Source: a virus (Duplodnaviria > Caudoviricetes). From it: a stretch of DNA of 64,000 nt. The stretch covers positions 167 through 64,166 of IMG/VR virus record IMGVR_UViG_3300030390_001134; one strand, written 5' to 3'. Numbering within the stretch: position 1 is the stretch's first letter; each line of letters starts with the position of its first letter. Below the pieces are notes generated by a model. It was not told the DNA's origin. It did not search any database and saw only the letters and a list, made by a program, of their open reading frames with translations. This document shows positions 1 through 64,000 of this stretch, piece after piece. The translations under genes were made by a program, and so were the position numbers.

Positions 1-140
1 TGTGCCTACTACTAATAGGTGGCATAACAGTACCGTAGAGTACTCACACCCGTTATGTACTACAGCGCTGTATTTCACCTTTGCAGGATTAGCCCTTCAC
101 AAGTACACCTTACGCCATCGCGTTATTTAGTTAGCTATTG

Positions 141-536
141 TCATTCTCTACCCTCTCTACCAGTAGACGATATGGACGCTAAGTCTTCATCTATGATGTT
201 AAATATGTCTGATAAGATTGAGTGGAACTCATCTTCTGGCGCGTCTAAGTCATCTAAACCGCTGATATTATCAACTACAACTGTGTTGCTATAGTCTAGG
301 CTAAACTCTATATCTAAGTCGCTGCTGTCAAAATTGCCTAATTGATCGTGAAATGCTCTACACAAGCATGACACTAGTTCGTTAGCTAGATCTTCACTAA
401 TCTTTGGCTTGTTTATATTTGCTAGCTCTTCACGTGCTACTTGAGCAGATGACACAGCTACGCCTAACTCTTCACGTTTGATCGCTTCATTGGCTACAAG
501 CGCTTCCAGCTTGACTTTTAATTGTTCTTTATTCAT
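141..536 (-). CDS. hypothetical early protein (acidic, coiled-coil N-terminus)
   Basis: 131-aa ORF, co-oriented with the early cluster, AT-rich leader. Confidence 0.75.
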   Translation of the reverse strand: MNKEQLKVKLEALVANEAIKREELGVAVSSAQVAREELANINKPKISEDLANELVSCLCRAFHDQLGNFDSSDLDIEFSLDYSNTVVVDNISGLDDLDAPEDEFHSILSDIFNIIDEDLASISSTGREGRE

Positions 537-554
537 TATATTATATTATTTTAG

Positions 555-764
555 TTATCCTAACATTGTACCATAACCACGTCTACGTGTCATTTTAGCT
601 ATTTTAGCAGCATCAGACTGAGACATTATTTGTATAGTATTGCCTGTCTTGTGGTTTATAAGCGGCGCACAACCATAACGCTCTACAGTAGAGCAGTTGA
701 CGCATACTTTGTAACCAAGGCGCAGGCGACCTTCGGGTATTGTATCGTTACATTTGCATTTCAT
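555..764 (-). CDS. small C4 zinc-finger protein, DksA/TraR-finger-like
   Basis: MKCKCNDTIPEGRLRLGYKVCVNC resembles the DksA/TraR C4 finger (C..IPE.R....CV.C). Start moved to the ATG at 764 because the track's MDNI N-terminus lies inside the promoter motif. Confidence 0.6.
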   Translation of the reverse strand: MKCKCNDTIPEGRLRLGYKVCVNCSTVERYGCAPLINHKTGNTIQIMSQSDAAKIAKMTRRRGYGTMLG

Positions 765-770
765 ATATAT

Positions 771-800
771 ATTATCCAAAGGTAATCGTATTTAGTTTGT
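771..800 (-). promoter_or_regulatory. class E (early) promoter-like motif, copy 1
   Basis: Minus strand ACAAACTAAATACGA-TTACCTT-TGGATAAT, then 6 nt, then ATG (764). Confidence 0.8.
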
Positions 801-1094
801 AAACTCTTGTAAGTAGTCGATCACTTCTTCAGGTCGTCTGAAGTCTACAGTTCTACCTTGCTCGATAAGAGTCACAGAGAAAGTGTTGAAGCACTCGTTT
901 TCTGGATCAAAGACATCACTATTAGGTATGTATATTTGAAACTCTTCTTCAAAGTCTAACCCACCACCCGTGTCTAAAAGCACTGATATTGATGCGGTTA
1001 CATCATTACCATAAGTAGTGTCTTCAAAAGACACACCTGCTTCGCGTAGCGCGTTAGACATATCGTCGTAGTTTTTCTGTTCTCTATAGGTCAT
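792..1094 (-). CDS. hypothetical early protein (acidic)
   Basis: 100-aa ORF; start overlaps the upstream stop (ATGA). Confidence 0.75.
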   Translation of the reverse strand: MTYREQKNYDDMSNALREAGVSFEDTTYGNDVTASISVLLDTGGGLDFEEEFQIYIPNSDVFDPENECFNTFSVTLIEQGRTVDFRRPEEVIDYLQEFTN

Positions 1095-1249
1095 AGTAAT
1101 TTAGTTTGTAGTGATTTCACAGCGTCTAATCTGTCTTGAGCATCTCGAACGCAATCTAAATCAAGTTGCACGTCAAGCAAATGATCTTCCATGTGATCGA
1201 GTGCTACCGCTAGCACGTTTAGCTCTATATTAGTTAGTTTAGTTATCAT
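1091..1249 (-). CDS. small hypothetical protein (52 aa, below ORF-track cutoff)
   Basis: MITKLTNIELNVLAVALDHMEDH...KLL*; tiles the gap and overlaps its neighbours. Confidence 0.6.
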   Translation of the reverse strand: MITKLTNIELNVLAVALDHMEDHLLDVQLDLDCVRDAQDRLDAVKSLQTKLL

Positions 1250-1361
1250 CTTCTTGGTATATTATTTCTTCTATTTCACATAACAGCATCTCGTCGATCT
1301 GTTCTCGCGTGTAAACGCCTTTGCATAGTTTAAATGCAGCATCCCATGGGCAGTAGTTCAT
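1239..1361 (-). CDS. small hypothetical protein (40 aa)
   Basis: MNYCPWDAAFKLCKGVYTREQIDEM...; ATGA overlap with the upstream stop. Confidence 0.6.
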   Translation of the reverse strand: MNYCPWDAAFKLCKGVYTREQIDEMLLCEIEEIIYQEDDN

Positions 1362-1879
1362 TCTTGTATTCTTTTTAGTATTGCATTTTGAGTGCTTGGG
1401 TGACAAGTATCGAAATCAAACTCATTGAACACGTATTTAGCCATTCTGTTCAAGCTATCCATGTTAATTTGTGGTTGAAACTTTGGTTTAGCGACGAAGT
1501 AGTTACGCATAATAAAGTCAAATAAGTACTCTATTCTGTCACCAACGCCGTCAATTAGCACACATTTAGAGTGATCGTACCTTTTTCTGTACAAACCCGC
1601 ATGCGGACCAGTGGTAATCTTCATGAAACCACTGTCAACTTTCTCTCTTTTATTGATTTGATAGCAAGGACAGTAGCCATACTTCACTAATTTACGCACA
1701 TAACCGCTATTATATGTAGCAAAATCTATGTCATAACCATAAGCATCTTTAAATGGTAAACGATATACTCGCGTGCCATTGTTGTTTTGCCTTGTAGTTG
1801 TTACTTCAGTAACACCTATTGTAGACAGAGCGTCTCTATAACGCTCGTATTTCTTGTATTGTTCACTGTGTAAAGTCAT
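1358..1879 (-). CDS. hypothetical early protein
   Basis: Track ORF 1358-1957; likely start MTLHSEQ at 1879, overlapping the upstream TGA (ATGA). Confidence 0.7.
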   Translation of the reverse strand: MTLHSEQYKKYERYRDALSTIGVTEVTTTRQNNNGTRVYRLPFKDAYGYDIDFATYNSGYVRKLVKYGYCPCYQINKREKVDSGFMKITTGPHAGLYRKRYDHSKCVLIDGVGDRIEYLFDFIMRNYFVAKPKFQPQINMDSLNRMAKYVFNEFDFDTCHPSTQNAILKRIQE

Positions 1880-2052
1880 GAGTTGTCGATTATATAAGTG
1901 AAACCTTTGTAACCGAACCAGTCGCTTATACCATCTGACTCGCCGAAGTTGATACAACCGAAGTTGTTTGGCAGGTCGCTAATACAGTATGGTCGATAAG
2001 TTACGCCATCGAGCTGTATTTTGTTGTACTTTAAGAATTTAATTGTTTTCAT
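1876..2052 (-). CDS. hypothetical early protein
   Basis: MKTIKFLKYNKIQLDG...; ATG 6 nt after the GATAAT box. Confidence 0.7.
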   Translation of the reverse strand: MKTIKFLKYNKIQLDGVTYRPYCISDLPNNFGCINFGESDGISDWFGYKGFTYIIDNS

Positions 2053-2058
2053 ACTTAT

Positions 2059-2088
2059 ATTATCCATTAGCTGTCGTATTTAGTTTGT
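2059..2088 (-). promoter_or_regulatory. class E promoter-like motif, copy 2
   Basis: ACAAACTAAATACGA-CAGCTAA-TGGATAAT, 6 nt, ATG (2052). Confidence 0.8.
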
Positions 2089-2218
2089 TAATCTCTGCGT
2101 TTATATCACTTAGTTTACCTTGGTAAAACCTACTATAATGAGCATCGTTGGCATCCATATAGTTTTTCATTTGTGTTTTTAGCGTATCTAACGCTTCTAG
2201 TATTAATTCTTTATTCAT
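2060..2218 (-). CDS. small hypothetical protein (52 aa)
   Basis: MNKELILEALDTLKTQMKNY...; fills the gap between neighbours. Confidence 0.55.
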   Translation of the reverse strand: MNKELILEALDTLKTQMKNYMDANDAHYSRFYQGKLSDINAEINKLNTTANG

Positions 2219-2223
2219 TATTT

Positions 2224-2364
2224 CTATTCATTTATTGGTGTTGATAGTAAGTAAGTTTCAAGTATGTGAACCATTTCTTCATCATTACAAGTCATGAAAC
2301 CAAACTCACCGTAAATGTCTTCTGCTAGTCTATCTAGCTCTTGTAAGTGATCGTTGTACTTCAT
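2224..2364 (-). CDS. small hypothetical protein (46 aa)
   Basis: MKYNDHLQELDRLAEDIYGEFGF...; TAATG overlap with the upstream gene. Confidence 0.6.
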   Translation of the reverse strand: MKYNDHLQELDRLAEDIYGEFGFMTCNDEEMVHILETYLLSTPINE

Positions 2365-2549
2365 TAGTATAGTGTTGTGCCATTGTTTATAGCTAAGTTA
2401 TCCATAAAGTCGTCAAACTCTTGCGAGTCTTCAGTAGAGAGCTTGTGAGGCTTTGCTATTGTATATCCACTTTTGATAAGTGACTGCTCGATCATTTTGA
2501 TTGCTATTCCAGTAGCATTCTTACCTGTTTTCTTATTTATTATCTTCAT
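2364..2549 (-). CDS. hypothetical early protein
   Basis: 61 aa MKIINKKTGKNAT...; TAATG coupling at both ends. Confidence 0.7.
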   Translation of the reverse strand: MKIINKKTGKNATGIAIKMIEQSLIKSGYTIAKPHKLSTEDSQEFDDFMDNLAINNGTTLY

Positions 2550-2788
2550 TATTTGTAGTATTTAATTGGCATTGATACAAAGTCACCTGATGACCAACTG
2601 CACCTACCTGTTTGTTTAAGTAGTCTAGAGTTCTCTGCTTGTATTGCTTTGCGAGCATCATAACACCACTCGCGACTGAATACAACACCGTTAGGCCACT
2701 TAGGCCATAGTACGGAATATTCTTTCTCTGTGTCTTTACAACGGAAACCACTATCTAGTATTCTTGATTTGTATATTTGTATTCTCAT
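2549..2788 (-). CDS. hypothetical early protein
   Basis: MRIQIYKSRILDSGF...; ATG 6 nt after the GATAAT box. Confidence 0.7.
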   Translation of the reverse strand: MRIQIYKSRILDSGFRCKDTEKEYSVLWPKWPNGVVFSREWCYDARKAIQAENSRLLKQTGRCSWSSGDFVSMPIKYYK

Positions 2789-2794
2789 GATATT

Positions 2795-2824
2795 ATTATC
2801 CATTACTTATCGTGTTTAGTCTGT
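2795..2824 (-). promoter_or_regulatory. class E promoter-like motif, copy 3
   Basis: ACAGACTAAACACGA-TAAGTAA-TGGATAAT, 6 nt, ATG (2788). Confidence 0.75.
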
Positions 2825-3073
2825 GCGGTAACCTTTCTCACCATAACCACCAACCATTTCATCGATATCAATACAACAGTTAATGAAGTCATCAGCATCT
2901 CTAATACTATCTGCTTCAGAGAGTAATTCCCAACCCATTTCTAAGTGCATAGAGCAGTTCCACTCTGCCTCATCCTGATCTATCTCGTTATCGCTATTAT
3001 CAATCGACATAATACTATACTCTGCAACACCTCTATGGTGACGAGTGATTATGAATAAGTAATCTGACTTCAT
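2816..3073 (-). CDS. hypothetical early protein (acidic)
   Basis: 85-aa ORF, ATGA overlap with the upstream ORF. Confidence 0.7.
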   Translation of the reverse strand: MKSDYLFIITRHHRGVAEYSIMSIDNSDNEIDQDEAEWNCSMHLEMGWELLSEADSIRDADDFINCCIDIDEMVGGYGEKGYRTD

Positions 3074-3195
3074 GACACTACATTTATTACTAGTGATATC
3101 ATTCCGAAAGCAAATGTGACGAAGTTGATAAGGAATAGTGATTTGAATGTAACTTCATTTATTGTTACTATTACGTGGTGATTAAAAATTCTCAT
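3070..3195 (-). CDS. small membrane peptide (41 aa)
   Basis: MRIFNHHVIVTINEVTFKSLFLINFVTFAFGMISLVINVVS*, hydrophobic C-terminal half. Confidence 0.5.
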   Translation of the reverse strand: MRIFNHHVIVTINEVTFKSLFLINFVTFAFGMISLVINVVS

Positions 3196-3218
3196 AGTTA
3201 GTTATTTATTTTATTTAT

Positions 3219-3494
3219 TTAGTTTCTGTGGTGATGACATTGTCCACTCGTGTGAGTTGTCTTGTTTTTGCATTGGTTGTTACTTTTAGTAATACCAGTA
3301 CACTGAACTGACTCGATCTTCGCTACTTTAACATAAGTAGAGTCGTGCTGCCAACATAAGTTTCTACCTACAATAGCAAGATTCTTGCATTGAGTATTTG
3401 TTTTAGTAGTATCAGAGCATTGTACTCTATCAGTCTGAGTGAAAGCAGTTGAGCTTAACGCTAACATTACTGCTGTTGTAATTATTGTTTTCAT
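3219..3494 (-). CDS. secreted protein with two tandem CCCH zinc-finger-like repeats
   Basis: Signal peptide MKTIITTAVMLALSSTAFT|Q; repeats QCSDTTKTNTQCKN...LCWQH and QCTGITKSNNQCKN...QCHHH. Confidence 0.75.
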   Translation of the reverse strand: MKTIITTAVMLALSSTAFTQTDRVQCSDTTKTNTQCKNLAIVGRNLCWQHDSTYVKVAKIESVQCTGITKSNNQCKNKTTHTSGQCHHHRN

Positions 3495-3615
3495 GTAACA
3501 GCATGAGAATCGAACTCATCTTGTGTATCACTTGCAAGCTATTGCTCGCTCCTCTCACTTTGTAACCTAGTTATAGGTGGAGTTTATCGCTTACACACAA
3601 TCACCATGACTGCTA
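3495..3615 (-). ncRNA. tRNA-like / tmRNA-TLD-like structured element (not a canonical tRNA)
   Basis: 7-bp acceptor-like stem TAGCAGT/GCTGTTA (two G-U pairs), T-arm ATGAG-TTCGATT-CTCAT, GG-containing 8-nt linker, TTGTGT/ACACAA helix enclosing ~68 nt. Confidence 0.5.
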
Positions 3616-3746
3616 TGTTAACTCTTACTGCGCCCTTTGATCACTACTTTAATAAGTGAAGCTCGACTTACTGGTTTTATACGTGAGTGTTCATATTTGA
3701 TTAACGAGGGAACATTCAACTAACTCGACTATATTTAGAGTGCTTA

Positions 3747-3986
3747 TTAAGACACTACTGCATCACTTTCACGCAATACTTTTGGCAGATTGCCACTTGC
3801 AGTGTATGATTTGTACTTTGCCCAGCAATTCATTGCTTCGAGCGACTCTTGCATGATAGCGAAAGCTTTGTCATGTGAGTATGTTACTTGATTACCATTT
3901 TTAAATGTTACTTCAATGTTAGTATTCTTTCCGAGTAGTGATTGGCGTACTACAAAGCGCTTTGATTGGAGTGTATTTTGACTCAT
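3747..3986 (-). CDS. hypothetical early protein
   Basis: 79-aa ORF downstream of promoter copy 4, AT-rich leader. Confidence 0.75.
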   Translation of the reverse strand: MSQNTLQSKRFVVRQSLLGKNTNIEVTFKNGNQVTYSHDKAFAIMQESLEAMNCWAKYKSYTASGNLPKVLRESDAVVS

Positions 3987-4037
3987 ATTATTAATTATTT
4001 ATTTAGTTTATTATTATTCTTTGTTTGTTACATATAT

Positions 4038-4067
4038 ATTATCTATACATGATCGTTTTTAGTTTGT
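4038..4067 (-). promoter_or_regulatory. class E promoter-like motif, copy 4
   Basis: ACAAACTAAAAACGA-TCATGTA-TAGATAAT. Confidence 0.75.
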
Positions 4068-4231
4068 AAAAGTAGTGACTTCGTTTAGTCAATCGTTCAC
4101 GTTAGTATGTATTCCGCCACGCTCGTGAGTGCACAAGTAGAATTGATATTGCATTATTGTATTTTAGTTGTAGTATCTGTAGGTAAATTCCCAGTATTTT
4201 GGCATAGTATTATTGTATTTGTTATTAGTTA

Positions 4232-4336
4232 TTATTCAGAGTATTGTGACATGATATAGTTCATGTATATATTGATTTGTGTTTGAGTTGGATTTGTTAA
4301 GAGAAATTCTCTGTAGTTTTGTAGTAATTGTTTCAT
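4232..4336 (-). CDS. small hypothetical protein (34 aa)
   Basis: MKQLLQNYREFLLTNPTQTQINIYMNYIMSQYSE*; ATG exactly 6 nt after the GATAAT box of copy 5. Confidence 0.55.
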   Translation of the reverse strand: MKQLLQNYREFLLTNPTQTQINIYMNYIMSQYSE

Positions 4337-4342
4337 GTTATT

Positions 4343-4372
4343 ATTATCTATTGTGACTCGTATTTATATTGT
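4343..4372 (-). promoter_or_regulatory. class E promoter-like motif, copy 5
   Basis: ACAATATAAATACGA-GTCACAA-TAGATAAT, 6 nt, ATG (4336). Confidence 0.75.
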
Positions 4373-4468
4373 GATTGAGTGAATGTTAGTAGTTATTATT
4401 ATAAAGATTGTAAATGAAATTGCTAAAAGAATTATAAATAGAATTTCTGAAAGTATTTTTTTAAACAT
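4364..4468 (-). CDS. small single-pass membrane peptide (34 aa)
   Basis: MFKKILSEILFIILLAISFTIFIIITTNIHSITI*; first ORF after promoter copy 6. Confidence 0.45.
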   Translation of the reverse strand: MFKKILSEILFIILLAISFTIFIIITTNIHSITI

Positions 4469-4498
4469 TGTAAAGTAGATTTGTTTTGTTATATATAT

Positions 4499-4528
4499 AT
4501 TATCTAAATGAAGTCGTATTTATGTTGT
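4499..4528 (-). promoter_or_regulatory. class E promoter-like motif, copy 6
   Basis: ACAACATAAATACGA-CTTCATT-TAGATAAT. Confidence 0.75.
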
Positions 4529-4532
4529 AAAA

Positions 4533-4617
4533 GTGAAGAGAGAAGTGAAAAGTAGAGAGTGGGGGTGGGTGAAGAGTTGGAGTTTTTGTGGGAGAGGGGA
4601 GCGGGATAGGAGGGGGG
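4533..4617 (+). other. purine/G-rich tract at the divergence point, with a potential G-quadruplex at 4590-4617
   Basis: GGG-AGA-GGGG-AGC-GGG-ATAGGA-GGGGGG inside a nearly C-free stretch within an AT-rich intergenic region. Confidence 0.5.
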
Positions 4618-4655
4618 CTATGCATAGGCCCTATATTTACAACAACTTTTTTTTA

Positions 4656-4701
4656 GTGACAATAGCCTATAAAGTAGTACCTAGTAACAGGCTTGTGTCA
4701 C
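4656..4701. repeat. interrupted inverted repeat just upstream of the late promoter
   Basis: GTGACA-AT-AGCCT ... AGGCT-TG-TGTCAC. Confidence 0.55.
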
Positions 4702-4706
4702 ACTTT

Positions 4707-4735
4707 GTAAATAGTAAAGTAATCCTGTAATTATA
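4707..4735 (+). promoter_or_regulatory. class L (middle/late) promoter-like motif
   Basis: GTAAATA-N12-TGTAATTATA at the head of the structural operon; same motif at 8801, 32730 and 63529 (minus). Confidence 0.7.
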
Positions 4736-4756
4736 CGAAGTATAACACTTTAAACA

Positions 4757-5149
4757 ATGGCAACACTAACCCCAACATTAACATTAGCAAGTACGGATCT
4801 ATCGTCCGCGGAAGCTCTATCATTGTCCGTGACAGATTCTTTATCTGTAGCGGGTGGTGCGCAGTCTTTCCAAAAAGTAGTATCGAGCACTAAGTCTAAC
4901 TTACTACTAGCCTCTGCTTACACTAAATCATATGTGTTCTTACAAAACTTAGACTCTAGCATTGTTATACATATAGGTATGGATACTGAGGCTGATAACA
5001 CTATAGATAACGACGCAACTGATTTGTTTATAGAGTTAGCGGCTGAAGAATTCGCATTCTTCCCGTGGTCAGCGACGTATAACCTGCATGTTGACGCAGC
5101 ATCAGGCACACCAACTTTAGAGGTTAGAGTATTTCAAGCAGCATCATAA
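4757..5149 (+). CDS. putative virion structural protein (paralog of 5151)
   Basis: Shares MATLTPTLTLASTD, SLSVTDSL and EEFAFFP with the next ORF. Confidence 0.75.
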   Translation: MATLTPTLTLASTDLSSAEALSLSVTDSLSVAGGAQSFQKVVSSTKSNLLLASAYTKSYVFLQNLDSSIVIHIGMDTEADNTIDNDATDLFIELAAEEFAFFPWSATYNLHVDAASGTPTLEVRVFQAAS

Positions 5150-5150
5150 C

Positions 5151-5594
5151 ATGGCAACATTAACTCCTACATTAACACTAGCATCGACTGATGCTTTCGC
5201 AAATCAAGCTATAAGTCTATCCGTAACGGATTCTTTGACTATATCAGCTCCTATGGCAGATATATCTAGAATGGCCGTTGACGACGATATAGGTAACGGA
5301 GCTGGAATAATACTAACCGAAGCCGAGAGCACTGCCACTACGTTTGTATATGTTAAGCATTTAGGTGTCTTAGCATCAGACTTTTCTACTGCGTGCCACG
5401 CATCTAACGATTTCGTGCTATTAAAAAACGCAGACGCAGACGTAAGCTTTATAAAGCTACAACCTGAGGAGTTTGCTTTTTTCCCACTACAGGAGTTTGA
5501 TGGATCAGACGGAGGCGTAGAACCTGGCGGGTTAAAAGTAATAAAAGGTAGCGCAGACGTAGTTATAGAGTTCGCTTATTTCACTAGAGGATAA
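5151..5594 (+). CDS. putative virion structural protein (paralog of 4757)
   Basis: Same shared motifs; beta-rich composition. Confidence 0.75.
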   Translation: MATLTPTLTLASTDAFANQAISLSVTDSLTISAPMADISRMAVDDDIGNGAGIILTEAESTATTFVYVKHLGVLASDFSTACHASNDFVLLKNADADVSFIKLQPEEFAFFPLQEFDGSDGGVEPGGLKVIKGSADVVIEFAYFTRG

Positions 5595-5606
5595 AAATAA
5601 ACAACT

Positions 5607-5996
5607 ATGGCATTTAAGATAAAGGGCAAAAGCCCAATGATGAAAGCTTTAGTAGGTAAACAACATAACCTACCACCAGAACTAAAGGCTAAGATCGAAG
5701 CTTCACCGGCTAAAAAGTACGCGAGTGACGCTCAACGCAAGGCTGTTCACGCTTCAAAAGCTGAGTCCGCTATGAAAAAGGGCGATGACCCAGCCTCTGT
5801 AACTAACCGCAGGAACGAGGGGGACATGAAGGGTGCGCGTATAGAGAGACGCAGAGGCAACGCCGCGGCTAATAAAAACACTAGAAGAGCAGCAAGATTA
5901 GCTAGAAAGCTAAAAGCACATGATAATACAGACAACAAGGGTAAGCAGCCAACTGAAACAAAGAGTGTTGGTCGTGGCGGAAGTATAGAATTTTAA
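5607..5996 (+). CDS. basic MAFK-tagged protein
   Basis: N-terminus MAFKIKG; K/R-rich, low complexity. Confidence 0.75.
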   Translation: MAFKIKGKSPMMKALVGKQHNLPPELKAKIEASPAKKYASDAQRKAVHASKAESAMKKGDDPASVTNRRNEGDMKGARIERRRGNAAANKNTRRAARLARKLKAHDNTDNKGKQPTETKSVGRGGSIEF

Positions 5997-6025
5997 CAAC
6001 AAACTAAACAAACAATATATATATT

Positions 6026-6388
6026 ATGGCATTTAAAATGAAAGGCAACCCGATGCAACGTAACTACGGCGTCGGAGCACCAACAAAGAAATCAGCATAT
6101 CCATTAAAAGGTGATACGGAACCTACGCCCGGAGCTGATCCAAAAACTGAAGAAGGAACGCAGGAACTTATAGACAATGCTATGCGCCCCGCTAGGAAAG
6201 TGGCAATAGGCGAAGAAACCACAGAGGGGATGAAGAAATACTTTGGAGGTGTTAACGCTGATATGGATGCAGTGAGATTAGCCATCCGAAAAGCAAGTTC
6301 AATTGAAGGTAATAGCGACCATGTTAAAAACATGCGCAAGGTCGCTGGTAATAGGTACCCAAAAAATGAAGGGTTCGGTACCTTTTAA
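6026..6388 (+). CDS. MAFK-tagged protein
   Basis: N-terminus MAFKMKG. Confidence 0.75.
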   Translation: MAFKMKGNPMQRNYGVGAPTKKSAYPLKGDTEPTPGADPKTEEGTQELIDNAMRPARKVAIGEETTEGMKKYFGGVNADMDAVRLAIRKASSIEGNSDHVKNMRKVAGNRYPKNEGFGTF

Positions 6389-6466
6389 TGTTTCAGGCCT
6401 CACCCAAGGAATATATATGTAGGGAAACTCCCTATACCATAAACAGTCATAAAAACCAAACACAAA

Positions 6467-6757
6467 ATGACCTATTTATACTACAACAGTACGTCTACGA
6501 CGCACACCGCAAAGCCTAGTGCTAAAGAAATTGGCGAGTTTACTCATATGGCGGCTAAAAGCAACTGGCGGATCACCCAATTACCTAACGGATTCTACCA
6601 AACGGAGGTATCTAACCCTAATGAGGCCGAAAACTGGCATTCTGTAACCCGAAGAGAAACGCTCGAGGGTGCGGAATCCGCCATTGATGGTAGCATCGAC
6701 TACTTTTCAAAGAAACTAGAGGCCGTAAGTGGCCCAAAAGTAGTAAAAACATTCTAA
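6467..6757 (+). CDS. hypothetical protein
   Basis: 96-aa ORF with an A-rich leader. Confidence 0.75.
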   Translation: MTYLYYNSTSTTHTAKPSAKEIGEFTHMAAKSNWRITQLPNGFYQTEVSNPNEAENWHSVTRRETLEGAESAIDGSIDYFSKKLEAVSGPKVVKTF

Positions 6758-6769
6758 TAAACAAGAGAT

Positions 6770-6964
6770 ATGGCGTTTAAAATGAAAGGCATGAAGTTCT
6801 ATGGTGACAGATCTAGAAAAGAGATGCGCAAAGACATACAGGCCGAGCGCCGTACCTTAAAAGAGGGTGGCGCAACTAGAGAAGAGGTTAAAACCTTTAA
6901 TCAAAACCAACGCGACCGTAAGAAAGAAATAAGAGACGAGGTTAAGTCTCAAAAAAACAAGTAA
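6770..6964 (+). CDS. basic MAFK-tagged protein
   Basis: MAFKMKG plus a charged helix. Confidence 0.7.
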   Translation: MAFKMKGMKFYGDRSRKEMRKDIQAERRTLKEGGATREEVKTFNQNQRDRKKEIRDEVKSQKNK

Positions 6965-6994
6965 CTAAACTAATTTAATTTAATTTAATACAGT

Positions 6995-8563
6995 ATGGAG
7001 TACAATTTACCTAGTGAATTGATCAAGGAACTAAACTTTGGTCATGAAGCTAAGAACAAAATAATAGCTGGCGTAGATAAGCTAGCCAAAGCCGTAAAGA
7101 GCACACTTGGCGCATCGGGAAAATGCGTCATATACGAGGATGCTCGCGGCATGCCGGTCATAACAAAAGACGGTGTAACCGTTGCCCAAAGCGTAGTCTT
7201 ATATGATCCGGTTGAGAATATAGGGGCCACCCTAATTAAGGAGGCTGCTAGTAACACAGTGAAAGAGGCGGGAGATGGTACCACTACGGCTACCGTCCTC
7301 GCCGAATCACTTCTAAAAGAAGTAAATAAAAAGAAACATGCTGAAAAATCTATTCGAGAAATTAAAGCAGGGATTAACTCTGGCTTGGCAAAAGTTATGG
7401 AGTACCTTGAAAGCAGGGCTATTGAAGTTGAAGGAGATATGCTTAGCGCTGTTAGCGCGATTAGTTGCAATAATGATAAAGCCCTTGGCGGCGTTATTGC
7501 AGAAGCTTACGAAAAAGTAGGTAAAACAGGTGTAGTCCTTATGGAGACTAGCGATACAGAGGAAACGTACGTAGAGCTGGTGGATGGTGTTCAGATTGAT
7601 TGCGGTTTAACATCTCCGCATTGGGTGACAAATACAGAGAAGCATATAGCAGAACTAGATAACCCATATGTCCTTATTGTTTCTAGTGAGATACCTAACG
7701 TACGAAAGATACAGGTGGTGCTAGAGCACGTGATAAAGAAAGGGAGGGCATTACTTATTATAGCTCCAGTGGCACAGTCAGTAAAAAGTGCTTTACTTAT
7801 GAACAGGGTGAAGGGTAACATAAAGATCAATATAATCGATCTACCTGGGTTTGGACCTACTAAGCAGGACGCTACGGAGGATCTAGCTATCCTAACCGGT
7901 GCTACAGTGATCAACGAAGAACTAGGTGATGATTTAGATCTTATCTCTATAGAACATCTAGGGGAAGCTGATAATGTTGTTACAGATGATAAGTCTACTG
8001 TGATAACTTTAGACGGGGTCACAGAGGAGGTTACAGAAAGGATAGCAGAAGTAAAGGCTAAGATAGATAAAGAGAAGAACGGGTTTATAAAGAAGAAGCT
8101 AGAGCAAAGGCTAGCATCTTTATCCGGGTCTGTAGGTATTGTAAAGGTAGGTGCTGATTCTAAGGTTGAACTTAAAGAGAAGAGAGATAGAGCTGAAGAT
8201 GCTATATACGCAACTAAAGCCGCTTTAAAAGAAGGTATAGTAGCAGGTGGCGGAATAGCACTGCTAAACGCTTCTCAAAAAATCTCACCCCAAGGGGTGG
8301 GGGAGGAGATACTCATGCAGGCTATAAAAGCTCCATACATAACTATACTGGATAACGCTGGATTACAAATTGGTAATAAGCTAGATGAGGGGCATGGAGT
8401 TAACGTAGTTACAGGTATGCCAGTTGACATGGTGAAAGCTGGGATTGTAGATCCTGTGCTAGTTACTAAGTCCGCATTGAAGAACGCTGTGTCAGTGGTG
8501 TCAACCATTATATCAGCAGATTGTGTAATCTCAAACGCTAGAGCAGATGAAAGCAATAAATGA
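6995..8563 (+). CDS. groEL: chaperonin GroEL (phage-encoded)
   Basis: ITKDGVTVA, AGDGTTTATVLA, PGFG, ELKEKRDRAEDA, GIVAGGG, GIVDP motifs; no C-terminal GGM tail. Confidence 0.97.
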   Translation: MEYNLPSELIKELNFGHEAKNKIIAGVDKLAKAVKSTLGASGKCVIYEDARGMPVITKDGVTVAQSVVLYDPVENIGATLIKEAASNTVKEAGDGTTTATVLAESLLKEVNKKKHAEKSIREIKAGINSGLAKVMEYLESRAIEVEGDMLSAVSAISCNNDKALGGVIAEAYEKVGKTGVVLMETSDTEETYVELVDGVQIDCGLTSPHWVTNTEKHIAELDNPYVLIVSSEIPNVRKIQVVLEHVIKKGRALLIIAPVAQSVKSALLMNRVKGNIKINIIDLPGFGPTKQDATEDLAILTGATVINEELGDDLDLISIEHLGEADNVVTDDKSTVITLDGVTEEVTERIAEVKAKIDKEKNGFIKKKLEQRLASLSGSVGIVKVGADSKVELKEKRDRAEDAIYATKAALKEGIVAGGGIALLNASQKISPQGVGEEILMQAIKAPYITILDNAGLQIGNKLDEGHGVNVVTGMPVDMVKAGIVDPVLVTKSALKNAVSVVSTIISADCVISNARADESNK

Positions 8564-8804
8564 TTACATAGTAGTAGACGTAGAGAAAGTAGGTCCTAAG
8601 AAAGTTGGTGGCCTACTTCTTACAGAAGAACTAGACGAAAGCAATAGGTATATAAAAGCTACGATTATCTCTACAGGTAATCTAGTGGAAGGCCTAAAAG
8701 ACAAAGACATTATATATTACGACAAACATGCTGGACATGGTATAACCTGGGCAGATACAATGTACCATGTGATCCGAGCAAGAGATGTTGTTTTAGTGGA
8801 GTAA
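8547..8804 (+). CDS. groES: co-chaperonin GroES
   Basis: MKAINDYIVV..KVGGLLL..IISTG..DVVLVE; overlaps the end of groEL. Confidence 0.9.
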   Translation: MKAINDYIVVDVEKVGPKKVGGLLLTEELDESNRYIKATIISTGNLVEGLKDKDIIYYDKHAGHGITWADTMYHVIRARDVVLVE

Positions 8805-8829
8805 CTACTTCGCTAAACGTGTGATATAT
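8801..8829 (+). promoter_or_regulatory. class L promoter-like motif (degenerate)
   Basis: GTAACTA-N12-TGTGATATAT at the start of a ~100-nt intergenic gap. Confidence 0.55.
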
Positions 8830-8901
8830 ATATTAGACCAAACCTTAATCCTTAAACCTTAAACGATAAAATTAAAAACAAATAACTAATTTAAAAAAAC
8901 T

Positions 8902-9267
8902 ATGGCAAAAGAAAACTTTTTGTATTTTTGCGAAAATGCACTTGGCGCAACAGCAACAGCTTATGTTGCTAAAGCAAGTAATTTCCTAGGGGCAGACTCT
9001 AGCGCTGCAAACAAGATTAAATTCTCCTTTAAAGCGGCGGCCGGCACAGCTGCTGATGATTTAATTGAATTAACGTTTACTCCAGCAGGAGCTCACAAGC
9101 AAGTCATGGAGGCTGTTGCGGGTGCAATGGTTAACGGCGCTAATGTTAGAACTAATTTCAATACTGTGTATGACGGCGTAAACTCAGCAGGTGTTGGAAT
9201 GGCTTGTCCATCTACAGCTCTAGGTGCTGCAGTTAATATTACAGTGTGTGATATTACACTAGGATAA
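8902..9267 (+). CDS. putative structural protein (paralog family with 9292 and 9658)
   Basis: NFLYF N-terminus, DDLIELT, HKQVMEAVA. Confidence 0.7.
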   Translation: MAKENFLYFCENALGATATAYVAKASNFLGADSSAANKIKFSFKAAAGTAADDLIELTFTPAGAHKQVMEAVAGAMVNGANVRTNFNTVYDGVNSAGVGMACPSTALGAAVNITVCDITLG

Positions 9268-9291
9268 TTATAAACTTTAAAAACTAAGAAA

Positions 9292-9645
9292 ATGAATCAA
9301 AATAAAAACTTTCTATATTCAGCTAATGGCGATGACGCTATAGATGCTACTATGGAAGCTTTGATGTTTCCAGCTACAGCTATAACAGGGATGTTTGGGG
9401 CTTCTGCTACGACAACCAACGTTAGCATTCAAACTACAACTGGTGCTGGTAACAACAACCATCAAATGCTAATAACACATGCGTCTTTAAAAAACAAAGA
9501 AGTGATGAATGCTGTTGCTAAGCTAGCAAACTCGGCAGGGCCGTTTACGGTTATATCTGAGTTCCCAGTTGGAGGACCAGAGCTATTTCCAATAAATAAT
9601 CTTGACGCAACGATCGCAGTAACTAATATTGCAATCACTGCATAA
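9292..9645 (+). CDS. putative structural protein (paralog)
   Basis: NFLYS, LITH, NKEVMNAVA. Confidence 0.7.
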   Translation: MNQNKNFLYSANGDDAIDATMEALMFPATAITGMFGASATTTNVSIQTTTGAGNNNHQMLITHASLKNKEVMNAVAKLANSAGPFTVISEFPVGGPELFPINNLDATIAVTNIAITA

Positions 9646-9657
9646 TAAATAAATAAA

Positions 9658-10470
9658 ATGAATAATTATGTATATTTTGGCAAGAGATCACATTTCTCTT
9701 GTCTAGCAAACGAAGGTGGAGACTTACAAAAATCTGACACGCTTACCGCGGCTAACTTTGGTATAGTACCAGCAGACTTTACGGCTGCAACAGCAACAGA
9801 AGAAGCTCAAGGTTATGAGATTTTTATACACACTGGTGAAGCTAACGCTTCTACTAGAGGTACCGCTCTTACTGCTTTGGGTGATGTTGTTACAGGCGTT
9901 GTTAAAGCCGGCGATGCGGCTGCTAAAGCAACAACTATTATTGGTGACGTTACAAGGTTAAAGTTTGACACCGTAGGTATGGCTACTGGCGTTCTAACTC
10001 TTGCTAACTTTGGCGCTGATGGTACTGATGGTTACTTAATTGACGCTACTGATCAATGGATTATTAGAGAAAAAATTGGAAGTACAAATGATGCTTTGTC
10101 TGATGTGCCGGCTATTAATCAAGCGTTATGCGTGGATATGGCTAACTTTATAGGAGCGGATCCTGTTGATACAGCTACAGCTGCTACTATAGGTGTTGGC
10201 ATTTTAAACGGAGCACTTGTAGAGATTGACCAAACTGTTTTGTCTTTCAAGTCAGTTAAAGGTGACGCTACAGACGACACAATACTCTTAACGCACAAAT
10301 CTGGTGCTTACAAAGAAGTTTGCCAAGCAATGGAGGAAATAGCAAATGGTAACTATCACCGTAAAGGTAAAGGTTATTATACTTTTACTGATCTAATGAG
10401 TGGTAAGAAAACTATATGGGAAAACAGATTAGGAATAATCGGTTGCTCTATGATAGTACAAGCTGTATAA
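9658..10470 (+). CDS. putative structural protein (paralog with an internal insertion)
   Basis: NYVYF N-terminus; C-terminal ANFIGAD, SFKS, DDTILLTH, YKEVCQAM align with 8902. Confidence 0.7.
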   Translation: MNNYVYFGKRSHFSCLANEGGDLQKSDTLTAANFGIVPADFTAATATEEAQGYEIFIHTGEANASTRGTALTALGDVVTGVVKAGDAAAKATTIIGDVTRLKFDTVGMATGVLTLANFGADGTDGYLIDATDQWIIREKIGSTNDALSDVPAINQALCVDMANFIGADPVDTATAATIGVGILNGALVEIDQTVLSFKSVKGDATDDTILLTHKSGAYKEVCQAMEEIANGNYHRKGKGYYTFTDLMSGKKTIWENRLGIIGCSMIVQAV

Positions 10471-10476
10471 CACGGT

Positions 10477-10917
10477 TTGAGACTAACAGCGCAGGATCTG
10501 CGTGAAATGAATATCCTTAAGTACTACAGGCTCACGCGCAAGTGGGCCTGTAAGACTTACGGGTTAACTGATGCCGATCTAGAGTTATTGATATACCTAG
10601 ATCATAAGGGTAGATTTACCCGAAACGAATTTATCGAGGGTGCTTACACATATTCTTGGGATAAGAAAAGGTGGGAGAAACTGCGATCAGCTGGATGGAT
10701 AGAGGTTTGGAGACATAGGAATAGAACTAGTATAAAGTTCTCTGTGTATAAGACTTCTTTCAAATGCTCCCAGCTAGTCACTAGGATATACCGTATCCTA
10801 TTAGGCGAAGAGGATCTACCAACCTCAGAGCGGAGTATATTTTTCAATAACAAGTCGTATACAGATAAGGTCTACAATAAGTCCATAGATGATATGATTA
10901 GAGATACAGATAGATAA
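10477..10917 (+). CDS. putative winged-helix DNA-binding protein
   Basis: YGLTDADLELLIYL...KLRSAGWIEV pattern resembles MarR-type wHTH; TTG start. Confidence 0.5.
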   Translation: MRLTAQDLREMNILKYYRLTRKWACKTYGLTDADLELLIYLDHKGRFTRNEFIEGAYTYSWDKKRWEKLRSAGWIEVWRHRNRTSIKFSVYKTSFKCSQLVTRIYRILLGEEDLPTSERSIFFNNKSYTDKVYNKSIDDMIRDTDR

Positions 10918-11288
10918 TGGCTTTTAAACGGCAGCGTAAATCTCTTCCTGGCATTGCTCGAGGCGGCAATATTAATAAGAAGCACAAGTTTAAAGTTGAG
11001 CGTAAAAACTTAGCTGACGGTATTCTTGGCGAAGCTAATATGGACGGTAGTATATACGTAGATAAAAACGTTAAACCTGGTAGCGCTCAAGATAAAAAGA
11101 TAATAGCTCACGAAGGTGTTCACGCTAAAGAAATAGCTAGCGGTAAGATTGAGTATGGTGACGACTACGTGAGAGATGGAAATAGTACTTTCCACAGGAA
11201 AAACGGTAAGATAAAATACAACGGTAAGTGGCATGAGGAAGGGAGTAACGTATTCCCATGGGAGAAACGAGCTAAAAAAGCAGAGTAA
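10917..11288 (+). CDS. MAFK-tagged zincin-like metallopeptidase
   Basis: GEA..DGSIYVDK...IIAHEGVH (HExxH)...PWEKRA. Confidence 0.65.
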   Translation: MAFKRQRKSLPGIARGGNINKKHKFKVERKNLADGILGEANMDGSIYVDKNVKPGSAQDKKIIAHEGVHAKEIASGKIEYGDDYVRDGNSTFHRKNGKIKYNGKWHEEGSNVFPWEKRAKKAE

Positions 11289-11725
11289 TGAGTAAAAAAA
11301 AGAAAATAAAAGATACTAAATTAGGTTCTTGGTTAGCTGACAAAGCTCCAAGTATACTAGGTGTCGTAGGAGATCTTCTCCCAGATAGTGGAGCCTTAGG
11401 CATTGTTAAAAACCTTATAGATAAAGATCCAGCCGTAGACTCAGCAGAGGCTCAAAAGGTTATAGATGCAGAGGTAAAGTTCCAAGAGAACGTATCTGCT
11501 AGATGGGCATCAGATATGGGTAGCGATGTAAAGCTAGCTAAATTAATTAGACCTTTAACACTGTTAGCTCTTATGACTATGTTCATGCTAACCATGGTGT
11601 TTGACAGCGTAGACACTCTGCCTTTCAACGTAAAGGATTCATACGTGTCTTTATTAGAAATATTAATGTTAACTGCCTTTGGAGCATACTTCGCGGGTAG
11701 AACAATAGAAAAAGTAAAAAAATAA
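11288..11725 (+). CDS. holin-like membrane protein
   Basis: RW..DM..D..LAKLIRP followed by two TM helices and GAYFAGRTIEK; typical of GTA/3TM-type holins. Confidence 0.7.
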   Translation: MSKKKKIKDTKLGSWLADKAPSILGVVGDLLPDSGALGIVKNLIDKDPAVDSAEAQKVIDAEVKFQENVSARWASDMGSDVKLAKLIRPLTLLALMTMFMLTMVFDSVDTLPFNVKDSYVSLLEILMLTAFGAYFAGRTIEKVKK

Positions 11726-11726
11726 A

Positions 11727-12062
11727 ATGGGACAAAATTCAACAGAAGTCGCATATGGCTTCGGACAATTAGGTAGTGGTTTCTCGGATGAAGCTGCAGA
11801 AGTAACGGCTCCAAGCGGTAAAGTTATAGTAGCTATTCAATTTTTATCAGACACGGTACTATCTACTTTAGTTGCAGCTACAGACACGCCTGACACGGCT
11901 TACTTTAGCCATACAGCCGCTGTTGCTAATAACGGTGCCGGAGCTGCTGAAACAGACGCAGCAACGTCATTTCCAAAAGGAATAACTATATATGGAAGAT
12001 GGGCTAGTTTTACACCACCAGAATCAGCAGCTGGAGGAGTAATATTTTACTTCGGATATTAA
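11727..12062 (+). CDS. putative virion structural protein
   Basis: FPKGITIYGRW motif; small beta-rich protein in the late operon. Confidence 0.6.
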   Translation: MGQNSTEVAYGFGQLGSGFSDEAAEVTAPSGKVIVAIQFLSDTVLSTLVAATDTPDTAYFSHTAAVANNGAGAAETDAATSFPKGITIYGRWASFTPPESAAGGVIFYFGY

Positions 12063-12553
12063 TGCTAGGATTAGGCAGTAACTTAATAAGTGGAGTCTAT
12101 GTAGAGGCAGCTGCAGCCACGCCTACTATTGGGATTGGGATAACTACCGTTACTGGAATTAATGACGAACAAGTGGGGATTGTTCAACCAATAACCAGCG
12201 GACTAGATGTAACCGGTGTTTCAGATTTTGCTAGAGTAGATGGGGTTGAAGGTAACGTTACAATAACACACACTCATGGAGCAAATACAATAGCACTAGA
12301 CCCTGTTGTTGCGGAAACAGTTACGCTTTACGCATATAAGTTTCCTGGATCAAATTCAATTTTTCTAACAGAACTCACTAGTGGTAGTTACTCTTCATTT
12401 TTGGTGCTAGATTTAACATCTATAAATTCAGGTAGTATAGCTGCTGTAGACAACGGAAACAAATACACAGTTAAAGTCAATTTTATTTCTAAATCAGGAC
12501 TTAACAATAGCGCAGCGGGCGACTTGAAAGTTCTAACACTATCAGCAGCATAA
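12062..12553 (+). CDS. putative virion decoration/fibre protein
   Basis: MLGLG N-terminus, beta-rich; TAATG coupling. Confidence 0.55.
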   Translation: MLGLGSNLISGVYVEAAAATPTIGIGITTVTGINDEQVGIVQPITSGLDVTGVSDFARVDGVEGNVTITHTHGANTIALDPVVAETVTLYAYKFPGSNSIFLTELTSGSYSSFLVLDLTSINSGSIAAVDNGNKYTVKVNFISKSGLNNSAAGDLKVLTLSAA

Positions 12554-13254
12554 TGGCATCAAAAATACTAGACACATCTCTAGGCCCAAACACTTCTAAT
12601 GATTCAGCTATTGCGTCAAGAGACTCAAGAGGCTCTAATACAGTGGCACTTGCTCAGTCAACAAGCAGCCGCAGGCCAACATTTAAATCATATGGTGAAA
12701 ACGCAAAGCTTAAGGAAGTTATATCTTCGACGTACTATGATGGTAGCGATGGGTTGGACTTAGGTTCGTCAGAGGTCATAAATCCAAGTACGGCTCACAC
12801 AGTTATATGTTGTTGGGTTGATGGAGATTACACAGCCGAGGGCATAATAATAGCATCTGGCACAAATGGAGCTAAATACTCTATAGCAGCAGGTGGAGCT
12901 GGTATAACTATAAAGCCGGGGTCAGCTAGAGCTAGCGCGGCAACATATGCCATAAACAGTACGGCAGGTTCAACTACTAATTACACCTTTGGATCTGATG
13001 TCGAGCTTTTAATAATAGTTAACGATGGAAGCAACGGAGTTAAGGCTTATAATATAAATGGCGACCTTATACTAAACACTGGTGTTGTAGCATCTTTAAG
13101 TTCGCAGTTTAAAGTTGATTATTTATTTCACGACGGAAGCGGAGGCAGTGGGTTTAAAGGAGAAGTTATGTGGATAGAGGTGTATGACGACTGGGGTTGC
13201 ACGGAGGGCGCGGCGGATGGATATGGACTTATGTTTAATGATTTTAAAAATTAG
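12553..13254 (+). CDS. putative LamG/concanavalin-like virion protein
   Basis: Ser/Gly-rich beta-sandwich pattern, YDGSDGL...FKGEVMWIEVYD. Confidence 0.5.
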   Translation: MASKILDTSLGPNTSNDSAIASRDSRGSNTVALAQSTSSRRPTFKSYGENAKLKEVISSTYYDGSDGLDLGSSEVINPSTAHTVICCWVDGDYTAEGIIIASGTNGAKYSIAAGGAGITIKPGSARASAATYAINSTAGSTTNYTFGSDVELLIIVNDGSNGVKAYNINGDLILNTGVVASLSSQFKVDYLFHDGSGGSGFKGEVMWIEVYDDWGCTEGAADGYGLMFNDFKN

Positions 13255-13282
13255 TAACAATTTAATTTAATACAATATAATT

Positions 13283-13561
13283 ATGGGTAAAAAGAAAGAC
13301 AAGGTCGTAGACCTAAAACCAGAGGCTATCTCTGAAGAGCAATTAAAAGAACTACAGCAAGTGGTTTCAGCTATAAACAAATTGCAATTCGATATCGGAA
13401 CTATGGAGGTGCAGAAGCATAACGCTTTACACGCTTTGTTCCAAGGTAACGATAAGCTAAATGAGATGCAAGGTAAATTTGAAGAGCAGTACGGTACTAA
13501 TGATATTAATATACAAAACGGTACTATAAACTACAAGAAAGATGAGCCATCTGATTCGTAA
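13283..13561 (+). CDS. small coiled-coil protein
   Basis: 92 aa, heptad-rich, ends YGTNDINIQNGTI. Confidence 0.7.
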   Translation: MGKKKDKVVDLKPEAISEEQLKELQQVVSAINKLQFDIGTMEVQKHNALHALFQGNDKLNEMQGKFEEQYGTNDINIQNGTINYKKDEPSDS

Positions 13562-13763
13562 GATCACGATAGGTAAAGACTACAAAAATGACTCCATGCA
13601 CTATGCCGTAGGGCAAGAAGTGTATGGAGGTCATACTATTTGTGATATACTAGAAGAGGAAGATAAGTACTCTATTTATATACGCAAAGACAAAGCAGTC
13701 ATACCTTGGAAGGACTTTAATAAAAACATGGCTATATCTGTTGAGTATAATCTTCAGTACTAA
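13542..13763 (+). CDS. hypothetical protein
   Basis: 73-aa ORF coupled to both neighbours. Confidence 0.75.
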   Translation: MSHLIRKITIGKDYKNDSMHYAVGQEVYGGHTICDILEEEDKYSIYIRKDKAVIPWKDFNKNMAISVEYNLQY

Positions 13764-14353
13764 TGCAGTCGGTTTACAACTACGTTGTAGAACCATTAGG
13801 AGAAAGGTATAACAACACGAAGAAGGTTGGAGATAAAGAACTAATACTAAACACAGAGGTTTTTAATCATCAACACGTAAACAGAGAAGCTAGAGTTTTA
13901 TCTGTACCTAAGATTGGTGACTCAGAGGTTCAACCTGGAGATATAGTGACACTACATCATAATGTTTTTAGAAGATGGCATGATGTAAAAGGTAAAGAAA
14001 GAAATAGTAGATCTTTCCTTGAAGAAGGTAAATATCTAGTAACGCAAGACCAGATATACCTATACAAGCGAGACGGAGACTGGACATGTCCTAGGGGATA
14101 TTGCTTCGTGCAACCTATTAAGGACAAAAGCCAGTTAAGCGTTGAAACTGAAAAACCTCTAGTTGGAGTTGTAAAATACTCCGACGATAATACAAGCGTA
14201 GGTGACTTAGTTGGTTTTGATCCAGTAAGTACTTTTGAGTTTGTAGTGGACGGTAAGAGGATGTATAGGGCGTTATCTAAATTTATTACAATTAAATATG
14301 AATATCAAGGAGACGAAGAAGAGTATAATCCAAGCTGGGCAGATAGCCGTTGA
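13763..14353 (+). CDS. GroES-like protein with two tandem GroES-fold domains
   Basis: Domain 1 YVVEP..KKVGDKELIL..ARVLSVP..VQPGDIV; domain 2 CFVQP..GVVKY..VGDLVGF..EFVVDGKRMY. Confidence 0.65.
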   Translation: MQSVYNYVVEPLGERYNNTKKVGDKELILNTEVFNHQHVNREARVLSVPKIGDSEVQPGDIVTLHHNVFRRWHDVKGKERNSRSFLEEGKYLVTQDQIYLYKRDGDWTCPRGYCFVQPIKDKSQLSVETEKPLVGVVKYSDDNTSVGDLVGFDPVSTFEFVVDGKRMYRALSKFITIKYEYQGDEEEYNPSWADSR

Positions 14354-14573
14354 AGAGTTAATCAAAGTGGCTAAAGAAGCTATCGTTGATTCAGGTGATG
14401 ATATTACCGCGGACAGACTCAAGAACGCTGCTGCTACAAAAAAGCTTGCTATCTTCGACGCCTTTGAGATATTGACCAGAATCCAAGAAGAAGAAAACTT
14501 GCTTGAGGGCAGAGAGCCTGAAGAAAAGAAAGCAAACGTCTTCAAGGGTTTTGCTGAAGGAAGATCTAAGTAA
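14298..14573 (+). CDS. probable terminase small subunit
   Basis: Small helical ORF directly upstream of, and TAATG-coupled to, terL; call is positional. Confidence 0.5.
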   Translation: MNIKETKKSIIQAGQIAVEELIKVAKEAIVDSGDDITADRLKNAAATKKLAIFDAFEILTRIQEEENLLEGREPEEKKANVFKGFAEGRSK

Positions 14574-16786
14574 TGTACGAACAGACATTATTAAAAATAA
14601 TAGAGCCTATAAAAAAAACCACTCTTACCAGGTTAAACAGGGGTAAGAAGTGGAAGTATGGTTACGATAAAGATCACGATATAGTGGTTTTGTCTAGAAC
14701 CGGTGTTATAGGTGAGATATACGAAATACAAGGTTTTAAGATTGCTCTACCTAAACCCACTAATGTTTTCAAGCACGAAAGCAACAAGTGGAAAAAAGTA
14801 GATCAACCCAAAGAACTTAGCCGCATAAAAACTATATTTGACTGGAGAAGTTATCCAGACGAACAAAAAGAAAAGTGGCACGGGTATATCGACGAAGAGT
14901 TCAGGCGCAGAGACGAAGGGCATTGGTTTATGAATGATGGTAAACCAACGTATATAACTGGTAGTCACTATATGTACCTGCAATGGAGTAAAATTGACGT
15001 GGGTGCACCAGACTTTAGAGAGGCCAATCGGCTGTTCTTTATATTCTGGGAAGCCTGCAAGGCAGATAAGAGATGCTATGGAATGTGCTACCTTAAGAAC
15101 CGTCGTTCAGGTTTTTCTTTTATGTCCTCTGCAGAAACAGTTAACTTAGCCACTATATCGAGTGATAGTAGATATGGGATCTTGTCTAAGTCTGGTGCCG
15201 ATGCGAAGAAAATGTTTACAGATAAAGTGGTACCTATATCAATTAATTACCCTTTCTTCTTTAAACCTATACAGGATGGTATGGATCGTCCGAAGTCTGA
15301 GTTAGCATACCGAGTACCTTCTACTAAGTTTACTCGTAAAAAAATTCAGAGTAATGAAAAGCTAGAGGAGCTTGCTGGTCTTGATACAACTATAGACTGG
15401 AAGAATACAGGTGACAACAGTTATGACGGTGAAAAGTTAAACCTGTTAGTGCACGATGAGAGTGGTAAGTGGGAGAGACCTGACAACATACTAAACAACT
15501 GGCGAGTTACAAAGACTTGCTTAAGACTTGGAAGTAGAATCGTAGGGAAATGCCTTATGGGATCTACTTCAAACGCGTTAGATAAAGGAGGTAGTAATTT
15601 TAAAAAGTTATATAATGACTCAGATGTTTCTAGGAGAAACCGCAATGGACAAACAAAGTCTGGCTTGTATTCTCTCTTTGTCCCTATGGAATGGAACTAT
15701 GAAGGATTTATTGACGAATTCGGATTTCCAGTCTTTGATAATCCACGTGATGGAGAACGACTGGGACCAGACGGTGAACTGATAGATATAGGCGTTGTAG
15801 ACAGTTGGGAGAATGAAGTAGATGGTCTTAAGGAAGATCAAGATGCTTTGAATGAGTTTTACCGACAGTTTCCTAGGACTACGGAACACGCTTTCAGAGA
15901 TGAGAGCAAAAGCAGTATCTTTAACCTAATGAAGATATATGAGCAGATAGACTACAACGAAGGAAGTAGACATGCTGCTCACACCACAACAGGTAGTTTT
16001 GGTTGGGTTAATGGAATTAAGGATTCAAAGGTAATATTTCACCCAGATCCAGGAGGTAGATTTAAAGTAAGCTGGGTACCACCAGCGCACTTGCAGAATA
16101 AACAAATAATAAAGAATGGTGTTAAGTTCCCAGGCAATGATCATATTGGCGCGTTCGGCTGTGACAGTTATGATATTAGCGGTACTGTTGATGGCAAAGG
16201 GTCGAAAGGCGCGCTCCACGGACTAACAAAGTTTTCTATGGAAGATGCTCCTTCGAGCACATTTTTCTTAGAGTATATAGCAAGACCACAAACCGCAGAG
16301 ATATTTTTTGAAGACATGCTTATGGCACTCGTGTTTTACGGGATGCCCATACTAGCAGAGAACAATAAACCAAGGTTATTGTACTACTTGCGCCGAAGAG
16401 GTTATAGAGGGTACAGCATGAATAGACCAGATAGAACTTGGAAGAAGTTATCAGTTGCTGAAAAAGAAGTAGGTGGTATACCAAACTCAAGTGAAGATAT
16501 TAAACAAGCCCATGCTTCAGCTATTGAGATGTACATACAAGAACATGTGGGTCATTTAGGTGAGGGCAATTACGGAACAGTGTACTTTAACGAGCTACTT
16601 AACGACTGGGCTAGGTTCAATATAAATAACCGAACTAAACACGACGCCTCTATAAGTTCTGGCCTAGCTATCATGGCCTGCAATAGACACCTATATGCAC
16701 CAAACGCCAAAGTTGAAAGACAACCTTTAAACTTAAGTGTATCAAAATATAACAATAAGGGCTTTAACTCCCAGATAATTAAATAA
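14573..16786 (+). CDS. terL: terminase large subunit
   Basis: Walker A-like KNRRSGFS, Walker B LLVHDESGK, motif III GSTSN, RNase H-like GCDSYD...HDASISSG. Confidence 0.92.
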   Translation: MYEQTLLKIIEPIKKTTLTRLNRGKKWKYGYDKDHDIVVLSRTGVIGEIYEIQGFKIALPKPTNVFKHESNKWKKVDQPKELSRIKTIFDWRSYPDEQKEKWHGYIDEEFRRRDEGHWFMNDGKPTYITGSHYMYLQWSKIDVGAPDFREANRLFFIFWEACKADKRCYGMCYLKNRRSGFSFMSSAETVNLATISSDSRYGILSKSGADAKKMFTDKVVPISINYPFFFKPIQDGMDRPKSELAYRVPSTKFTRKKIQSNEKLEELAGLDTTIDWKNTGDNSYDGEKLNLLVHDESGKWERPDNILNNWRVTKTCLRLGSRIVGKCLMGSTSNALDKGGSNFKKLYNDSDVSRRNRNGQTKSGLYSLFVPMEWNYEGFIDEFGFPVFDNPRDGERLGPDGELIDIGVVDSWENEVDGLKEDQDALNEFYRQFPRTTEHAFRDESKSSIFNLMKIYEQIDYNEGSRHAAHTTTGSFGWVNGIKDSKVIFHPDPGGRFKVSWVPPAHLQNKQIIKNGVKFPGNDHIGAFGCDSYDISGTVDGKGSKGALHGLTKFSMEDAPSSTFFLEYIARPQTAEIFFEDMLMALVFYGMPILAENNKPRLLYYLRRRGYRGYSMNRPDRTWKKLSVAEKEVGGIPNSSEDIKQAHASAIEMYIQEHVGHLGEGNYGTVYFNELLNDWARFNINNRTKHDASISSGLAIMACNRHLYAPNAKVERQPLNLSVSKYNNKGFNSQIIK

Positions 16787-16788
16787 GC

Positions 16789-19161
16789 ATGGCTGAGTCA
16801 GTATATGTAAACTTTCCTTCTCAAGCGGTTCCTGACCTAGAGAAAATGAGTACCGAATATGGTCTCAAGGTGGCACAAGCTATAGAGCAGGAGTGGTTCA
16901 AGGATTCACATAGTAATAGGTACAACGTAACTCAACAGAAGTTCCACAACCTAAGACTATATGCCAGAGGAGAGCAATCCATACAGAAGTACAAAGATGA
17001 GTTGTCTATCAACGGCGATTTATCATATCTTAACTTAGACTGGAAGCCAGTTCCTATTATACCAAAGTTTGTAGATATTGTAGTGAATGGTATGGCTGAG
17101 AGAATGTTCACGGTAAAAGCTTATTCACAAGATCAGTATGGCGTAAGTAAGAGAACTGAGTACATGGAGTCAATGATGAGGGATATGGACGCTAAGGTAT
17201 ACAATGACCAAGCTGCGGAGATGTTCAGTGTTGATCTCTATGAAAACAAAAAAGAAGAGCTACCAGACACGCAGGAAGAGTTAGACTTACACATGCAGCT
17301 TAACTACAAGCAAGCTGTAGAGATAGCCGAAGAGCAAGCTATAAACGTACTCTTGGATGGCAATAAATATGATCTAATAAGACGTAGGCTTCTTTATGAT
17401 TTAACAGTGCTAGGCATTGGCTGTGTGAAAACAGGGTTTAACTGGAGCGATGGAGCCACCGTGCAATATGTGGATCCAGCAAGCATTGTCTACTCTTATA
17501 CTGACTCTCCTTATTTTGACGATATATACTATATAGGAGAGGTTAAAACAATTCCAATTAACGAACTTGCTAGGGAGTTCGACCACTTAACCGAGTCTGA
17601 TCTTAAGGACATACACTCTAGCTCTGGACAAAGGAATATACGTGGGAGAAGAATCAACGAGACAGATAAAAACAAAGTCCAAGTCTTATACTTTAACTAC
17701 AGAACATACACTAACGATGTCTACAAAGTTAAAGAAACAGGTTCTGGTGGAGAGAAAGCTATAGAGAAATCAGACGTATTTAATCCACCTGAGAATAAGG
17801 AAGGTGGTTACTCAAGACTACAGAGGTCTGTGGAGTGTATATTTGAAGGCGCTATAATTCTTGGTACAGACAAACTCATCAAGTGGCAAAAAGCTGAGAA
17901 TATGATGCGTAGCAAGAGTGATTTTAACAAAGTTAAAATGAACTACTCTTTAGTTGCGCCAAGGATGTACGAAGGACGTATTGAGTCTATCGTAAGTAGA
18001 ATTACTGGTTTTGCTGATACTATTCAATTGACTCACCTTAAATTACAGCAGGTCTTATCTCGCATGGTACCCGATGGAGTATACCTTGATGCAGACGGAC
18101 TTGCTGAAATAGATTTAGGTAACGGCACTAATTACAACCCACAGGAAGCACTTAATATGTTTTTCCAAACAGGTTCTGTTATAGGTAGAAGTCTAACCGC
18201 TGACGGCGACCCTAATCCAGGCAAGATACCTATTCAACAGATATCAAATGGAGCTGGGCAGAACAAAATGGGTAGTTTAATCCAGACTTACAATTACTAT
18301 CTTCAAATGATACGTGATGTAACGGGGTTGAACGAAGCTAGGGACGGTAGCACGCCAGACCCTAATGCGCTGGTGGGCGTGCAAAAGCTCGCTGCTGCCA
18401 ACTCCAACGTAGCTACCAGACATATACTTTTATCTTCGATGTTCTTGACGTCTGAAGTTGCTGAGGCTCTTTCTTTACGTATATCAGATATATTAGAGTA
18501 CTCTCCAACTGCTGAAGCTTTTGTTCAGTCTATAGGCTCTCATAATGTAGCTACACTAAAAGAGATGTCAGAGCTACATCTTTATGATTTTGGTATATTC
18601 TTAGAGCTAGAGCCTGATGAAGAGGAAAAGCAAATGCTAGAGAATAATATCCAAACGGCATTGTCTCAGAAGTTAATAGATTTAGATGATGCTATAGACA
18701 TTAGAGAGGTTAGGAACTTGAAGTTAGCAAATCAGTTGCTAAAGATAAAACGTAAGAAGAAACAAGAACGTGACCAGCAAATCCAACAGCAAAACATTCA
18801 AGCGCAAGCACAGGCAAATGCGCAAGCTCAACAAGCCTCAGCTCAGTCTGAGATACAAAAAAATCAGGCAAAAGCTCAAACCGACACACAATTAGAGCAA
18901 ATGAAAGCTCAAAGCAAACTAACTCATCTTCAAGAAGAGGTTAGATTAAAGAAAGAGTTGATGCAGTTTGAGTTTGACTTAAACCAGAGCCTACGTGACC
19001 AAGAGAGAGAGTCTACAGAGAAGTTGGAGGGTATGAAAGAAGCCGGTAAAGATAAACGAGAAAATGTCAAAGCAGGTGCTAAAAAGTTTGAGTCTTCAGG
19101 TAATGATATACTAGGAGGCGGATTGGGTTTAGATAAGTTCAACCCACAAATTGGTAATTAA
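16789..19161 (+). CDS. portal protein
   Basis: 790 aa after terL; PVPIIPKFVDIVVNG, IRDVTGLNEARDG, Q-rich C-terminal coiled-coil barrel. Confidence 0.88.
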   Translation: MAESVYVNFPSQAVPDLEKMSTEYGLKVAQAIEQEWFKDSHSNRYNVTQQKFHNLRLYARGEQSIQKYKDELSINGDLSYLNLDWKPVPIIPKFVDIVVNGMAERMFTVKAYSQDQYGVSKRTEYMESMMRDMDAKVYNDQAAEMFSVDLYENKKEELPDTQEELDLHMQLNYKQAVEIAEEQAINVLLDGNKYDLIRRRLLYDLTVLGIGCVKTGFNWSDGATVQYVDPASIVYSYTDSPYFDDIYYIGEVKTIPINELAREFDHLTESDLKDIHSSSGQRNIRGRRINETDKNKVQVLYFNYRTYTNDVYKVKETGSGGEKAIEKSDVFNPPENKEGGYSRLQRSVECIFEGAIILGTDKLIKWQKAENMMRSKSDFNKVKMNYSLVAPRMYEGRIESIVSRITGFADTIQLTHLKLQQVLSRMVPDGVYLDADGLAEIDLGNGTNYNPQEALNMFFQTGSVIGRSLTADGDPNPGKIPIQQISNGAGQNKMGSLIQTYNYYLQMIRDVTGLNEARDGSTPDPNALVGVQKLAAANSNVATRHILLSSMFLTSEVAEALSLRISDILEYSPTAEAFVQSIGSHNVATLKEMSELHLYDFGIFLELEPDEEEKQMLENNIQTALSQKLIDLDDAIDIREVRNLKLANQLLKIKRKKKQERDQQIQQQNIQAQAQANAQAQQASAQSEIQKNQAKAQTDTQLEQMKAQSKLTHLQEEVRLKKELMQFEFDLNQSLRDQERESTEKLEGMKEAGKDKRENVKAGAKKFESSGNDILGGGLGLDKFNPQIGN

Positions 19162-19175
19162 TTATATAATATATT

Positions 19176-20336
19176 ATGGAAGAAGTAAAAAACGAAGAAG
19201 TAGTCGAAGAGACTACTCAAGAAACGCCTCAGGTAGAGGTTGTAGAAGAACAAGCCCCAGAGCTTGATTTAGAAAAATTTGAAAGCAAAGATGACCCAGA
19301 TGTCATTAAAGTAGATTTAAGCAAACCAGTAGAACCACAAGAAGAAGTAGTTGATGAAAACCAAATTGATCTCGAAGAAGCAATTGAAGAAGTTGCACAA
19401 GAAGAGAACGCTAGCGACGAAGCACCCACGCTTGAGGAAGTAACAGAAGAGGAGATAACTGAAGAAGAGGTTATTGAAGCTTTAGACGCAAACGAGGAAA
19501 CAGGGAAAGCTATACCTGAGAACGTTCAGAAGCTAATGGACTTCATGGATGAGACAGGTGGAGATCTTCAGGACTATGTTAACCTCAACCGGGACGTTAA
19601 AGATCTAGACGATCAAGACGCTTTACTTGAGTACTACAAAAGAACTAAGCCTCATCTAAACTCGGAGGAGATAAACTTCCTTATGGAAGATAACTTCTCA
19701 TTTGACGAGGACATAGATGAAGAGAGAGATATTAAACGAAAAAAATTGGCCCTCAAAGAGCAAGTTGCCGAGGCCAAGACCTACTTAGACGGGCAAAAGT
19801 CTAAATACTATGAAGAGATTAAAGCTGGAAGCAAGCTCACAACTGAGCAGCAGAAAGCAATAAATTTCTTCGACCGATACAATAAAGAGTCAGAGCAGAC
19901 GCAAAAAGTAGCTCAACAACAGAAGTCTAGATTTAACAAGAAGACCGAGCAGGTTTTCAATAACGAGTTCAAAGGTTTTGAATATAACGTTGGAGATAAA
20001 AGATTTAGATATAATGTTAAGGATGCAAACCAAGTAAAGGAAACCCAAAGCGATATTAACAACTTTGTCAAAAAGTTTTTGAACGAAGATAATACAATGT
20101 CAGACGCTAAAGGTTACCATAAGAGTTTGTACACAGCTATGAATCCAGACGCAGTTGCTAATCACTTTTACGAACAAGGCAAGGCAGACGCGCTGAAAGA
20201 CAGTGTGGCCAAAGCTAAGAATATCAACACGACGGCTAGATCCTCTCATGGAGAAAGCCAGACTGGAGGTACAAAGTTTAAGGTGTTAGGTGATGATTCT
20301 GCCTCTTTTAAGTTCAAAATGAAAAATAAAAAATAA
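19176..20336 (+). CDS. probable capsid scaffolding protein
   Basis: Very acidic N-terminus plus coiled coil; lies between portal and major capsid. Confidence 0.7.
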   Translation: MEEVKNEEVVEETTQETPQVEVVEEQAPELDLEKFESKDDPDVIKVDLSKPVEPQEEVVDENQIDLEEAIEEVAQEENASDEAPTLEEVTEEEITEEEVIEALDANEETGKAIPENVQKLMDFMDETGGDLQDYVNLNRDVKDLDDQDALLEYYKRTKPHLNSEEINFLMEDNFSFDEDIDEERDIKRKKLALKEQVAEAKTYLDGQKSKYYEEIKAGSKLTTEQQKAINFFDRYNKESEQTQKVAQQQKSRFNKKTEQVFNNEFKGFEYNVGDKRFRYNVKDANQVKETQSDINNFVKKFLNEDNTMSDAKGYHKSLYTAMNPDAVANHFYEQGKADALKDSVAKAKNINTTARSSHGESQTGGTKFKVLGDDSASFKFKMKNKK

Positions 20337-20355
20337 CAATTAAAATTACAAGATT

Positions 20356-21789
20356 ATGGCTATAACAGGCGTAACAGCGGGAAGTTTAACTCCCGCACCA
20401 AGAAAACAAACGCTTATTTCCGCGTATATCGACTTTGCTACGGCGGGTAGTTCTGACGGATGGGCGCAACAATATTTACCAGACCTTATGGAAAAAGAGG
20501 CTGAGATTTTTGGAAACAGAACTATCTCAGGATTCCTTTCTCAAGTAGGGGCTGAAGAGTCTATGACAGCTGACCAAGTAGTTTGGTCTGAGCAAGGTCG
20601 ACTACATTTGTCTTATAAGAATTGCACGTCTGTAACAGCTACTGGTGTAATAACTATTGGTGATGAAATGGACGGTACTGCATCAGTAAGTACGCATGCT
20701 ATTAGAGCAGGTGACATGGTGTTGGTTACCGACGGTAGCGCAACTGCTCAGTGCTTTGTTACAGTTGCTGTACCTGGCTCTGACACAATTACTGTAAAAC
20801 CTTACAAATTTGCTAATCTAGCTGCTGCGGGTATCGCGGATGGTACAGACAAAAGCGTTTTGGTTTACGGTTCTGAGTTTGTAAAAGGAGCAGTAGGACG
20901 AGTTGGAGCTAACGCACCGGCTTTCAAGTCTTACACTAACAAGCCGATCATCCTAAAGGACAAGTACGAGATCTCTGGATCTGACGCTTCTCAAATTGGT
21001 TGGGTTGAAGTTTCTGGAGAAGAAGGACAGAATGGTTACCTATGGTATTTAAAAGCCGAAGGTGATACACGTGCTCGTTTCACAGATTACTTAGAGATGG
21101 CTATGATTGAGTCAGTTAAAATGACTAACGCTGTTACTTCTGCAATTGATGGAGCTGCCGGTGCAATCACTGGTACTGAGGGTTTATTCTCTGCTATTGA
21201 AACGCGAGGAAATCAATCTTCTGGTATCACAGGCGTTAACGCTGCTACTGACCTAGCTGAGTTTGATGCTATCTTAGCTGAGTTCGATAAGAACGGTTCT
21301 ATTGAAGAGAATATGATGTTTGTAAATAGAGCAACAGCTCTAGCTATGGATGACATGCTTGCTTCTATGAATTCTTACGGTGCTGGAGGTACTTCTTATG
21401 GAGTATTTGAAAACAACGAAGATATGGCTCTTAACTTAGGATTCTCTGGATTCCGTCGTGGATCTTACGATTTCTATAAGTCAGATTGGAAGTACTTAAA
21501 TGATGTGGCTACTAGAGGCGGTTTAACTGACACAGTTAACGCTATCCGTGGAGTTATGATCCCAGCTGGAGTTTCTTCGGTATACGATCAAAACCTAGGT
21601 AAGAATCTTAAGCGTCCTTTCCTACACACACGTTACCGCGCTTCTGCTACAGACAACCGTAAGATGAAGACATGGACCACTGGTTCTGTTGGAGCTACAA
21701 CTTCTGACTTAGATGCTATGGAGGTGCACTACCTATCTGAGCGTTGCTTAGTGGTACAAGGTGCTAACAACTTCATGTTGTTGAACTAA
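20356..21789 (+). CDS. major capsid protein
   Basis: 477 aa, position after scaffold, biased codon usage, strong terminator downstream; WSEQGRLH and LSERCL motifs of Bacteroidota podovirus MCPs. Confidence 0.85.
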   Translation: MAITGVTAGSLTPAPRKQTLISAYIDFATAGSSDGWAQQYLPDLMEKEAEIFGNRTISGFLSQVGAEESMTADQVVWSEQGRLHLSYKNCTSVTATGVITIGDEMDGTASVSTHAIRAGDMVLVTDGSATAQCFVTVAVPGSDTITVKPYKFANLAAAGIADGTDKSVLVYGSEFVKGAVGRVGANAPAFKSYTNKPIILKDKYEISGSDASQIGWVEVSGEEGQNGYLWYLKAEGDTRARFTDYLEMAMIESVKMTNAVTSAIDGAAGAITGTEGLFSAIETRGNQSSGITGVNAATDLAEFDAILAEFDKNGSIEENMMFVNRATALAMDDMLASMNSYGAGGTSYGVFENNEDMALNLGFSGFRRGSYDFYKSDWKYLNDVATRGGLTDTVNAIRGVMIPAGVSSVYDQNLGKNLKRPFLHTRYRASATDNRKMKTWTTGSVGATTSDLDAMEVHYLSERCLVVQGANNFMLLN

Positions 21790-21808
21790 GGTAAGATTAT
21801 ATTTGGTG

Positions 21809-21840
21809 AAACTACCTCTCCTTCGGGAGGGGTAGTTTTA
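21809..21840 (+). terminator. intrinsic terminator after the major capsid gene
   Basis: AAACTACCTCTCC-TTCG-GGAGGGGTAGTTT followed by a T-rich tail. Confidence 0.85.
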
Positions 21841-21865
21841 TATTAATTTTTTATTATATTATATT

Positions 21866-22705
21866 ATGGCTAAAAAGCAAACAAAAAAAGTAGAGGTTAA
21901 AGAACCCTACGTAGAAGAAACAGTTGTAGTTGAAGCTCTAAAACCGGAGCCTAAACCAATTGCAAAAGAATTACCCAAGAAAGACACTTGGGAGATCAAG
22001 GATAGAGTTTACGCATTAACAAGGGGTCGATCGCCACTAAGTTTTGCTATACGCACAAACGATATACACTGGTTTGACGAAGAAAAGGGTTACGAGAGAG
22101 AGTTGAAACACACTTCCAATCAAAGGTCATGCTTCGTTGACGAGATGCATGGTGAGCAGAGGCTAGAGCATATAGTTTTCAGAAACGGAACTTTAGCTGT
22201 ACCGAGAAATAAAGTGACATTACAGAAATTACTGTCACTATACCACCCTCAAAACGGATCTTTGTTTGAAGAAGTAAAACCAGCTCAAAAAGCAGCAAGT
22301 GAAATACAGGTGCTAGAATTAGAAATAGATGCGCTTAACGCAGCCATGAGCTTAGATATTGATATGGCAGAAGCCGTTATGAGAGTAGAGGTTGGTTCTA
22401 AAGTCACAGAGATGAGTTCTAAGGAGCTTAAACGAGATTTATTACTATATGCTAAGAGAAACCCCGGTTTGTTCTTAGATTTAGTCAATGACGATAATGT
22501 GATGCTTAGGAACTTTGGTATCAAAGCCACGGAGATGGGTATTATCAAATTATCTTCTGATCAACGAACGTTCTCATGGGGAACTAATGACAGGAAGTTA
22601 ATGACAGTTCCTTTCGATGAGCACCCATATTCAGCCTTAGCCCAATGGTTTAAGTCTGATGAAGGGATGGAGATATACTCCAATATAGAAAAACGATTAA
22701 ATTAA
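21866..22705 (+). CDS. conserved phage protein downstream of the major capsid gene
   Basis: 279-aa ORF, low-complexity N-terminus. Confidence 0.75.
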   Translation: MAKKQTKKVEVKEPYVEETVVVEALKPEPKPIAKELPKKDTWEIKDRVYALTRGRSPLSFAIRTNDIHWFDEEKGYERELKHTSNQRSCFVDEMHGEQRLEHIVFRNGTLAVPRNKVTLQKLLSLYHPQNGSLFEEVKPAQKAASEIQVLELEIDALNAAMSLDIDMAEAVMRVEVGSKVTEMSSKELKRDLLLYAKRNPGLFLDLVNDDNVMLRNFGIKATEMGIIKLSSDQRTFSWGTNDRKLMTVPFDEHPYSALAQWFKSDEGMEIYSNIEKRLN

Positions 22706-22718
22706 TAATCAATGGTGA

Positions 22719-22744
22719 TGCAACTGCCCTTCGGGGTGGTTGCA
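22719..22744 (+). other. UUCG-capped intergenic RNA hairpin (terminator-like but without a U tract)
   Basis: TGCAACTGCCC-TTCG-GGGTGGTTGCA followed by A-rich sequence. Confidence 0.6.
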
Positions 22745-22763
22745 AAACTACAAAAAAAGAATT

Positions 22764-23495
22764 ATGGCAATAAGTGTAGACACAGTATATCAAAGAGTAT
22801 TAGCCCTTGCGAACAAAGAGCAACGTGGTTATGTTACTCCGCAGGAGTTTAACTTATTGGCAAACCAGGCTCAGATGAGTATATTTGAGTCTTACTTCTA
22901 CGCTAAGAATCAGAGAGAGCGAGCTGAGTCAGCTAGAACAAACGAAGTGGATGAGACGGACATAGGGGAATTGTTAGGTGCTAAATTAAGCCCATTTAGA
23001 AAAGTCCAAGCTGTTACAAGCGGGCATACTTTTTTAGGAGTAGGCACTATAGGTAGTGTTGAGCGCGATGTGTTTCAAACCGGTAGGGTATTCTTAGGCA
23101 ACGACGTTTGCCATAAGTTGTCACTTAACGAGGCTAGCAGGATTCTGCGATCTAAACGCCATATTGCTACAACAGCAAGTCAATTTCCGATATATACAGA
23201 TAATCCCGCGGACGCTAGGGATATACTAGTATATGCTGGTAGTACCTCGGCCGAAGCCACGATTACGGCGGAATACTTTTTAGTTCCTAAAGTTGTTAAC
23301 TGGGCATATGTAGTTGTTAACAGCAAAGCCTTATATAACGCTACGTTAGGTGTTGACTTTGAACTACACAGATCAGAGGAAGATACTTTAGTATATGACA
23401 TACTAGCCTTAGCAGGTATAGTAATAAATAAAACTCAACTTGCTCAAACAGCGTCTCAAATTGGTATTGGTGAACAACAACTTCAAAACGTATAA
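22764..23495 (+). CDS. tail/neck ring (head-tail adaptor-like) protein
   Basis: Start MAISVDTVYQ; LANKEQRGYVTPQEFNLLAN; position after the capsid genes. Confidence 0.65.
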   Translation: MAISVDTVYQRVLALANKEQRGYVTPQEFNLLANQAQMSIFESYFYAKNQRERAESARTNEVDETDIGELLGAKLSPFRKVQAVTSGHTFLGVGTIGSVERDVFQTGRVFLGNDVCHKLSLNEASRILRSKRHIATTASQFPIYTDNPADARDILVYAGSTSAEATITAEYFLVPKVVNWAYVVVNSKALYNATLGVDFELHRSEEDTLVYDILALAGIVINKTQLAQTASQIGIGEQQLQNV

Positions 23496-23499
23496 ATAG

Positions 23500-24435
23500 A
23501 TGGGAATATTAGTATCACCGGAACAAGCGTATTACCGACATGATGGAGATCACGGTAATTATAGATATATAAACTTAACTGAGATCATAGACTCTTTTAG
23601 CGCAACATATATAGGAGAAGGTAAGTTGTGTGAAAACGTGGTTTTGAACGATGTTACATTCCACGCTATTAGAGGATTACAGGAACTAAGCTACGATACC
23701 ATTCGATCAACTAAAGATTGGGAGGTTGCAATACCTAGCACGTTGGTTCTAGTCATGCCTGCAGATTATATTAACTACGTGAAGTTATCTTGGAGTGACA
23801 GTAACGGTATAGAAAGAATTATATACCCAACGTCTAAAACTTCAAATCCGTTTAATATAAACGAAGCTATAACTAACGCTGGGGGCTTTGAAACAGGTGG
23901 TGCAACCACTGACCTTACTCACACGGCAGCTGATAGCGACAACAACCTCAACTCTGACACGTGGGCTAACTACAAAGCGAACACCTCTTCTGACATAGGA
24001 TCCGTTGACGCAGACGAAATGGATGACGAGTACGGTAACTTAGTCGGAGCTAGATATGGCATTGACCCTCAACACGCTCAAGCTAATGGATCTTTCTTTG
24101 TAGATGAAAAACAAGGTAAGTTTCACTTTAGTTCTAATATTGCAGGTAAAACTGTAGTGCTTAAATATATAAGTGATGGTGTAGCTACTAACGCCGCTAA
24201 TGATGCTATAGACCTAACAGAGTCTTACGTACCTAAGTTTGCGGAGGAAGCTATATACAAGCATATCTTGTACGGAGTGCTATTAGCGCGTAAAGATTCG
24301 CCAGCAGGTTTACTGGCACAGATTAAAAAAGAACGGTTTGCAGAGACTAGAAAAGCTAAGTTAAGATTATCTAATCTTAAACTAGAAGAGTTAACACAGG
24401 TACTTAGAGGAAGCTCTAAAATAATCAAACACTAA
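23500..24435 (+). CDS. tail/neck ring structural protein
   Basis: MPADYINYVKLSW, LKYISDG, VPKFAEEAIY pattern of podoviral tubular/ring proteins. Confidence 0.65.
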   Translation: MGILVSPEQAYYRHDGDHGNYRYINLTEIIDSFSATYIGEGKLCENVVLNDVTFHAIRGLQELSYDTIRSTKDWEVAIPSTLVLVMPADYINYVKLSWSDSNGIERIIYPTSKTSNPFNINEAITNAGGFETGGATTDLTHTAADSDNNLNSDTWANYKANTSSDIGSVDADEMDDEYGNLVGARYGIDPQHAQANGSFFVDEKQGKFHFSSNIAGKTVVLKYISDGVATNAANDAIDLTESYVPKFAEEAIYKHILYGVLLARKDSPAGLLAQIKKERFAETRKAKLRLSNLKLEELTQVLRGSSKIIKH

Positions 24436-24438
24436 AGT

Positions 24439-27400
24439 ATGGCTGAGTTAAAACGTAACTTCTTAGGGGCTAGGATGAATAAGGATGTCGACGAAAGACT
24501 CCTTAAACCTGGTGAATATAGAGACGCTAACAATATAGAGATATCCACGTCGGAAGGTTCTGATGTAGGCACTGTGCAGACTATAAAGGGTAACACTAAA
24601 CGCGAGACTATGGCCTCGGGAACGGGTGTTTACGGAGTGCCAGACACAGCAACATGCGTAGGGTCGATCGCAGATAAGGAGACTGATAAGATATATTACT
24701 TTCTCTCTGGAGGTGATAGGAATGATTCTCTTGAGCTACCTAGTTTAAGAAAGAACTACATACTAGAGTATGATACTGTGCTAGAAAGCCATAAGTATGT
24801 ATTTGTAGATATATTTGAAGTAAATACTACATGTGGTGAACTTACTGAAGGAAATTCTTATATTTATATACCTGCACCAGACCAAACCGGTAGTTCTAAC
24901 TTTAATACTACAGGCGTAAGGATAGGTATGACTCTTACAACTACTGGTGGGTATAACGAAAATGATGAGATAAAAGTTACAGATATAAAATACGAAACGC
25001 TATCGCCCTATGGTGTTAGTTTCCCTGTTTTTAAAATAACTCTTAGTAAAGCTTTAACCGCGTTTAATATCCCTGTTAATGCCGCTGTAAAGTTCATATC
25101 AGGTTCAGTACTTAGGTTTAAAAGAGATAGACTTATAACAGGTGTTAACATATTAGATGGTTTTATTTACTGGACAGACGATTTTTCTGAACCCAAGAAA
25201 ATAAATATAAAACGATCCATTATGGGTACTGGAGGCACTAAGTATCTTGTTGGCGGAAGTATTACGGGTGGTATTAGCGACACTGCTACTGCTAACTCTT
25301 ATAATCTTTTTACAGGAGATACAGAGCATTTCCACACGCGGTTAGTAATAAAGGGTGAGAGTACCAACCCGAACACTAATCACATAGTTGTAACCAACCC
25401 TGCGGGGAATGAGGCTGTATACGTTAAAGAAGATCATATAACTGTAATTAAGAAAGCCCCAACGCAGCCTTTGGATCTTGAAATGTATAGGAGCGTAACG
25501 CCTAGATTAGACAATAGCGGAGCAGAGGCCTCAGTCACTGGTTTTGTTTCAGGTTTTAACTTCCACGTTGATGGAGAGCTTCTTACTACTAGTTCGGAAC
25601 CAATCACCTTCGAGTTGTCAGAAGCTAGAGATTTTAGAAAAGATGATATATTAACTTTTTCTAGTCCAGGATCTTCAACTACAGGTAGCTACTCAGAGTG
25701 GCAGGTTAAAGTTAAAGTTACAAGTGGGGTAGCTCAAAGTGCGATAGGGTATAATCCCGTGACAGAGATTACTGGTCAAATACTTAATATCTCAAAAGAT
25801 ATTGCTTCTACACAAGATCAATGGAATGTGAAGAGGGAGACTGGAGACACTTTGTTTGAGTTTAAGTTTCCTAGGTTTTCGTACAGATACAAATACCAAG
25901 ACGGAGAGTACTCTACTTTTGCACCTTTTTCTCAAGTGGCATTCTTGCCAGATGTGTTTGACTATGCTACAAAGCAAGGGTATAATCTAGGTATGATTAA
26001 TCAGCTTAAAAGCTTGAAGCTGAAAGGTTATTTTGGCAACTCAGATATTAGACCTAGAGATATATCAGAGATAGATATACTATACAAGGAAACCAACAAC
26101 CCTACTGTGTATGTTCTTAGAACTTTAACAGCTAACTCCAAAGGTGACCTTAACGCGTGGCCTGATCTTTTGACTTCTCCAAACGCAAGAGGAGAGGTGA
26201 CCGTTAATAGCGATAACATATACTCTGTTGTTCCTTCTAATCAATTGCTAAGACCATGGGACAATGTGCCTCTCTTTGCTAAGTCACAAGAGATTAGTGC
26301 TAACAGGCTTATTTATGGCAACTACGTACAAAACTTTAATGTTCCAAAAGAGCCTAAAATAACCTTCAACCTACTAATTGACGGCGCATCGGACGCTGAT
26401 TGGCAGAACGCCGGGCCTTCTATAAAGTCTTTGCGAGATTACTCTATTGGTGTGGTATATAGTGATGACTACGGAAGAGAGACGCCTGTGCTTTTTGACA
26501 CTCCTAAATCTATAAAAACGCTTAAAGAAAACTCAAGCACAAGAAATAGATTTCAAGTTAGCTTAAGCGACGACGTGCCACCACCTAGTTGGGCGAAGTA
26601 TTTTTCTTATTACATAAAGGAAACATCCACAGAATACTACAACCTAGTTATGGATAGGTGGTATGATGCTGGAGATGGTAATGTGTGGTTGTCCTTTCCC
26701 TCGGCTGAGCGAAATAAAATTGACGAGGATACATATATTAAGCTTAAAAAGAAACATGGTTCTAATACCACCTCTACAGAAAGAGCAAGGTATAAGGTTT
26801 TATCTATAGAAAACGAAGCGCCAGATGCGGTAAAAAAGAATAGGGTTATTGTAGGAACTTTATTTAATTCAGGTTTTATTGGTAATTCAGAAGAAGGATA
26901 CCCGCTACAAGGTTTTACTTACTTTATGGTTCAAGCCACAAACTTTAACGCTAGCATAGATATCGGTGTATTACAAAATGCATCCGAGACAAGTGTAAGA
27001 TTTGGTGGCGCTGGCCTTGTATCTAATCATTATGAAATTGTTAGCGTTACAACGGTTAACGACAAATACAGAATAGAACTTAAAACACCTATTGGCCCAG
27101 ACGCGGCTTTTGCTTCTGCCTCCGATACTTTTGCCTCTGCTATACAAGACCTTTATGTAGAGTTTTTTGAAATGAAAACCGAAAATAAAGCAGAGTTTGA
27201 TGGTAGATTTTTTGTAAAAATAAATAGCGATCAGGCTCTACGCTCAGAGGTTTTATTTTCAAATGATACTAGCCAACGAACAATTATTGATTCAAAAGCC
27301 TTAAGGTATCTAAACAATAACGGGTATGTTACAGAGACTATGTACACGGGCCCTAAAACTATTCGTCATCTTGAAAATGGTTATTCAGGTACTAGAGACT

Positions 27401-30400
27401 TGCATCCAACAGAGTATTCGCACCACACTAATCCGGCTTTAGAAAATCAAGCTAAATATTTCTGGGGAGGTAACGTTGCTTCTGGCGGGGGATTATCTGT
27501 GCCTAGTGTTGCCGAAGGAATTAGTGGAGGTTTAATTGCTTTTGATCCGGTCGAAGCTTTAAATGGAAACGGGGCCACTGGCGGAGCCGGGTCATCCAGG
27601 GTCTTCTGGAGAGACTTGGCTGACAAAGGGGACTTTTTTATAGACTTCTCTACGGCGTATACTTTCACGTCATTTATAGGTGAAATAGACTACTCCGGGG
27701 TTTTTAGCGGCCAGGCCAACGCCACGTCTGGTACGGATAATTACTTTAACGGTCCATTTGGAAGTAGCGATGAAGATTACATTTGGGAAGACCTTGGTTC
27801 ATATGATGGAACCAGCGAAAACCTTGAAAACCCTGAGTGGCTAGAAGCTGGCGCTGCGCCAGTTTTCAATGGATCTTTACAAGGAAACGCCTCTAACCTC
27901 GTGCGCAATATAGGTGGTGGTTTGCCTAGCCGAGGTATATGGCATAACAACTCCGGCGATGGTAGCTATATGGATATCTCATGGACCGGTATGGGTGTTG
28001 GTTACGATGGAACCAATGAAGTCGATCAACCTTTTGTTCAGATGCTACAGCAAGTGGTAGGCTCAGAGGTACACAGCAATGCTGCGGGCTTTATTTTAAA
28101 ACTAACAACTCCAGGCACGGTATTTAGGTTTCAAAATGATCCAGACGGTACTGAGTACACTGTGCAAAAAACTACCGTAAACAGCGGCAATGAGTATGCA
28201 TACGACAACCCAGATTTTTGGGAGGCTGGTACAAACCGTACCACAGGCGCTTTTGGTATTAGAAATTCTAGGGTTACAGGTGGTGGCGGTTACGATATTG
28301 GATATAGACACTATCAAGGATGGAACATGCGCCAAAGATGGACTATAGCTGTAACACCTAAAATAGGCTCAAGCAACTCCATAAGTGGTTACAACCCCAT
28401 ACACGGTACAATGGAAGGCGGACCAACAAATACTCACGCAGATTATAGAAGAGCTCTTCATCACGATGCTACAGACAATGACGTTATAGAGATATTAGGT
28501 GCACCTTCTGGTGGTCGCGGAGGTTCTGTTGAAGAATCAGCTATATGGGAAACAGAACCTAAAGAAGCTGCTGAGTTGGATATATACTACCAAGCTAGTG
28601 GCTTAAACCCTATTCGTTTATCAGAAGAAACTAACGAGGAGTTTATACCTATTGGATCTACTTTTTCAGACGTAGGCCAGGAGCAGTCAGGTCAAACATA
28701 CAAGGTGACAAGTTGGGAAAACGGAAATACGTTTAACTTCACACCGAATATAGTGCCACAAGGCGTTACTCCAGCTGGCACAACAATTACGTTTACAAAG
28801 CCAAACGGCGCCGCTGTTACCGCTGCTATAACAACGGCAATATCTACTACCATATCTGCTATAGAGCTTCATGGAGGTCTTGCTACAGATGATGCCAGTC
28901 AAAAACTATATACTCAAACTCATACGTTAAACTGGAGCAACTGCTGGATGTTTGGTAACGGAGTAGAGTCAGATAGGATTCGTGATGATTTCAACGAAGT
29001 ACAATTAGATAACGGTGTTAAAGCATCCAGTACTATAAGTGGCATATCTAAGCAAGAGCGAAGAAAGCACGGGCTTATATGGTCTGGTATATACAACTCC
29101 GCGTCTGGAATTAATGATACTAATCAGTTTATTATGGCTGAGAAGATCACTAAAGATATTAATCCAATATACGGTAGTATACAAAAGCTATACAACAGAA
29201 ACACTAGGTTGCTAATGTTCTGTGAAGATAAAATTCTAAGAGCTGTTACAAATAAAGACGCGTTATACAACGCCGATGGAAACCCTCAGCTTGTGGCAAG
29301 TAACGCGGTTATAGGTGATGTAACGTCGTACCAAGGAGAGTACGGTATATCTACAGACGCGGCTTCTTTCGCAGAAACACCATACGCTATATATTTCGCC
29401 GACAGCGCAAGGGCGCAGGTTTTAAGACTAACAACAGAGGGTGTAGTATCTATATCAGACAAAGGTATGAGAGACTACTTTGCAGACTACATGTCTAAGG
29501 ATGTTGCAAAAGTTGTAGGTAGTTATGACGAGCGTAGCAAGGAATACAACCTAACTATCTCTAAGCAATTTACTGGCTCTAATTCAGGTCAACCAACATC
29601 TCAGACTACTACGTCTTACAGCGATATATCGGGTGGGTGGAGTAGCTTTAAAAGCTTCTACCCACAAAATGGTATTAGCATAAACAGTACTTACTATACT
29701 TTTTTCAATGGGCATATTTGGGAGCACTATCACAAAGACGCGGCTTACAATACTTTCTACGGCTCGCATGGAAGCTCAGACCACAGTAGTGTGACTTTAA
29801 TAGTAAACGATAGCCCAGGTTCAGTAAAAAGTTTTGGCGCTATAAACTACGAAGGTTCGCAAGCTAAAGTATCTGAATTTTCTACAACATCTGTAAAGAT
29901 GTTTAATAACAACTACGCGGCTACTGCTGGTGGAGCGAGCTCAGGGTTAGCGCCCACAACAAATGTTGTTGATGGTGAGTATCACAATCTTACAGCGAGC
30001 AAAGGTTGGTACGCAGATAATATAACTACCGATCTACAGACTAGCGGTAATATAGAATTTAAAGAAAAAGAAGGTAAATGGTTTGGTTACCCTAGCGGAG
30101 AAACAACCTCTCTTACCAACTTAAACGAAAAAGAGTTTACGGTACAAGGTTTAGGTACCGCATCTATCACTCACGATGACGCAAGTTGGGGAGCTAGAAT
30201 ATCAATCTCTATAGAAAACAATGACGACCCTTTGTTTAACGCTGGTACTAACGATGGAACAAACGTATGGGACGGTGGTAGCGACATTGCAAGGCTTCGC
30301 CATATTGCGTCTGTTTCAACAGGTGTCTTTGAGGCTCAAGCGGGTGTTCTTGAAAGCCACAACGTTGTTTTTGAAATAACTAATAATTTAGATGATAACA

Positions 30401-32370
30401 CGTTTCCCATATCTGACCGTCCTTGGAGCGGTTACTATATAGAAGCTAAAAACTTTGTTGTTGGAAATGGTAACTTAGCGGCTTCGTTTCCGAGTATCTA
30501 TATCTGGAATGGATCAGGTACTAATTGGAATGTTAATCCGAAAATAAATACTGTGACTTTCACCGACACCGGTACTCCAGGTGATGCTAATAACACGGTT
30601 CTAGTTACATGCAGTATACCTGCTACTTCGTTCTCAGCAACAGAAACCTTATATATAGACATTGATATAAATGAGGATGACCCTCCGTCTAATACACTAA
30701 CAAACGATTTTGCAATCCAAGCTGGGTTCATCGATGTTGCAGCAGACACACATGCTACCACCTCTGACTACACTGTGACTAACGTTGGGACGAGCCCGTT
30801 TGTTTACACTAATTTTACAGGTACAGCTGTTGGGAACGCACCTGTAGAGGTTGCTAAAATTGTTTTTACTGCAAATTCAGGGCAAAGATATATACCTACT
30901 AATACGATCGTCGACTTTGGCCCATTTAATACTGTGGATGGGTTAATAGATGATCTATATACTCACACTGCCGGAGAGTTTGTTACTGATGCAAATGGTA
31001 ATGTAACTTCTTTTACTGTAAGAATATTTCATAATAACGTTTCACTATCTTCTCAAGGCACGGATCCAGCTATTTATGGGCACTCAGTGTTTATAACTAG
31101 AGATGTTCAAGAGATATACGTAGAGCCAGCTGAGCCGACGCTTGCTTTGTACACGGCATCGTGGGTTAATTCAGATCAATATTACGACCCTGCTACAGAT
31201 ACATTTGAAATAGCATATGTAGCAAATAATAGCTGGATACCTATAAATGTTTCTGGTTCAGGGAATACACCTTATAGAGTATCACTGCAAAAGAAAACTG
31301 GACTGCACTCTATTACTACAGCCGCGACAAACGGGTATTATAATTTTGAAACTCACGAGTTCCAAACAGCGCCTTGTAACTTTAGTGCTACAACTAATAC
31401 CCTTGGAAGCGCTACGCATCAAGTTTATTTTCCTTCGGTTTCGGATGCTACAAGATATGATTTAGTTTTTTCAAATGAGCTAACTTACGTTGGTGGCAAT
31501 GTAACGTTTGGCAATAGTGTCCCAACAGCAGCTGGAGACGCTATAATAACAAACTGTGGAACCGAGACTCTTACAGTTAACCCTGTAGTTTACGAATCCG
31601 CAAACTTTGGAGTAATACCTGACGATTTAGAATTTATTAAAGTATCTGACTGCACTACGGGTGGTGGTGAAATTTCCAATGTGGAAGTTCACGGCGTTGG
31701 AGGTACTGCAGGCGTGTCTTCTGACAGGCTTGTGTTAAACTTAGCTTCAACTTCAATATTCCCTGGTATGATAGTTACCGCAAGCGGGGTGGCACATAAC
31801 ACTACTGTTTTATCTATTAGTGAAAAAGCCGTAACCTTAAGTGCTGCTGCTACCGTAGCTAATAACACAGATATATTGTTTACTAAAAACAGTGTAAGTT
31901 TACTTCCTTTTAGTTTTACTATACCGCCAAATGGCAGTGGAGATGCCTTGAGTGTTAATGCTGCTGGGATAGCAAACCCAAACAGTGTTGGTGGGTTACG
32001 CGCAAGGAAACAAACTATAAACGGTACGGCGGCTAAAACAATAACCCACACATTGGACTCCACCAAAGGCGTGGTTCCAGGTATGGCAATCACCGGAGCG
32101 GAGGTTAAAGTAGCAAGCGGTACGAATTTAACTGTGGCTAGTGTAACTAACGGCACGGTTATCGTGTTAAGTGAACCTCAAAGCTTCCTTGATAACGCTG
32201 CTCTTAAATTTTCAGGAGGCAACAGCGATTCCTCGTTGGTAAATCTACATAGTATACAAGCTAATAAAATAGGTAGTAACATAGTCGTATCTGGATATAT
32301 TAACGCGCTTAAGATAGCCTCCACAGCGCGCGTAGATATATACTTAGATGACATAATAGATACAGCATAA
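24439..32370 (+). CDS. large tail stabilization/nozzle protein (2643 aa)
   Basis: RMNKDVDERLL..GEYRDA.N N-terminus, FSYRYKY.DGEYS, NRLIYGNY, GNGVESDRIRDDFN, KEKEGKWF; many inserted beta domains. Confidence 0.7.
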   Translation: MAELKRNFLGARMNKDVDERLLKPGEYRDANNIEISTSEGSDVGTVQTIKGNTKRETMASGTGVYGVPDTATCVGSIADKETDKIYYFLSGGDRNDSLELPSLRKNYILEYDTVLESHKYVFVDIFEVNTTCGELTEGNSYIYIPAPDQTGSSNFNTTGVRIGMTLTTTGGYNENDEIKVTDIKYETLSPYGVSFPVFKITLSKALTAFNIPVNAAVKFISGSVLRFKRDRLITGVNILDGFIYWTDDFSEPKKINIKRSIMGTGGTKYLVGGSITGGISDTATANSYNLFTGDTEHFHTRLVIKGESTNPNTNHIVVTNPAGNEAVYVKEDHITVIKKAPTQPLDLEMYRSVTPRLDNSGAEASVTGFVSGFNFHVDGELLTTSSEPITFELSEARDFRKDDILTFSSPGSSTTGSYSEWQVKVKVTSGVAQSAIGYNPVTEITGQILNISKDIASTQDQWNVKRETGDTLFEFKFPRFSYRYKYQDGEYSTFAPFSQVAFLPDVFDYATKQGYNLGMINQLKSLKLKGYFGNSDIRPRDISEIDILYKETNNPTVYVLRTLTANSKGDLNAWPDLLTSPNARGEVTVNSDNIYSVVPSNQLLRPWDNVPLFAKSQEISANRLIYGNYVQNFNVPKEPKITFNLLIDGASDADWQNAGPSIKSLRDYSIGVVYSDDYGRETPVLFDTPKSIKTLKENSSTRNRFQVSLSDDVPPPSWAKYFSYYIKETSTEYYNLVMDRWYDAGDGNVWLSFPSAERNKIDEDTYIKLKKKHGSNTTSTERARYKVLSIENEAPDAVKKNRVIVGTLFNSGFIGNSEEGYPLQGFTYFMVQATNFNASIDIGVLQNASETSVRFGGAGLVSNHYEIVSVTTVNDKYRIELKTPIGPDAAFASASDTFASAIQDLYVEFFEMKTENKAEFDGRFFVKINSDQALRSEVLFSNDTSQRTIIDSKALRYLNNNGYVTETMYTGPKTIRHLENGYSGTRDLHPTEYSHHTNPALENQAKYFWGGNVASGGGLSVPSVAEGISGGLIAFDPVEALNGNGATGGAGSSRVFWRDLADKGDFFIDFSTAYTFTSFIGEIDYSGVFSGQANATSGTDNYFNGPFGSSDEDYIWEDLGSYDGTSENLENPEWLEAGAAPVFNGSLQGNASNLVRNIGGGLPSRGIWHNNSGDGSYMDISWTGMGVGYDGTNEVDQPFVQMLQQVVGSEVHSNAAGFILKLTTPGTVFRFQNDPDGTEYTVQKTTVNSGNEYAYDNPDFWEAGTNRTTGAFGIRNSRVTGGGGYDIGYRHYQGWNMRQRWTIAVTPKIGSSNSISGYNPIHGTMEGGPTNTHADYRRALHHDATDNDVIEILGAPSGGRGGSVEESAIWETEPKEAAELDIYYQASGLNPIRLSEETNEEFIPIGSTFSDVGQEQSGQTYKVTSWENGNTFNFTPNIVPQGVTPAGTTITFTKPNGAAVTAAITTAISTTISAIELHGGLATDDASQKLYTQTHTLNWSNCWMFGNGVESDRIRDDFNEVQLDNGVKASSTISGISKQERRKHGLIWSGIYNSASGINDTNQFIMAEKITKDINPIYGSIQKLYNRNTRLLMFCEDKILRAVTNKDALYNADGNPQLVASNAVIGDVTSYQGEYGISTDAASFAETPYAIYFADSARAQVLRLTTEGVVSISDKGMRDYFADYMSKDVAKVVGSYDERSKEYNLTISKQFTGSNSGQPTSQTTTSYSDISGGWSSFKSFYPQNGISINSTYYTFFNGHIWEHYHKDAAYNTFYGSHGSSDHSSVTLIVNDSPGSVKSFGAINYEGSQAKVSEFSTTSVKMFNNNYAATAGGASSGLAPTTNVVDGEYHNLTASKGWYADNITTDLQTSGNIEFKEKEGKWFGYPSGETTSLTNLNEKEFTVQGLGTASITHDDASWGARISISIENNDDPLFNAGTNDGTNVWDGGSDIARLRHIASVSTGVFEAQAGVLESHNVVFEITNNLDDNTFPISDRPWSGYYIEAKNFVVGNGNLAASFPSIYIWNGSGTNWNVNPKINTVTFTDTGTPGDANNTVLVTCSIPATSFSATETLYIDIDINEDDPPSNTLTNDFAIQAGFIDVAADTHATTSDYTVTNVGTSPFVYTNFTGTAVGNAPVEVAKIVFTANSGQRYIPTNTIVDFGPFNTVDGLIDDLYTHTAGEFVTDANGNVTSFTVRIFHNNVSLSSQGTDPAIYGHSVFITRDVQEIYVEPAEPTLALYTASWVNSDQYYDPATDTFEIAYVANNSWIPINVSGSGNTPYRVSLQKKTGLHSITTAATNGYYNFETHEFQTAPCNFSATTNTLGSATHQVYFPSVSDATRYDLVFSNELTYVGGNVTFGNSVPTAAGDAIITNCGTETLTVNPVVYESANFGVIPDDLEFIKVSDCTTGGGEISNVEVHGVGGTAGVSSDRLVLNLASTSIFPGMIVTASGVAHNTTVLSISEKAVTLSAAATVANNTDILFTKNSVSLLPFSFTIPPNGSGDALSVNAAGIANPNSVGGLRARKQTINGTAAKTITHTLDSTKGVVPGMAITGAEVKVASGTNLTVASVTNGTVIVLSEPQSFLDNAALKFSGGNSDSSLVNLHSIQANKIGSNIVVSGYINALKIASTARVDIYLDDIIDTA

Positions 32371-32371
32371 T

Positions 32372-32737
32372 ATGCCAAGCGTAACATTAACATTTTCAGC
32401 TCCGCTAAACACCTCTTGTCAAGTAGGTGATTTAGCATATTACGTAACCACTCAAGACTTAGGTGGTTTTAAAACAAATGATGGTGACGTTGCTTTAATT
32501 GGTGAGATCCGTCAGATTACTAACCCAGCCAGTAGCTCACCTACTATTATATGTGAAACAACAGTTGGTTATCTCACCCTTAACGGTAAAAACAAGTTTA
32601 TATTGTTTAGTAAAGACAACAAGGCAAACCTAAGTTCTATACTAGGTTATCATGCTAGTGTCAAGCTAGTCAATGATTCTACTGTAGCTTCAGAGCTGTT
32701 TAGTGTAGGTATGGACATGTTTGAAAGTAGTAAATAA
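32372..32737 (+). CDS. putative tail structural protein
   Basis: N.SCQVGD.AYY, FSKDNKANLSSILGY. Confidence 0.6.
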   Translation: MPSVTLTFSAPLNTSCQVGDLAYYVTTQDLGGFKTNDGDVALIGEIRQITNPASSSPTIICETTVGYLTLNGKNKFILFSKDNKANLSSILGYHASVKLVNDSTVASELFSVGMDMFESSK

Positions 32738-32758
32738 GGACTATAAAGTGTAACTATA
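32730..32758 (+). promoter_or_regulatory. class L promoter-like motif
   Basis: GTAAATA-N12-TGTAACTATA upstream of the ejection-protein genes. Confidence 0.65.
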
Positions 32759-32795
32759 TTAGTACGCTTAGCAAATAAACTAAAATAAATTAATC

Positions 32796-33623
32796 ATGGC
32801 AATACCTATAATGGCCATTACTGGAGCAATTAATGCCTTTTCAGGTATAGCTAAAGCAGCTGCCGGTAAAAGCGCAGCAGCAGCAGCAAAGATAGAGGCT
32901 GATAAGGCTCGAATAGAAATGGAGAAGCAGAAAGATGCTTTTGCAGCTTTAGACACTAGTAACCCATATGCTAATATGGAGAATACTATGGAGGATCTAA
33001 CAGTCAACCAACAGCAGGCCGAGTTTGAAAAACAAAACAATATGCAGAACCAAGCGAATATCATGGGTCAAATGCGTGGCGCGGCTGGTTCGTCTGGTAT
33101 AGCAGCTTTAGCACAGAGCTTATCTAACCAAGGTTCTTTAGACGCTCAAAGAGCTTCAGCTTCTATTGGAGCTCAAGAAGCTCAGAACCAAAAACTTTCA
33201 GCTGCAGAAGCTAGTAAGAATCAAGCGTTAGAAAGACAAGGCGAAATGCAAAGCCGTAACATGCAGTTCGGAAAAACAAAGTCTTTACTTAGTATGGCTG
33301 CTGGAGATGTCTCTAACGCTCAAGCTATGGAAGCTGCAGGCAATCAGCAGAGGATGGCTGGTATAGGTGATGCTCTTGGTGGTGTAACCGATATAGCAAC
33401 ATCAGGTTTATTCGGTGGTAATAAAACAACTGCGGCGACAGATACTACAACTGTCCCGGTTGTAGGCGGTACGGCTCAAGTAGGTGGCATATCAACGCCA
33501 CAAAACGTAACGGGACAAAATGAAGTCACGGGTGCCACTGGCGGTGGTAACACTAGTTGGGACATGGGTAACAGTGCGCCACAGTTTGGATATGTAGATG
33601 GAGTTTGGCAGCAAATAAATTAG
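32796..33623 (+). CDS. internal virion/ejection (pilot-like) protein
   Basis: Ala/Gly/Gln-rich, hydrophobic N-terminus, coiled coil; first of three genes after the tail module. Confidence 0.65.
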   Translation: MAIPIMAITGAINAFSGIAKAAAGKSAAAAAKIEADKARIEMEKQKDAFAALDTSNPYANMENTMEDLTVNQQQAEFEKQNNMQNQANIMGQMRGAAGSSGIAALAQSLSNQGSLDAQRASASIGAQEAQNQKLSAAEASKNQALERQGEMQSRNMQFGKTKSLLSMAAGDVSNAQAMEAAGNQQRMAGIGDALGGVTDIATSGLFGGNKTTAATDTTTVPVVGGTAQVGGISTPQNVTGQNEVTGATGGGNTSWDMGNSAPQFGYVDGVWQQIN

Positions 33624-33626
33624 ATT

Positions 33627-34808
33627 ATGGCAGAATCAACGGGAGTAAATTATAATTTAGGTAGTGATACACTGCGAGCGGTTCGCGACGCTGGGCTAGG
33701 AGGAGAAGCTAGGGAGCAGTTGCAGAAATCCGTAACAGCGGATGCTATAGGTGGTATCGCGCAAGGCGTGGTTGATAAAATAGAGAAGAAGCAAGAGGAC
33801 ACAGCTACGCGATTAGAGAATTGGGATTCAGGTTTCGATGCTATGGGTGATAGAGGATCGTGGGCATCTGGCGAGTTGTTTGATCAGTTTCAAACTATGG
33901 AAGCTGGTTATAGAGATGAGTATGTAGAAGCGGTTAGAACTGGTGATAAGCAAGCTCAGCAGAGAATGTTAAAAGACCAAGCTGCTAGAGCTTCTGGATT
34001 AGATGGGTGGAAGGAGACTATGGAAACCGCTAAGCAAATAAATGACATGCCAGGCGGAGGATGGAGTAATACTTTTAAAGGTGACGAGGAATCACTGGAG
34101 ATAATGAACGCTCTAACAACGTTGGATGGTAAGTCGGCTGTAACAAAGTTTGGAGAAAATGGCGAGATGGTATTTGAGATAAAGCTACCCGGCCCACCTG
34201 CAAAAACGGTTACAAAAACGCGACGTCAAATAGACGACATGATTGCAAAGGGTACTAAACCCCTTAAGCTAAAGCAAGACATGGGGGAAAGGTTAATAAA
34301 AATTAGGAAAGACGCAGAGGAAGGAAAAAGCGATTGGGATGAAAACAGATCTTACCAGAATGTTGTTGACTCAATAGATGAAAACAATGTTAGCCATTAT
34401 TTTAACGAGAACATTTTAGGTAAAACAACTTTCAGAGAAGATTTTATTGCCAAAGAGAATCCTGTTTGGAGTAAACCAATTAACATTGAAAGCAATCTCA
34501 CTCTTATGAGTGCGGACCCTACCCCAGATGGTGTTATTTCTGAAGGTGATTGGGTACTTATGATTGAAGACAGTGCCACGAAAGAGCTTATAATGGACGA
34601 GATGGAACGTCAACCAGATATAGCAAAGCATTACATAGCTGACTGGGTTGTCAATACTGAAAAGCAGAACGTTACAGATGGGCAAACAAAGCGTGCTAAC
34701 GAAAACATAAAAGAGTACTATGAGAACCTTCCGAATGCAAAATTAAAAGCGGAGTTTTATAAAGAACATAGTGCTGAGCTAAAGAAAGCTTACGACGCCA
34801 ATTTTTAG
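33627..34808 (+). CDS. internal virion/ejection protein
   Basis: Helical 393-aa ORF between the pilot-like and giant proteins. Confidence 0.55.
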   Translation: MAESTGVNYNLGSDTLRAVRDAGLGGEAREQLQKSVTADAIGGIAQGVVDKIEKKQEDTATRLENWDSGFDAMGDRGSWASGELFDQFQTMEAGYRDEYVEAVRTGDKQAQQRMLKDQAARASGLDGWKETMETAKQINDMPGGGWSNTFKGDEESLEIMNALTTLDGKSAVTKFGENGEMVFEIKLPGPPAKTVTKTRRQIDDMIAKGTKPLKLKQDMGERLIKIRKDAEEGKSDWDENRSYQNVVDSIDENNVSHYFNENILGKTTFREDFIAKENPVWSKPINIESNLTLMSADPTPDGVISEGDWVLMIEDSATKELIMDEMERQPDIAKHYIADWVVNTEKQNVTDGQTKRANENIKEYYENLPNAKLKAEFYKEHSAELKKAYDANF

Positions 34809-34823
34809 TAGAAACTAAACAAT

Positions 34824-37800
34824 ATGAACGGACAGCAACAAGGTTACCCAGAAGAGTTACAGATTGTCGTAGATAAAATGAAGGCTAATAGAGAGCCTCA
34901 GTTTAATATTGACATTATGGTACAGAGCTACTACGCATCTAAACAGGATGCAGGCTCAGGGCCAGAGCCGACACCGGTAGCTGGTCAACAAGAAGTAGAG
35001 GAGAACGTTGGTATTCCAAAAGAATCATCTATTGACCAAGAGTGGTGGGACAATGCTGGACTAGATAGGAGCTCTTACTTTGACGAGCAAGGTAATATGT
35101 TACCACCTCCTAGTGTTCTTACAACGGTTGATCCCGGTTGGGATCAGATACGTTTAGAAGAAGAGAACGCTATCAAAGCTCAAGCTGCTTTAGAAAGCGC
35201 TGAAAGCTACGACTCAACAGATATAAGCGAAGGTGAGGGTGATAGTGAGTATAGCACTCAAAGCATTGTTGAAGACAGTGTAGCTACGGAGGAGCAGAGG
35301 AAAGAGAACATAGAAAAAGCCTCTGCTGACTATCAAGAGTTTATTGATGCATCCTTTGCTTATAACTCTATAACAGACGAAGACAAAGCTAGAGAAGCTG
35401 ATCTTGTATCTAAATGGGAGAAAGACGGTTTAGCTATGGTGATGGGCGAAATACCCACTATAAATTATTTCGGTCTTGGTAGTGGAAACATGTTAACTGT
35501 TGACAACTACGTTGCATACAAGCGTCGCAGGGCTAGAAACCCAGAAAGCATGGACTTTGATCCTACGTTACCTAGTTACATAGAGGTTAAGCACAACGAA
35601 TATGAATCTAACCCCACGTTTAGAGATGCAAAAATAAATATTGCGAAAAGCGAATATGCTAAAAAGGCAGGGTTAAGCGAGAGTGAAACAAAAAAGCTGC
35701 TTAAGGCTAACATTGATCCAGCTAATGCAGAGTCTATGGAGCCTTTTTCTACTTTTGACGAGGATGGAAATGTAGTTTCTTTTGAGAATGAGTACAAGAA
35801 CATAGACCCAAACCAATCTGGTAGGATTTTATCTGATGGATCTAAGCTAGGTGACAAGTTACGTAAGGGTGTTGAGGATAAATTAACTGCTCAGAATGAC
35901 GCTGAAAGTCAGAGGGCTAACGTGAAAAAGTTTGTTGAAGCATTACCATCGTACTCAAAGACGTCTGCTACTGGTGCGGTAGTAAAAGCTGCAACAGGGT
36001 TGGATCTTGGATTGTTTTTAAAGAGTGATGCGCAGAAACTAATTGAAAAGCGAGCTAAAGAGGATTTTAAGTTATTAGAAAGCAACGTGCAAAAAATAGC
36101 TTCTGAAGCAGACGTAGTAGGTTCTCAGATCAAAAACAACGGTGCTCTTTTAACTAAAGCCCATGAAGATCTAAAAGCGCTGGGTGATGTTCGGGCTAAG
36201 ATAAATGAGTTAAAAAACGGGGAGTATACTACTGAGGCCCAGGTTAAAAACGCTAATCAAAAAATAAGCGCGCTGGTAAATGACTACACAGCTAAGTTTA
36301 ACGCGTTTGATAAATACAGAAAAGCTAACAGCACTTTAAATAACGCAGCTGCAAGGATTGGAGCGGAGATAAAGGATCTAGACGTGAAGGTAAAAGACCT
36401 AGGCGCGTTTACAGAGTTTATTGGGGATAATCATCAGATAGGTACACAAATGGCTTGGTCTGCTGCAAACGCTGCTATAGACCTTGGTCAAGGCTTTATG
36501 GACTTTGCATATATGGCTAATCCTTTTGGCGCTTTATCTGACGAGTTGATTGATTGGGCTGGTGAAGACTCTCTTGCAGCATCTATAGTGGAAGGAGTTA
36601 GGATAGCAGCTGCACCTATGACAGGAGGTTTAAGTTTATACTCAGGGGACAGGAGGGACGATATGCGAGATGCTATAGATAATTTTCAAGAAAACGTATC
36701 GTCTAAAATTGAACAGCCACCTGCGTTTAGTAGTATAAAAGATGTAGGTAGCTTTGCTGAGTGGGCAGCTGTAACAGGTATTGCTCAAGCGCCTCAATTA
36801 GCTTTAATGTATGCCAGTGGCGGTACGTCTGGTTTACTTTTAATGGGTGCCGGTGCAGCTGGAACGAAGTACAACGAGATGGAAGAGAACCGCGAGACCT
36901 ACAGAGAGTCTGGTGGGTTATATGGTATAGATCACTCTTTCGCCAGCATGCTTGCCGTATCAACGTTTACAGGTGCTGTTGAGGCATTGTCTGAGAAAGT
37001 TACACTAGGACAGCTTAATGCTGCGGGTAGAACTTTGAAAAACGAAGTGTTTAAAGCAAGTGGCAGAAGAGGCATTGCGAAGTATTTAAGAAACGACGTG
37101 TTTACTAAGGATTCTTTTAGATCAACTCTTCGAGGGGGAAAAGACTTGTTTGAGGAAGGCGGCTCAGAGTTCCTAGCAACCGTAGGCGGTAACGCTTTAA
37201 CTATAGCATCAGGGGATAAATCTGTAGGGCTTTGGGATGGCGGTCTTGAGTCGTTTGTTACAGGAGCTATGATAAGTTCTACTATTAAAACACCTTCTTT
37301 ATTCAGGTCCGCCGTAGCTCCTTTCCAGTCTAAGACAACTTCAGAGATCTTAAACAATAATCTTGATATTATTGAAAGGAACCGTGCTGTTGCTTCTGGA
37401 GAGACCGGGGCTTCAGCCGATGCGGTGCAGTTTGCTCAAGATATTATAGCTGAAGCTGTTCACGAAAATAAGTTGGCCTTAGAGTTAGACATTAAAAGGG
37501 TGGACGCGTACGAAGACGCTGATAAGTCTAGGCTGATAAATATAGAATCAGATAACATAGATCTTCGCCGTAAGGCAACCGCTATAGTTCAAGATGAAAC
37601 ATTAGATGAGTCTCAGAAAAAAGAGATGATTAATGATCTTCAGACAAAGCTTGATAATAATATTGCTGAGAAGCAAGCTATTATAGAAAAATACCCTGAA
37701 GATGTAGTTAATAAAAAGTACAGTGAGACATCATTAGGCCGTCAACCCGCATCTCAAACATTTGAAGAGAATATAGAATTCGCTAAAAAGCATAGCGCTT

Positions 37801-40800
37801 TGTATGGGTTAGAGGTTAACGACACTATGAGCCCTGCGGAAATAGAAGCTTACTTATTAAAGAAAGGGTATTCTGAAAAGGATGCAAAGGATGGTAGAAA
37901 ATCGGATGGGTTTATTGTTGGAGATGATATAATAATAAACAGAGAGGTTGCAATGGCTAAGAACGCCGTCACTGTCGGTAGCCACGAGTTATTGCATGGT
38001 ATACTTAGAAAAGCAATGGGCGATAAAGCTCTTTCAACTCAAGTTATATCGCAGCTAAAAAAATCTATTGGTAGCCAATGGTCTGTAGTTCAACAGAGAA
38101 TAGACGAGAACTACACTCCTGAGTACATGGCTTTAAATCCAGACGAGTACTTAACTCTTGTCTCGGATGCTATAGCTAAAGGAGAGATTACTTATCAAGA
38201 GACTGTATTTGACAAGCTAAGAGATTCTCTTAACGAGATACCTATATTTAAAAAGTACTTCCCTAATATTAAATTCAAAACAGGTAGAGACGTATACCGT
38301 TTCTTAAGAGAGTATAATAAAAGCATACACAAAGGCGCACTAGCGACTGACATTGTAAAAGCAACGCAGACCGATGAGGATGTTGAAAGAACCGAAGACC
38401 AAGTTAAAAAAGATGGTATAAAGAAATCTCTAACTTCAGACCAGAAGAAAGCCGCTGCTAAAAATGTTAAAGAACTAGGAGCTAAAGAAACAAATAAGTC
38501 TTGGAGAAGAGGTGGTGCAGATGCTGCTATAAAAGATATAAAAGACAACGGTTACTTTGACGCTCTTATAGCTTCTAAGTATAAAGTTAAACCTGTACCT
38601 AGAGATTTTGTTGAAAAGGTTTACTCTGAGATAACGCCACATATTAAGAGGTTTAAGCCAGAGCAGAACGACAACCTATTTGCTTACATAAATAGTCAGA
38701 TAGGAAACAAAGCTGGTAACGTATATAACAAGGAGTATAAGGTTGATGAGGCTATGCGTGGATCGAAAGACATCGACGCTAAGACTTCTGAGGGCGCTCC
38801 GGTAATTCAAGTGGCAGCGGAGACTGACACTGATGTAACGTCATTTGAAGAGCAAGACATGTCTATGCAAGCTCAAGCTAAAAGAACAAAATTAGCTGAG
38901 CAAGGTAAGTCTGAATCAGATAGGTACTCTGGTCTTAGAACTGAACTAGGTTTAGAAAAACCTATGATGGATAAAGTACGTCAGGCTGTCATGAAGACAT
39001 TCGGTACAAAGTTACCTGATGTAAACTCTAAGAAGTTTAAAGCCGCATTACAGAAAGCTTATAGAACTGAGCTAAAGAAACCTATCCAAGATATGATAGG
39101 TAAAGGCGCTACGTACGAAACTTTCTTAGCGGAAAACTTTCCTACTGTATTTAAGTTTCTGCCAAAAGAAACGTTACTTCAGATGGAGCGTAACGTAGCT
39201 CCTGAGAATAGAATATTTACTAAGTCAGAGAGAATAACTAAACCCACAGAAGTTGACAAGTTGATTAGTGACGGTTTACTACCTAAAGAAACTAATAGAC
39301 TATCTGGCCCAACTCTAATCACCAAACTACCTTACCCTGGTTCTAAAAAAGTTATGGCTTATTTTAGAGGCCAGAACATGGATAACGCTCTTGGGTATAA
39401 GGTAGGTGCATCTACGCTTGGCACTAGGAAAGATAAGCTAGCTATGGAAATGGGTGTCGAACTTGGGTTTGATGCGACTATGGAGACCGTGCAACAGCCT
39501 GAGGTAGCTGAACGAAGAGAGAGCATATTAGAATTAACGGGTCAAGTACAAGCTGAAAACGACGTATCGGTTATGGCTAAGCAAATCGATAGGGACCCAA
39601 ACATTAAGTTTAGTAATACCAGTAACAAGTCCCCAAGCGATATATTCGCGGATCAAACTATGTCTTTAGTTAAAGACGTTGTTAACAATGGGTTTGAGAC
39701 AGTTTTTACTGAAGATGGTAAACTTGTTGAGGGTTATCCCGGTGACTTTAGTAAAAAAGCTGTTGACTTTGCTTACAACTTGTGGGATGACGGAACGTTG
39801 CATGACGGTAAGAGTATAGGTTTTAAGGCTAAAGTTGCTTTAAGTGAAAGTTTTTCTAACGAAATCAAAGAAACTTACAAGAGCGATGGTAACCTAAGAA
39901 ACAACGAAGCTGCGTTAGATAGATTATACGAAGCTGTTTCTGTGCTAACAACAAAGCTAGGACCAGAAGTTATGGACGCTATAGGTTTTGAAATCGCTGG
40001 TTTCAAAAACAGGGTCATGGACTCTCCTAAGCTTAAAAGAGACGGAACTCCTGGACGGTTTTACGAGCGCCTTCAAAAGCTATCTAAAAGAGTCAGGGAA
40101 AGTGTAGGTGCTTCACTTCCTTTTGGATTAGATTTAAAAGGCGTTTCTATAATGAACAAAAACGCTGGAGCAAAAAGCATATTTGGTAAGGTACAGAAAA
40201 TACTAAACGAAGATATAACGCGAGATGCTAAGCTTGTAAAGCTTGCTGAGTTACAACCTGAGATAGATGCCGCAAACGAAGCTAATATAAAGTTAGCTAA
40301 ACATATATCAACTGTTTTAATTAATGGTGTTAGAGATGGCTCTATTGATCAGGTTTCAGCGCTACACTTATTGCAAGCACAAACAGGTATTGTTAACGGG
40401 TTTAGAGGTTTATCTAGGTTAGATTTAATAACAGTTTTAGATGGGTCTCAAAAACCTGGAGAAACACACCCGCACTATAAGAGGATATATAGAGAGCTGT
40501 CTAAAACAATGCCTAAAGACCAAGCTAAGATAGAGGCTATTAAACGTACTGGAACAAAAGGCGAGCACTTAGCCCCAAACTCTAACACCATGTTTGAGAT
40601 AGCTGAGTTATTCAACAGCAGCGAAACAGCTACTGAACTAGAAAACAAGCTTACTAATATATTTAGAGGTCACTCTCAAATGCACACTACCATAGACCTA
40701 ACAAAGGTTATGGACAAAAAGGGAGGTGAGACTAACGATACAGACTTTAACAGAGTTAAATTCTTAGACCAAGTAGATATTAACTCAACTGTTAGGGCGG

Positions 40801-43800
40801 ATGGAAAGAGCTTCATAGAGGTTCTTGCTGAAGTTGAAATAGCTAAAGAGGTTTCAAAGATGAACCTAGCTATAGATCAAAGAAACGAGAGCACTAAGCT
40901 TATGGACCAAGCTATTAAAGCATCTCGCTCTAGCACTAAGCCTAAAGGTATAACAGTGTTAGACTTTGATGACACGTTGGCTACAACTAAGTCTAATGTT
41001 ATAGTCACACCTCCAGACCCCGCAACTATCCCTGGTAAACGCCGCACAAAGAAAAGCAAAATCTCCGATGAGTATGCGGTGACTCCGGGCAAGGATAAGT
41101 TTTATAAGAGTGATTCTTATTTAGACCCAGCTCCTGTAGATCCTGCCCCAGCACCTGGTTCAAGAGAACTAAAGGATATAATAGGCAAGGACCTATCAGT
41201 AGGTGGGACTTTTTATGCCGCTAAACCTTTTAAACTGAGTGCTGAAGAGTTTGCTAAGCACGGTAGCGAGTTGCTAGCGCAAGGGTATAAGTTTGATTTT
41301 TCTGAATTCAACAAGGTTGTTGACGGCAAGACGGCGCCATTATTTAACAAAGCTATGAAGCTTTCTGGAAAGTTCGGAACAGAGAACATGTTTATCCTTA
41401 CAGCTAGAGCGCCTCAATCAGCAAAAGCTATTAAACAGTTTTTAGATGCGCAAGGTTTAAAGATACCTCTTAAAAATATTACAGGTCTAGGTAAGTCAGA
41501 AGCTTCGGCTAAAGCTAACTGGATAGCGGAGAAAGTGGGTGAGGGTTACAATGACTTTTACTTTGCTGACGACGCTATGCAAAACGTCAAGGCGGTTAAG
41601 GATATGCTTGATCAGTTTGATGTAAAAGGTAAAGTTCAACAAGCGAGATTAAAGTTTAGTAATTCTGGCCCTAAGAAGATGTCTGATATAATAGACGAAA
41701 GTCAATTAGACCTTAATAAGATACTAGAGGAAACTAAAGGTGTAGGTAAAGACAAAAGATTCTCAGCTGCAAAAGCTAGGCAGCGTGGTAAGAACAAAGG
41801 TAAGTTTAAGTTCTTTGTTCCACCTTCAGCAGATGACTTTGCTGGGTTGATGTATTCGTTTATGGGTAGAGGTAAGCAAGGTAATAAGCACCACGCGTGG
41901 TTTAAGGAAAACCTATTCGACCCGTTCTCAAAAGGCATGAGACGCCACAAGATGGTTCAGCAGCAGGTGGCCAATGATATGAAAAACCTTAGAAAGGCTA
42001 TGCCTGACGTAAGGAAGAAGCTAGGTAAAAAAGTACCTGGCACAGAGTACACACACGAGGATGCTATAAGAATATACAACTGGAGCCAAGCGGGTCTTGA
42101 TATACCTGGGTTATCTCAAGCTGACGCTACAGCTTTGATAAACGCGATTGAGTCTGATCCTAAGCTTCAAGCATTTGCACAAGGTGTTAATTCTATAAGT
42201 GAAACTCCGGGTGGCATGGTAGAACCTGGTCCTCACTGGACAGGAGGTAATATAGCTTTAGATTTAAAAGAAGCGTTAGACAACGCTAGGGGTAATAACC
42301 TTAGGCAATGGGTGGAGAATAAAAATATTATATTCTCTGAAGCTAACATGAATAAGATAGAAGCTTTGTATGGCTCTAACTTTAGAGAAGCGTTAGAAGA
42401 CAGTCTATACCGTATGGAAACTGGTAGCACGCAGAACGTGGGTAAAGATAGGTTGTTAAATAACTTTACAGCTTGGATACACGGTTCTATAGGTACTACT
42501 ATGTTCTTGAATGCTAGGTCAGCCATGTTGCAGATGATCTCTAATGTTAACTTTGTTAACTGGAGTGATAACAATATGCTTAAAGCTGCTGGTGCATTTG
42601 CTAATCAAAAGCAGTATTGGAAAGACGTGTCTATGATATTCAACTCTCCTTTCTTAAAGCAAAGAAGATCTGGTATTCAGACAGATGTTAACGCAGCTGA
42701 GCTTCTAGCTCAAATCAAGGATTCTAAAAACAAAATGAAAGCAGCTGTAGCTTACTTGCTACAACTTGGTTTTACCCCTACACAGATTGCGGATAGTTTA
42801 GCCATCGCAACAGGTGGCGCTACGTTTTACAGGAACAGAATTAAGACATACCTAAAAGATGGTATGTCCCAGGTTGATGCTGAAACAAAAGCCTTTGAGG
42901 ATATGATGGAGATAGCGGAGGAAACTCAGCAATCCACTAGAGCAGATAAAATATCTCAGCAGCAAGCTTCTCCTATTGGTAAGTTTATACTAGCTTTCCA
43001 GAATACACCTATGCAGTATAACAGGTTGATTAAAAAAGCGGCGCAAGATCTAGTCAATGGTAGGGGTGACGTAAAAGCTAACGTATCTAGGATTGTTTAC
43101 TACGGTGGTATTCAAAACTTAATATTCTATGGGTTGCAAACCGCGTTGTTTGCAGCTTTATTCAGCGATGACGAAGAGGACGAAATAACGGCTAAAAAAA
43201 CAGAAAGAGTCATGAACGGCATGGTTGATACCTTGCTACGTGGCTCAGGCATCGCTGGCGCCGCTGTGTCAACTGTTAAAAATGTTATTCTAAAGTTCAT
43301 GAAGGAGAGCGAAAAGATGAATGACGATAAGTACTATACGGATCCTGACTGGGGCAATGTAGTTATAGAGGGTCTTAATATATCTCCGCCTATAGGTATT
43401 AAGGCTAGAAAAATTTATAGCGGCCTTAAAACATGGGAGTACAATAAAGATGTCATAGATCACATGAGTAAGACAGATCTAGATAATCCTATATACGATG
43501 CTATTTCTAGTGTAACAGAGGCAGCAACTAACGTGCCTTTAAGTAGAGCTTACAGTAAGTATCAAAACATATCAGAGGCACTGAACGCAGAGCATGAGGC
43601 GTGGAAAAGAATAGCTATGCTATTGGGTTGGAACAAATGGAGTTTTGGAATTAAAAACCAAGATGTAGTTACAGCTAAAAGCGAGGTTAAAGAAATAAAA
43701 GCTGAAGAGGCTGAGGAGAGAAAGGAGATGAAGAAGCTTGCCAAAGAAGTTGAAAAGCAAGCTGAAAACGAGGTTATTGAAGAAGACAACTTGTTAGATC

Positions 43801-44033
43801 AGCGAGAAGAAAGAGAGCAAAGTCAAGAAGATATAAAATGTGCGGCGGTTACCAGCTCAGGAAAGCGCTGTGGTAAGAAAGTTAAAGGTGACGGAAACTA
43901 CTGTACTATACACGAAACCGTTGAGGCAAGAAAGGATGGTAAAAAAATACAGTGCGCTCACATTAAGCCAGATGGTAAAAGGTGTAAAATGAAAACAACA
44001 AATAAATCAGGTAAATGCTACTATCACGATTAA
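34824..44033 (+). CDS. giant internal virion (polyvalent) protein: zincin, sigma-region-2-like, HAD phosphatase, C-terminal CCCH fingers
   Basis: HELLH at ~aa 1054; VLDFDDTL/ILTAR/FADD HAD motifs from ~aa 2047; FQNTPMQY helical C-terminal domain; two terminal CCCH repeats. Confidence 0.75.
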   Translation: MNGQQQGYPEELQIVVDKMKANREPQFNIDIMVQSYYASKQDAGSGPEPTPVAGQQEVEENVGIPKESSIDQEWWDNAGLDRSSYFDEQGNMLPPPSVLTTVDPGWDQIRLEEENAIKAQAALESAESYDSTDISEGEGDSEYSTQSIVEDSVATEEQRKENIEKASADYQEFIDASFAYNSITDEDKAREADLVSKWEKDGLAMVMGEIPTINYFGLGSGNMLTVDNYVAYKRRRARNPESMDFDPTLPSYIEVKHNEYESNPTFRDAKINIAKSEYAKKAGLSESETKKLLKANIDPANAESMEPFSTFDEDGNVVSFENEYKNIDPNQSGRILSDGSKLGDKLRKGVEDKLTAQNDAESQRANVKKFVEALPSYSKTSATGAVVKAATGLDLGLFLKSDAQKLIEKRAKEDFKLLESNVQKIASEADVVGSQIKNNGALLTKAHEDLKALGDVRAKINELKNGEYTTEAQVKNANQKISALVNDYTAKFNAFDKYRKANSTLNNAAARIGAEIKDLDVKVKDLGAFTEFIGDNHQIGTQMAWSAANAAIDLGQGFMDFAYMANPFGALSDELIDWAGEDSLAASIVEGVRIAAAPMTGGLSLYSGDRRDDMRDAIDNFQENVSSKIEQPPAFSSIKDVGSFAEWAAVTGIAQAPQLALMYASGGTSGLLLMGAGAAGTKYNEMEENRETYRESGGLYGIDHSFASMLAVSTFTGAVEALSEKVTLGQLNAAGRTLKNEVFKASGRRGIAKYLRNDVFTKDSFRSTLRGGKDLFEEGGSEFLATVGGNALTIASGDKSVGLWDGGLESFVTGAMISSTIKTPSLFRSAVAPFQSKTTSEILNNNLDIIERNRAVASGETGASADAVQFAQDIIAEAVHENKLALELDIKRVDAYEDADKSRLINIESDNIDLRRKATAIVQDETLDESQKKEMINDLQTKLDNNIAEKQAIIEKYPEDVVNKKYSETSLGRQPASQTFEENIEFAKKHSALYGLEVNDTMSPAEIEAYLLKKGYSEKDAKDGRKSDGFIVGDDIIINREVAMAKNAVTVGSHELLHGILRKAMGDKALSTQVISQLKKSIGSQWSVVQQRIDENYTPEYMALNPDEYLTLVSDAIAKGEITYQETVFDKLRDSLNEIPIFKKYFPNIKFKTGRDVYRFLREYNKSIHKGALATDIVKATQTDEDVERTEDQVKKDGIKKSLTSDQKKAAAKNVKELGAKETNKSWRRGGADAAIKDIKDNGYFDALIASKYKVKPVPRDFVEKVYSEITPHIKRFKPEQNDNLFAYINSQIGNKAGNVYNKEYKVDEAMRGSKDIDAKTSEGAPVIQVAAETDTDVTSFEEQDMSMQAQAKRTKLAEQGKSESDRYSGLRTELGLEKPMMDKVRQAVMKTFGTKLPDVNSKKFKAALQKAYRTELKKPIQDMIGKGATYETFLAENFPTVFKFLPKETLLQMERNVAPENRIFTKSERITKPTEVDKLISDGLLPKETNRLSGPTLITKLPYPGSKKVMAYFRGQNMDNALGYKVGASTLGTRKDKLAMEMGVELGFDATMETVQQPEVAERRESILELTGQVQAENDVSVMAKQIDRDPNIKFSNTSNKSPSDIFADQTMSLVKDVVNNGFETVFTEDGKLVEGYPGDFSKKAVDFAYNLWDDGTLHDGKSIGFKAKVALSESFSNEIKETYKSDGNLRNNEAALDRLYEAVSVLTTKLGPEVMDAIGFEIAGFKNRVMDSPKLKRDGTPGRFYERLQKLSKRVRESVGASLPFGLDLKGVSIMNKNAGAKSIFGKVQKILNEDITRDAKLVKLAELQPEIDAANEANIKLAKHISTVLINGVRDGSIDQVSALHLLQAQTGIVNGFRGLSRLDLITVLDGSQKPGETHPHYKRIYRELSKTMPKDQAKIEAIKRTGTKGEHLAPNSNTMFEIAELFNSSETATELENKLTNIFRGHSQMHTTIDLTKVMDKKGGETNDTDFNRVKFLDQVDINSTVRADGKSFIEVLAEVEIAKEVSKMNLAIDQRNESTKLMDQAIKASRSSTKPKGITVLDFDDTLATTKSNVIVTPPDPATIPGKRRTKKSKISDEYAVTPGKDKFYKSDSYLDPAPVDPAPAPGSRELKDIIGKDLSVGGTFYAAKPFKLSAEEFAKHGSELLAQGYKFDFSEFNKVVDGKTAPLFNKAMKLSGKFGTENMFILTARAPQSAKAIKQFLDAQGLKIPLKNITGLGKSEASAKANWIAEKVGEGYNDFYFADDAMQNVKAVKDMLDQFDVKGKVQQARLKFSNSGPKKMSDIIDESQLDLNKILEETKGVGKDKRFSAAKARQRGKNKGKFKFFVPPSADDFAGLMYSFMGRGKQGNKHHAWFKENLFDPFSKGMRRHKMVQQQVANDMKNLRKAMPDVRKKLGKKVPGTEYTHEDAIRIYNWSQAGLDIPGLSQADATALINAIESDPKLQAFAQGVNSISETPGGMVEPGPHWTGGNIALDLKEALDNARGNNLRQWVENKNIIFSEANMNKIEALYGSNFREALEDSLYRMETGSTQNVGKDRLLNNFTAWIHGSIGTTMFLNARSAMLQMISNVNFVNWSDNNMLKAAGAFANQKQYWKDVSMIFNSPFLKQRRSGIQTDVNAAELLAQIKDSKNKMKAAVAYLLQLGFTPTQIADSLAIATGGATFYRNRIKTYLKDGMSQVDAETKAFEDMMEIAEETQQSTRADKISQQQASPIGKFILAFQNTPMQYNRLIKKAAQDLVNGRGDVKANVSRIVYYGGIQNLIFYGLQTALFAALFSDDEEDEITAKKTERVMNGMVDTLLRGSGIAGAAVSTVKNVILKFMKESEKMNDDKYYTDPDWGNVVIEGLNISPPIGIKARKIYSGLKTWEYNKDVIDHMSKTDLDNPIYDAISSVTEAATNVPLSRAYSKYQNISEALNAEHEAWKRIAMLLGWNKWSFGIKNQDVVTAKSEVKEIKAEEAEERKEMKKLAKEVEKQAENEVIEEDNLLDQREEREQSQEDIKCAAVTSSGKRCGKKVKGDGNYCTIHETVEARKDGKKIQCAHIKPDGKRCKMKTTNKSGKCYYHD

Positions 44034-45058
44034 CATTAATAACAGCAATGATGCTGTCCTGTTTAATATGCTCAGGACAAGGTTTAAAAAAAGCGTTTAA
44101 GTTCTCTACGTTTTACACTGCTGTTAACGGAGGCAACTCTGTTGCTGATCAAACAGTGTGGTCTGTGGGTAATGGTTTAAACTTTACTAACATAGAAACT
44201 CCTTACGACTACAGTCTTACAATGGGTGTTCGTAAAATAGCTAGGTTTGGATACGAGAACAGAGCACAAACCTTCTATGATGGAAGTGAAACATCATGGG
44301 CAGACGGAGCTAATGTAGGTAAACGTAATGGCTTAGAGTTTTTAGCTGAGGTTAAATACAAAAGACAAATGGGTCAAGAGTTTCTTGATCAAAACCATTT
44401 CCTAAGATATGTAGGGGATAAGTACATTGTTAAAGGAGAATATCTACAAGATGGCTTTGCAGATATATCTTACTTTGAGATCTCACAGAGATACAGGCAG
44501 AAGATAGGTGAGAAGTTTTCTTTTAATATAGGTATAGCTCAAAGAGCTTCTGAGCCGTATGGTTACAACCCGCTAGCTGAGTGGTCATTGAATAACAATG
44601 ATATACACTACACATACTTAGCTTTACAAGAGGGTTACACAGTGGACGTACCTAACAACGAATACTTTTCTCCTGATGGAGAAAGCGTAGCTACAAGTAC
44701 AGAGGTGTGGGAGGCGGTTGTTATACCTGAGGTTATATCTGACTATGTAGACAGGAAAAGATCAGGGCTAGACAAACTGATACAACACTCTGTCATAGCT
44801 GGGTTTGACTACTACCACTACACAGATGACTTTTGGTTGCACGCTTGGGGTAACGTTATGCCCTACCATTTAGACAGCGGAAATGAATTTATGTATCACA
44901 ACTCTGTAGGTGGGCAATGGCTTGATTATTCAGGTGGGGCAATAGTTGGGTACAGGTATAATAAACATTTAGGATTATTCTTAGAAGGTAAATATAACAA
45001 GTACTGGAATAGAGAGTGGTACAACTTTAAGTGTGGTGTAAATTATGTAATCTTTTAA
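44015..45058 (+). CDS. outer-membrane beta-barrel protein
   Basis: Signal peptide ending ..CSG|Q, alternating aromatic/hydrophobic strands, C-terminal GVNYVIF (BAM-type terminal Phe). Confidence 0.65.
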   Translation: MLLSRLTLITAMMLSCLICSGQGLKKAFKFSTFYTAVNGGNSVADQTVWSVGNGLNFTNIETPYDYSLTMGVRKIARFGYENRAQTFYDGSETSWADGANVGKRNGLEFLAEVKYKRQMGQEFLDQNHFLRYVGDKYIVKGEYLQDGFADISYFEISQRYRQKIGEKFSFNIGIAQRASEPYGYNPLAEWSLNNNDIHYTYLALQEGYTVDVPNNEYFSPDGESVATSTEVWEAVVIPEVISDYVDRKRSGLDKLIQHSVIAGFDYYHYTDDFWLHAWGNVMPYHLDSGNEFMYHNSVGGQWLDYSGGAIVGYRYNKHLGLFLEGKYNKYWNREWYNFKCGVNYVIF

Positions 45059-45061
45059 GAT

Positions 45062-45343
45062 ATGGCTAAAGATGGATACGAAGGACCTCTAAAAATTACA
45101 GAGGAAGCTTACGCAAGGCGTAACAGAAAAATGAGAAAGGATAATCCTGGTATGGCTAGCAGAAAAACTAGTGGTACTCATCCTGATAGAGTTAAGTTTG
45201 CCTGTAGGTTTGGAGCTCAAAACCACCCTATGAAAACCGCTAAAGGAGAGCCGACTCCTTACGCTATGGCATTAAAAAAATGGGGTTTTGGTAGCGCGCA
45301 AGCTGCTAAAAACTTTTGCAAAAAACATAAAAAGAAAAAGTAA
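45062..45343 (+). CDS. small basic phage protein
   Basis: RVKFACRF...ALKKWG; K/R-rich. Confidence 0.7.
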   Translation: MAKDGYEGPLKITEEAYARRNRKMRKDNPGMASRKTSGTHPDRVKFACRFGAQNHPMKTAKGEPTPYAMALKKWGFGSAQAAKNFCKKHKKKK

Positions 45344-45609
45344 TGGCTTTTAAAATGAAAGGTATTCCACACTTTACTAAAAATAAAGAGGAGTGGAAAG
45401 GAGCAACGCATAAAATGGATGACGGATCGTTGCACACGGGAAAGACTCATAACAAGGACAGTAAAAAGCTCTTTCACAAAGGTGATTCCGCTTTAAGAAA
45501 ACGAGGTCTATGGGACAACATACATGCTAAAAGAAAACGCGGTGGTAAAATGCGTAAAAAAGGAGATCCAGGAGCTCCAACAGAAAAAGCAATAAGAGAC
45601 TCTCAATAA
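45343..45609 (+). CDS. basic MAFK-tagged protein
   Basis: MAFKMKG; HKMDDGSLHTGKTH; GLWDNIHAKRKRG..MRKKGDPGAPT. Confidence 0.7.
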   Translation: MAFKMKGIPHFTKNKEEWKGATHKMDDGSLHTGKTHNKDSKKLFHKGDSALRKRGLWDNIHAKRKRGGKMRKKGDPGAPTEKAIRDSQ

Positions 45610-45616
45610 ATAAAAC

Positions 45617-45901
45617 ATGGCAAAGCAAATAAGTGAGGACACTAAGGTAACATTAGACCTCAAGACGATTGGAATAGCGGGTGCAGGGTTAGCTGCTTTA
45701 ATAGGGATGTGGTTTGCATTACAAGCTGATATAGCTCTGGCTAAAGAATTACCTGAGCCTACACCACCAGAAATTTCACGTATGGAATTTGATATGAAGG
45801 ATAAGCTAGTGCGCCAAACTATTATGACAACTCAAGAAGACGTTAAGGAATTGAAAGATGACTTAGATCGCATTGAAGAGAAAATAGACAAACTAAAATA
45901 A
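45617..45901 (+). CDS. single-pass membrane protein with C-terminal coiled coil
   Basis: TM IGIAGAGLAALIGMWFAL; KELKDDLDRIEEKIDKLK. Confidence 0.7.
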   Translation: MAKQISEDTKVTLDLKTIGIAGAGLAALIGMWFALQADIALAKELPEPTPPEISRMEFDMKDKLVRQTIMTTQEDVKELKDDLDRIEEKIDKLK

Positions 45902-45907
45902 AATATT

Positions 45908-46282
45908 ATGAGACTTAAAATAGGCTTCAAGACGGCTTTGCAGGTGTATCTTATATTGTTTTTAGCTGCGATGTTCTTTGCTAGCAGTGCTAAAGCACAG
46001 AACCCTTGCAACAGTGATATATGTGTAGTACAGTTTAACGCTAGTTGGAACGGATCTAATAGTGTAGAATACCTAGATAAATTGACTGAGTGTAACGTAA
46101 TGAACGTTAGTATCGACGAAGGCACGTGGCAGAAAGACTTTGGTATTGTTGTTGTACCTACTATTATAGTTTTTAACGGCAAGGAAGTCGAAAGGTTTCA
46201 AGCTAACATCATGATGCAGATGGAGGCTACAAAGAAAGATATACAAGGCGTTATAGACGAAATTATATATAGCGATTTTTAA
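45908..46282 (+). CDS. exported thioredoxin-fold protein lacking CxxC
   Basis: Signal peptide ..SAKA|Q; VVQFNASWNGSN in place of WCxxC; cis-Pro motif VVPTIIVFNGKEVERF. Confidence 0.7.
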   Translation: MRLKIGFKTALQVYLILFLAAMFFASSAKAQNPCNSDICVVQFNASWNGSNSVEYLDKLTECNVMNVSIDEGTWQKDFGIVVVPTIIVFNGKEVERFQANIMMQMEATKKDIQGVIDEIIYSDF

Positions 46283-46283
46283 C

Positions 46284-48422
46284 ATGAAGAGTTTTTTATT
46301 ATGTTTATTTTTAATACCACTAACGTTTCTAACTCAAGAGAGTTGGGTTAACGTAGTTGTACAAACAGATCAGTATGGAGGTGAGACGACTTGGGAGATA
46401 TATCAAGATAGTCAACTAGTAGCGGTATCACCGCCTTACCAAAACAATTCTTACAACGAAACCTTAGTTGAGTTACCCGTTGGGCAATACAACTTAGTTG
46501 TGTACGACGCTTTTGGTGATGGTATATGCTGTGACTTTGGACCTGGTTATTTTGGTTTAACAAACTCTTGTGGATTAGATACGTTTGTATATGACTTTAA
46601 CACTCCGCAGGCTACTGTATTTTTTGAGCTAACAGAATGTGAGCAACCTGTATATGGGTGTTTACAGCCTAACGCTTTAAACTACAATCCATGGGCTAAC
46701 ACCCCAACGCCGTGTAACTTTCCGCCAATGCCATGTGGTGAGGGTCAGACAAACATACTTTCGTTTTTCACACCTGATAGTTACCCAGCAGAAACAAGTT
46801 GGGAGATAACTGTTAACGGTGACTCGCTAACGTCTGGTGGTGGTGGTACAACTGGTATAACTGAACCCACGTATCACTGCGTGAACGAGGGTGATACAGT
46901 TGTAGCTAGTATATACGATTTATATGGAGATGGTATGTGTGGTACTTGTTGGGGTGGAGTAGATGGGTTTTTTAACGTAACAACACTATGTGGGGATAGT
47001 ATATTTATGGCTGGTGGTACAATGGAGTTTGATACATTATACTCAGAGCCCTATGTAGTACAACCTTGTGCGCCCGCGTTCTTAACAGGATGTACAGATA
47101 GTTTGTTTGTAGAGTATAGCCCTAATGCACAGGTTAACGATGGAAGTTGTGTGACTGAGATAGCTTTAGGTTGTATACAAGAAGATGCTCTAAACTACGA
47201 TCCACTAGCTAACACTATGGAAACAGAAAGCATGTGTAGTTATGATCTCGTTATAACAGATGGCGGGGCTGACGGGTGGTTTGGTAGTTGGCTAGGGTTT
47301 ACACAAGGTGGTAACTTGTATGGTCCATATCAAATGGGACCTGACGACGGGTATGAAGAAACGTTTGAGGTAGCTTTAAACTCTAATGAAGAGGTTAAGG
47401 TTTACTTCTTTACAGAAGGTAACGCGGAAACTACAGCTGCTCAGTGTGGGTTTAGATTAGAAGGTCCTAACGGTATTATAGCTCAGAGTGGAACTAACCC
47501 TTGGACAGATAGGTTGAAAAAATTTCCGTTCTCTTACAGTGCTACGCCTACATGTTCTAACTACTGCATTGCTCCGGTACTTGGTTGTGTTGACGTTGAA
47601 GCTTGTAACTTTGATACCTTAGCAAACGTAGACCACGGATGTGTCTACCCTATAGAATACTACGACTGTGATAACCTGTGTAACAGTGATATAGATAACG
47701 ACGGTGTGTGTGACGAGCTAGAGATAGTGGGTTGCATGGATCAAACCGCTTTTAATTATAATGAGTTAGCTACAGATCCAGCTGACTGTGAACCACTAAT
47801 ATTCGGATGTACAGATGCCACGCAGTATAACTATAACCCAGAAGCTAACACGGACAACGGTAGCTGTATTCCTTACATTGACGGTTGTACTGATAGCAAT
47901 GCCTTTAATTATGATCCGCTGGCTACTGCTGACAACGGCTCGTGTATTGAAATCGTGGAAGGGTGTGCCGATCTTCAAGCGTACAACTACGAAGTCCTAG
48001 TTAATATACCAGACCCAGAGTCTTGTTTATACGAAGCTGTAGGTTGTGTCACCGGTTTAGGTGAGCCATATGGAGATGGTTATTGGCTCAACGATATGTG
48101 CTTCGCTTGGTTGATTCAAGCTGACCCATATTGCTGCGAAGAGGAGTGGGATAACACATGTCAAGAGACATTTGATTACTGCTCCGCTACTGGTATAGAA
48201 GCTATACTAGCTAGAGATGATTTAGTGATGTACCCTAACCCAGTTGGTAACGTACTTAACATAAATAAAAACGTTGATCTAGACGTGTTCGATTCTGCAG
48301 GACGTGTTATCGTATCTAAAACAAATATAAACGCGATAGACGCATCTCTATGGGATCCAGGGATGTACACAGTGCGGATTGTTTGGAACAACCGAATTGT
48401 AATCAAAAAGATTATTAAATAA
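46284..48422 (+). CDS. secreted Cys-rich repeat protein with a T9SS type A C-terminal sorting domain
   Basis: Signal peptide; repeated D..GDG modules and GC.D..A.NY.P.A..D.GSC repeats; CTD MYPNPVGNVLNI...GMYTVRI...KKIIK (48228-48422). Confidence 0.85.
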   Translation: MKSFLLCLFLIPLTFLTQESWVNVVVQTDQYGGETTWEIYQDSQLVAVSPPYQNNSYNETLVELPVGQYNLVVYDAFGDGICCDFGPGYFGLTNSCGLDTFVYDFNTPQATVFFELTECEQPVYGCLQPNALNYNPWANTPTPCNFPPMPCGEGQTNILSFFTPDSYPAETSWEITVNGDSLTSGGGGTTGITEPTYHCVNEGDTVVASIYDLYGDGMCGTCWGGVDGFFNVTTLCGDSIFMAGGTMEFDTLYSEPYVVQPCAPAFLTGCTDSLFVEYSPNAQVNDGSCVTEIALGCIQEDALNYDPLANTMETESMCSYDLVITDGGADGWFGSWLGFTQGGNLYGPYQMGPDDGYEETFEVALNSNEEVKVYFFTEGNAETTAAQCGFRLEGPNGIIAQSGTNPWTDRLKKFPFSYSATPTCSNYCIAPVLGCVDVEACNFDTLANVDHGCVYPIEYYDCDNLCNSDIDNDGVCDELEIVGCMDQTAFNYNELATDPADCEPLIFGCTDATQYNYNPEANTDNGSCIPYIDGCTDSNAFNYDPLATADNGSCIEIVEGCADLQAYNYEVLVNIPDPESCLYEAVGCVTGLGEPYGDGYWLNDMCFAWLIQADPYCCEEEWDNTCQETFDYCSATGIEAILARDDLVMYPNPVGNVLNINKNVDLDVFDSAGRVIVSKTNINAIDASLWDPGMYTVRIVWNNRIVIKKIIK

Positions 48423-49924
48423 TGAAGTGGATCGGTGCTCATGTTATAGATAGGGACGTTAGGTTTAACACCGTAAATTTGTACCTACCAGGTGGTATTC
48501 AAGACGCGGGCTCAGACACGGATAAATTTTTAGTATATGGCGGACAAGGTCTCTTGGGTTATAGAACCGGGGCGGAGGTACTTTCTGATATAGGTGGCTT
48601 ACCTACGTCTACAAATATACTAGCATTTGACGGTTCAACTGCCAATGGTGTTTGCACTTTTAAAGATGCAGATGAGATATCTGTTGAGTCAACGCTAACT
48701 TTTGACGCATCATCAAGTCCAACGTTGACTATGGGTGCGGATGACAATGGTAGTTCATTTATAAGAAGGCTAGCTCATAGCGACGGGGCTGGCGGCATAC
48801 TACAGGTTGAAGCTGGAAGCGCTACGATTGGACAAACAAACCAAGCGGGTGGAGCCTTAAGGCTAGCTGGCGGTCAGTCAACTGGATCTGGAGCTGGAGG
48901 AAGCGTAACGCTTTTTACGTCACCAGCAGGAGGTAGCGGTGTGAGTTTGAACGGCTATACTAACTCTTGGGTGTTTGGAGCTGATGGATCTTTTACAACC
49001 GAGGGTGGTATTACAACAGGCACAACATCATTTGTTAATGCAAGTGGTGTAGTACAGGTTGCTACTCAAGGCACTATTGATCACGATTCATTGGCAAACT
49101 TTTCAGCTGACGAGCATTATACTCAAGCTAATATCGTGGCTACAGGTACTATAGCTAGTGGGACATGGGAAGGCACGGATATAGGTGTGGCTCACGGCGG
49201 AACAGGTTTATCAACTGTTGGTACTAATGAAATATTAACAGGTAACGGGACGGGGGCTTTAACATCTGAAGCTAATTTAACTTTTGCATTAGATCGTTTA
49301 ATCATTGGTGCTGATGCTGAAATAACGCCTCAGATAAGATTTAGAAACGACGAAAATACTGTCAACATTGGGGTGTCTGACTCTTCTGACAACTTAATTA
49401 GCGGCTCAGCAGACGGAGACTTTGTTATTAACTGTACAGGAGATCACAACGTTTTATTTGGTCAAAACAATGCAATAGCCGCAAAAATAGACACTGACAG
49501 TAATTTTAATATTAACCGCAGATTTACTGTTACAGGTGACACGGACGGAACATACGAAGGGGATGTAGTGTATTTTGGTGGGACAACATCTATGACAGTT
49601 GGGACTATATACCACTACAAATCTGACGGCACGTGGGAGGTGGCAAACGCTAACGCAGCGGCGACATCTGATGGTTTACTTGGTGTGGCTTTAGGTGCGG
49701 CTTCTGATACTAATGGAATGCTTTTAAGAGGTATGGTTACTTTAGATCATGACCCTGGAGCAGTTGGAGACGTTTTGTATTTAAGTAACACTAATGGGGA
49801 CGCTTCATCCACAGCCCCGTCAGACAACAACGATATAGTAAGAGTAATAGGATACTGCTTACACGCGTCAAATGGCCAGATTTGGTTTAACCCAGACAAT
49901 ACGTTTGTAGAAGTAACAGCATAA
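48422..49924 (+). CDS. tail fibre protein
   Basis: Gly/Thr-rich; GTWEGTDIGVAHGGTG fibre motif; C-terminal GVALG..GDVLYLS..VRVIGY domain. Confidence 0.7.
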   Translation: MKWIGAHVIDRDVRFNTVNLYLPGGIQDAGSDTDKFLVYGGQGLLGYRTGAEVLSDIGGLPTSTNILAFDGSTANGVCTFKDADEISVESTLTFDASSSPTLTMGADDNGSSFIRRLAHSDGAGGILQVEAGSATIGQTNQAGGALRLAGGQSTGSGAGGSVTLFTSPAGGSGVSLNGYTNSWVFGADGSFTTEGGITTGTTSFVNASGVVQVATQGTIDHDSLANFSADEHYTQANIVATGTIASGTWEGTDIGVAHGGTGLSTVGTNEILTGNGTGALTSEANLTFALDRLIIGADAEITPQIRFRNDENTVNIGVSDSSDNLISGSADGDFVINCTGDHNVLFGQNNAIAAKIDTDSNFNINRRFTVTGDTDGTYEGDVVYFGGTTSMTVGTIYHYKSDGTWEVANANAAATSDGLLGVALGAASDTNGMLLRGMVTLDHDPGAVGDVLYLSNTNGDASSTAPSDNNDIVRVIGYCLHASNGQIWFNPDNTFVEVTA

Positions 49925-50586
49925 TGCCTACTTTAAATGTAAATAGGCAGGGTGTTGGTACAGGAATTTCTAACGGTAACTTTAATACAGCTAGGACAAA
50001 CGCGGCTTCAGCTGTTACAGATGGCATTACAGGCGAGTTTGATGTTCAGTACTTTGCTACAGGTAGAACAAAGAGATTCAAAAGAGTTTTTCTACATTTT
50101 GACACAAGTGGAATAACTGGAACTGTAAGCGCAGCACACATAGACATAAATGGAGGTAGTGTAGCCAATGCTGATCCTAATGATACCATTATGATAAAAA
50201 GCACCGCTTTTGGCGGTGACGGTGGGACAGCTTTAGCTACCTCAGATCATTTTAGTTCGTTAGATTACAGCACGGCATACTCTAGTGAGTTAACTACTTG
50301 GTCAACAGGTAATAATGAATATACTTTAACAGCGGCAGCTTTAGCTGATATAAAAAACAACGATCACTTTACTTTAGCTATAGTAGATCACGATAACGAC
50401 TACGCTAATTCAGCTACTACAGGAGTTGCTGATGTTACCATAGACTTTGATGTAACGATAACCTTGGATTACACTTTAGCCGCAACCGGGTATAGCCATG
50501 ATATAAACGGTGTCGCAGCTGCTAGTATAGGAAAAGTAATAAGCGTGGCGACAGCTAATATAGGAAAAATAAATTCAGTAGATTAA
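49924..50586 (+). CDS. tail fibre-associated protein
   Basis: FLHFDTSGITG; C-terminal INGVAAASIGKV repeat. Confidence 0.6.
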   Translation: MPTLNVNRQGVGTGISNGNFNTARTNAASAVTDGITGEFDVQYFATGRTKRFKRVFLHFDTSGITGTVSAAHIDINGGSVANADPNDTIMIKSTAFGGDGGTALATSDHFSSLDYSTAYSSELTTWSTGNNEYTLTAAALADIKNNDHFTLAIVDHDNDYANSATTGVADVTIDFDVTITLDYTLAATGYSHDINGVAAASIGKVISVATANIGKINSVD

Positions 50587-50587
50587 A

Positions 50588-50884
50588 ATGGAATACGGAT
50601 TACACCATATAACGTCAGCAACAACAACCACGTTGATACCTATACATGGATCAGGTGGAGCTATTAAATCGATAAGTATAGCCAACCAGCACGACACAAC
50701 TGCAGCGCATGTAGACTTATATTTAGATGACGGTACAAATACATCGTATATAGTAAAAAGCGCCTTGATATATTCTGGAACTGCCATGGTTTTAGATCAC
50801 AACATATCTTTTGACAATTCAGTACTAGGATTAAAACTAACCACTGTTGGAAGTGGTTTACCTATATCAGTAATTATAAAATAA
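50588..50884 (+). CDS. putative structural protein
   Basis: IKSISIAN..VDLYL beta-rich 98 aa. Confidence 0.6.
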   Translation: MEYGLHHITSATTTTLIPIHGSGGAIKSISIANQHDTTAAHVDLYLDDGTNTSYIVKSALIYSGTAMVLDHNISFDNSVLGLKLTTVGSGLPISVIIK

Positions 50885-51489
50885 TGTACACAAGAGAACA
50901 AATTAAAGAGGCTTTAGAAGCTAAAGGTTATAAGTTTTTTGAAGAAGGAGACTACAACGTGAATATCGTTGGAATAAGAAACTCTGAAACAGAAGGCAAA
51001 GTCACAAACAGATTCGATGACTTAATGACGGTGTCGTACAAGATCGACGGAGAGTGGCAGTATCACGAGTTTGATTGCACTACAGACCCAGGCACTCATT
51101 GGGTTGACAATTGCGCTTACTCTAAAAAAGGGGTGGCTATACTTAGGCCTGATCAATACCGCAAGTCACACAAAATTAGAAAGCACCTAGGGCAATACGA
51201 AGCTTTAGGACAGCAAAATCCTGTTACAGTGTATAGAGATCCAAATAAGGATGCGGTGTATGACCTTAACGAAGACACCACTCAAACAGGTTTGTTTGGT
51301 ATTAACATTCACAGGGCTTCAAAATACGCGGGTAAGAAATCCACCCGAATAAACAAGTGGTCTGCTGGTTGTCAAGTGATTGCAGCTAATGATGATTGGA
51401 CTAAATTTATGAAGATCATGAGAAAAGCTAGACTTATCTGGAGCAACAACTTTACATACACTTTAATAAATTCTAAAGATATTACATGA
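50884..51489 (+). CDS. probable endolysin, L,D-transpeptidase (YkuD)-like His/Cys fold
   Basis: NIVGIRN..FDD..TTDPG..GINIH..WSAGCQV (HxnSxGC catalytic signature). Confidence 0.65.
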   Translation: MYTREQIKEALEAKGYKFFEEGDYNVNIVGIRNSETEGKVTNRFDDLMTVSYKIDGEWQYHEFDCTTDPGTHWVDNCAYSKKGVAILRPDQYRKSHKIRKHLGQYEALGQQNPVTVYRDPNKDAVYDLNEDTTQTGLFGINIHRASKYAGKKSTRINKWSAGCQVIAANDDWTKFMKIMRKARLIWSNNFTYTLINSKDIT

Positions 51490-51845
51490 AGTACATATTC
51501 GCATTAATATTATCAATGACTTTTACTGGTTTATTCAGCCAGTGTAACCAACACGTATTCACCTCAGTAGGTGCCACAGAGTGGACGAGCTTTGAATACG
51601 TAGATTGTGATGGAGAAGATCACGCTTTTGGTTTACCTGCAGGAGGATATACTATAATATTCTGCGCAGACATAGGTACAGCTTTTGCTTTAAACGGAGA
51701 TGGGTTTGTATATCCATTAATGACAGAGCATCCTAACTACGCATCATGTGCGCAACCTGTTTGTCAGGGGGACTTCGATGAGGATGGTGTAGTGGGAGTA
51801 AGCGATTTACAAGTGTTTTTATCAAACTACGGAGCATGCGATTAA
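51486..51845 (+). CDS. secreted protein with a C-terminal dockerin/EF-hand-like motif
   Basis: Signal peptide ..GLFS|Q; CQGDFDEDGVVGVSDLQVFLSNYG. Confidence 0.7.
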   Translation: MKYIFALILSMTFTGLFSQCNQHVFTSVGATEWTSFEYVDCDGEDHAFGLPAGGYTIIFCADIGTAFALNGDGFVYPLMTEHPNYASCAQPVCQGDFDEDGVVGVSDLQVFLSNYGACD

Positions 51846-53041
51846 ATTTACTTGGCATACTATGGATCTTATATAGTATATTTATATTCAACAATAGCGC
51901 CTATGGCCAATGTGATGTGGCTATAAGTAACTGGGATGCGCTGACGGGTGATATTCTTGTTGAAGCGATTAACAGTGAGAATTGTGGCTGCAATGAATTT
52001 ACAACTGAAGGCAACACATGTGAAAGTAGCGCTAGTTCTCATGTAAATAATAACGAAACGGTATCTCATATAGTTTTAGGGCTGCACGTGGAGGGGTTGG
52101 ATTATAACTGGATGGATTGTTTAACAGGTGTTAATCATCCAGGTTGGACGTTTAAAGTTTTTACTCTTTATGGTAATCAAACTCTTAGCAATGGTGATAC
52201 TTGGGGTGCTAATGTTTATGATACAGGGGCAAGTACAAATGATTGTTGGGCAGAACTATTATCTAACGATACGCTATGTACTGAGTTAGTTGTGTGGCAG
52301 ATTAATTTATCTCGCACAGCTTTTATAGCTGACGGAGGTTGGGCGCTGAATCCAGGGTTTAACCAAACGCAGAACTACCCTGACGTTGATCTTTCTAATA
52401 ACACAGCCGTTAACTGTGCTCTACCTACGTGCGACCCTGTTTACATATACGAAACCGACACGATAGTGTTATATGATACTATCATAGAATATGTCACAGA
52501 CACTGTTATTGAATACGTGGACGTTGAGTGGATAACAACCGATACGCTGTATATAACTGAAGTTGACACGTTAATTGAATATGTCCAATTACCTACAGAT
52601 ACTGTACATGAGTATATAACTGACACTATTACGTTAGTAGAAACTGAGTATGTTGATGTTATAGTAGATAACTACGTTTATATTACTGACACTATAATAG
52701 AGTTTGTAGCTAGCACTGTTTATATCGACTGTGAAACAGGAGAGGAGTGTGGCACCTCAAGCCCTTGTGACGAGACTTCTATATACGCGCCTAATGTTGT
52801 CACGCCTAACGATGACGGGTGGAACGACACGTGGCAGGTAATTGCTGACGGAGCTTGTTGGGCTCAGTGGGAGGTAAGAGTGTACAATAGATGGGGTGGG
52901 CTAGTTTGGATCAGCGCGTCTAACATAGACGCGTGGGAAGCTAATGTAGCTACAGGTGTTTATGTATATACAATAACAGCGCACAGCGCGGTAAATACAA
53001 GTGTATTTGAATTTAACGGTACACTAACAGTACTATATTAA
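51836..53041 (+). CDS. secreted protein with a (T)DT-repeat stalk and a T9SS type B (gliding motility-associated) C-terminal domain
   Basis: Signal peptide ..SAYG|Q; ETDTIV/YDTII/VTDTV repeats; CTD IYAPNVVTPNDDGWNDTW..VYNRWGGLVW..GVYVYTI..GTLTVLY (52781-53041). Confidence 0.85.
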   Translation: MRLNLLGILWILYSIFIFNNSAYGQCDVAISNWDALTGDILVEAINSENCGCNEFTTEGNTCESSASSHVNNNETVSHIVLGLHVEGLDYNWMDCLTGVNHPGWTFKVFTLYGNQTLSNGDTWGANVYDTGASTNDCWAELLSNDTLCTELVVWQINLSRTAFIADGGWALNPGFNQTQNYPDVDLSNNTAVNCALPTCDPVYIYETDTIVLYDTIIEYVTDTVIEYVDVEWITTDTLYITEVDTLIEYVQLPTDTVHEYITDTITLVETEYVDVIVDNYVYITDTIIEFVASTVYIDCETGEECGTSSPCDETSIYAPNVVTPNDDGWNDTWQVIADGACWAQWEVRVYNRWGGLVWISASNIDAWEANVATGVYVYTITAHSAVNTSVFEFNGTLTVLY

Positions 53042-53053
53042 TTAAAAGTAACT

Positions 53054-55042
53054 ATGGCAATACCAACAGATAGTTTTGTAAAAGTACAGTCCGCGGACAC
53101 GCCGACAAAGGAGATAACATCTATTAGGAAGCAACCTAATGTGTCTTATCATACTATAGGCGCTATTGTTGCAGATGTTGTTGCAGCGGCTAACGTCTCA
53201 GCTACGGGTGATTTTGATACCGTAGCCTCCATGAAAGCTGGGACATTAGCAAATGGAGATGTCGCTAGAACAAAGGGCTACACTACCATAGGTGATGGTG
53301 GTTTGTGTGTGTACAACATAACAGATGCCGATCCTGGTGGAGTAGAGCACGTTATAACACTTAACAATGGTAAATACGCCACAGCTCAGTTTAACGGCGC
53401 TACAGTACCGCAACAGTGGGGCGTTGTGCATGACGCGTCTGGTTCTGCAGCAGCGAATGTAACTGCATTGAATGCTATGTTCCAGTATCAAAGAACCCAT
53501 TTGTGTGTAGTTCACTTTTTAGGAGGGGATTATTATGTTAATGACACTATCACTCTACCAACTTACCTTAACGTAGGTAATAGAATACCAGAAGACTCTT
53601 ACGTTATAAACTTCAACAGCGCGGTTCTTAGACCAACAGTCGCTGACAAGGTTGTACTTCAAAGACCAGAGGTTTCAGCTGCAGAAAGTGGTAGTCTTAA
53701 AATAACAAACTTAACAGTAAACGCTAATAGTCAGTCAGGCTGTACAGGGCTTCAGATTATATCTTCTTTCTCTTCTTTAGTATCTGGTTGTCATTTTATA
53801 GGTTTAGCTACAGGTTTAGATTTACAGTTCGGGTTAGCTACGCACGTAGAAGGCACGAGATTTACTAGTTGTTTACTAGGTACTAATTGTAGGAATACAG
53901 TAGGGGCCGGCTCCAATAACAAACAAAGCAATAGAACAAAGTTCGATAACTGCAGGTGGTACGCACCAAATAATTCGAGTGCAGACTATCAATTAAGAGT
54001 TGAACATAGTTCTGGTATAAATGTTGTGGATTGTATATTTGAAGGGCATCATACTTCAGAGGCAGATATATATGTGGACGCAACAGCTACCACAGTTAAA
54101 GATATTTCTATACAAAGAGTCCACGTAGAGTCTGTAGACTCAAGCCATTCAGGTGATAATGTTTTTCTCGAAGTCGACGGTAGTGGAGGAGGAGCTCCTT
54201 TTGTGAAAGTTATAGATATATACCAGCAAGATCCAGGCACCCCGGGTCGAACTATGGTTAAAGCTACGGCTTGTCAAGTAACGTTTTCTTCGTCTTGGTA
54301 TCAAGATATAAAAATGGAAAACATTGGGTCAAAATGGGATTTCCCTGATAGACTTAAAAACTACTATATGATAGCGGGTACACCACAAATCGACTGGGAC
54401 ACGTCAGGTTCGGGTACTATACCTACTGCTTTACATATTGAGCCTGATCTAGTAGATCTGCACGGTATAAGTTCTGGTAGAGGCTGGAGCCTAATGGGTG
54501 ACAGCAGTAAGGGCACTTATTCTTTAAAGTCATACATAAATAGGGCTGAATACGAAAAAGTATATGATGGGGATGCTGCTACTGTAGCTAGTAACCTATC
54601 TCACTTTAAAATAAGTTGGAATGGCTCTTACTTTATATCAGCGAAAGGTAGCGGAACAGGCGCTGTTCGACACTTTAGTTTTTTTAATGATGTAGGTGTG
54701 CAAAACAGGTTGTATCTCACCAACGGTGATAATGTTGATGATGGAGCAGGGGGAACGACGATAACTAGATTTGATCATACATACCAAACAAATATACACC
54801 ACCATCCTCAGTATACGGATAACTATATGTCTTTGAATTTACCTGGAGGCAATAACTATACAGGTACTAAAGCAATAACATTTCCAAATGCGACTGGAGA
54901 CTTAACGGCTTATACAGGGACAGCAGCTCCTGCACATAATGGCACTGGGGCAAAAGGTGAAATTAGGTATAACGGTGGTAAAGTATATATATGCGTAGAC
55001 ACCGACACGTGGGTTAGAATAGCCGCTGATACTAGTTGGTAG
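53054..55042 (+). CDS. tailspike/depolymerase with a pectate-lyase-like beta-helix
   Basis: FDTVASMK..TKGY..GDGG N-terminal module, PQQWGV..D...N..ALNA, parallel beta-helix repeats, C-terminal YICVDTDTWVR. Confidence 0.75.
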   Translation: MAIPTDSFVKVQSADTPTKEITSIRKQPNVSYHTIGAIVADVVAAANVSATGDFDTVASMKAGTLANGDVARTKGYTTIGDGGLCVYNITDADPGGVEHVITLNNGKYATAQFNGATVPQQWGVVHDASGSAAANVTALNAMFQYQRTHLCVVHFLGGDYYVNDTITLPTYLNVGNRIPEDSYVINFNSAVLRPTVADKVVLQRPEVSAAESGSLKITNLTVNANSQSGCTGLQIISSFSSLVSGCHFIGLATGLDLQFGLATHVEGTRFTSCLLGTNCRNTVGAGSNNKQSNRTKFDNCRWYAPNNSSADYQLRVEHSSGINVVDCIFEGHHTSEADIYVDATATTVKDISIQRVHVESVDSSHSGDNVFLEVDGSGGGAPFVKVIDIYQQDPGTPGRTMVKATACQVTFSSSWYQDIKMENIGSKWDFPDRLKNYYMIAGTPQIDWDTSGSGTIPTALHIEPDLVDLHGISSGRGWSLMGDSSKGTYSLKSYINRAEYEKVYDGDAATVASNLSHFKISWNGSYFISAKGSGTGAVRHFSFFNDVGVQNRLYLTNGDNVDDGAGGTTITRFDHTYQTNIHHHPQYTDNYMSLNLPGGNNYTGTKAITFPNATGDLTAYTGTAAPAHNGTGAKGEIRYNGGKVYICVDTDTWVRIAADTSW

Positions 55043-55058
55043 AAAATATAAGAGAAAT

Positions 55059-55100
55059 AAAAAAGGGGATAGCCATTACGGTTATCCCCTTCTTTGTTTT
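55059..55100. terminator. bidirectional intrinsic terminator between convergent blocks
   Basis: A-tract, AAGGGGATAGCC-ATTAC-GGTTATCCCCTT, T-tract. Confidence 0.85.
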
Positions 55101-55113
55101 AGGTGGTTACGGT

Positions 55114-56979
55114 TTATGTGACCTCACACGATCCACCTGAGCAAGCTAGCTCACCAGAAAGATCAGTGTTGTCGTCTAGCTCAGTAATATTAGATAAATC
55201 AATATTGTTTAGAGACTTAACCATTTCATCAAACTTAGCTTTAGTTATATCTTCAAACGGAGCCTGAGTATACGTACCGCCGTTGTAAGGTAGAACAGAC
55301 AAACCGTTATATGAATGCCTGTTTGTCCACATCCACTCTCCAGCTTTGTCCCATTCGTTTTCTTTTAAACTAACGGTAGCAGAAACATTGTGAGTGTTAG
55401 ACCCTGTTCTATGACCTGGTGCAACCCAGTCTGTAGAAACTTTCTTGACTCTTTCAAATAAATCAAATGCAGACTCGGTTCTTACAATGCAGCCTTTAGG
55501 AGCAGCTTGAGGTACGCTTATCACAGCTGTATCATGAGCTCTAAAAAATTCATCTTCAACAAGCTCAGGATGGTTCTTAGATAGGTAACTGTATATAGCC
55601 TCGTTCTTTCCTACGCGCAATCTACGGACATAGTATTTATTATGCCAAGCATGAATACCCGAAGATGTTCCTAGCACCAGAGATGTCGTCCCTGCAGGCT
55701 TAACACACGTTGTACGCGCGGCTTTGTTTATACCTATAAGCTTCGCAACCCTAACGTTTTCACGTTTAACAACGTTAGCAGCTTGAACCATATCTAGGTT
55801 CATAACTTTGTTAGAGCCTATACCTGTCATCGACACACCGATCAAAGCATCCTTCTCAGTTGTGTCTTTCCATATCTCGCGTAAGTAGTGAAAGTCCGTG
55901 TAGCCAGCCTGTAAAGTACCTATAAAAGCAGCTGTTTCAACTCTGATGTTTAAATCTTGCTGATCAACTATATCAGAAACATTAACCTCACACAGGTTAC
56001 AGAACTGATAAGCTCGTAAAGCTATTTCACAACAAGGGTTAGTGCCCCAGTCTTTATCGTTATTAAGGTATATACCTGGTTCACCAGCGCCTGATGCTTC
56101 AACACGTTTCCACAGGTCCATGAAAAACTCTTTAGTGACCTTGTGTCTCATAAGTACAGCTGAGTTGTTAGCTCTACCGCGTTGAGGGTTTAGTTCCCAC
56201 CAGTTACCAGATTTACATGAGATCATCTCTTCATCCGTAGCGCTAAATAGCGATATAAGCGCCGCGCGTCTAATCCCGCCAGCCAAAACAGCGTCAGCGA
56301 TATGACATACGATATCGTGCACCTCAATACTCTTAAGTTGCGATCCGTCTTCTTTAGCATCTAATATACCTTTTACTTTTACTAAACATTCTTTTAAAGG
56401 TTGTGGCCCAGGTGCTTTACCGCCTGATGTAACTAGTCTGGCTCCCTTAGGTCTTATGTCTGAGTAGTCAAACTTCAAACTCGAGCAACGTCTACCCCCA
56501 AGGTATGACTCAACTAAAACCTTAACTGCGTCAGCCCAACCTTCTATACTATCACCTATAACAAATCGCCTGTGTCTCTTGTCAAAGGGTCTAATGACAT
56601 GAGGTAATCTTCCAACGTGGTGTTGCTGGACAGAATAACCCACCCCACAGCCTGAAAGCAGTAAGAACATAGTCTCACTAAAGCTGTCAATGTGATCAAT
56701 GGGTAGATAACTGCAATTATACAAGCGGTTTGGAGAGATTTCAATAGGTTTACCGCTGAACTGGAGTGAACGCATTGATGGTAAAACCTTTTTATCATAT
56801 ACAAATTCATAGGCTTCATTTATTTCGCCCTCTAAGTCGGGATATTTCTTAATGTGCATCTCTTTATTCCTAGTGACAAGCTCGTGCCACGTCTCTCTTC
56901 TGTTAAGCTCAGGTATATACTTAGCATATTTCATATGCACTGTAATATCTGACAATATATCTCTACTTATTTGACTCAT
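55114..56979 (-). CDS. nrdJ: class II (adenosylcobalamin-dependent) ribonucleotide reductase
   Basis: PSMRSL, NCSY, GGIRRAA, TNPCCEI, CNLCE, VKPAGT, C-terminal ACSGGSCE; no small-subunit gene in the window. Confidence 0.85.
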   Translation of the reverse strand: MSQISRDILSDITVHMKYAKYIPELNRRETWHELVTRNKEMHIKKYPDLEGEINEAYEFVYDKKVLPSMRSLQFSGKPIEISPNRLYNCSYLPIDHIDSFSETMFLLLSGCGVGYSVQQHHVGRLPHVIRPFDKRHRRFVIGDSIEGWADAVKVLVESYLGGRRCSSLKFDYSDIRPKGARLVTSGGKAPGPQPLKECLVKVKGILDAKEDGSQLKSIEVHDIVCHIADAVLAGGIRRAALISLFSATDEEMISCKSGNWWELNPQRGRANNSAVLMRHKVTKEFFMDLWKRVEASGAGEPGIYLNNDKDWGTNPCCEIALRAYQFCNLCEVNVSDIVDQQDLNIRVETAAFIGTLQAGYTDFHYLREIWKDTTEKDALIGVSMTGIGSNKVMNLDMVQAANVVKRENVRVAKLIGINKAARTTCVKPAGTTSLVLGTSSGIHAWHNKYYVRRLRVGKNEAIYSYLSKNHPELVEDEFFRAHDTAVISVPQAAPKGCIVRTESAFDLFERVKKVSTDWVAPGHRTGSNTHNVSATVSLKENEWDKAGEWMWTNRHSYNGLSVLPYNGGTYTQAPFEDITKAKFDEMVKSLNNIDLSNITELDDNTDLSGELACSGGSCEVT

Positions 56980-57119
56980 TGATTATCTCTTAAAATTGTT
57001 AAACACATATCTACAAACGGTAAGTATAACACGTGGTTAACTCTATCGTCTTGTTCGTAAGATCTAAATCCTACTATTATGCCAGGGTACCACCCGAAGC
57101 TAATTTCCCATCCTTTCAT
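56976..57119 (-). CDS. small hypothetical protein (47 aa)
   Basis: MKGWEISFGWYPGIIVGFRSY...LYLPFVD; ATGA-coupled to nrdJ. Confidence 0.65.
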   Translation of the reverse strand: MKGWEISFGWYPGIIVGFRSYEQDDRVNHVLYLPFVDMCLTILRDNQ

Positions 57120-57585
57120 TTTTTCTTTTATTTAATATTAATTCAACTACCTTGTCACACTCCTTATGATTTTGGGGTTTATATAAAGTTACATGAGGTC
57201 TCTCAGAGTTAATGAGTTTTTTAAACATTTTCCATCTCATAGGAAAACTCTCGTTAGCTCTACCTTTTGTTTCTATTATAAAACCTTCCCCAAAGAAATC
57301 AGGGGTGTATTTTATAGGTAGTATTTTCTTTTGTCCTCGGTTTACCATGTCACCCTTGCCGTTGCCTTGTCTTTCGTAACACAACAGGTCACACATAAAA
57401 CCTTCTTGCAGTATAAAACTTTCGCTTTCATATGTTGCTTTGATCTTGGACTTTTTCATAGCTTGCCACATATATCGCTCAAGGCCAGAGGCGAAGGTGA
57501 TGCCATCGTACACCACCTTCTTTGACCTTACAGGCCCTCGTTTCCTACTTTTAGTTTTCTGAGTTGTTTTACGTCCCATGCTCAT
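57100..57585 (-). CDS. PD-(D/E)XK endonuclease (T7 endonuclease I / DUF1064-like resolvase)
   Basis: YDGITFASGLE, KYTPDF, IIETKG. Confidence 0.8.
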   Translation of the reverse strand: MSMGRKTTQKTKSRKRGPVRSKKVVYDGITFASGLERYMWQAMKKSKIKATYESESFILQEGFMCDLLCYERQGNGKGDMVNRGQKKILPIKYTPDFFGEGFIIETKGRANESFPMRWKMFKKLINSERPHVTLYKPQNHKECDKVVELILNKRKNERMGN

Positions 57586-57847
57586 CTAGTTCTTCGCGTG
57601 CGGCTTGAATATACAGTATTGCATCCATAAGCTCTTCTTGTATATCGTTAAGATAACCAGCTAAGTCCTTGTGCTTACCAGTACGTTCGCTGTGTAGCGT
57701 TCTGCCATATTTTTCAAAACCTAAATCAGATCTTTCTACAAACTTATCTACTACACGTTCTACAACGGGGTCGCGGAACTTGATGACTTTGCCGCCTGGG
57801 TGACATCGATCAGCTCTCTTTGCGTTCATTATTTCTCTATCGCTCAT
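57569..57847 (-). CDS. all-alpha NTP pyrophosphatase-like protein
   Basis: G.EKYG.TL...QEELMDAILY. Confidence 0.5.
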   Translation of the reverse strand: MSDREIMNAKRADRCHPGGKVIKFRDPVVERVVDKFVERSDLGFEKYGRTLHSERTGKHKDLAGYLNDIQEELMDAILYIQAAREELDEHGT

Positions 57848-58686
57848 AGTGTATCTTTTACAAATGTTCCGTTAACCATTTTACCTGTGCGTTTGCTTAT
57901 AACCCTATAAGCTTCATCAATGCAAAGTTCTATTGACACATTGCCAAGCTCAGCTAGATTCGTGAGCACTACAACCATATCACCTATAGCATCTACAAAC
58001 TCTACCTCGTCGTCTTTAAGAATAGCTCTACCAAGCTCTCCAGCTTCCTCCATAAGCTTCAAGTACTGAGTCTTCGTGTCGCCGCCCTTGTATAAGCCTC
58101 GCTCGTTAGCCCAAGCTCTAATTAGATCAAAACGATCTGGCTTTCTACGGCCGCTCATTCCTAAAGCACCAGAGTTTGTTAAAACTGGTTTAGCCTGACA
58201 TCTATAAGAAGCCTCGCGCTCTAGATTCTCAAAATACACAGCTAAAGCTTTGTTGTACACGTAGCATCTCTTAGCATTAAACTGCGAGGGGCTTACGTTG
58301 CTCATTATCCAATCTACCGAGTCTGGTGTTAAGCAAAAAGTGCCATTGTCAGTTAGCCAAATCATACCTAGCTCATCCATTAACCTACCCTTCAGTTTGT
58401 TAACTGGGCAAGGGAACGTTGTTGTTTGCTCCGTTACATTTATATCCATATTATTAAATTTAGTTATATTATTATTTTTTATATCTTCATATCTTTGGTA
58501 GTCTACCTTATAGCCATAGTGCTTTTGAAGCTCAAGCTCTCTAGTAGATATATAGCTAATGTCCTCAGACATCTCTAGTATTTCAAATTCATCCTCAGAG
58601 TACCCTTGTTGCCTTACAACTCTCTCTTGGACATCGTTAGCTACGCCGATTTTTTTGCCTGGTATGTGGTATATGCAGTAGGTCAT
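57844..58686 (-). CDS. MazG-like NTP pyrophosphohydrolase fused to an N-terminal GIY-YIG-like domain
   Basis: C-terminal KLMEEAGEL..DAIGDMVVVL..R.GKMVNGTFVK; N-terminal CIYHIPGKKIG..R..RELELQ. Confidence 0.7.
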   Translation of the reverse strand: MTYCIYHIPGKKIGVANDVQERVVRQQGYSEDEFEILEMSEDISYISTRELELQKHYGYKVDYQRYEDIKNNNITKFNNMDINVTEQTTTFPCPVNKLKGRLMDELGMIWLTDNGTFCLTPDSVDWIMSNVSPSQFNAKRCYVYNKALAVYFENLEREASYRCQAKPVLTNSGALGMSGRRKPDRFDLIRAWANERGLYKGGDTKTQYLKLMEEAGELGRAILKDDEVEFVDAIGDMVVVLTNLAELGNVSIELCIDEAYRVISKRTGKMVNGTFVKDTL

Positions 58687-59036
58687 TGCTTTTTTCTTTT
58701 TCGGGCATTACTTATTTCTATATTCATACCATACCCTAGCGGAGAAAAGTATACGTTATCTTTGCTTTCAAACGTGTCGTGGTTGTGGTCGCCGTCGTCA
58801 TAAAACGTAGTTACATCTCTAAACCTTCTCTTCTTGTCCCAAAAGTGCAGGCACATTACTTCGCCAGAGTCAACTCTAAGAGTTGTAACATCAGCCAGTG
58901 GCTCTCTATCTATAACCTCGCTGGTATCAAAGTCAAAGTTAATAATTTCATCAAGGGTTATCATGACACACAGCGTGTCTTGCGCGCTTATCGTAGCGCA
59001 AACGAGCATAAATGCTATTGTTGTTATATGTTTCAT
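58683..59036 (-). CDS. secreted hypothetical protein
   Basis: Signal peptide MKHITTIAFMLVCATISA|Q. Confidence 0.65.
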   Translation of the reverse strand: MKHITTIAFMLVCATISAQDTLCVMITLDEIINFDFDTSEVIDREPLADVTTLRVDSGEVMCLHFWDKKRRFRDVTTFYDDGDHNHDTFESKDNVYFSPLGYGMNIEISNARKRKKQ

Positions 59037-59680
59037 AGTTTGTTATTATATAAGTGTAAATTATGGGCAAAGTGATAGTATTCACCTACCTCCTTATCGA
59101 TCCTCATAGCCACATATCTTTGTAGTTCTGAGAAACAGTATTGATCGTTACAGAAACCATACCAGAGATCGTTCGATCTCATAACCACAGACATATTAAG
59201 CTTGTTGTTTAGTATTGTAAACTGAACGGCGTAAGTGCACGGTGTATCATTTTGATAGTACCCGTCGTTTATTTCTTTAGCATCATATATGCTAATAGCC
59301 GCTTGTCGCGTTTCAGGGTTTGATTTAAGCATAGCTATAATATTGTCTAGCTGATGATTTCTTTGCCACTGCCAACCATAGTTAGAGTTAACGTTACCGT
59401 CTTCATCTGCCATACGTTTCCATATAGGAGGTATTTTACCGTATATTTCTCCTAGCTTACTTATGTTACGGTCGCCTGATAAATACCATTGCCATTCGGC
59501 TTCGGCATACTTTAGGTTCCATTTCCTTTCTTCGTTTTGAATACGGTTCGCAAGCGGGTCAATAATGGTGAAACCGACATTAAATAAAGCCCGTGTTCCA
59601 GCAAAATCAATACCGACACTACGAATCTCGTTAAGAAAATAATTATATGCTTCATCTGCTGTTAAAAATTTAGTTCTCAT
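59033..59680 (-). CDS. thymidylate-synthase-superfamily enzyme, dCMP hydroxymethylase-like
   Basis: VNSNYGW, DTPCT (catalytic Cys), MRSNDLWYGFCND, HNLHLY. Confidence 0.75.
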   Translation of the reverse strand: MRTKFLTADEAYNYFLNEIRSVGIDFAGTRALFNVGFTIIDPLANRIQNEERKWNLKYAEAEWQWYLSGDRNISKLGEIYGKIPPIWKRMADEDGNVNSNYGWQWQRNHQLDNIIAMLKSNPETRQAAISIYDAKEINDGYYQNDTPCTYAVQFTILNNKLNMSVVMRSNDLWYGFCNDQYCFSELQRYVAMRIDKEVGEYYHFAHNLHLYNNKL

Positions 59681-59954
59681 TGTATTTATCGTAATAGTAT
59701 TTATAATAGTCGTACATCTTTCTTAAAGCTTCTTCGTCGGTGTAATCAGCTGGGTCAGTTGAAACTTTACCTTTAATCTTGATCTCCAGCATCCAACTGT
59801 TACTGCTTCTACCCCAATCAGGGCAAACTGCTATAGATATACCATTGTCCATACACCAACCAACGTGCTTGATGTTTTCTGGCATATAAGATAGCTTGCC
59901 TGGTGACCTGCCATACTTAGGTCGCTTTTTTAGAGGGAAGAATACTAATCCCAT
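59670..59954 (-). CDS. hypothetical protein
   Basis: 94-aa ORF overlapping both neighbours. Confidence 0.65.
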   Translation of the reverse strand: MGLVFFPLKKRPKYGRSPGKLSYMPENIKHVGWCMDNGISIAVCPDWGRSSNSWMLEIKIKGKVSTDPADYTDEEALRKMYDYYKYYYDKYNEN

Positions 59955-61678
59955 GGCATAGGTTCGTTTTCAGCGTTTTCAGTTACCTCAGGTATAAAAC
60001 AACCTGATCGCGGTTCCCATTTGAAATGAGCTTCAGCACCGTTTTCACCTAGGTTCTGGAACTTAACTTTAAGAACCTTAGCCTTAACTGTTTTAGCTTC
60101 GTAGTCGCGGTGTACAAGCAGACCGTGATAGCTAGCATCGTACCATTCACCACCACCTTTAATGTTGTACATTGTAGGTTCTTCGATCTTTCCATCTTGA
60201 CCTTTGTACATCTTAGTAGGGTGAGCTACGATAAACACTAACACGTCGTACTTTTTAGCAAAGATCTCTATCTTTGTTAAGTACTCCATCGTGTAACGAT
60301 TAACATCCTCTGTCTTGCAGTCGACGTCTCGAACCTTATTAAAAGGATCGATCACAAGGCACTTAATACCTTTGCGTTTTACAAGCTCAGCCCCCTTACG
60401 TAGTACAGACTCAAGAGTATATCTGTCCATATCAATAAAGAAGTAGTTATCATTAACGTGATCAGCTACGCTGTTCCATTTGTTTCCACCAATGTCGGCA
60501 GGAAGAGGCATGTCTTGCCACGTCTTGCGCATTAGTTTGTGAGCGTGGAGATACGTTGGCTGATTCTCTGGTGACGCGAATGCAGTCTTCCACCCATAGT
60601 TGTTATTGTAGCCAACCACCATCTGGTCCACAAAATCCGATTTTCCAGAAGATGGAATACCAGTAACAGTAATAAACTGACCGGTGTAAGTACTAAAAAT
60701 TTTATCAAAGTTAGGCAGACCAACTTGAAAGCCTGGCTTGAATCCGTTGTTAACAAAGTCTTTAAGTTCATCTTCTATATCGTATAATGTTGAAACACCT
60801 TCTAGTGGAACCTGAGAGCTACGATCTATAACATCACGTAGTTGCTTTTTTCCATACTTTAATAAATAATCATTAGCGTCTTTACAATCCTCGAAATCAA
60901 CTAGGTAGCAGACTTCAGCTCCCAGACGACGGATAAACTCATGCTTAAGAGCTTGGCCAGCTTCGTCGGTATCTACAGCTAAGATAATCTTAGTCTTGTC
61001 TTCTAGATAGTCAATGCAATTATCTAAGTAATCGAGGTTGTTTGAATTTAATGTAGCTCCATTAGGTACAGAGATAACATTCTTTATTCCCGCTTCGTGC
61101 ATTGCAAGCACGTCCATTTCCCCTTCAGTTATAATACAGGTATCGTAACCAACGATAGAGTTTATATTGTAAAAGACTTTTTCTGCTCCCTTGTATAGCT
61201 TAAAGTTCTTTCTACCGTCTCTATATTTAACATTGATCAACTGATCACCCATATAGTAATTAAACTGAATGGTATTCTCGTTCTTACCTGTCTGAGGCAT
61301 CCACTCAGAGCCCTCTGTGACGTTTAAGTCTAGTAGAGTCTGAGGTGATACACCTCTTGTTTCAAACCACTGAACAACTTTCTTGTTCATTTTAACCACG
61401 TCCATAGGGTTATCCTCTGGTCGGCTTATAGCTGGAGGTCTTACGTAGACTTTTTCGCTATTACCTTTACGTTGGTATGTGTGCATTTGAAAACTCGTAT
61501 CACAGTTGTGACAGGTACCAAGACCACGTTCCCAATCATACGACGCGCATCCCGCCTTTTGATTTTTAGGTTGCCTAGAAGACGAACACAGGGGACAAAT
61601 CCCCTGCGCTGCGCCTTCTTTTAGGCTGTGTTGATTGAACTTGTCAATCAAAAATCCATTGATCTCTTCAGTACTCAT
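59945..61678 (-). CDS. DNA primase-helicase (T7 gp4/Twinkle-like)
   Basis: Zn finger CPLC..CHNC; TOPRIM EGEMD, SVPNGA, DTDEAG, KDAND; helicase TGIPSSGKS, LVIDP, VAHP. Confidence 0.92.
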   Translation of the reverse strand: MSTEEINGFLIDKFNQHSLKEGAAQGICPLCSSSRQPKNQKAGCASYDWERGLGTCHNCDTSFQMHTYQRKGNSEKVYVRPPAISRPEDNPMDVVKMNKKVVQWFETRGVSPQTLLDLNVTEGSEWMPQTGKNENTIQFNYYMGDQLINVKYRDGRKNFKLYKGAEKVFYNINSIVGYDTCIITEGEMDVLAMHEAGIKNVISVPNGATLNSNNLDYLDNCIDYLEDKTKIILAVDTDEAGQALKHEFIRRLGAEVCYLVDFEDCKDANDYLLKYGKKQLRDVIDRSSQVPLEGVSTLYDIEDELKDFVNNGFKPGFQVGLPNFDKIFSTYTGQFITVTGIPSSGKSDFVDQMVVGYNNNYGWKTAFASPENQPTYLHAHKLMRKTWQDMPLPADIGGNKWNSVADHVNDNYFFIDMDRYTLESVLRKGAELVKRKGIKCLVIDPFNKVRDVDCKTEDVNRYTMEYLTKIEIFAKKYDVLVFIVAHPTKMYKGQDGKIEEPTMYNIKGGGEWYDASYHGLLVHRDYEAKTVKAKVLKVKFQNLGENGAEAHFKWEPRSGCFIPEVTENAENEPMPWD

Positions 61679-61999
61679 CTAGAACGGCAAATCTACTTCA
61701 GCGTCAGCAACTGGTGCTTGCCTAGGAGGTGGTGGGGCTCCAGCCCCGTCGCGAGGTGCAGCATCAACATTTTCGCCGTTTGTCCATACAACCTTAACGT
61801 TACCTAAGTAAGTCTTAGCTTCCTTAGCATCTCGTTCTTCTTTACTTTGATCAACGCAAATAGGGCCTTGGTTACCAAACTGATCTAGATCATCGTTTAC
61901 AGTGATCGTGATAGGTAAATACTTACCCTTCTTACCAGTTATGATCTTATCCTTGGGCACGTTGCTTAGGTTGATACTTGCTTTTATAATACTTGCCAT
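61679..61999 (-). CDS. probable single-stranded DNA-binding protein
   Basis: GKKGKYL, DQFGN, YLGN; acidic tail ending DLPF. Confidence 0.65.
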   Translation of the reverse strand: MASIIKASINLSNVPKDKIITGKKGKYLPITITVNDDLDQFGNQGPICVDQSKEERDAKEAKTYLGNVKVVWTNGENVDAAPRDGAGAPPPPRQAPVADAEVDLPF

Positions 62000-62169
62000 T
62001 ACTTAATTGTAGCTAATTTGTTAAACATATTTCTCATCTGGTCTTTTGTGGCGCCAGATACTCGCCTTAGGTTGTCTACTACTTTTAAATGCGATTGCTT
62101 TGAATAAAAGTTATTAGTACTTGTAGTTACGCCTGTTACATCGCAGGTCTTTTTCATTGTTCTTCCCAT
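61999..62169 (-). CDS. small hypothetical protein (56 aa)
   Basis: MGRTMKKTCDVTG..NFY..DNLRR; TAATG-coupled to the SSB gene. Confidence 0.6.
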   Translation of the reverse strand: MGRTMKKTCDVTGVTTSTNNFYSKQSHLKVVDNLRRVSGATKDQMRNMFNKLATIK

Positions 62170-62179
62170 GGTTTTAGGT

Positions 62180-62917
62180 TTATAGGGTTGTTGTTGTTAA
62201 GTGTTGCTTGTGATCGAAATTCTCATCCTTGTAGAATAAGTCGTACAGCTCACTAGCTTTCTGTACTTTTTCCTTGCCTGACTTATAGAAGTTAGGTGAA
62301 CAGTCAAACAGACCGATCTGATGGGTGTTTTTATCGATAGCTATAAATAGCATATCGTAACCAAACAGGTGTCTGTAAATATAGGCTTGGCTGTCATAGT
62401 TGAACTTTGACGCAGACCAGCGAAATTTATCTATATCGCCTGTAGTCTTTAAATCAATAACGAGTTTTTCATCGTGATTAACTATGTCAGCCTTACCTTT
62501 CCACATGTTGTCATATAACCTGACAAGACCTGGTTCCTCGTATTGGACATTACCCAAAGCTGGTTGGATAAGGTCCCTGCATATATCATTTGCCATCATC
62601 TTGTCTACCATTTTTTCGATCATATCAACTTCGTGTTGCAACAAGCAAACCTCTCCACCAGATATCTCTTTATACTTTTTAGTGTTGCGAGTGGTTGCTT
62701 CTATGATTTTAAATGACTTAAGTTTGTCAGGTTCTAATATAGCTGTGTGAAAATATCCTCCGACCTTGAAGTTTGTGTTATCTGGTGTCTTGTCAAATAA
62801 CGCCATAGGATTCTTAAGTAACTTACTTATGTGTGAGTTGCTTAAAAACTGGTTACCAAAATCACCGTAGTAATCTTCGTCAACTCTTAGTCGTTCTATT
62901 ATCTCTTGTTTATTCAT
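62180..62917 (-). CDS. RecE/exonuclease VIII-like PD-(D/E)XK nuclease
   Basis: LSNSHI, G..FHTAILEP, KGKAD, IDLKTT, Y..QAYIY. Confidence 0.8.
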   Translation of the reverse strand: MNKQEIIERLRVDEDYYGDFGNQFLSNSHISKLLKNPMALFDKTPDNTNFKVGGYFHTAILEPDKLKSFKIIEATTRNTKKYKEISGGEVCLLQHEVDMIEKMVDKMMANDICRDLIQPALGNVQYEEPGLVRLYDNMWKGKADIVNHDEKLVIDLKTTGDIDKFRWSASKFNYDSQAYIYRHLFGYDMLFIAIDKNTHQIGLFDCSPNFYKSGKEKVQKASELYDLFYKDENFDHKQHLTTTTL

Positions 62918-63479
62918 GACCTTCTAATGCTTCTTCTTGTGCCTTAGTAAGGGCATACTTTGTTTTAATCGCTGCGAGTTTTCCTCCATTTTGTAAGTAT
63001 TTTTTTGCGTGTTCAAATTGATCCGCGTTAATTTTTGGCTTCTTAGGCATTGAAGCTTTTAGATTATCTAGCACTGTTGATTGTTTCCCGTGCTTATTAG
63101 ATGCGTCTGCGTCTTCAGTATCGTCTATTAGTAATAGATTACCTAACGCGTACTTTTTTCCGTAAGTACTTGCGGCACCGAACTGTTGAGATGTCTGCAT
63201 GCCTTTTTGATTCAGGTCGACACCTACAATAGCTGTTGCGGAGATTAGATCTTCTCCATCCGTGAAAATTGCTGTGGTTTCGAGCATTGGTACAGGTTGT
63301 AGTTCCACTATCCTCTCTTGAATAGTTACTGTTACATCGAGCTCGATGAGAAACGGTTTTATCGCTTCTAGTATATCTTCGCTTTTGCGAAAATAATATT
63401 TGCCAAACGAGTTGTAGCTAGACTTTTTAGCTTTTAGCTTAGTCTGGACTTGGGCTAATTTATTGTTTAATTCCTTCAT
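62910..63479 (-). CDS. ERF-family single-strand annealing protein
   Basis: Q.FGAASTYGKKYALGNLLLI..EDAD. Confidence 0.85.
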   Translation of the reverse strand: MKELNNKLAQVQTKLKAKKSSYNSFGKYYFRKSEDILEAIKPFLIELDVTVTIQERIVELQPVPMLETTAIFTDGEDLISATAIVGVDLNQKGMQTSQQFGAASTYGKKYALGNLLLIDDTEDADASNKHGKQSTVLDNLKASMPKKPKINADQFEHAKKYLQNGGKLAAIKTKYALTKAQEEALEGHE

Positions 63480-63500
63480 ATGGTATGTGGTTTGTATATA

Positions 63501-63529
63501 TATAATTACACGTTTTTATTGTTATTTAC
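63501..63529 (-). promoter_or_regulatory. class L promoter-like motif driving the replication operon
   Basis: Minus strand GTAAATA-ACAATAAAAACG-TGTAATTATA. Confidence 0.7.
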
Positions 63530-63538
63530 ACGAGTAAA

Positions 63539-64000
63539 CTACAGGAAGTCAATCACTTGCGAGTAATCTACAGTGTTTATTAACTTATCTATAGCTTGGC
63601 GTTTTAGCTGCGAAACACGCACGTAAGCGCTGTCTCCTCTGATGTTTAATTTGTTAGCTATTTCTTTAGCTGACATCTTATCACAGTGTAACCCATAGCT
63701 AAGTATTATAACCTCGGCCTCTCTATCTGTTAGATGCACGTGTAGCAGGCTCAGAAGATAAGCCGTTAAGAGATCTGGGTTGTAGTTTTTAACGTCGTCA
63801 GGTACATCATACGTGGTAGACGTGTCATCTATTAAGGCATCAAGGCTAGTGAACACTGAGTTGAAAAACATTTCAATAGCTTGTCTATCTTCTCCGTTGT
63901 CTTTACGTATCTCATTAATCTTATGTTCTGGTATACGCATAGTACCTCTGTTTATGTCTATTGCTCTACGTATACCACCTTTAATTCTCTTAGATAAGAA
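63539..64000 (-). CDS. sigma-70 family RNA polymerase sigma factor (5' end outside the window)
   Basis: Frame open to the window edge: RIKGGIRRAIDINRGTMRIP (region 2.4/3.0); LTDREAEVIILSYGL..MSAKEIA..RVSQLKRQAIDKL (region 4). Confidence 0.88.
   Translation of the reverse strand, partial: FLSKRIKGGIRRAIDINRGTMRIPEHKINEIRKDNGEDRQAIEMFFNSVFTSLDALIDDTSTTYDVPDDVKNYNPDLLTAYLLSLLHVHLTDREAEVIILSYGLHCDKMSAKEIANKLNIRGDSAYVRVSQLKRQAIDKLINTVDYSQVIDFL

Follow-up and report, generated by a model that had tools for sequence, protein, structure and literature searches.

A giant protein of 3069 aa encoded by an uncultured marine phage, here termed P0001, is a mosaic of cassettes, and a conserved short motif, [ILVM]-x-F-S-[KR], coincides with the borders of these cassettes. 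The motif is under selection and lies almost exclusively downstream of a zincin-like domain with invariant residues, and one of the cassettes has a phosphatase fold. We propose that P0001 is a polyvalent polyprotein ejected by the phage, in which the motif-bearing linkers may be the processing sites for its own zincin, a reading that we judge to be evenly balanced in its likelihood; cleavage itself, the protease responsible, the bond cut and the timing are what we infer here.

The 64,000-nucleotide stretch of DNA analysed, referred to as the window, is best explained as coming from a crAss-like phage of 64 kb, a podophage of marine Flavobacteriia, with P0001 as its large ejection (cargo) protein. 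Upstream of the P0001 gene lie genes of the terminase, portal, capsid and muzzle-like types as well as two small genes in synteny (Table 1), and from this position alone we infer that the protein is located in the virion. Given its place within the virion module and this synteny, P0001 may also enter the recipient cell along with the DNA. The two small genes, the first of which encodes a Gly/Ala hydrophobic helix at the N-terminus of its product, are interpreted, by analogy, as putative smaller ejection or cargo proteins. These features recall gp50 of phage N4, as described in the available text of two papers (PMC13434306; PMC5512222): P0001 would be a giant of the ejected type (about 3000-3500 aa) that contains an HExxH domain and whose large C-terminal part is putatively helical, and two smaller proteins, presumably of ejection type, are encoded alongside. 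Unlike N4 gp50, P0001 has no RNA polymerase module, and a sequence match between the two proteins was not found. The DFDxD motif of virion RNA polymerases is absent from every large ORF, in all six frames, of this genome, which thus differs from the crAss-like virion RNA polymerase block.

Table 1. Coordinates of P0001, its modules, its border sites and the neighbouring genes. Sharing was counted over the best 120 relatives of P0001.
Feature	Position in window	Strand	Remark
Two upstream genes, 275 aa and 393 aa	32796..34808	+	Synteny with the P0001 gene kept in related loci
Giant ORF P0001, 3069 aa	34824..44033	+	Polyvalent ejection-type protein (proposed)
M0, aa 1-399	34824..36020	+	Acidic, variable, N-terminal; 10/120 relatives
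M1, aa 400-1203	36021..38432	+	Conserved, zincin domain at its end; 99/120 relatives
Zincin-like metallopeptidase core, about aa 975-1181	37746..38366	+	Invariant residues
HELLH, aa 1054-1058	37983-37997	+	Zincin motif
E1108	38145-38147	+	Invariant; putative third ligand
Border site 1, IKKSL, aa 1199-1203	38418..38432	+	Degenerate motif copy
M2, aa 1204-1598	38433..39617	+	Helical module; 66/120 relatives
Border site 2, IKFSN, aa 1594-1598	39603..39617	+	Near-canonical motif copy
M3, aa 1599-2035	39618..40928	+	Orphan module; 16/120 relatives
Border site 3, IKASR, aa 2031-2035	40914..40928	+	Degenerate motif copy
M4, aa 2036-2280	40929..41663	+	HAD-superfamily phosphatase, T4 Pnkp 3'-phosphatase type (predicted); 119/120 relatives
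Border site 4, LKFSN, aa 2276-2280	41649..41663	+	Near-canonical motif copy
M5, aa 2281-3069	41664..44030	+	Universal C-terminal module; 120/120 relatives

P0001 has 823 relatives at E<=0.001, out of 7999 candidates scored, and its six modules are distributed independently among the best of them (Table 1). Cutting the relatives at the motif sites yielded 419 segments that fall into 111 clusters of tight length (e.g. 374-383 and 215-218 aa), and the order of these cassettes is shuffled; the M5 segment is the last, C-terminal one in 119 of 119 cases. The 51,154 internal ends of BLAST alignments agree with this picture, as 20.6% of them lie within 15 aa of a motif site versus 3.7% for random positions. 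Moreover, the extra cassettes of P0003, P0004, P0008 and P0012 are inserted precisely at motif sites of the query, border site 4 being the exact insertion point in P0003, P0004 and P0012. The expectation of an earlier note on this DNA, that domains between 37983 and 41663 (aa 1054-2280 of P0001) are swapped as motif-bounded cassettes, is therefore borne out by homology that breaks at the motif among mosaic relatives. The border of M0 has the conserved motif in only 1 of 40 aligned relatives.

The motif had been read earlier as [IL]K-x-S, and as written it is not convincing, with six occurrences in P0001 (aa 1078, 1199, 1594, 2031, 2276 and 2631) versus 2.7 expected from composition; a conserved form does exist in relatives, but it is [ILVM]-x-F-S-[KR]. 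All strings listed in that note, such as HELLH at aa 1054 and DFDDT at aa 2047, are found where it placed them, and it had picked the right four of the six occurrences: the sites at aa 1078 and 2631 are unconserved, with no strict or loose matches among 111 and 146 aligned non-redundant relatives, respectively, and the other four carry the motif in relatives. In the 149 non-redundant relatives used for motif statistics, the strict pattern was found 278 times versus 34.0 expected, an 8-fold enrichment, with permuted or substituted control patterns near expectation (28 vs 34.8, 11 vs 35.1, 26 vs 32.2 and 94 vs 63.9). These 278 sites represent 104 contexts (<=40% flank identity), whose flanks hold almost no information; Ser is invariant and preceded by Phe, and the position before Phe varies (K, M, S, Q, L). 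The Ser codons at 73 sites come from both families, AGY (63%) and TCN (37%). Taken together, the sequences indicate that selection acts on the motif as protein sequence, in contexts unrelated to one another.

Two other origins of the motif were weighed against these data. That the motif is what cassette exchange leaves behind, either a neutral scar or a junction of recombination at the DNA level, is already disfavoured and in our view barely credible: exchange is indeed frequent, and one insertion in P0012 has a duplicated junction sequence on its flanks, but the use of both Ser codon families, the enrichment with controls at expectation, and the retention of the motif where flanks are free to vary all speak against it. 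Equally improbable is a protease-free mechanism in which an N-to-O acyl shift breaks the Phe-Ser bond, the chemistry of the self-cleaving HFS sites of Nup98 or PIDD. The invariant Ser preceded by Phe would suit such chemistry; however, acyl-shift sites require a dedicated surrounding fold and a conserved His before Phe, whereas here this residue varies and the flanks are unrelated from context to context.

The motif occupies short polar linkers: in the five residues on either side of the sites, bulky hydrophobics make up 0.16-0.17 versus 0.30 in the background. P0001 itself has no site under the strict pattern, since two of its four copies lack Phe and the remaining two end in Asn, not Lys/Arg. 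Relatives from the non-redundant set aligned at each site were scored as strict, loose or any [FY]S, and the sites were located in AF2 models, with the following results. First, site 1199 has 4 strict, 13 loose and 26 any [FY]S among 86 aligned relatives, which show ITYSM, AQFSR, IAFSR and similar strings, and its pLDDT is <50 in both models. Second, site 1594 (26, 31 and 40 of 43) is predicted within a 13-residue interhelix coil, in a block of pLDDT 56, and coincides with a steep fall in BLAST coverage. Third, site 2031 (9, 16 and 19 of 43) forms the final turn of a long modelled helix (H848-887, pLDDT about 77), and the first HAD strand begins six residues later, so that it appears as a domain border, not as a free linker. 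Fourth, site 2276 (92, 111 and 125 of 141) adjoins the last HAD strand and starts a stretch of pLDDT<50 (aa 2277-2295). The expectation that AlphaFold would place the motifs in linkers thus holds for three of the four sites, in coil or low-confidence linkers, but not for site 2031, a helix end.

The modelled helicity of site 2031 would fit a motif that is not cut at all, and that serves instead as a short linear docking or handling signal, one per module, which could act, for example, in packaging, in passage through the portal and tail, or in recognition by the chaperonin of the phage. Short motifs with free flanks are typical of docking, the phage encodes a GroEL-type chaperonin of its own, and the N4 virion RNA polymerase, which bears a similar zincin, is packaged unprocessed, according to the text available from PMC5512222. 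Nevertheless, we consider docking unlikely, as it leaves unexplained the exact border placement of the motif, which closes each cassette on its C-terminal side, the site-free N-terminal 1000-1200 aa, and the presence of a conserved, catalytically intact protease beside the sites.

This protease, recognized earlier from HELLH, is supported by its residues: all 34 sequences keep N1039, H1054, E1055, H1058 and E1108 unchanged, which includes a gluzincin-type signature (HExxH plus a downstream Glu, here the putative ligand E1108). A zincin HMM matches 121 of the 149 relatives and HExxH is still present in 24 of the remaining 28, i.e. in 145 of 149 overall. The fold match is weak, with an AF2 core of mean pLDDT 81.2. 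The best domain-wide Foldseek match, the M34 zincin PPEP-3 (E 0.37, prob 0.90), is below significance; VIA retrieved lethal factor/Certhrax at a weak Z of 4.6-5.3 (model residues 71-246, rmsd about 5 Å); and sub-threshold Pfam matches in zincin members include Peptidase_M78 (5/34) and SprT-like (4/34). As in M34 zincins, namely Pro-Pro endopeptidases and anthrax lethal factor, the HExxH of P0001 is followed about 50 residues later by a Glu, and no match to them at the sequence level was found. M34 zincins are sequence-specific endopeptidases that recognise linear motifs.

Relative to HExxH, strict motifs have a marked polarity, with 1 site in 112,297 aa upstream and 247 in 243,526 aa downstream, which could merely reflect that cassettes are confined to mid-protein. 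The motif is not obligatory, because 28 of the 149 relatives have no strict site; a canonical zincin is present in 14 of those 28, and the comparison of zero-site relatives by zincin type (14/119 vs 14/30) ignores phylogeny.

Since the link between zincin and sites consists of co-occurrence and polarity only, we also considered that another protease, from phage maturation or from the host, processes the motif, and that the zincin targets the host or its cell envelope. Between portal and capsid lies a gene (19176-20336) whose 386-aa product belongs to no known family, at a place where maturation proteases are often encoded. Peptidoglycan digestion has also been considered for the crAss gp65 zincin, in the accessible text of bioRxiv 10.1101/2020.03.07.982082. 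Against this, no protease family outside P0001 was detected among the 26 window ORFs scanned, and a general maturation protease should have sites in other virion proteins, yet [ILVM]xFS[KRNM] has only four matches in the window outside P0001, two of them Asn-ending in a 2643-aa protein and the other two in small ORFs (121 and 84 aa). Furthermore, the usual role of HExxH+E zincins is that of endopeptidases acting on proteins or peptides, not of wall hydrolases. We therefore hold the action of another protease to be decidedly unlikely, and retain processing by the zincin of P0001 as the preferred reading.

In module M4, the HAD domain proposed earlier has conserved motifs I, III and IV in the expected order, with D2047 in 78/80, D2049 in 72/81, T2051 in 71/81, K2230 in 78/80, D2249 in 72/79 and D2250 in 78/79 sequences; the ILTAR string of motif II can be read in the translation, and sites 2031 and 2276, as had been noted, bracket the domain, and do so exactly. 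No Pfam HAD model matched P0001 at E<=1. In a VIA search with model range 889-1127 (aa 2038-2276), M4 resembled T4 Pnkp and bacterial Pnkp1 at Z 13.9 (5uj0_B, rmsd 2.3 Å, 126 of 142 residues aligned) and 13.1 (4xru_A), sharing their conserved DxDxT, Lys and DD; T4 Pnk entries scored Z 12.4-13.3, above the Z 9.4-11.5 of generic HADs. The model thus places M4 nearest the T4 Pnkp 3'-phosphatase within the HAD fold, with a cap insert (aa 2072-2113) that is disordered and Pro-rich. In relatives, as in Pnkp, a P-loop kinase (Pfam AAA_33 / Zeta_toxin) shares the HAD cassette, but it is nested at the HAD cap position, unlike the N-terminal kinase of Pnkp. P0001 itself differs from Pnkp in having no kinase and in carrying its phosphatase as one cassette within a giant protein of the structural module. 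M4 may act as a polynucleotide 3'-phosphatase, as its nearest fold match and the nested kinase of relatives suggest.

M1 has hydrophobic helices rich in Gly/Ala, as read from the translation. The earlier description of M2 as sigma-like was not confirmed: a profile search against PDB gave sigma factor region 2 (8b3z_A) at sub-threshold E of 0.13 and 0.36, and Atlas feature scores against sigma-70 clusters were 0.90-0.91 with just 91-114 of 256 features shared, but sigma-70 region 2 (PF04542) had no match in the whole genome at E<=10 or in 15 M2 members at E<=1, and hhalign of the M2 alignment (A3) against E. coli RpoE gave a probability of 0.5%. The label is only a lead; M2 also contains an acidic disordered loop (aa 1307-1346). 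M3 has conserved His/Asp/Arg/Gln columns, with 50 columns at least 92% conserved, and a search of 1.84 billion proteins gave 97 representatives at E<=1e-3, most of them giants of about 2000-4000 aa and the others shorter entries. M5, with 68 columns invariant across 46 sequences, has a hydrophobic segment and a Cys/His-rich C-terminal tail with a weak DUF5763 match; no family was found for it in PDB and Pfam.

For polyvalent proteins, which phages and conjugative elements encode, autoprocessing by the zincin has been proposed (Iyer, Burroughs, Anand, de Souza and Aravind, 2017, PMC5512222), a background given correctly in the earlier note. P0001 belongs to this kind, as a giant chain of many domains, encoded by a mobile element, with a zincin hub and mosaic enzymatic cassettes, and the defined motif is an addition to it. 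Unlike the polyvalent proteins described in the text available from that source, the P0001 family has a defined motif, a strict polarity and a universal C-terminal module: the text searched names no cleavage motif ('linker' has 0 occurrences), and HAD phosphatase, polynucleotide kinase and zeta toxin have 0 occurrences each. No Pfam LPD family was found in P0001 at E<=1, and the relative P0071 has a near-threshold LPD14 match (E 1.7e-5, 25.3 bits vs a cut-off of 27). Autoprocessing by a zincin has also been proposed for crAss polyproteins, and the gp65-gp66-gp67 block of Cellulophaga phage phi14:2, a phage whose virion module, with terminase, portal, capsid and GroEL, is related to the present one, likewise includes a zincin-bearing virion protein and fused 'polyproteins likely cleaved' (bioRxiv 10.1101/2020.03.07.982082, accessible text). 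BLASTP of P0001 against these three proteins gave a best E of 0.003 over 74 residues, the P0001 zincin HMM found nothing in them, and their 5398 aa hold 1 strict motif. As for genes naturally split at motif sites, none were found; the split ORFs of loci L039, L076, L064 and L068 look like frameshifts.

Thus, it may be proposed that P0001 consists of an N-terminal body (aa 1-1203) ending in the zincin, followed by exchangeable effector cassettes, which in this phage would be M2, M3 and the T4-Pnkp-type 3'-phosphatase, and finally by the universal M5. Every cassette would close with a short polar linker bearing [ILVM]-x-F-S-[K/R], and these linkers would be endoproteolytic sites recognised by the zincin of P0001 itself, cut perhaps just before Phe because zincins usually hold a hydrophobic residue in S1'. 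Cutting, after injection or alternatively inside the capsid, would divide the one chain that is packaged and injected into several proteins ready for use, and a common site code would allow new cassettes to be inserted with processing retained. The motif at module borders may accordingly be regarded as a testable processing code, that is, as candidate cutting sites in a chain of swappable enzyme modules.

The 3069-residue product of the giant ORF, P0001, was divided by BLAST against its best 120 relatives into six modules, M0 to M5, each with an independent distribution among these proteins (see table). The homology breaks coincide with four border motifs, at residues 1199 (IKKSL), 1594 (IKFSN), 2031 (IKASR) and 2276 (LKFSN), in agreement with the check proposed in the earlier note, whether homologs swap domains as motif-bounded cassettes; every string reported in that note was found where it had been placed. 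The motif itself, proposed as [IL]K-x-S, is present at the module borders, but with six copies against 2.7 expected it is unconvincing taken alone, and the copies at residues 1078 and 2631 are due to chance, none of the 111 and 146 relatives aligned there, respectively, having a motif. The same holds for SYSK at residue 376, considered as a further site between M0 and M1, given that the motif appears there in only one of 40 aligned relatives. The residues that relatives align with the four sites, namely, IKFSK, ISFSR, MFSKR, AQFSR and similar strings, define a conserved core [ILVM]-x-F-S-[KR], of which sites 1594 and 2276 are near-canonical copies and sites 1199 and 2031 degenerate ones.

This strict motif was counted in a non-redundant set of 149 proteins, obtained from 182 (121 database proteins, and 61 giant ORFs that were complete among 78 viral loci) by removing 33 that were more than 50% k-mer-redundant. 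The count is 278, where shuffled sequences lead one to expect 34.0, with at least two copies in 88 of the 149 proteins; permuted or substituted control motifs stay close to expectation, with observed/expected counts of 28/34.8, 11/35.1, 26/32.2 and 94/63.9. The 278 sites represent 104 contexts at no more than 40% flank identity, and almost no information lies outside the five core positions. At 73 sites the Ser is encoded by either codon family (AGY 63%, TCN 37%), which argues for selection on the protein rather than on a DNA junction and makes a rival explanation, that of a neutral scar, unlikely.

Among the 149 proteins, 20.6% of 51,154 internal BLAST alignment ends fall within 15 residues of a site of a looser pattern, compared with 3.7% of random positions; with strict sites alone, 13.1% compares with 2.3%. 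Homology usually stops 0-5 residues past the motif Phe; in the five flanking residues on each side, bulky hydrophobics drop to 0.16-0.17 from 0.30, and polar residues are enriched. In proteins with an HMM-defined zincin, a single strict site was found upstream of HExxH in 112,297 residues, against 247 in 243,526 residues downstream, so the polarity is strict; the first of them lies approximately 140-180 or 510-540 residues past HExxH. Cutting each of the 149 proteins after its strict sites yields 419 segments, which group into 111 clusters (76 singletons), and the clusters are narrow in length (e.g., 374-383, 215-218 and 545-552 residues). Cassette order varies among relatives, with the M5 cluster last in 119 out of 119. 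Additional cassettes are inserted exactly at the motif sites of P0001 in P0003, P0004, P0008 and P0012, among others. The one in P0012, about 210 residues long and located after the phosphatase (approximately residues 2461-2710), is flanked by two junction copies (...QQA[KR]-IKFS[MK]), and appears to have duplicated the last helix together with the motif upon insertion. Split ORFs at loci L039, L076, L064 and L068, considered as natural gene splits at the sites, break inside conserved domains, that of L039 within the DxDxT strand, and are most likely frameshifts or assembly errors.

Features of the giant protein and of the genes around it. Counts for M0 to M5 are out of the best 120 relatives.
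Feature	Window position	Strand	Residues	Remarks
GroEL-type chaperonin	6995-8563	+		PHROG 5725 at E 6.7e-133; Pfam Cpn60_TCP1
Second giant protein	24439-32370	+	2643 aa	PHROG 14478 ('virion structural protein')
Small ORF	32372-32737	+	121 aa	ILFSK at residue 77; just downstream of the 2643-aa gene
Giant ORF (P0001)	34824..44033	+	3069 aa	two small genes directly before
M0			1-399	in 10/120
M1			400-1203	zincin at end; in 99/120
M2			1204-1598	in 66/120
M3			1599-2035	in 16/120
M4			2036-2280	in 119/120
M5			2281-3069	in 120/120
M3 conserved columns	39618-40928			50 columns at >=92%, including H1827, H1882, H1950, D1964, D1985, R1861, R1977
Cys/His-rich C-terminal tail	43839-44030		3006-3069	C..C......C..H twice; weak DUF5763 match
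Protein ending in Por_Secre_tail	46284-48422	+		E 1e-9; Bacteroidota type IX secretion sorting domain
Protein ending in CHU_C	51836-53041	+		E 2.2e-14; Bacteroidota type IX secretion sorting domain

Two AlphaFold2 models cover these borders: residues 904-1209 (34-row alignment, mean pLDDT 81.2) and residues 1150-2330 (86-row alignment, mean pLDDT 77.0), the latter, of 1181 residues, with M2 and M3 folded inside it. Site 1199 falls in a stretch of pLDDT below 50 in both models, site 1594 in a 13-residue coil with pLDDT of about 56, and site 2276 opens a stretch below 50 directly after the last phosphatase strand. The expectation that the motifs lie in linkers therefore holds clearly for these three, but not for site 2031, which is modelled with pLDDT of about 77 as the final turn of a helix of 40 residues and precedes the first phosphatase strand by six residues. 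All four are at domain borders in the predicted structures.

The zincin proposed from HELLH at residue 1054 stands on its residues: all 34 aligned sequences share N1039, H1054, E1055, H1058 and E1108, an HMM of the domain matches 121 of the 149 relatives, and 24 of the remaining 28 still carry HExxH. Support from the fold is weaker, as searches with the zincin model returned no significant match. The best domain-wide matches are M34 zincins, namely, PPEP-3 (Foldseek E 0.37, prob 0.90), along with lethal factor and Certhrax (Z 4.6-5.3), and these model-based matches agree weakly with the published link between lethal factor and the zincins of polyvalent proteins (PMC5512222). In a VIA wide search with this model the rows were filled by the N-terminal helical hairpin and are uninformative for the protease part. 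When the zincin core was paired with a peptide of 42 residues that includes site 1594, the complex prediction scored 0.02 against a mark of 0.32, which counts neither way. Strict sites are absent from 28 of the 149 relatives, 14/119 and 14/30 by zincin type in a statistic that ignores phylogeny, and site loss follows zincin divergence poorly (Spearman 0.12, p 0.14). A rival explanation is that the sites are cut by another protease.

The HAD assignment of M4 is firm: 71-78 of 79-81 sequences retain motif I, the Lys and the DD motif, the fold matches, and the model (residues 2038-2276) sits exactly between sites 3 and 4, in line with the tight bracketing noted previously. M4 is thus a HAD phosphatase, whose best structural match is the 3'-phosphatase of T4 Pnkp (Z 13.9, rmsd 2.3 Å over 126 residues), followed by bacterial Pnkp1 (Z 13.1), with generic HADs lower (Z 9.4-11.5). 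In relatives, a P-loop kinase (Pfam AAA_33 / Zeta_toxin) lies 35-45 residues past motif I within the same motif-bounded cassette; in P0085, P0094, P0028 and P0044 it is nested at the HAD cap position (Walker A GGAGSGKS), and this kinase-inside-phosphatase cassette has a motif site at each end. P0001 is predicted to carry a disordered Pro-rich insert at the kinase position instead.

The other modules are less readily named. For M2, called sigma-like in the earlier note, there are only sub-threshold matches (8b3z, E 0.13/0.36) and Atlas feature scores of 0.90-0.91 that rest on few shared features, and the Pfam and hhalign tests of the label were negative. For M3, a search of 1.84 billion proteins gave 97 representatives, mostly in giant proteins, and M3 is by its sequence an orphan module whose conserved columns suggest an enzyme of some type. 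A Walker-A-like string in it (residues 1657-1664) was rejected, with the Lys in 6 of 14 sequences and no strand-loop-helix; a KxDG ligase-like string is also present. M5 is universal, with 68 invariant columns in 46 sequences, and matched no known family; its Cys/His tail, matched by DUF5763 in nine of the 46 relatives (best E 4.7e-7), possibly forms a zinc ribbon. Profiles built from the zincin, M2, M5 and A1 alignments found sub-threshold rows only in the PDB, and Pfam scans of alignment members gave sub-threshold or scattered ones. A fold search of BFVD returned only family members and small standalone viral proteins.

The window covers nearly all of a virus record that consists of one contig of 64,166 bp (G000; estimated completeness 98%). 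The crAss-like virion module on its + strand comprises the GroEL-type chaperonin, the large terminase, the portal, capsid-type structural proteins and the 2643-residue protein. Identity of the terminase is 63% to an uncultured Caudoviricetes record and, among the matches listed, about 45% to Flavobacterium 'elemo' phages; its 87 matching records come from phages of Flavobacterium, Cellulophaga, Tenacibaculum and Maribacter. Phage phi14:2 likewise has a GroEL-type chaperonin (g105) at the same relative position. The 2643-residue protein has a crAss muzzle C-terminal domain near threshold (25.1 bits, cut-off 27) and no relative by sequence in the PDB; it lacks [ILVM]xFS[KR] sites, the looser pattern giving two matches that both end in Asn. 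K/R-ending matches in window ORFs of at least 80 residues are confined to the 121-residue ORF, where ILFSK may be chance, and an 84-residue minus-strand ORF (VVFSR). Type IX sorting domains, as in two proteins here, are uncommon among virion-module genes and may be receptor-binding or host-derived domains. No large ORF of G000 contains DFDxD or D[FY]D[IVG]D, the sole match being a short Asp-rich loop near nt 51771, so that by these motifs this crAss-like phage appears to be devoid of the crAss-type virion RNA polymerase that its relatives have. The small genes before the giant one encode 275 residues, with a Gly/Ala hydrophobic helix at the N terminus, and 393 residues; this order is kept in related loci, and by analogy the three genes resemble the three-ejection-protein arrangement reported for the podoviruses T7, P22 and N4 (PMC13434306, PMC10172136).

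P0001 itself belongs to no Pfam or PHROG family, has no sequence relative in the PDB and, queried as two halves, matched none of 50,697 deposited phage records by tblastn. Proteins gp65, gp66 and gp67 of phi14:2 show no meaningful similarity to it (best BLASTP E 0.003 over 74 residues) and no match to the zincin HMM. Its metagenomic family comprises 823 proteins at E<=0.001 (7999 candidates scored), and in 185,579 species genomes only 23 loci were found, all on MAG contigs and none in an isolate genome. The family is therefore large and so far known from uncultured material alone.

The best-supported reading of these results is that P0001 is a polyvalent ejection polyprotein with cassettes separated by candidate processing sites of its own zincin. 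The comparative findings given above are shown; that the chain is cut, by which protease, at which bond and when is what we infer. Given the S1' preference of zincins, a cut before the motif Phe may by analogy be possible; self-cleavage at Phe-Ser is a rival explanation. Several points count against processing and are real: the helical site 2031, the degenerate sites of P0001, the relatives devoid of strict sites, and the precedent of N4, whose similar zincin is reported to leave its carrier unprocessed (PMC5512222). The motif could, alternatively, be a docking motif that is never cut.

Polyvalent proteins with proposed zincin processing are a known kind: the idea that zincins autoprocess such proteins of phages and plasmids dates from 2017 (PMC5512222), and crAss polyproteins have been described as 'likely cleaved' (bioRxiv 10.1101/2020.03.07.982082). 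Full-text searches on crAss-like zincins and on phage ejection-polyprotein autoproteolysis gave no description of the motif or of processing of the P0001 family, and the main text of Bayfield et al. 2023 (PMC10172136) has no occurrence of proteoly-, cleav- or protease. What is new here is a border motif that is defined, shared across the family and strict in its polarity, a Pnkp-type module in an ejection-type protein, and the description of a large uncultured family. To our knowledge, no defined processing sites have been reported for polyvalent-protein zincins.

A broader reading, which we put forward tentatively and consider rather unlikely, is that an abundant marine lineage swapped the virion RNA polymerase, kept by crAss-like and N4-like cousins, for a self-cutting polyprotein whose cis-acting zincin would read the linker code [ILVM]-x-F-S-[K/R]. 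Entry would then free a lineage-specific set of pre-made effectors, in which Pnkp-type phosphatase/kinase modules would heal RNA ends against host RNA-cutting defences and a sigma-like factor would possibly direct host RNA polymerase to early genes. A shared code with plug-and-play cassettes would account for the segment families between sites, of which there are more than 100.

A concrete four-residue candidate site, recurrent in hundreds of proteins, makes the autoprocessing idea directly testable. The P0001 family shows, moreover, what such phages may inject, the Pnkp-type end-healing module being the clearest case, and this module points to counter-defence against RNA-cutting host systems upon entry.

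Follow-up and report, generated by a model that had tools for sequence, protein, structure and literature searches.

Two phage gene units bearing host type IX sorting domains and a probable re-dressing of the infected-cell surface

The DNA considered here, i.e., the window, is a stretch of 64,000 nucleotides that represents a podovirus-like phage, 98% complete. All of the open reading frames (ORFs) that had previously been described between 44 and 53 kb were found in place, on the plus strand and closely packed. Two of their products end in a C-terminal sorting domain (CTD) of the Bacteroidota type IX secretion system (T9SS), one of type A and one of type B. The features are as follows.

44015..45058, plus strand: predicted outer-membrane beta-barrel, phage-specific, 347 aa; signal peptide, then Q past the cleavage region, and C-terminal ...NYVIF
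45062..45609, plus strand: two short ORFs for basic proteins (93 and 88 aa), an insertion outside of the module; weak DUF6321 match, phrog_16028
45617..45901, plus strand: single-pass membrane protein with coiled-coil-like C-terminal tail, 94 aa; hydrophobic segment at residues 17-35
45908..46282, plus strand: predicted exported thioredoxin-fold protein without CxxC loop, 124 aa, from its family profile versus PDB thioredoxins
46284..48422, plus strand: putative T9SS type A cargo, 712 aa, with signal peptide, three beta-sandwich domains, Cys-bounded repeats, Cys-rich stem and CTD
48099..48182, plus strand: Cys-rich helical 'stem', D-x-Y-C-C-x3-W-D-x2-C, directly before the CTD; modelled helices at residues 605-642
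48228..48419, plus strand: type A CTD, residues 649-712, matching TIGR04183, PF18962 and the NucA CTD
50884..51489, plus strand: endolysin-like protein, 201 aa (phrog_3000, 2e-31; phrog_33083 'endolysin', 8e-11), outside of both units and listed for context only
51486..51845, plus strand: predicted exported Cys-rich protein, 119 aa, in which a calcium-loop motif like that of dockerins occurs once; conserved next to the type B cargo
51836..53041, plus strand: putative T9SS type B cargo, 401 aa, with signal peptide, Cys-rich N-domain, T-D-T repeat stalk of variable length and CTD
52787..53038, plus strand: type B CTD, residues 318-401 (PF13585, 53.7-54.8 bits; TIGR04131, 33.5 bits)

Both sorting domains are genuine. 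When the whole phage was scanned in six frames, a single type A domain, scoring 43.6 bits, and a single type B domain were found. The earlier note had read ORF 46284 as possessing a signal peptide, Cys/Asp-rich repeats and a type A CTD, and this reading is confirmed. That is, residues 649-712 of 712 score 42.3 bits with TIGR04183 (cut-off 23) and 39 bits with PF18962 (cut-off 27), the N-terminus consists of a hydrophobic core (residues 4-13) and then TQ|E, with the signal peptide retained in homologs, and there are 40 Cys along with seven Cys-bounded 'NY' repeats. As modelled (pLDDT 75, a prediction), the CTD is an Ig-like beta-sandwich like that of solved T9SS substrates. Foldseek matches it to the NucA CTD, 8glk_D, with probability 1.00, TMt 0.73 and 32% identity, and superposition on NucA (VIA) aligns 67 residues with an rmsd of 2.2 and Z of 8.7, followed by the RemZ, RgpB and FspA CTDs (8.5, 8.4 and 8.4); together with mirolase, RemA and PorZ the range is Z 7.3-8.7. 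Solved T9SS CTDs are also found from sequence by the type A profile, i.e., 7pzj (1.7e-7), 8glk_D (9.4e-6), 8glj_D and gingipain R2.

The stem preceding this CTD is nearly invariant across 61 C-termini, and its motif is seen at 57 of 80 barrel loci versus none of 1119 ORFs of bacterial loci. At E <= 0.001, TIGR04183 is reached by only 32 of the 61 C-termini linked to the barrel, and a sub-type with 56-62 residues past the stem may not be a full CTD. Conservation of this cargo is C-terminal, with N-terminal parts variable. Structure comparison finds no enzyme fold in the passenger, i.e., the portion which the CTD would carry, and its resemblance to CBM60 (Z 7.7) is in a range that the tool calls common.

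ORF 51836 was claimed to combine a signal peptide, a stalk of DT repeats and a type B CTD, and this too is largely borne out. The N-terminus is signal-peptide-like, ending AYG|QC, residues 196-300 contain eight 'DT' versus four in the remainder of the protein, and the CTD passes PF13585 (CHU_C) at 53.7 bits with a cut-off of 27. With TIGR04131, the other profile by which this assignment was to be judged, the domain does score, at 33.5 bits, but falls 1.5 bits below the cut-off of 35. When the phage family itself is made into a type B profile, it recovers 93 ORFs, spread over 75 of the 80 type B loci of bacteria. Invariant columns of the domain are P319, N320, T323, P324, D327, G328, N330, D331, C341 and W342, and further on R352, W353, G354, W367, Y376 and G395; type B secretion is described as needing five conserved motifs, A-E (PMC12618676). 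Bacterial relatives, nearly all from Bacteroidota, are matched by the CTD only, at 27-42% identity, and no bacterial relative was found for the passenger. Among the CTD-B homologs listed, signal peptide and CTD are both retained down to 30% identity.

Just upstream, ORF 51486 had been described as secreted and dockerin-like. The signal peptide stands, as does, by inspection, a single loop of dockerin-like form (D-x-D-x-D-G-x-V-x3-D-L). Pfam dockerin is nonetheless absent at E <= 1, with only TSP_3 seen (E 0.06), and given one loop and no duplicated segment matched by the family model, the protein is not classed as a dockerin. Its alignment of 19 sequences has 21 invariant columns, including six Cys. 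A homolog is present at 51 of 80 CTD-B loci, and the protein can be 74% identical where the type B cargo is merely 37% identical.

ORF 44015 has a signal peptide and a C-terminal aromatic residue, and its AlphaFold model (pLDDT 74, pTM 0.67) is a closed, antiparallel outer-membrane beta-barrel, so that the earlier reading of a beta-barrel ending in Phe is upheld. In fold the model comes closest to 12-stranded barrels, such as Tsx (Z 14.8, rmsd 3.8 over 192 aligned residues), with the EstA autotransporter beta-domain (13.4), KdgM (13.0) and NanC (12.5) also resembling it. There are 86 Foldseek matches at E <= 0.001, and those among the matches listed are outer-membrane barrels. By sequence the protein has 3653 homologs and no Pfam, NCBIfam or PHROG match.

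Between barrel and type A cargo lie two further genes of interest. ORF 45617 had been called a membrane coiled-coil protein. The membrane part is borne out by its one hydrophobic segment, and the coiled coil is suggested by sequence inspection and weak Pfam matches; 24 columns are invariant among 23 sequences, and no solved relative was found. ORF 45908 was said to be an exported thioredoxin fold, which its family profile corroborates, recovering 200 thioredoxin-type PDB sequences at E <= 1 (best 5.2e-9), with PF00085 matched by 18 of 23 family members at E <= 0.01; the protein by itself reaches thioredoxin at a sub-threshold E of 0.008. The CxxC redox active site is absent from it. Particularly, the family has W-N-x-x-N where thioredoxin has W-C-x-x-C, the CGPCR loop of thioredoxin falls on a gap in the family alignment, and CxxC occurs anywhere in just two of 72 members. 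The 93- and 88-aa ORFs, by contrast with these neighbours, have homologs at seven and three of 80 barrel loci, respectively, and contigs of relatives skip about 45061-45617.

The whole had been viewed as one 9-kb module, and this view does not survive comparison across relatives; there are instead two units. The first consists of the barrel, the membrane coiled-coil protein and the thioredoxin-like protein (the trio) plus the type A cargo, and is core to a large clade of uncultured phages. Among 80 barrel loci, the coiled-coil protein is matched at 75, the thioredoxin-like protein at 72 and cargo-like ORFs at 70. Of the related loci, 37 extend for 6 kb or more to either side of the barrel gene, and all 37 have a type A cargo gene no further than 3 kb from it; across barrel loci all 60 type A ORFs share the strand of the barrel. 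Gene order within this unit is variable while the neighbourhood is retained. The second unit, the 119-aa protein plus type B cargo, is a mobile accessory cassette, its genome position varying among relatives. In a survey of co-occurrence, as the earlier note had proposed, type B genes are seen at none of the 80 barrel loci. As the two closest deposited relatives have neither barrel nor any type A domain, the module must be dispensable in some phages of the wider group.

It had also been suggested that the barrel may be a partner of PorP/SprF type for the type B cargo, and this is not supported. PorP/SprF proteins (PF11751) serve as shuttles and anchors in the outer membrane (Gorasia et al. 2022, PMC9143113). 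ORF 44015 is like them in being a barrel of that membrane, in its size class (about 300-350 aa), in its signal peptide and in having a T9SS cargo gene beside it. It differs in having no sequence kinship with them and in its linkage to type A rather than type B. PF11751 matches nothing in the phage at E <= 10, versus 7-20 matches apiece in five of five control Bacteroidota genomes. A PorP profile built for the purpose matches none of 138 window ORFs and none of 1368 ORFs across 91 viral loci, as compared with porP/sprF-like genes at nine of 80 bacterial type B loci. Alignment of the barrel family with PorP/SprF by hhalign gives 10% probability, over the signal peptide region only, where the control gives 100%. 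Within the window the barrel and type B genes are 6.8 kb apart, and no cognate porP/sprF-like gene adjoins ORF 51836 in the phage. Nor do HMM searches and hhalign detect a link of ORF 44015 to any T9SS component, and it lacks a conserved Cys like those by which outer-membrane proteins are joined to the track (PMC12635249).

Relatives of the window phage infect T9SS-bearing Flavobacteriia, with all hosts of its portal relatives being Flavobacteriia, in agreement with the earlier supposition of a T9SS-bearing host; the host in this case probably is a marine member of this class of Bacteroidota. A lytic lifestyle is plausible, and no integrase was seen among 30 ORFs scanned against PHROGs. As called by inspection plus a crude hydropathy scan, nine ORFs genome-wide have a hydrophobic N-terminus, seven of which read as signal peptide then Q. 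With a crude regular expression, a Q past the hydrophobic core is seen for 77 of 79 barrel homologs, 60 of 72 thioredoxin-like homologs and 35 of 60 cargo homologs. This Q-rule is described as a Bacteroidota trait (PMC5837995, PMC10653852).

From these domains, folds, conservation and linkage we infer export via the host T9SS, a location at the cell surface, contact between barrel and cargo, and a benefit to the phage. The best explanation overall, with a probability of approximately 0.62, is that the host T9SS exports phage cargo and that the two units re-dress the surface of the infected cell. The phage would make at least seven Sec-exported proteins, five of them at 44-53 kb, and two exported proteins carry sorting domains which the host T9SS should recognise. 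If the pathway is followed as it is known, Sec translocon and signal peptidase I of the host would bring these proteins into the periplasm, with the Gln after the signal peptide in all of them fitting the Q-rule. The type A protein may next cross SprA, the translocon of the host, and reach PorV. As the phage encodes no shuttle, its type B protein would require one of PorP/SprF type from the host, much like 'orphan' type B cargo. In Flavobacterium johnsoniae, orphans Fjoh_1123, 1720 and 4934 are served by an unlinked shuttle, Fjoh_1677, such service thus being documented (Paillat et al. 2025, PMC12618676). ORF 51836 is like these in having no adjoining porP/sprF gene and needing a shuttle from elsewhere, and unlike them in being phage-encoded, with the shuttle to be the host's, and in adjoining the gene for a 119-aa exported protein. 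Since type B shuttles are described as highly specific (PMC12618676), secretion of this shuttle-less phage cargo may fail in some hosts.

Both passengers have the look of binding modules and not of enzymes, the type A one being predicted to consist of three beta-sandwich domains plus Cys-knotted repeats and the type B one of a Cys-rich head upon a repeat stalk. The likeliest outcome would be display, on the infected cell, of lectin- or adhesin-like proteins of the phage's choosing. The uses that the earlier note had put forward, i.e., receptor masking, jamming, adhesion or grazer avoidance, are candidate functions. That the barrel, perhaps with help from the other two proteins, is a dedicated partner or anchor of the cargo stem is suggested tentatively, with the odds somewhat against it. 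Counting against surface re-dressing generally is location: the genes lie within the late structural block, flanked by those for giant virion-type and fibre-like proteins, which is unusual for exported accessory genes.

A different view is that the CTD proteins are true T9SS cargo but are released in soluble form, as binding proteins or enzymes with an auxiliary nutrient or competition role of the sort proposed for Cryophage, while the trio serves the envelope otherwise, i.e., as an outer-membrane-disrupting lysis device (i-spanin-like protein plus outer-membrane partner) or in superinfection exclusion, adjoining the cargo only through clustering of late envelope genes. This is unlikely, if worthy of serious attention. 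The trio is conserved far above the cargo passenger (barrel 57-87% versus cargo 24-69%), as would fit an essential function, yet the cargo gene stays beside the barrel in all of the well-flanked loci despite rearranged order, and the cargo retains a stem motif found solely with the barrel. In favour, Cryophage cargo are glycoside hydrolases (PMC7468147); against, no enzyme fold was found in the passenger here. ORF 45617 does, by inspection, have an i-spanin layout, with N-terminal membrane segment and periplasmic helical tail, and no spanin was recognised elsewhere among ORFs scanned. The barrel, however, has an SPI-type signal with Q, no lipobox, unlike o-spanins, and no conserved cleavage-site Cys, and a lysin homolog lies within just five of 80 barrel loci. 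ORFs 45617 and 44015 thereby do not fit a two-component spanin, whose outer-membrane partner is a lipoprotein that has a lipobox and is encoded with the lysis genes.

Far less probable is that the CTD-like domains are Ig-like sandwiches co-opted onto virion proteins such as fibres, unexported, with N-termini that are not functional signals. The structural-block setting, near fibre-like ORFs 48422 and 53054, favours this, as do the alignment of the CTD model to unrelated Ig-like domains (lambda tail tip, Z 6.8) and a likeness, over residues 505-552, of the Cys-bounded repeat to a Synechococcus phage S-CAM3 'virion structural protein' (E 6e-3). Against it, signal peptide and Q are conserved across all families down to 30% identity, and by sequence the domains match curated T9SS models as well as T9SS substrates of solved structure, the latter at 32-33% identity. 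Repeats that are Cys-rich and Cys-bounded, here with those 40 Cys, furthermore suit an oxidising compartment and not the cytoplasm. Ig-like domains are common on virions (a reference cited in PMC6949934), but the C-terminal conservation seen here reverses the pattern that one paper describes for phage receptor-binding proteins (PMC6949934).

That host DNA was misassembled onto the phage contig, as the typically bacterial nature of sorting domains and outer-membrane barrels might suggest, has next to no probability: two samples yield contigs that cover 43500-53142, at 0-3 differences, and span all junctions, base composition is even over the whole window, matching gene order occurs in independent IMG/VR contigs with giant protein, terminase or portal, the type B passenger, as noted, has no bacterial relative found, and a search of 401 genomes sampled from the host class, a positive control being included, turned up no member of the barrel family. 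The earlier note had itself raised misassembly, along with failure of the CTD HMMs, as a way in which its reading might fall; the junction-spanning contigs from several samples show that the region is not misassembled, and the type A HMMs and PF13585 do match above their cut-offs, with TIGR04131 just short of its own. Near-identical pieces of the region occur as well in an independent study, many independent viral contigs have conserved counterparts of its genes, and contigs from RNA libraries are 90-95% similar to it, which does not prove transcription.

Phage envelope proteins that alter the infected-cell surface or access to receptors include T5 Llp and lambda Lom and Bor, these being lipoproteins or small 8-stranded barrels which employ no dedicated secretion system. 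The window module is like these in involving phage genes for outer-membrane proteins and differs by its pairing with T9SS cargo; to our knowledge none of Llp, Lom and Bor is so paired. Closer in kind is Cryophage (Bellas et al. 2020, PMC7468147), likewise a Bacteroidota phage encoding proteins with type A sorting domains, variable between phage variants, for which secretion by the host T9SS was proposed. Its cargo comprise an endoglucanase, a GH39 and a PA14 protein, in what its authors present as a unique case. Passengers in the window instead are non-enzymatic beta-sandwich and Cys-rich modules, type B cargo is present too, and the type A cargo is tied to the trio throughout a large clade. 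Similarly, de Jonge et al. (2019, PMC6949934) describe, in gut crAss-BACON 'cluster 2' phages of Bacteroidota, T9SS sorting-domain ORFs near the head and structural genes, one of them fused to carbohydrate-binding BACON repeats. The mention there is in passing, reporting no barrel partner or type B domain, and lineage and habitat are other than those considered here.

Phage-encoded type A cargo, that is, have already been published (2019, 2020), and no report was found in the literature of phage-encoded type B cargo or of the barrel module. With address tags for the host T9SS, one of them always beside the gene for a barrel that is phage-only, this phage therefore probably re-dresses the surface of the cell that it infects.

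The window codes for two proteins that end in sorting domains for a type IX secretion system (T9SS), i.e., C-terminal domains or CTDs, one of each class. ORF 46284 (712 aa; ORFs are named here by start coordinate) bears a type A CTD and ORF 51836 (401 aa) a type B CTD, with six-frame scans finding one domain per class, no more, in the whole phage. The type A domain, residues 649-712, scores 42.3 bits with TIGR04183 (cut-off 23) and 39 bits with PF18962 (cut-off 27). The type B domain is matched by PF13585 (CHU_C) at 53.7 bits (cut-off 27) but by TIGR04131 at 33.5 bits, which is 1.5 below the cut-off of 35. An earlier note had described both proteins and four neighbours as a single host-surface module, and as a whole its observation is confirmed: all of the ORFs that it named are present with the features described, both C-terminal motifs match its wording, and the repeats are as noted (40 Cys and seven Cys-bounded NY repeats in ORF 46284; a T-D-T-rich stalk in ORF 51836). 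Its interpretation, however, stands only in part, that is, for the sorting domains and the phage origin but not for a PorP/SprF-type barrel or a single module.

A crude hydropathy scan finds a hydrophobic N-terminus in 9 of 78 ORFs, of which seven read as putative signal peptides with Gln directly following: ORFs 44015, 45908, 46284, 51486 and 51836 along with the two small minus-strand ORFs 3219-3494 and 58683-59036. In Bacteroidota, substrates of signal peptidase I follow a 'Q-rule', with Gln at +1, according to PMC5837995 and PMC10653852, and a passage of PMC10367356 reports the rule for Porphyromonas phage proteins. The two small ORFs sit among early and replication genes, outside of the region considered below. 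Every homolog listed for the type B protein, at identities as low as 30%, has both a putative signal peptide and a CTD, and the type A neighbours likewise keep both.

Features of the window other than the sorting-domain region's named genes
3219-3494, minus strand: small ORF, 91 aa, signal-peptide-like N-terminus then Q (AFT/QTD)
24439-32370: 2643-aa ORF, weakly matching the C-terminal domain of the crAss muzzle protein (25.1 bits versus a cut-off of 27)
34824-44033: 3069-aa ORF, its end sharing 19 bases with the start of the barrel gene
45062-45609: a pair of small, strongly basic ORFs separating the barrel gene from the TM-coiled-coil gene; an indel
58683-59036, minus strand: small ORF, 117 aa, signal-peptide-like N-terminus then Q (ISA/QDT)

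The source record is a 64,166-base IMG/VR virus, 98% complete (CheckV), of which the window spans bases 167-64166, and base composition is uniform along the window. Encoded are a large terminase, portal, virion proteins and two giant ORFs (2643 and 3069 aa), as well as ribonucleotide reductase, primase-helicase, thymidylate synthase, MazG and exonuclease. GroEL (6995-8563; E 7e-133) and a GroES-like protein (13763-14353) are found likewise in Maribacter phage Panino and in MW202828. No integrase is seen among the 30 window ORFs compared with PHROGs. Portal relatives number 87 phage records, each below 60% identity, with the hosts named all being Flavobacteriia (Flavobacterium 68, Cellulophaga 15, Tenacibaculum 2, Maribacter 1), plus one uncultured record. 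The muzzle match of the 2643-aa ORF may point to a remote structural connection with crAss-like podoviruses. The 3069-aa ORF has no Pfam domain at E <= 0.01; by eye it has H-E-x-x-H (HELLH), D-x-D-x-T (LDFDDT) and two C-terminal Cys-rich, K/G-rich repeats.

A host-derived misassembly is contradicted by relatives in many viral loci and by junctions bridged by contigs. The stretch 43500-53142 is tiled by contigs from two samples, which show 0-3 differences, though the first of these samples is not independent because it is possibly the window's source; near-identical pieces are found in an independent study as well. Bridged are barrel to cargo (44993-46370), cargo to a fibre-like gene (46341-49573), lysin to the type B gene (49990-52235) and the type B gene to the next ORF (52357-53142). 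RNA run X19 holds a small share (0.06), in contigs 90-95% alike, which is no proof of expression, and stretches uncovered in X4 and X19 are no evidence of absence. Megablast of the 9-kb region gives no match among phage records. Relatives of the type A protein were collected from 11 viral loci, those of the type B protein from 88 confirmed stretches (80 kept) and those of the barrel from at least 581 confirmed IMG/VR stretches (80 kept).

It is these loci which divide the region in two. The neighbours of the 44-53 kb stretch are real, as claimed, but they form two units rather than one, as the barrel travels with type A cargo and in 0 of 80 loci with type B. The first unit consists of ORF 44015 (the barrel), ORF 45617 (the TM-coiled-coil protein), ORF 45908 (the Trx-like protein) and ORF 46284 (the type A cargo), and the second of ORF 51486 (a 119-aa Cys-rich protein) and ORF 51836 (the type B cargo). 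Among the 80 barrel loci, the TM-coiled-coil gene is present in 75, the Trx-like gene in 72, a match to the type A protein in 70 and, using a profile of our own, a C-terminal type A domain in 59; the 119-aa gene, the type B gene and, again by own profile, the type B domain are each found in none. Where at least 6 kb is available on both sides of the barrel gene, a type A ORF lies within 3 kb of it (37/37 loci), while across all barrel loci every type A ORF is on the barrel's strand (60/60). In each of the 20 barrel loci lacking a type A ORF, less than 6 kb of sequence is available to one side of the barrel gene. Gene order varies, with cargo before or after the barrel, TM-coiled-coil and Trx-like trio, or the trio's other genes before the barrel, and yet the neighbourhood is kept. 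The two basic ORFs of 45062-45609 have homologs in 7 and 3 of the 80 barrel loci, and relatives' contigs join approximately 45061 to 45617. One of them, ORF 45343, has a short motif common to several PHROGs of unknown function, parts of long proteins included.

The barrel family is large, with 3653 homologs at E <= 0.001 and 309 clusters (50% identity) matching ORF 44015. The best 120 of the 3653 are 65-93% identical, 278-362 aa long (mostly 338-362) and on contigs of at most 91 kb, with a Pfam domain in none of them. A putative signal peptide and a C-terminal G-[IV]-N-Y-x-I-F are present in all 26 aligned members having those ends. Its model (pLDDT 74) has 13-14 strands, with a conserved helical insert at 181-250, and its fold matches, among those listed, are to outer-membrane barrels only: Tsx (Z 14.8), the EstA autotransporter beta-domain (13.4), KdgM (13.0) and NanC (12.5), then more weakly pOmpT, LpxR and OMPLA (Z 10.5-11). 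No member of the family turned up in 401 genomes sampled from the host class (with positive control run), by tblastn among 50,697 phage records or in the two closest deposited relatives. By sequence its best PDB match has E 0.24, and Pfam matches none of 26 members.

A catalytic role for the barrel, considered from its weaker matches OMPLA, LpxR and pOmpT and from invariant S259 and near-invariant H276, was dropped, with these residues not being neighbours by strand register, as judged without coordinates. The barrel as a PorP/SprF-family partner for type B cargo is a reading that has not survived. PF11751 matches nothing in the phage at E <= 10 (versus 7-20 genes in each of five Bacteroidota genomes, as positive control), a profile built from those genes has no match among the 138 window ORFs or the 1368 ORFs of 91 viral loci, and hhalign gives 10% probability, from signal peptides only, versus 100% for a split-family control. 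Nine of the 80 bacterial type B loci do contain a match to the same profile, in the gene that lies directly downstream of the cargo. No NCBIfam model of PorV or of other T9SS components matches the barrel at E <= 1. PorP/SprF and PorV are not among the fold matches listed, though the structure library may contain few or none of them.

Of the barrel's two small companions, the Trx-like family is, judging from its profile, a true thioredoxin fold (200 solved PDB sequences, best 5e-9; PF00085 in 18 of 23 members). The CGPC loop is deleted, with W-N-x-x-N conserved in its place, and 2 of 72 members contain CxxC. In the TM-coiled-coil family 24 columns are invariant and no relative is known, a PDB profile search giving chance-level matches only.

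The cargo of this unit was modelled using AlphaFold from 18 homologs (pLDDT 75, pTM 0.39). The model consists of three beta-sandwich domains (approximately 19-116, 155-253 and 317-420) with linkers rich in Cys, then a small Cys-rich domain of helices (605-642) and, at the end, a further sandwich (649-711). With Foldseek, the latter matches chain D of 8GLK, which is the CTD of the substrate NucA as captured in the T9SS translocon of Flavobacterium johnsoniae, at probability 1.00 (target TM 0.73, rmsd 2.7 over 73 columns, 32% identity). A second structural aligner recovers NucA (Z 8.7), RemZ (8.5), RgpB (8.4), FspA (8.4), mirolase (7.8), RemA (7.4) and PorZ (7.3), and solved T9SS CTDs are also reached from sequence alone, using a profile of 61 C-termini. 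As modelled, the type A domain is thus real in structure as well. Structural matches of the passenger are to generic beta-sandwich arrays, with no enzyme fold seen in comparisons of the model; a likeness of residues 155-267 to calcium-dependent CBM60 (Z 7.7) may serve as a lead only. The protein atlas supplies viral hypothetical clusters only, plus a weak MAM lead at 0.81.

Preceding the CTD is a Cys-rich ‘stem’, D-x-Y-C-C-x3-W-D-x2-C, shared by all these cargo. It recurs across the barrel loci (57 of 80) and the type A loci (10 of 11), and is in 0 of 1119 ORFs of bacterial loci, including 16 bearing type A domains. Past the stem, barrel-linked cargo has either 86-93 or 56-62 residues. TIGR04183 at E <= 0.001 matches 32 of 61 barrel-linked C-termini, the remainder being of the shorter sub-type, with 56-62 residues, and so only putatively full CTDs. 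These may represent a reduced or divergent sorting signal.

The second unit is less fixed in its surroundings. Other window genes accompany it in 49 of 80 type B loci (terminase 33, portal 23), with its position adjoining terminase or portal, within the structural block or, as in the window and one relative (L013), following the lysin, so that its behaviour is that of a mobile accessory cassette. The two CTD classes were seen together in 8 type B loci (of 80) and 4 type A loci (of 11). The 119-aa gene lies beside the cargo in 51 of 80 loci and is the better conserved, at 74% versus 37% in L056-L059, where gene order is swapped. A predicted complex of cargo (25-401) and 119-aa protein (19-119) has ipSAE 0.00, which is uninformative on binding. 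The passenger family comprises 406 clusters (90% identity), with PF13585 in nearly all among the matches listed. Bacterial relatives, almost all Bacteroidota, cover residues of about 311-400 only (27-42% identity); the family profile finds nothing in the PDB at E <= 1, and the head has no usable match in the protein atlas. Homologs, mostly with the 119-aa partner, also are found on 102-199 kb candidate viral contigs (L055, L057-L059, L070, L073) having no further gene in common with the window. Two huge uncultured phages, LR745206.1 (635 kb) and LR756502.1 (642 kb), weakly match the type B CTD by tblastn (E 4e-3 and 9e-3; 29-35% identity), and type B-like domains therefore may occur in other phage lineages.

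As to export, passages of PMC12618676 state that all type A CTDs go via PorV, that type B CTDs require a PorP/SprF-type shuttle and that in F. johnsoniae an unlinked one serves three orphan type B cargo; PMC9143113 adds that type B cargo remain attached to PorP-like proteins at the surface. The phage proteins would take these same host routes within the infected cell and so reach its surface. More weakly, the barrel could be a private partner of the stem-bearing type A cargo. Going further, barrel, TM-coiled-coil protein and redox-dead thioredoxin might together constitute a phage-built ‘docking station’ in the host envelope. That is, following export by the host T9SS, the barrel's helical insert would bind the cargo's Cys-rich stem, holding variable lectin-like heads on the infected cell without the host PorU/PorZ attachment complex. 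We consider this reading tentative, with a probability of roughly 0.3. Candidate gains for the phage would be to shut out other phages, to keep its progeny from binding debris, or to attach the virocell to particles.

Type A cargo have been reported previously, in Cryophage, where a passage of PMC7468147 terms them unique, and in gut phages, as a passage of PMC6949934 notes. For phage type B sorting domains, or for a barrel partner, no paper was found among open-access papers and preprints. What stands out here is a barrel-cargo module that is obligatory in an abundant, uncultured clade of marine phages and, within the open-access literature, the first phage type B case.

Should the docking reading be true, then it would represent a fourth kind of T9SS anchoring, besides A-LPS linkage, PorP/SprF binding and release, and one that is virus-invented, in a clade of at least 581 IMG/VR contigs. 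These genes also offer a natural probe of T9SS specificity, with type A cargo having a putative private barrel partner and ‘orphan’ type B cargo having to borrow a host shuttle. Flavobacteriia are the chief degraders of algal polysaccharides at sea, and it is on their surface, largely T9SS-built, that adhesion, gliding, feeding and the adsorption of phages depend. Should a widespread phage clade routinely place its own proteins there, then virocells would differ from uninfected cells in what they adhere to and in which other phages enter, with bearing on particle colonisation and carbon flux.
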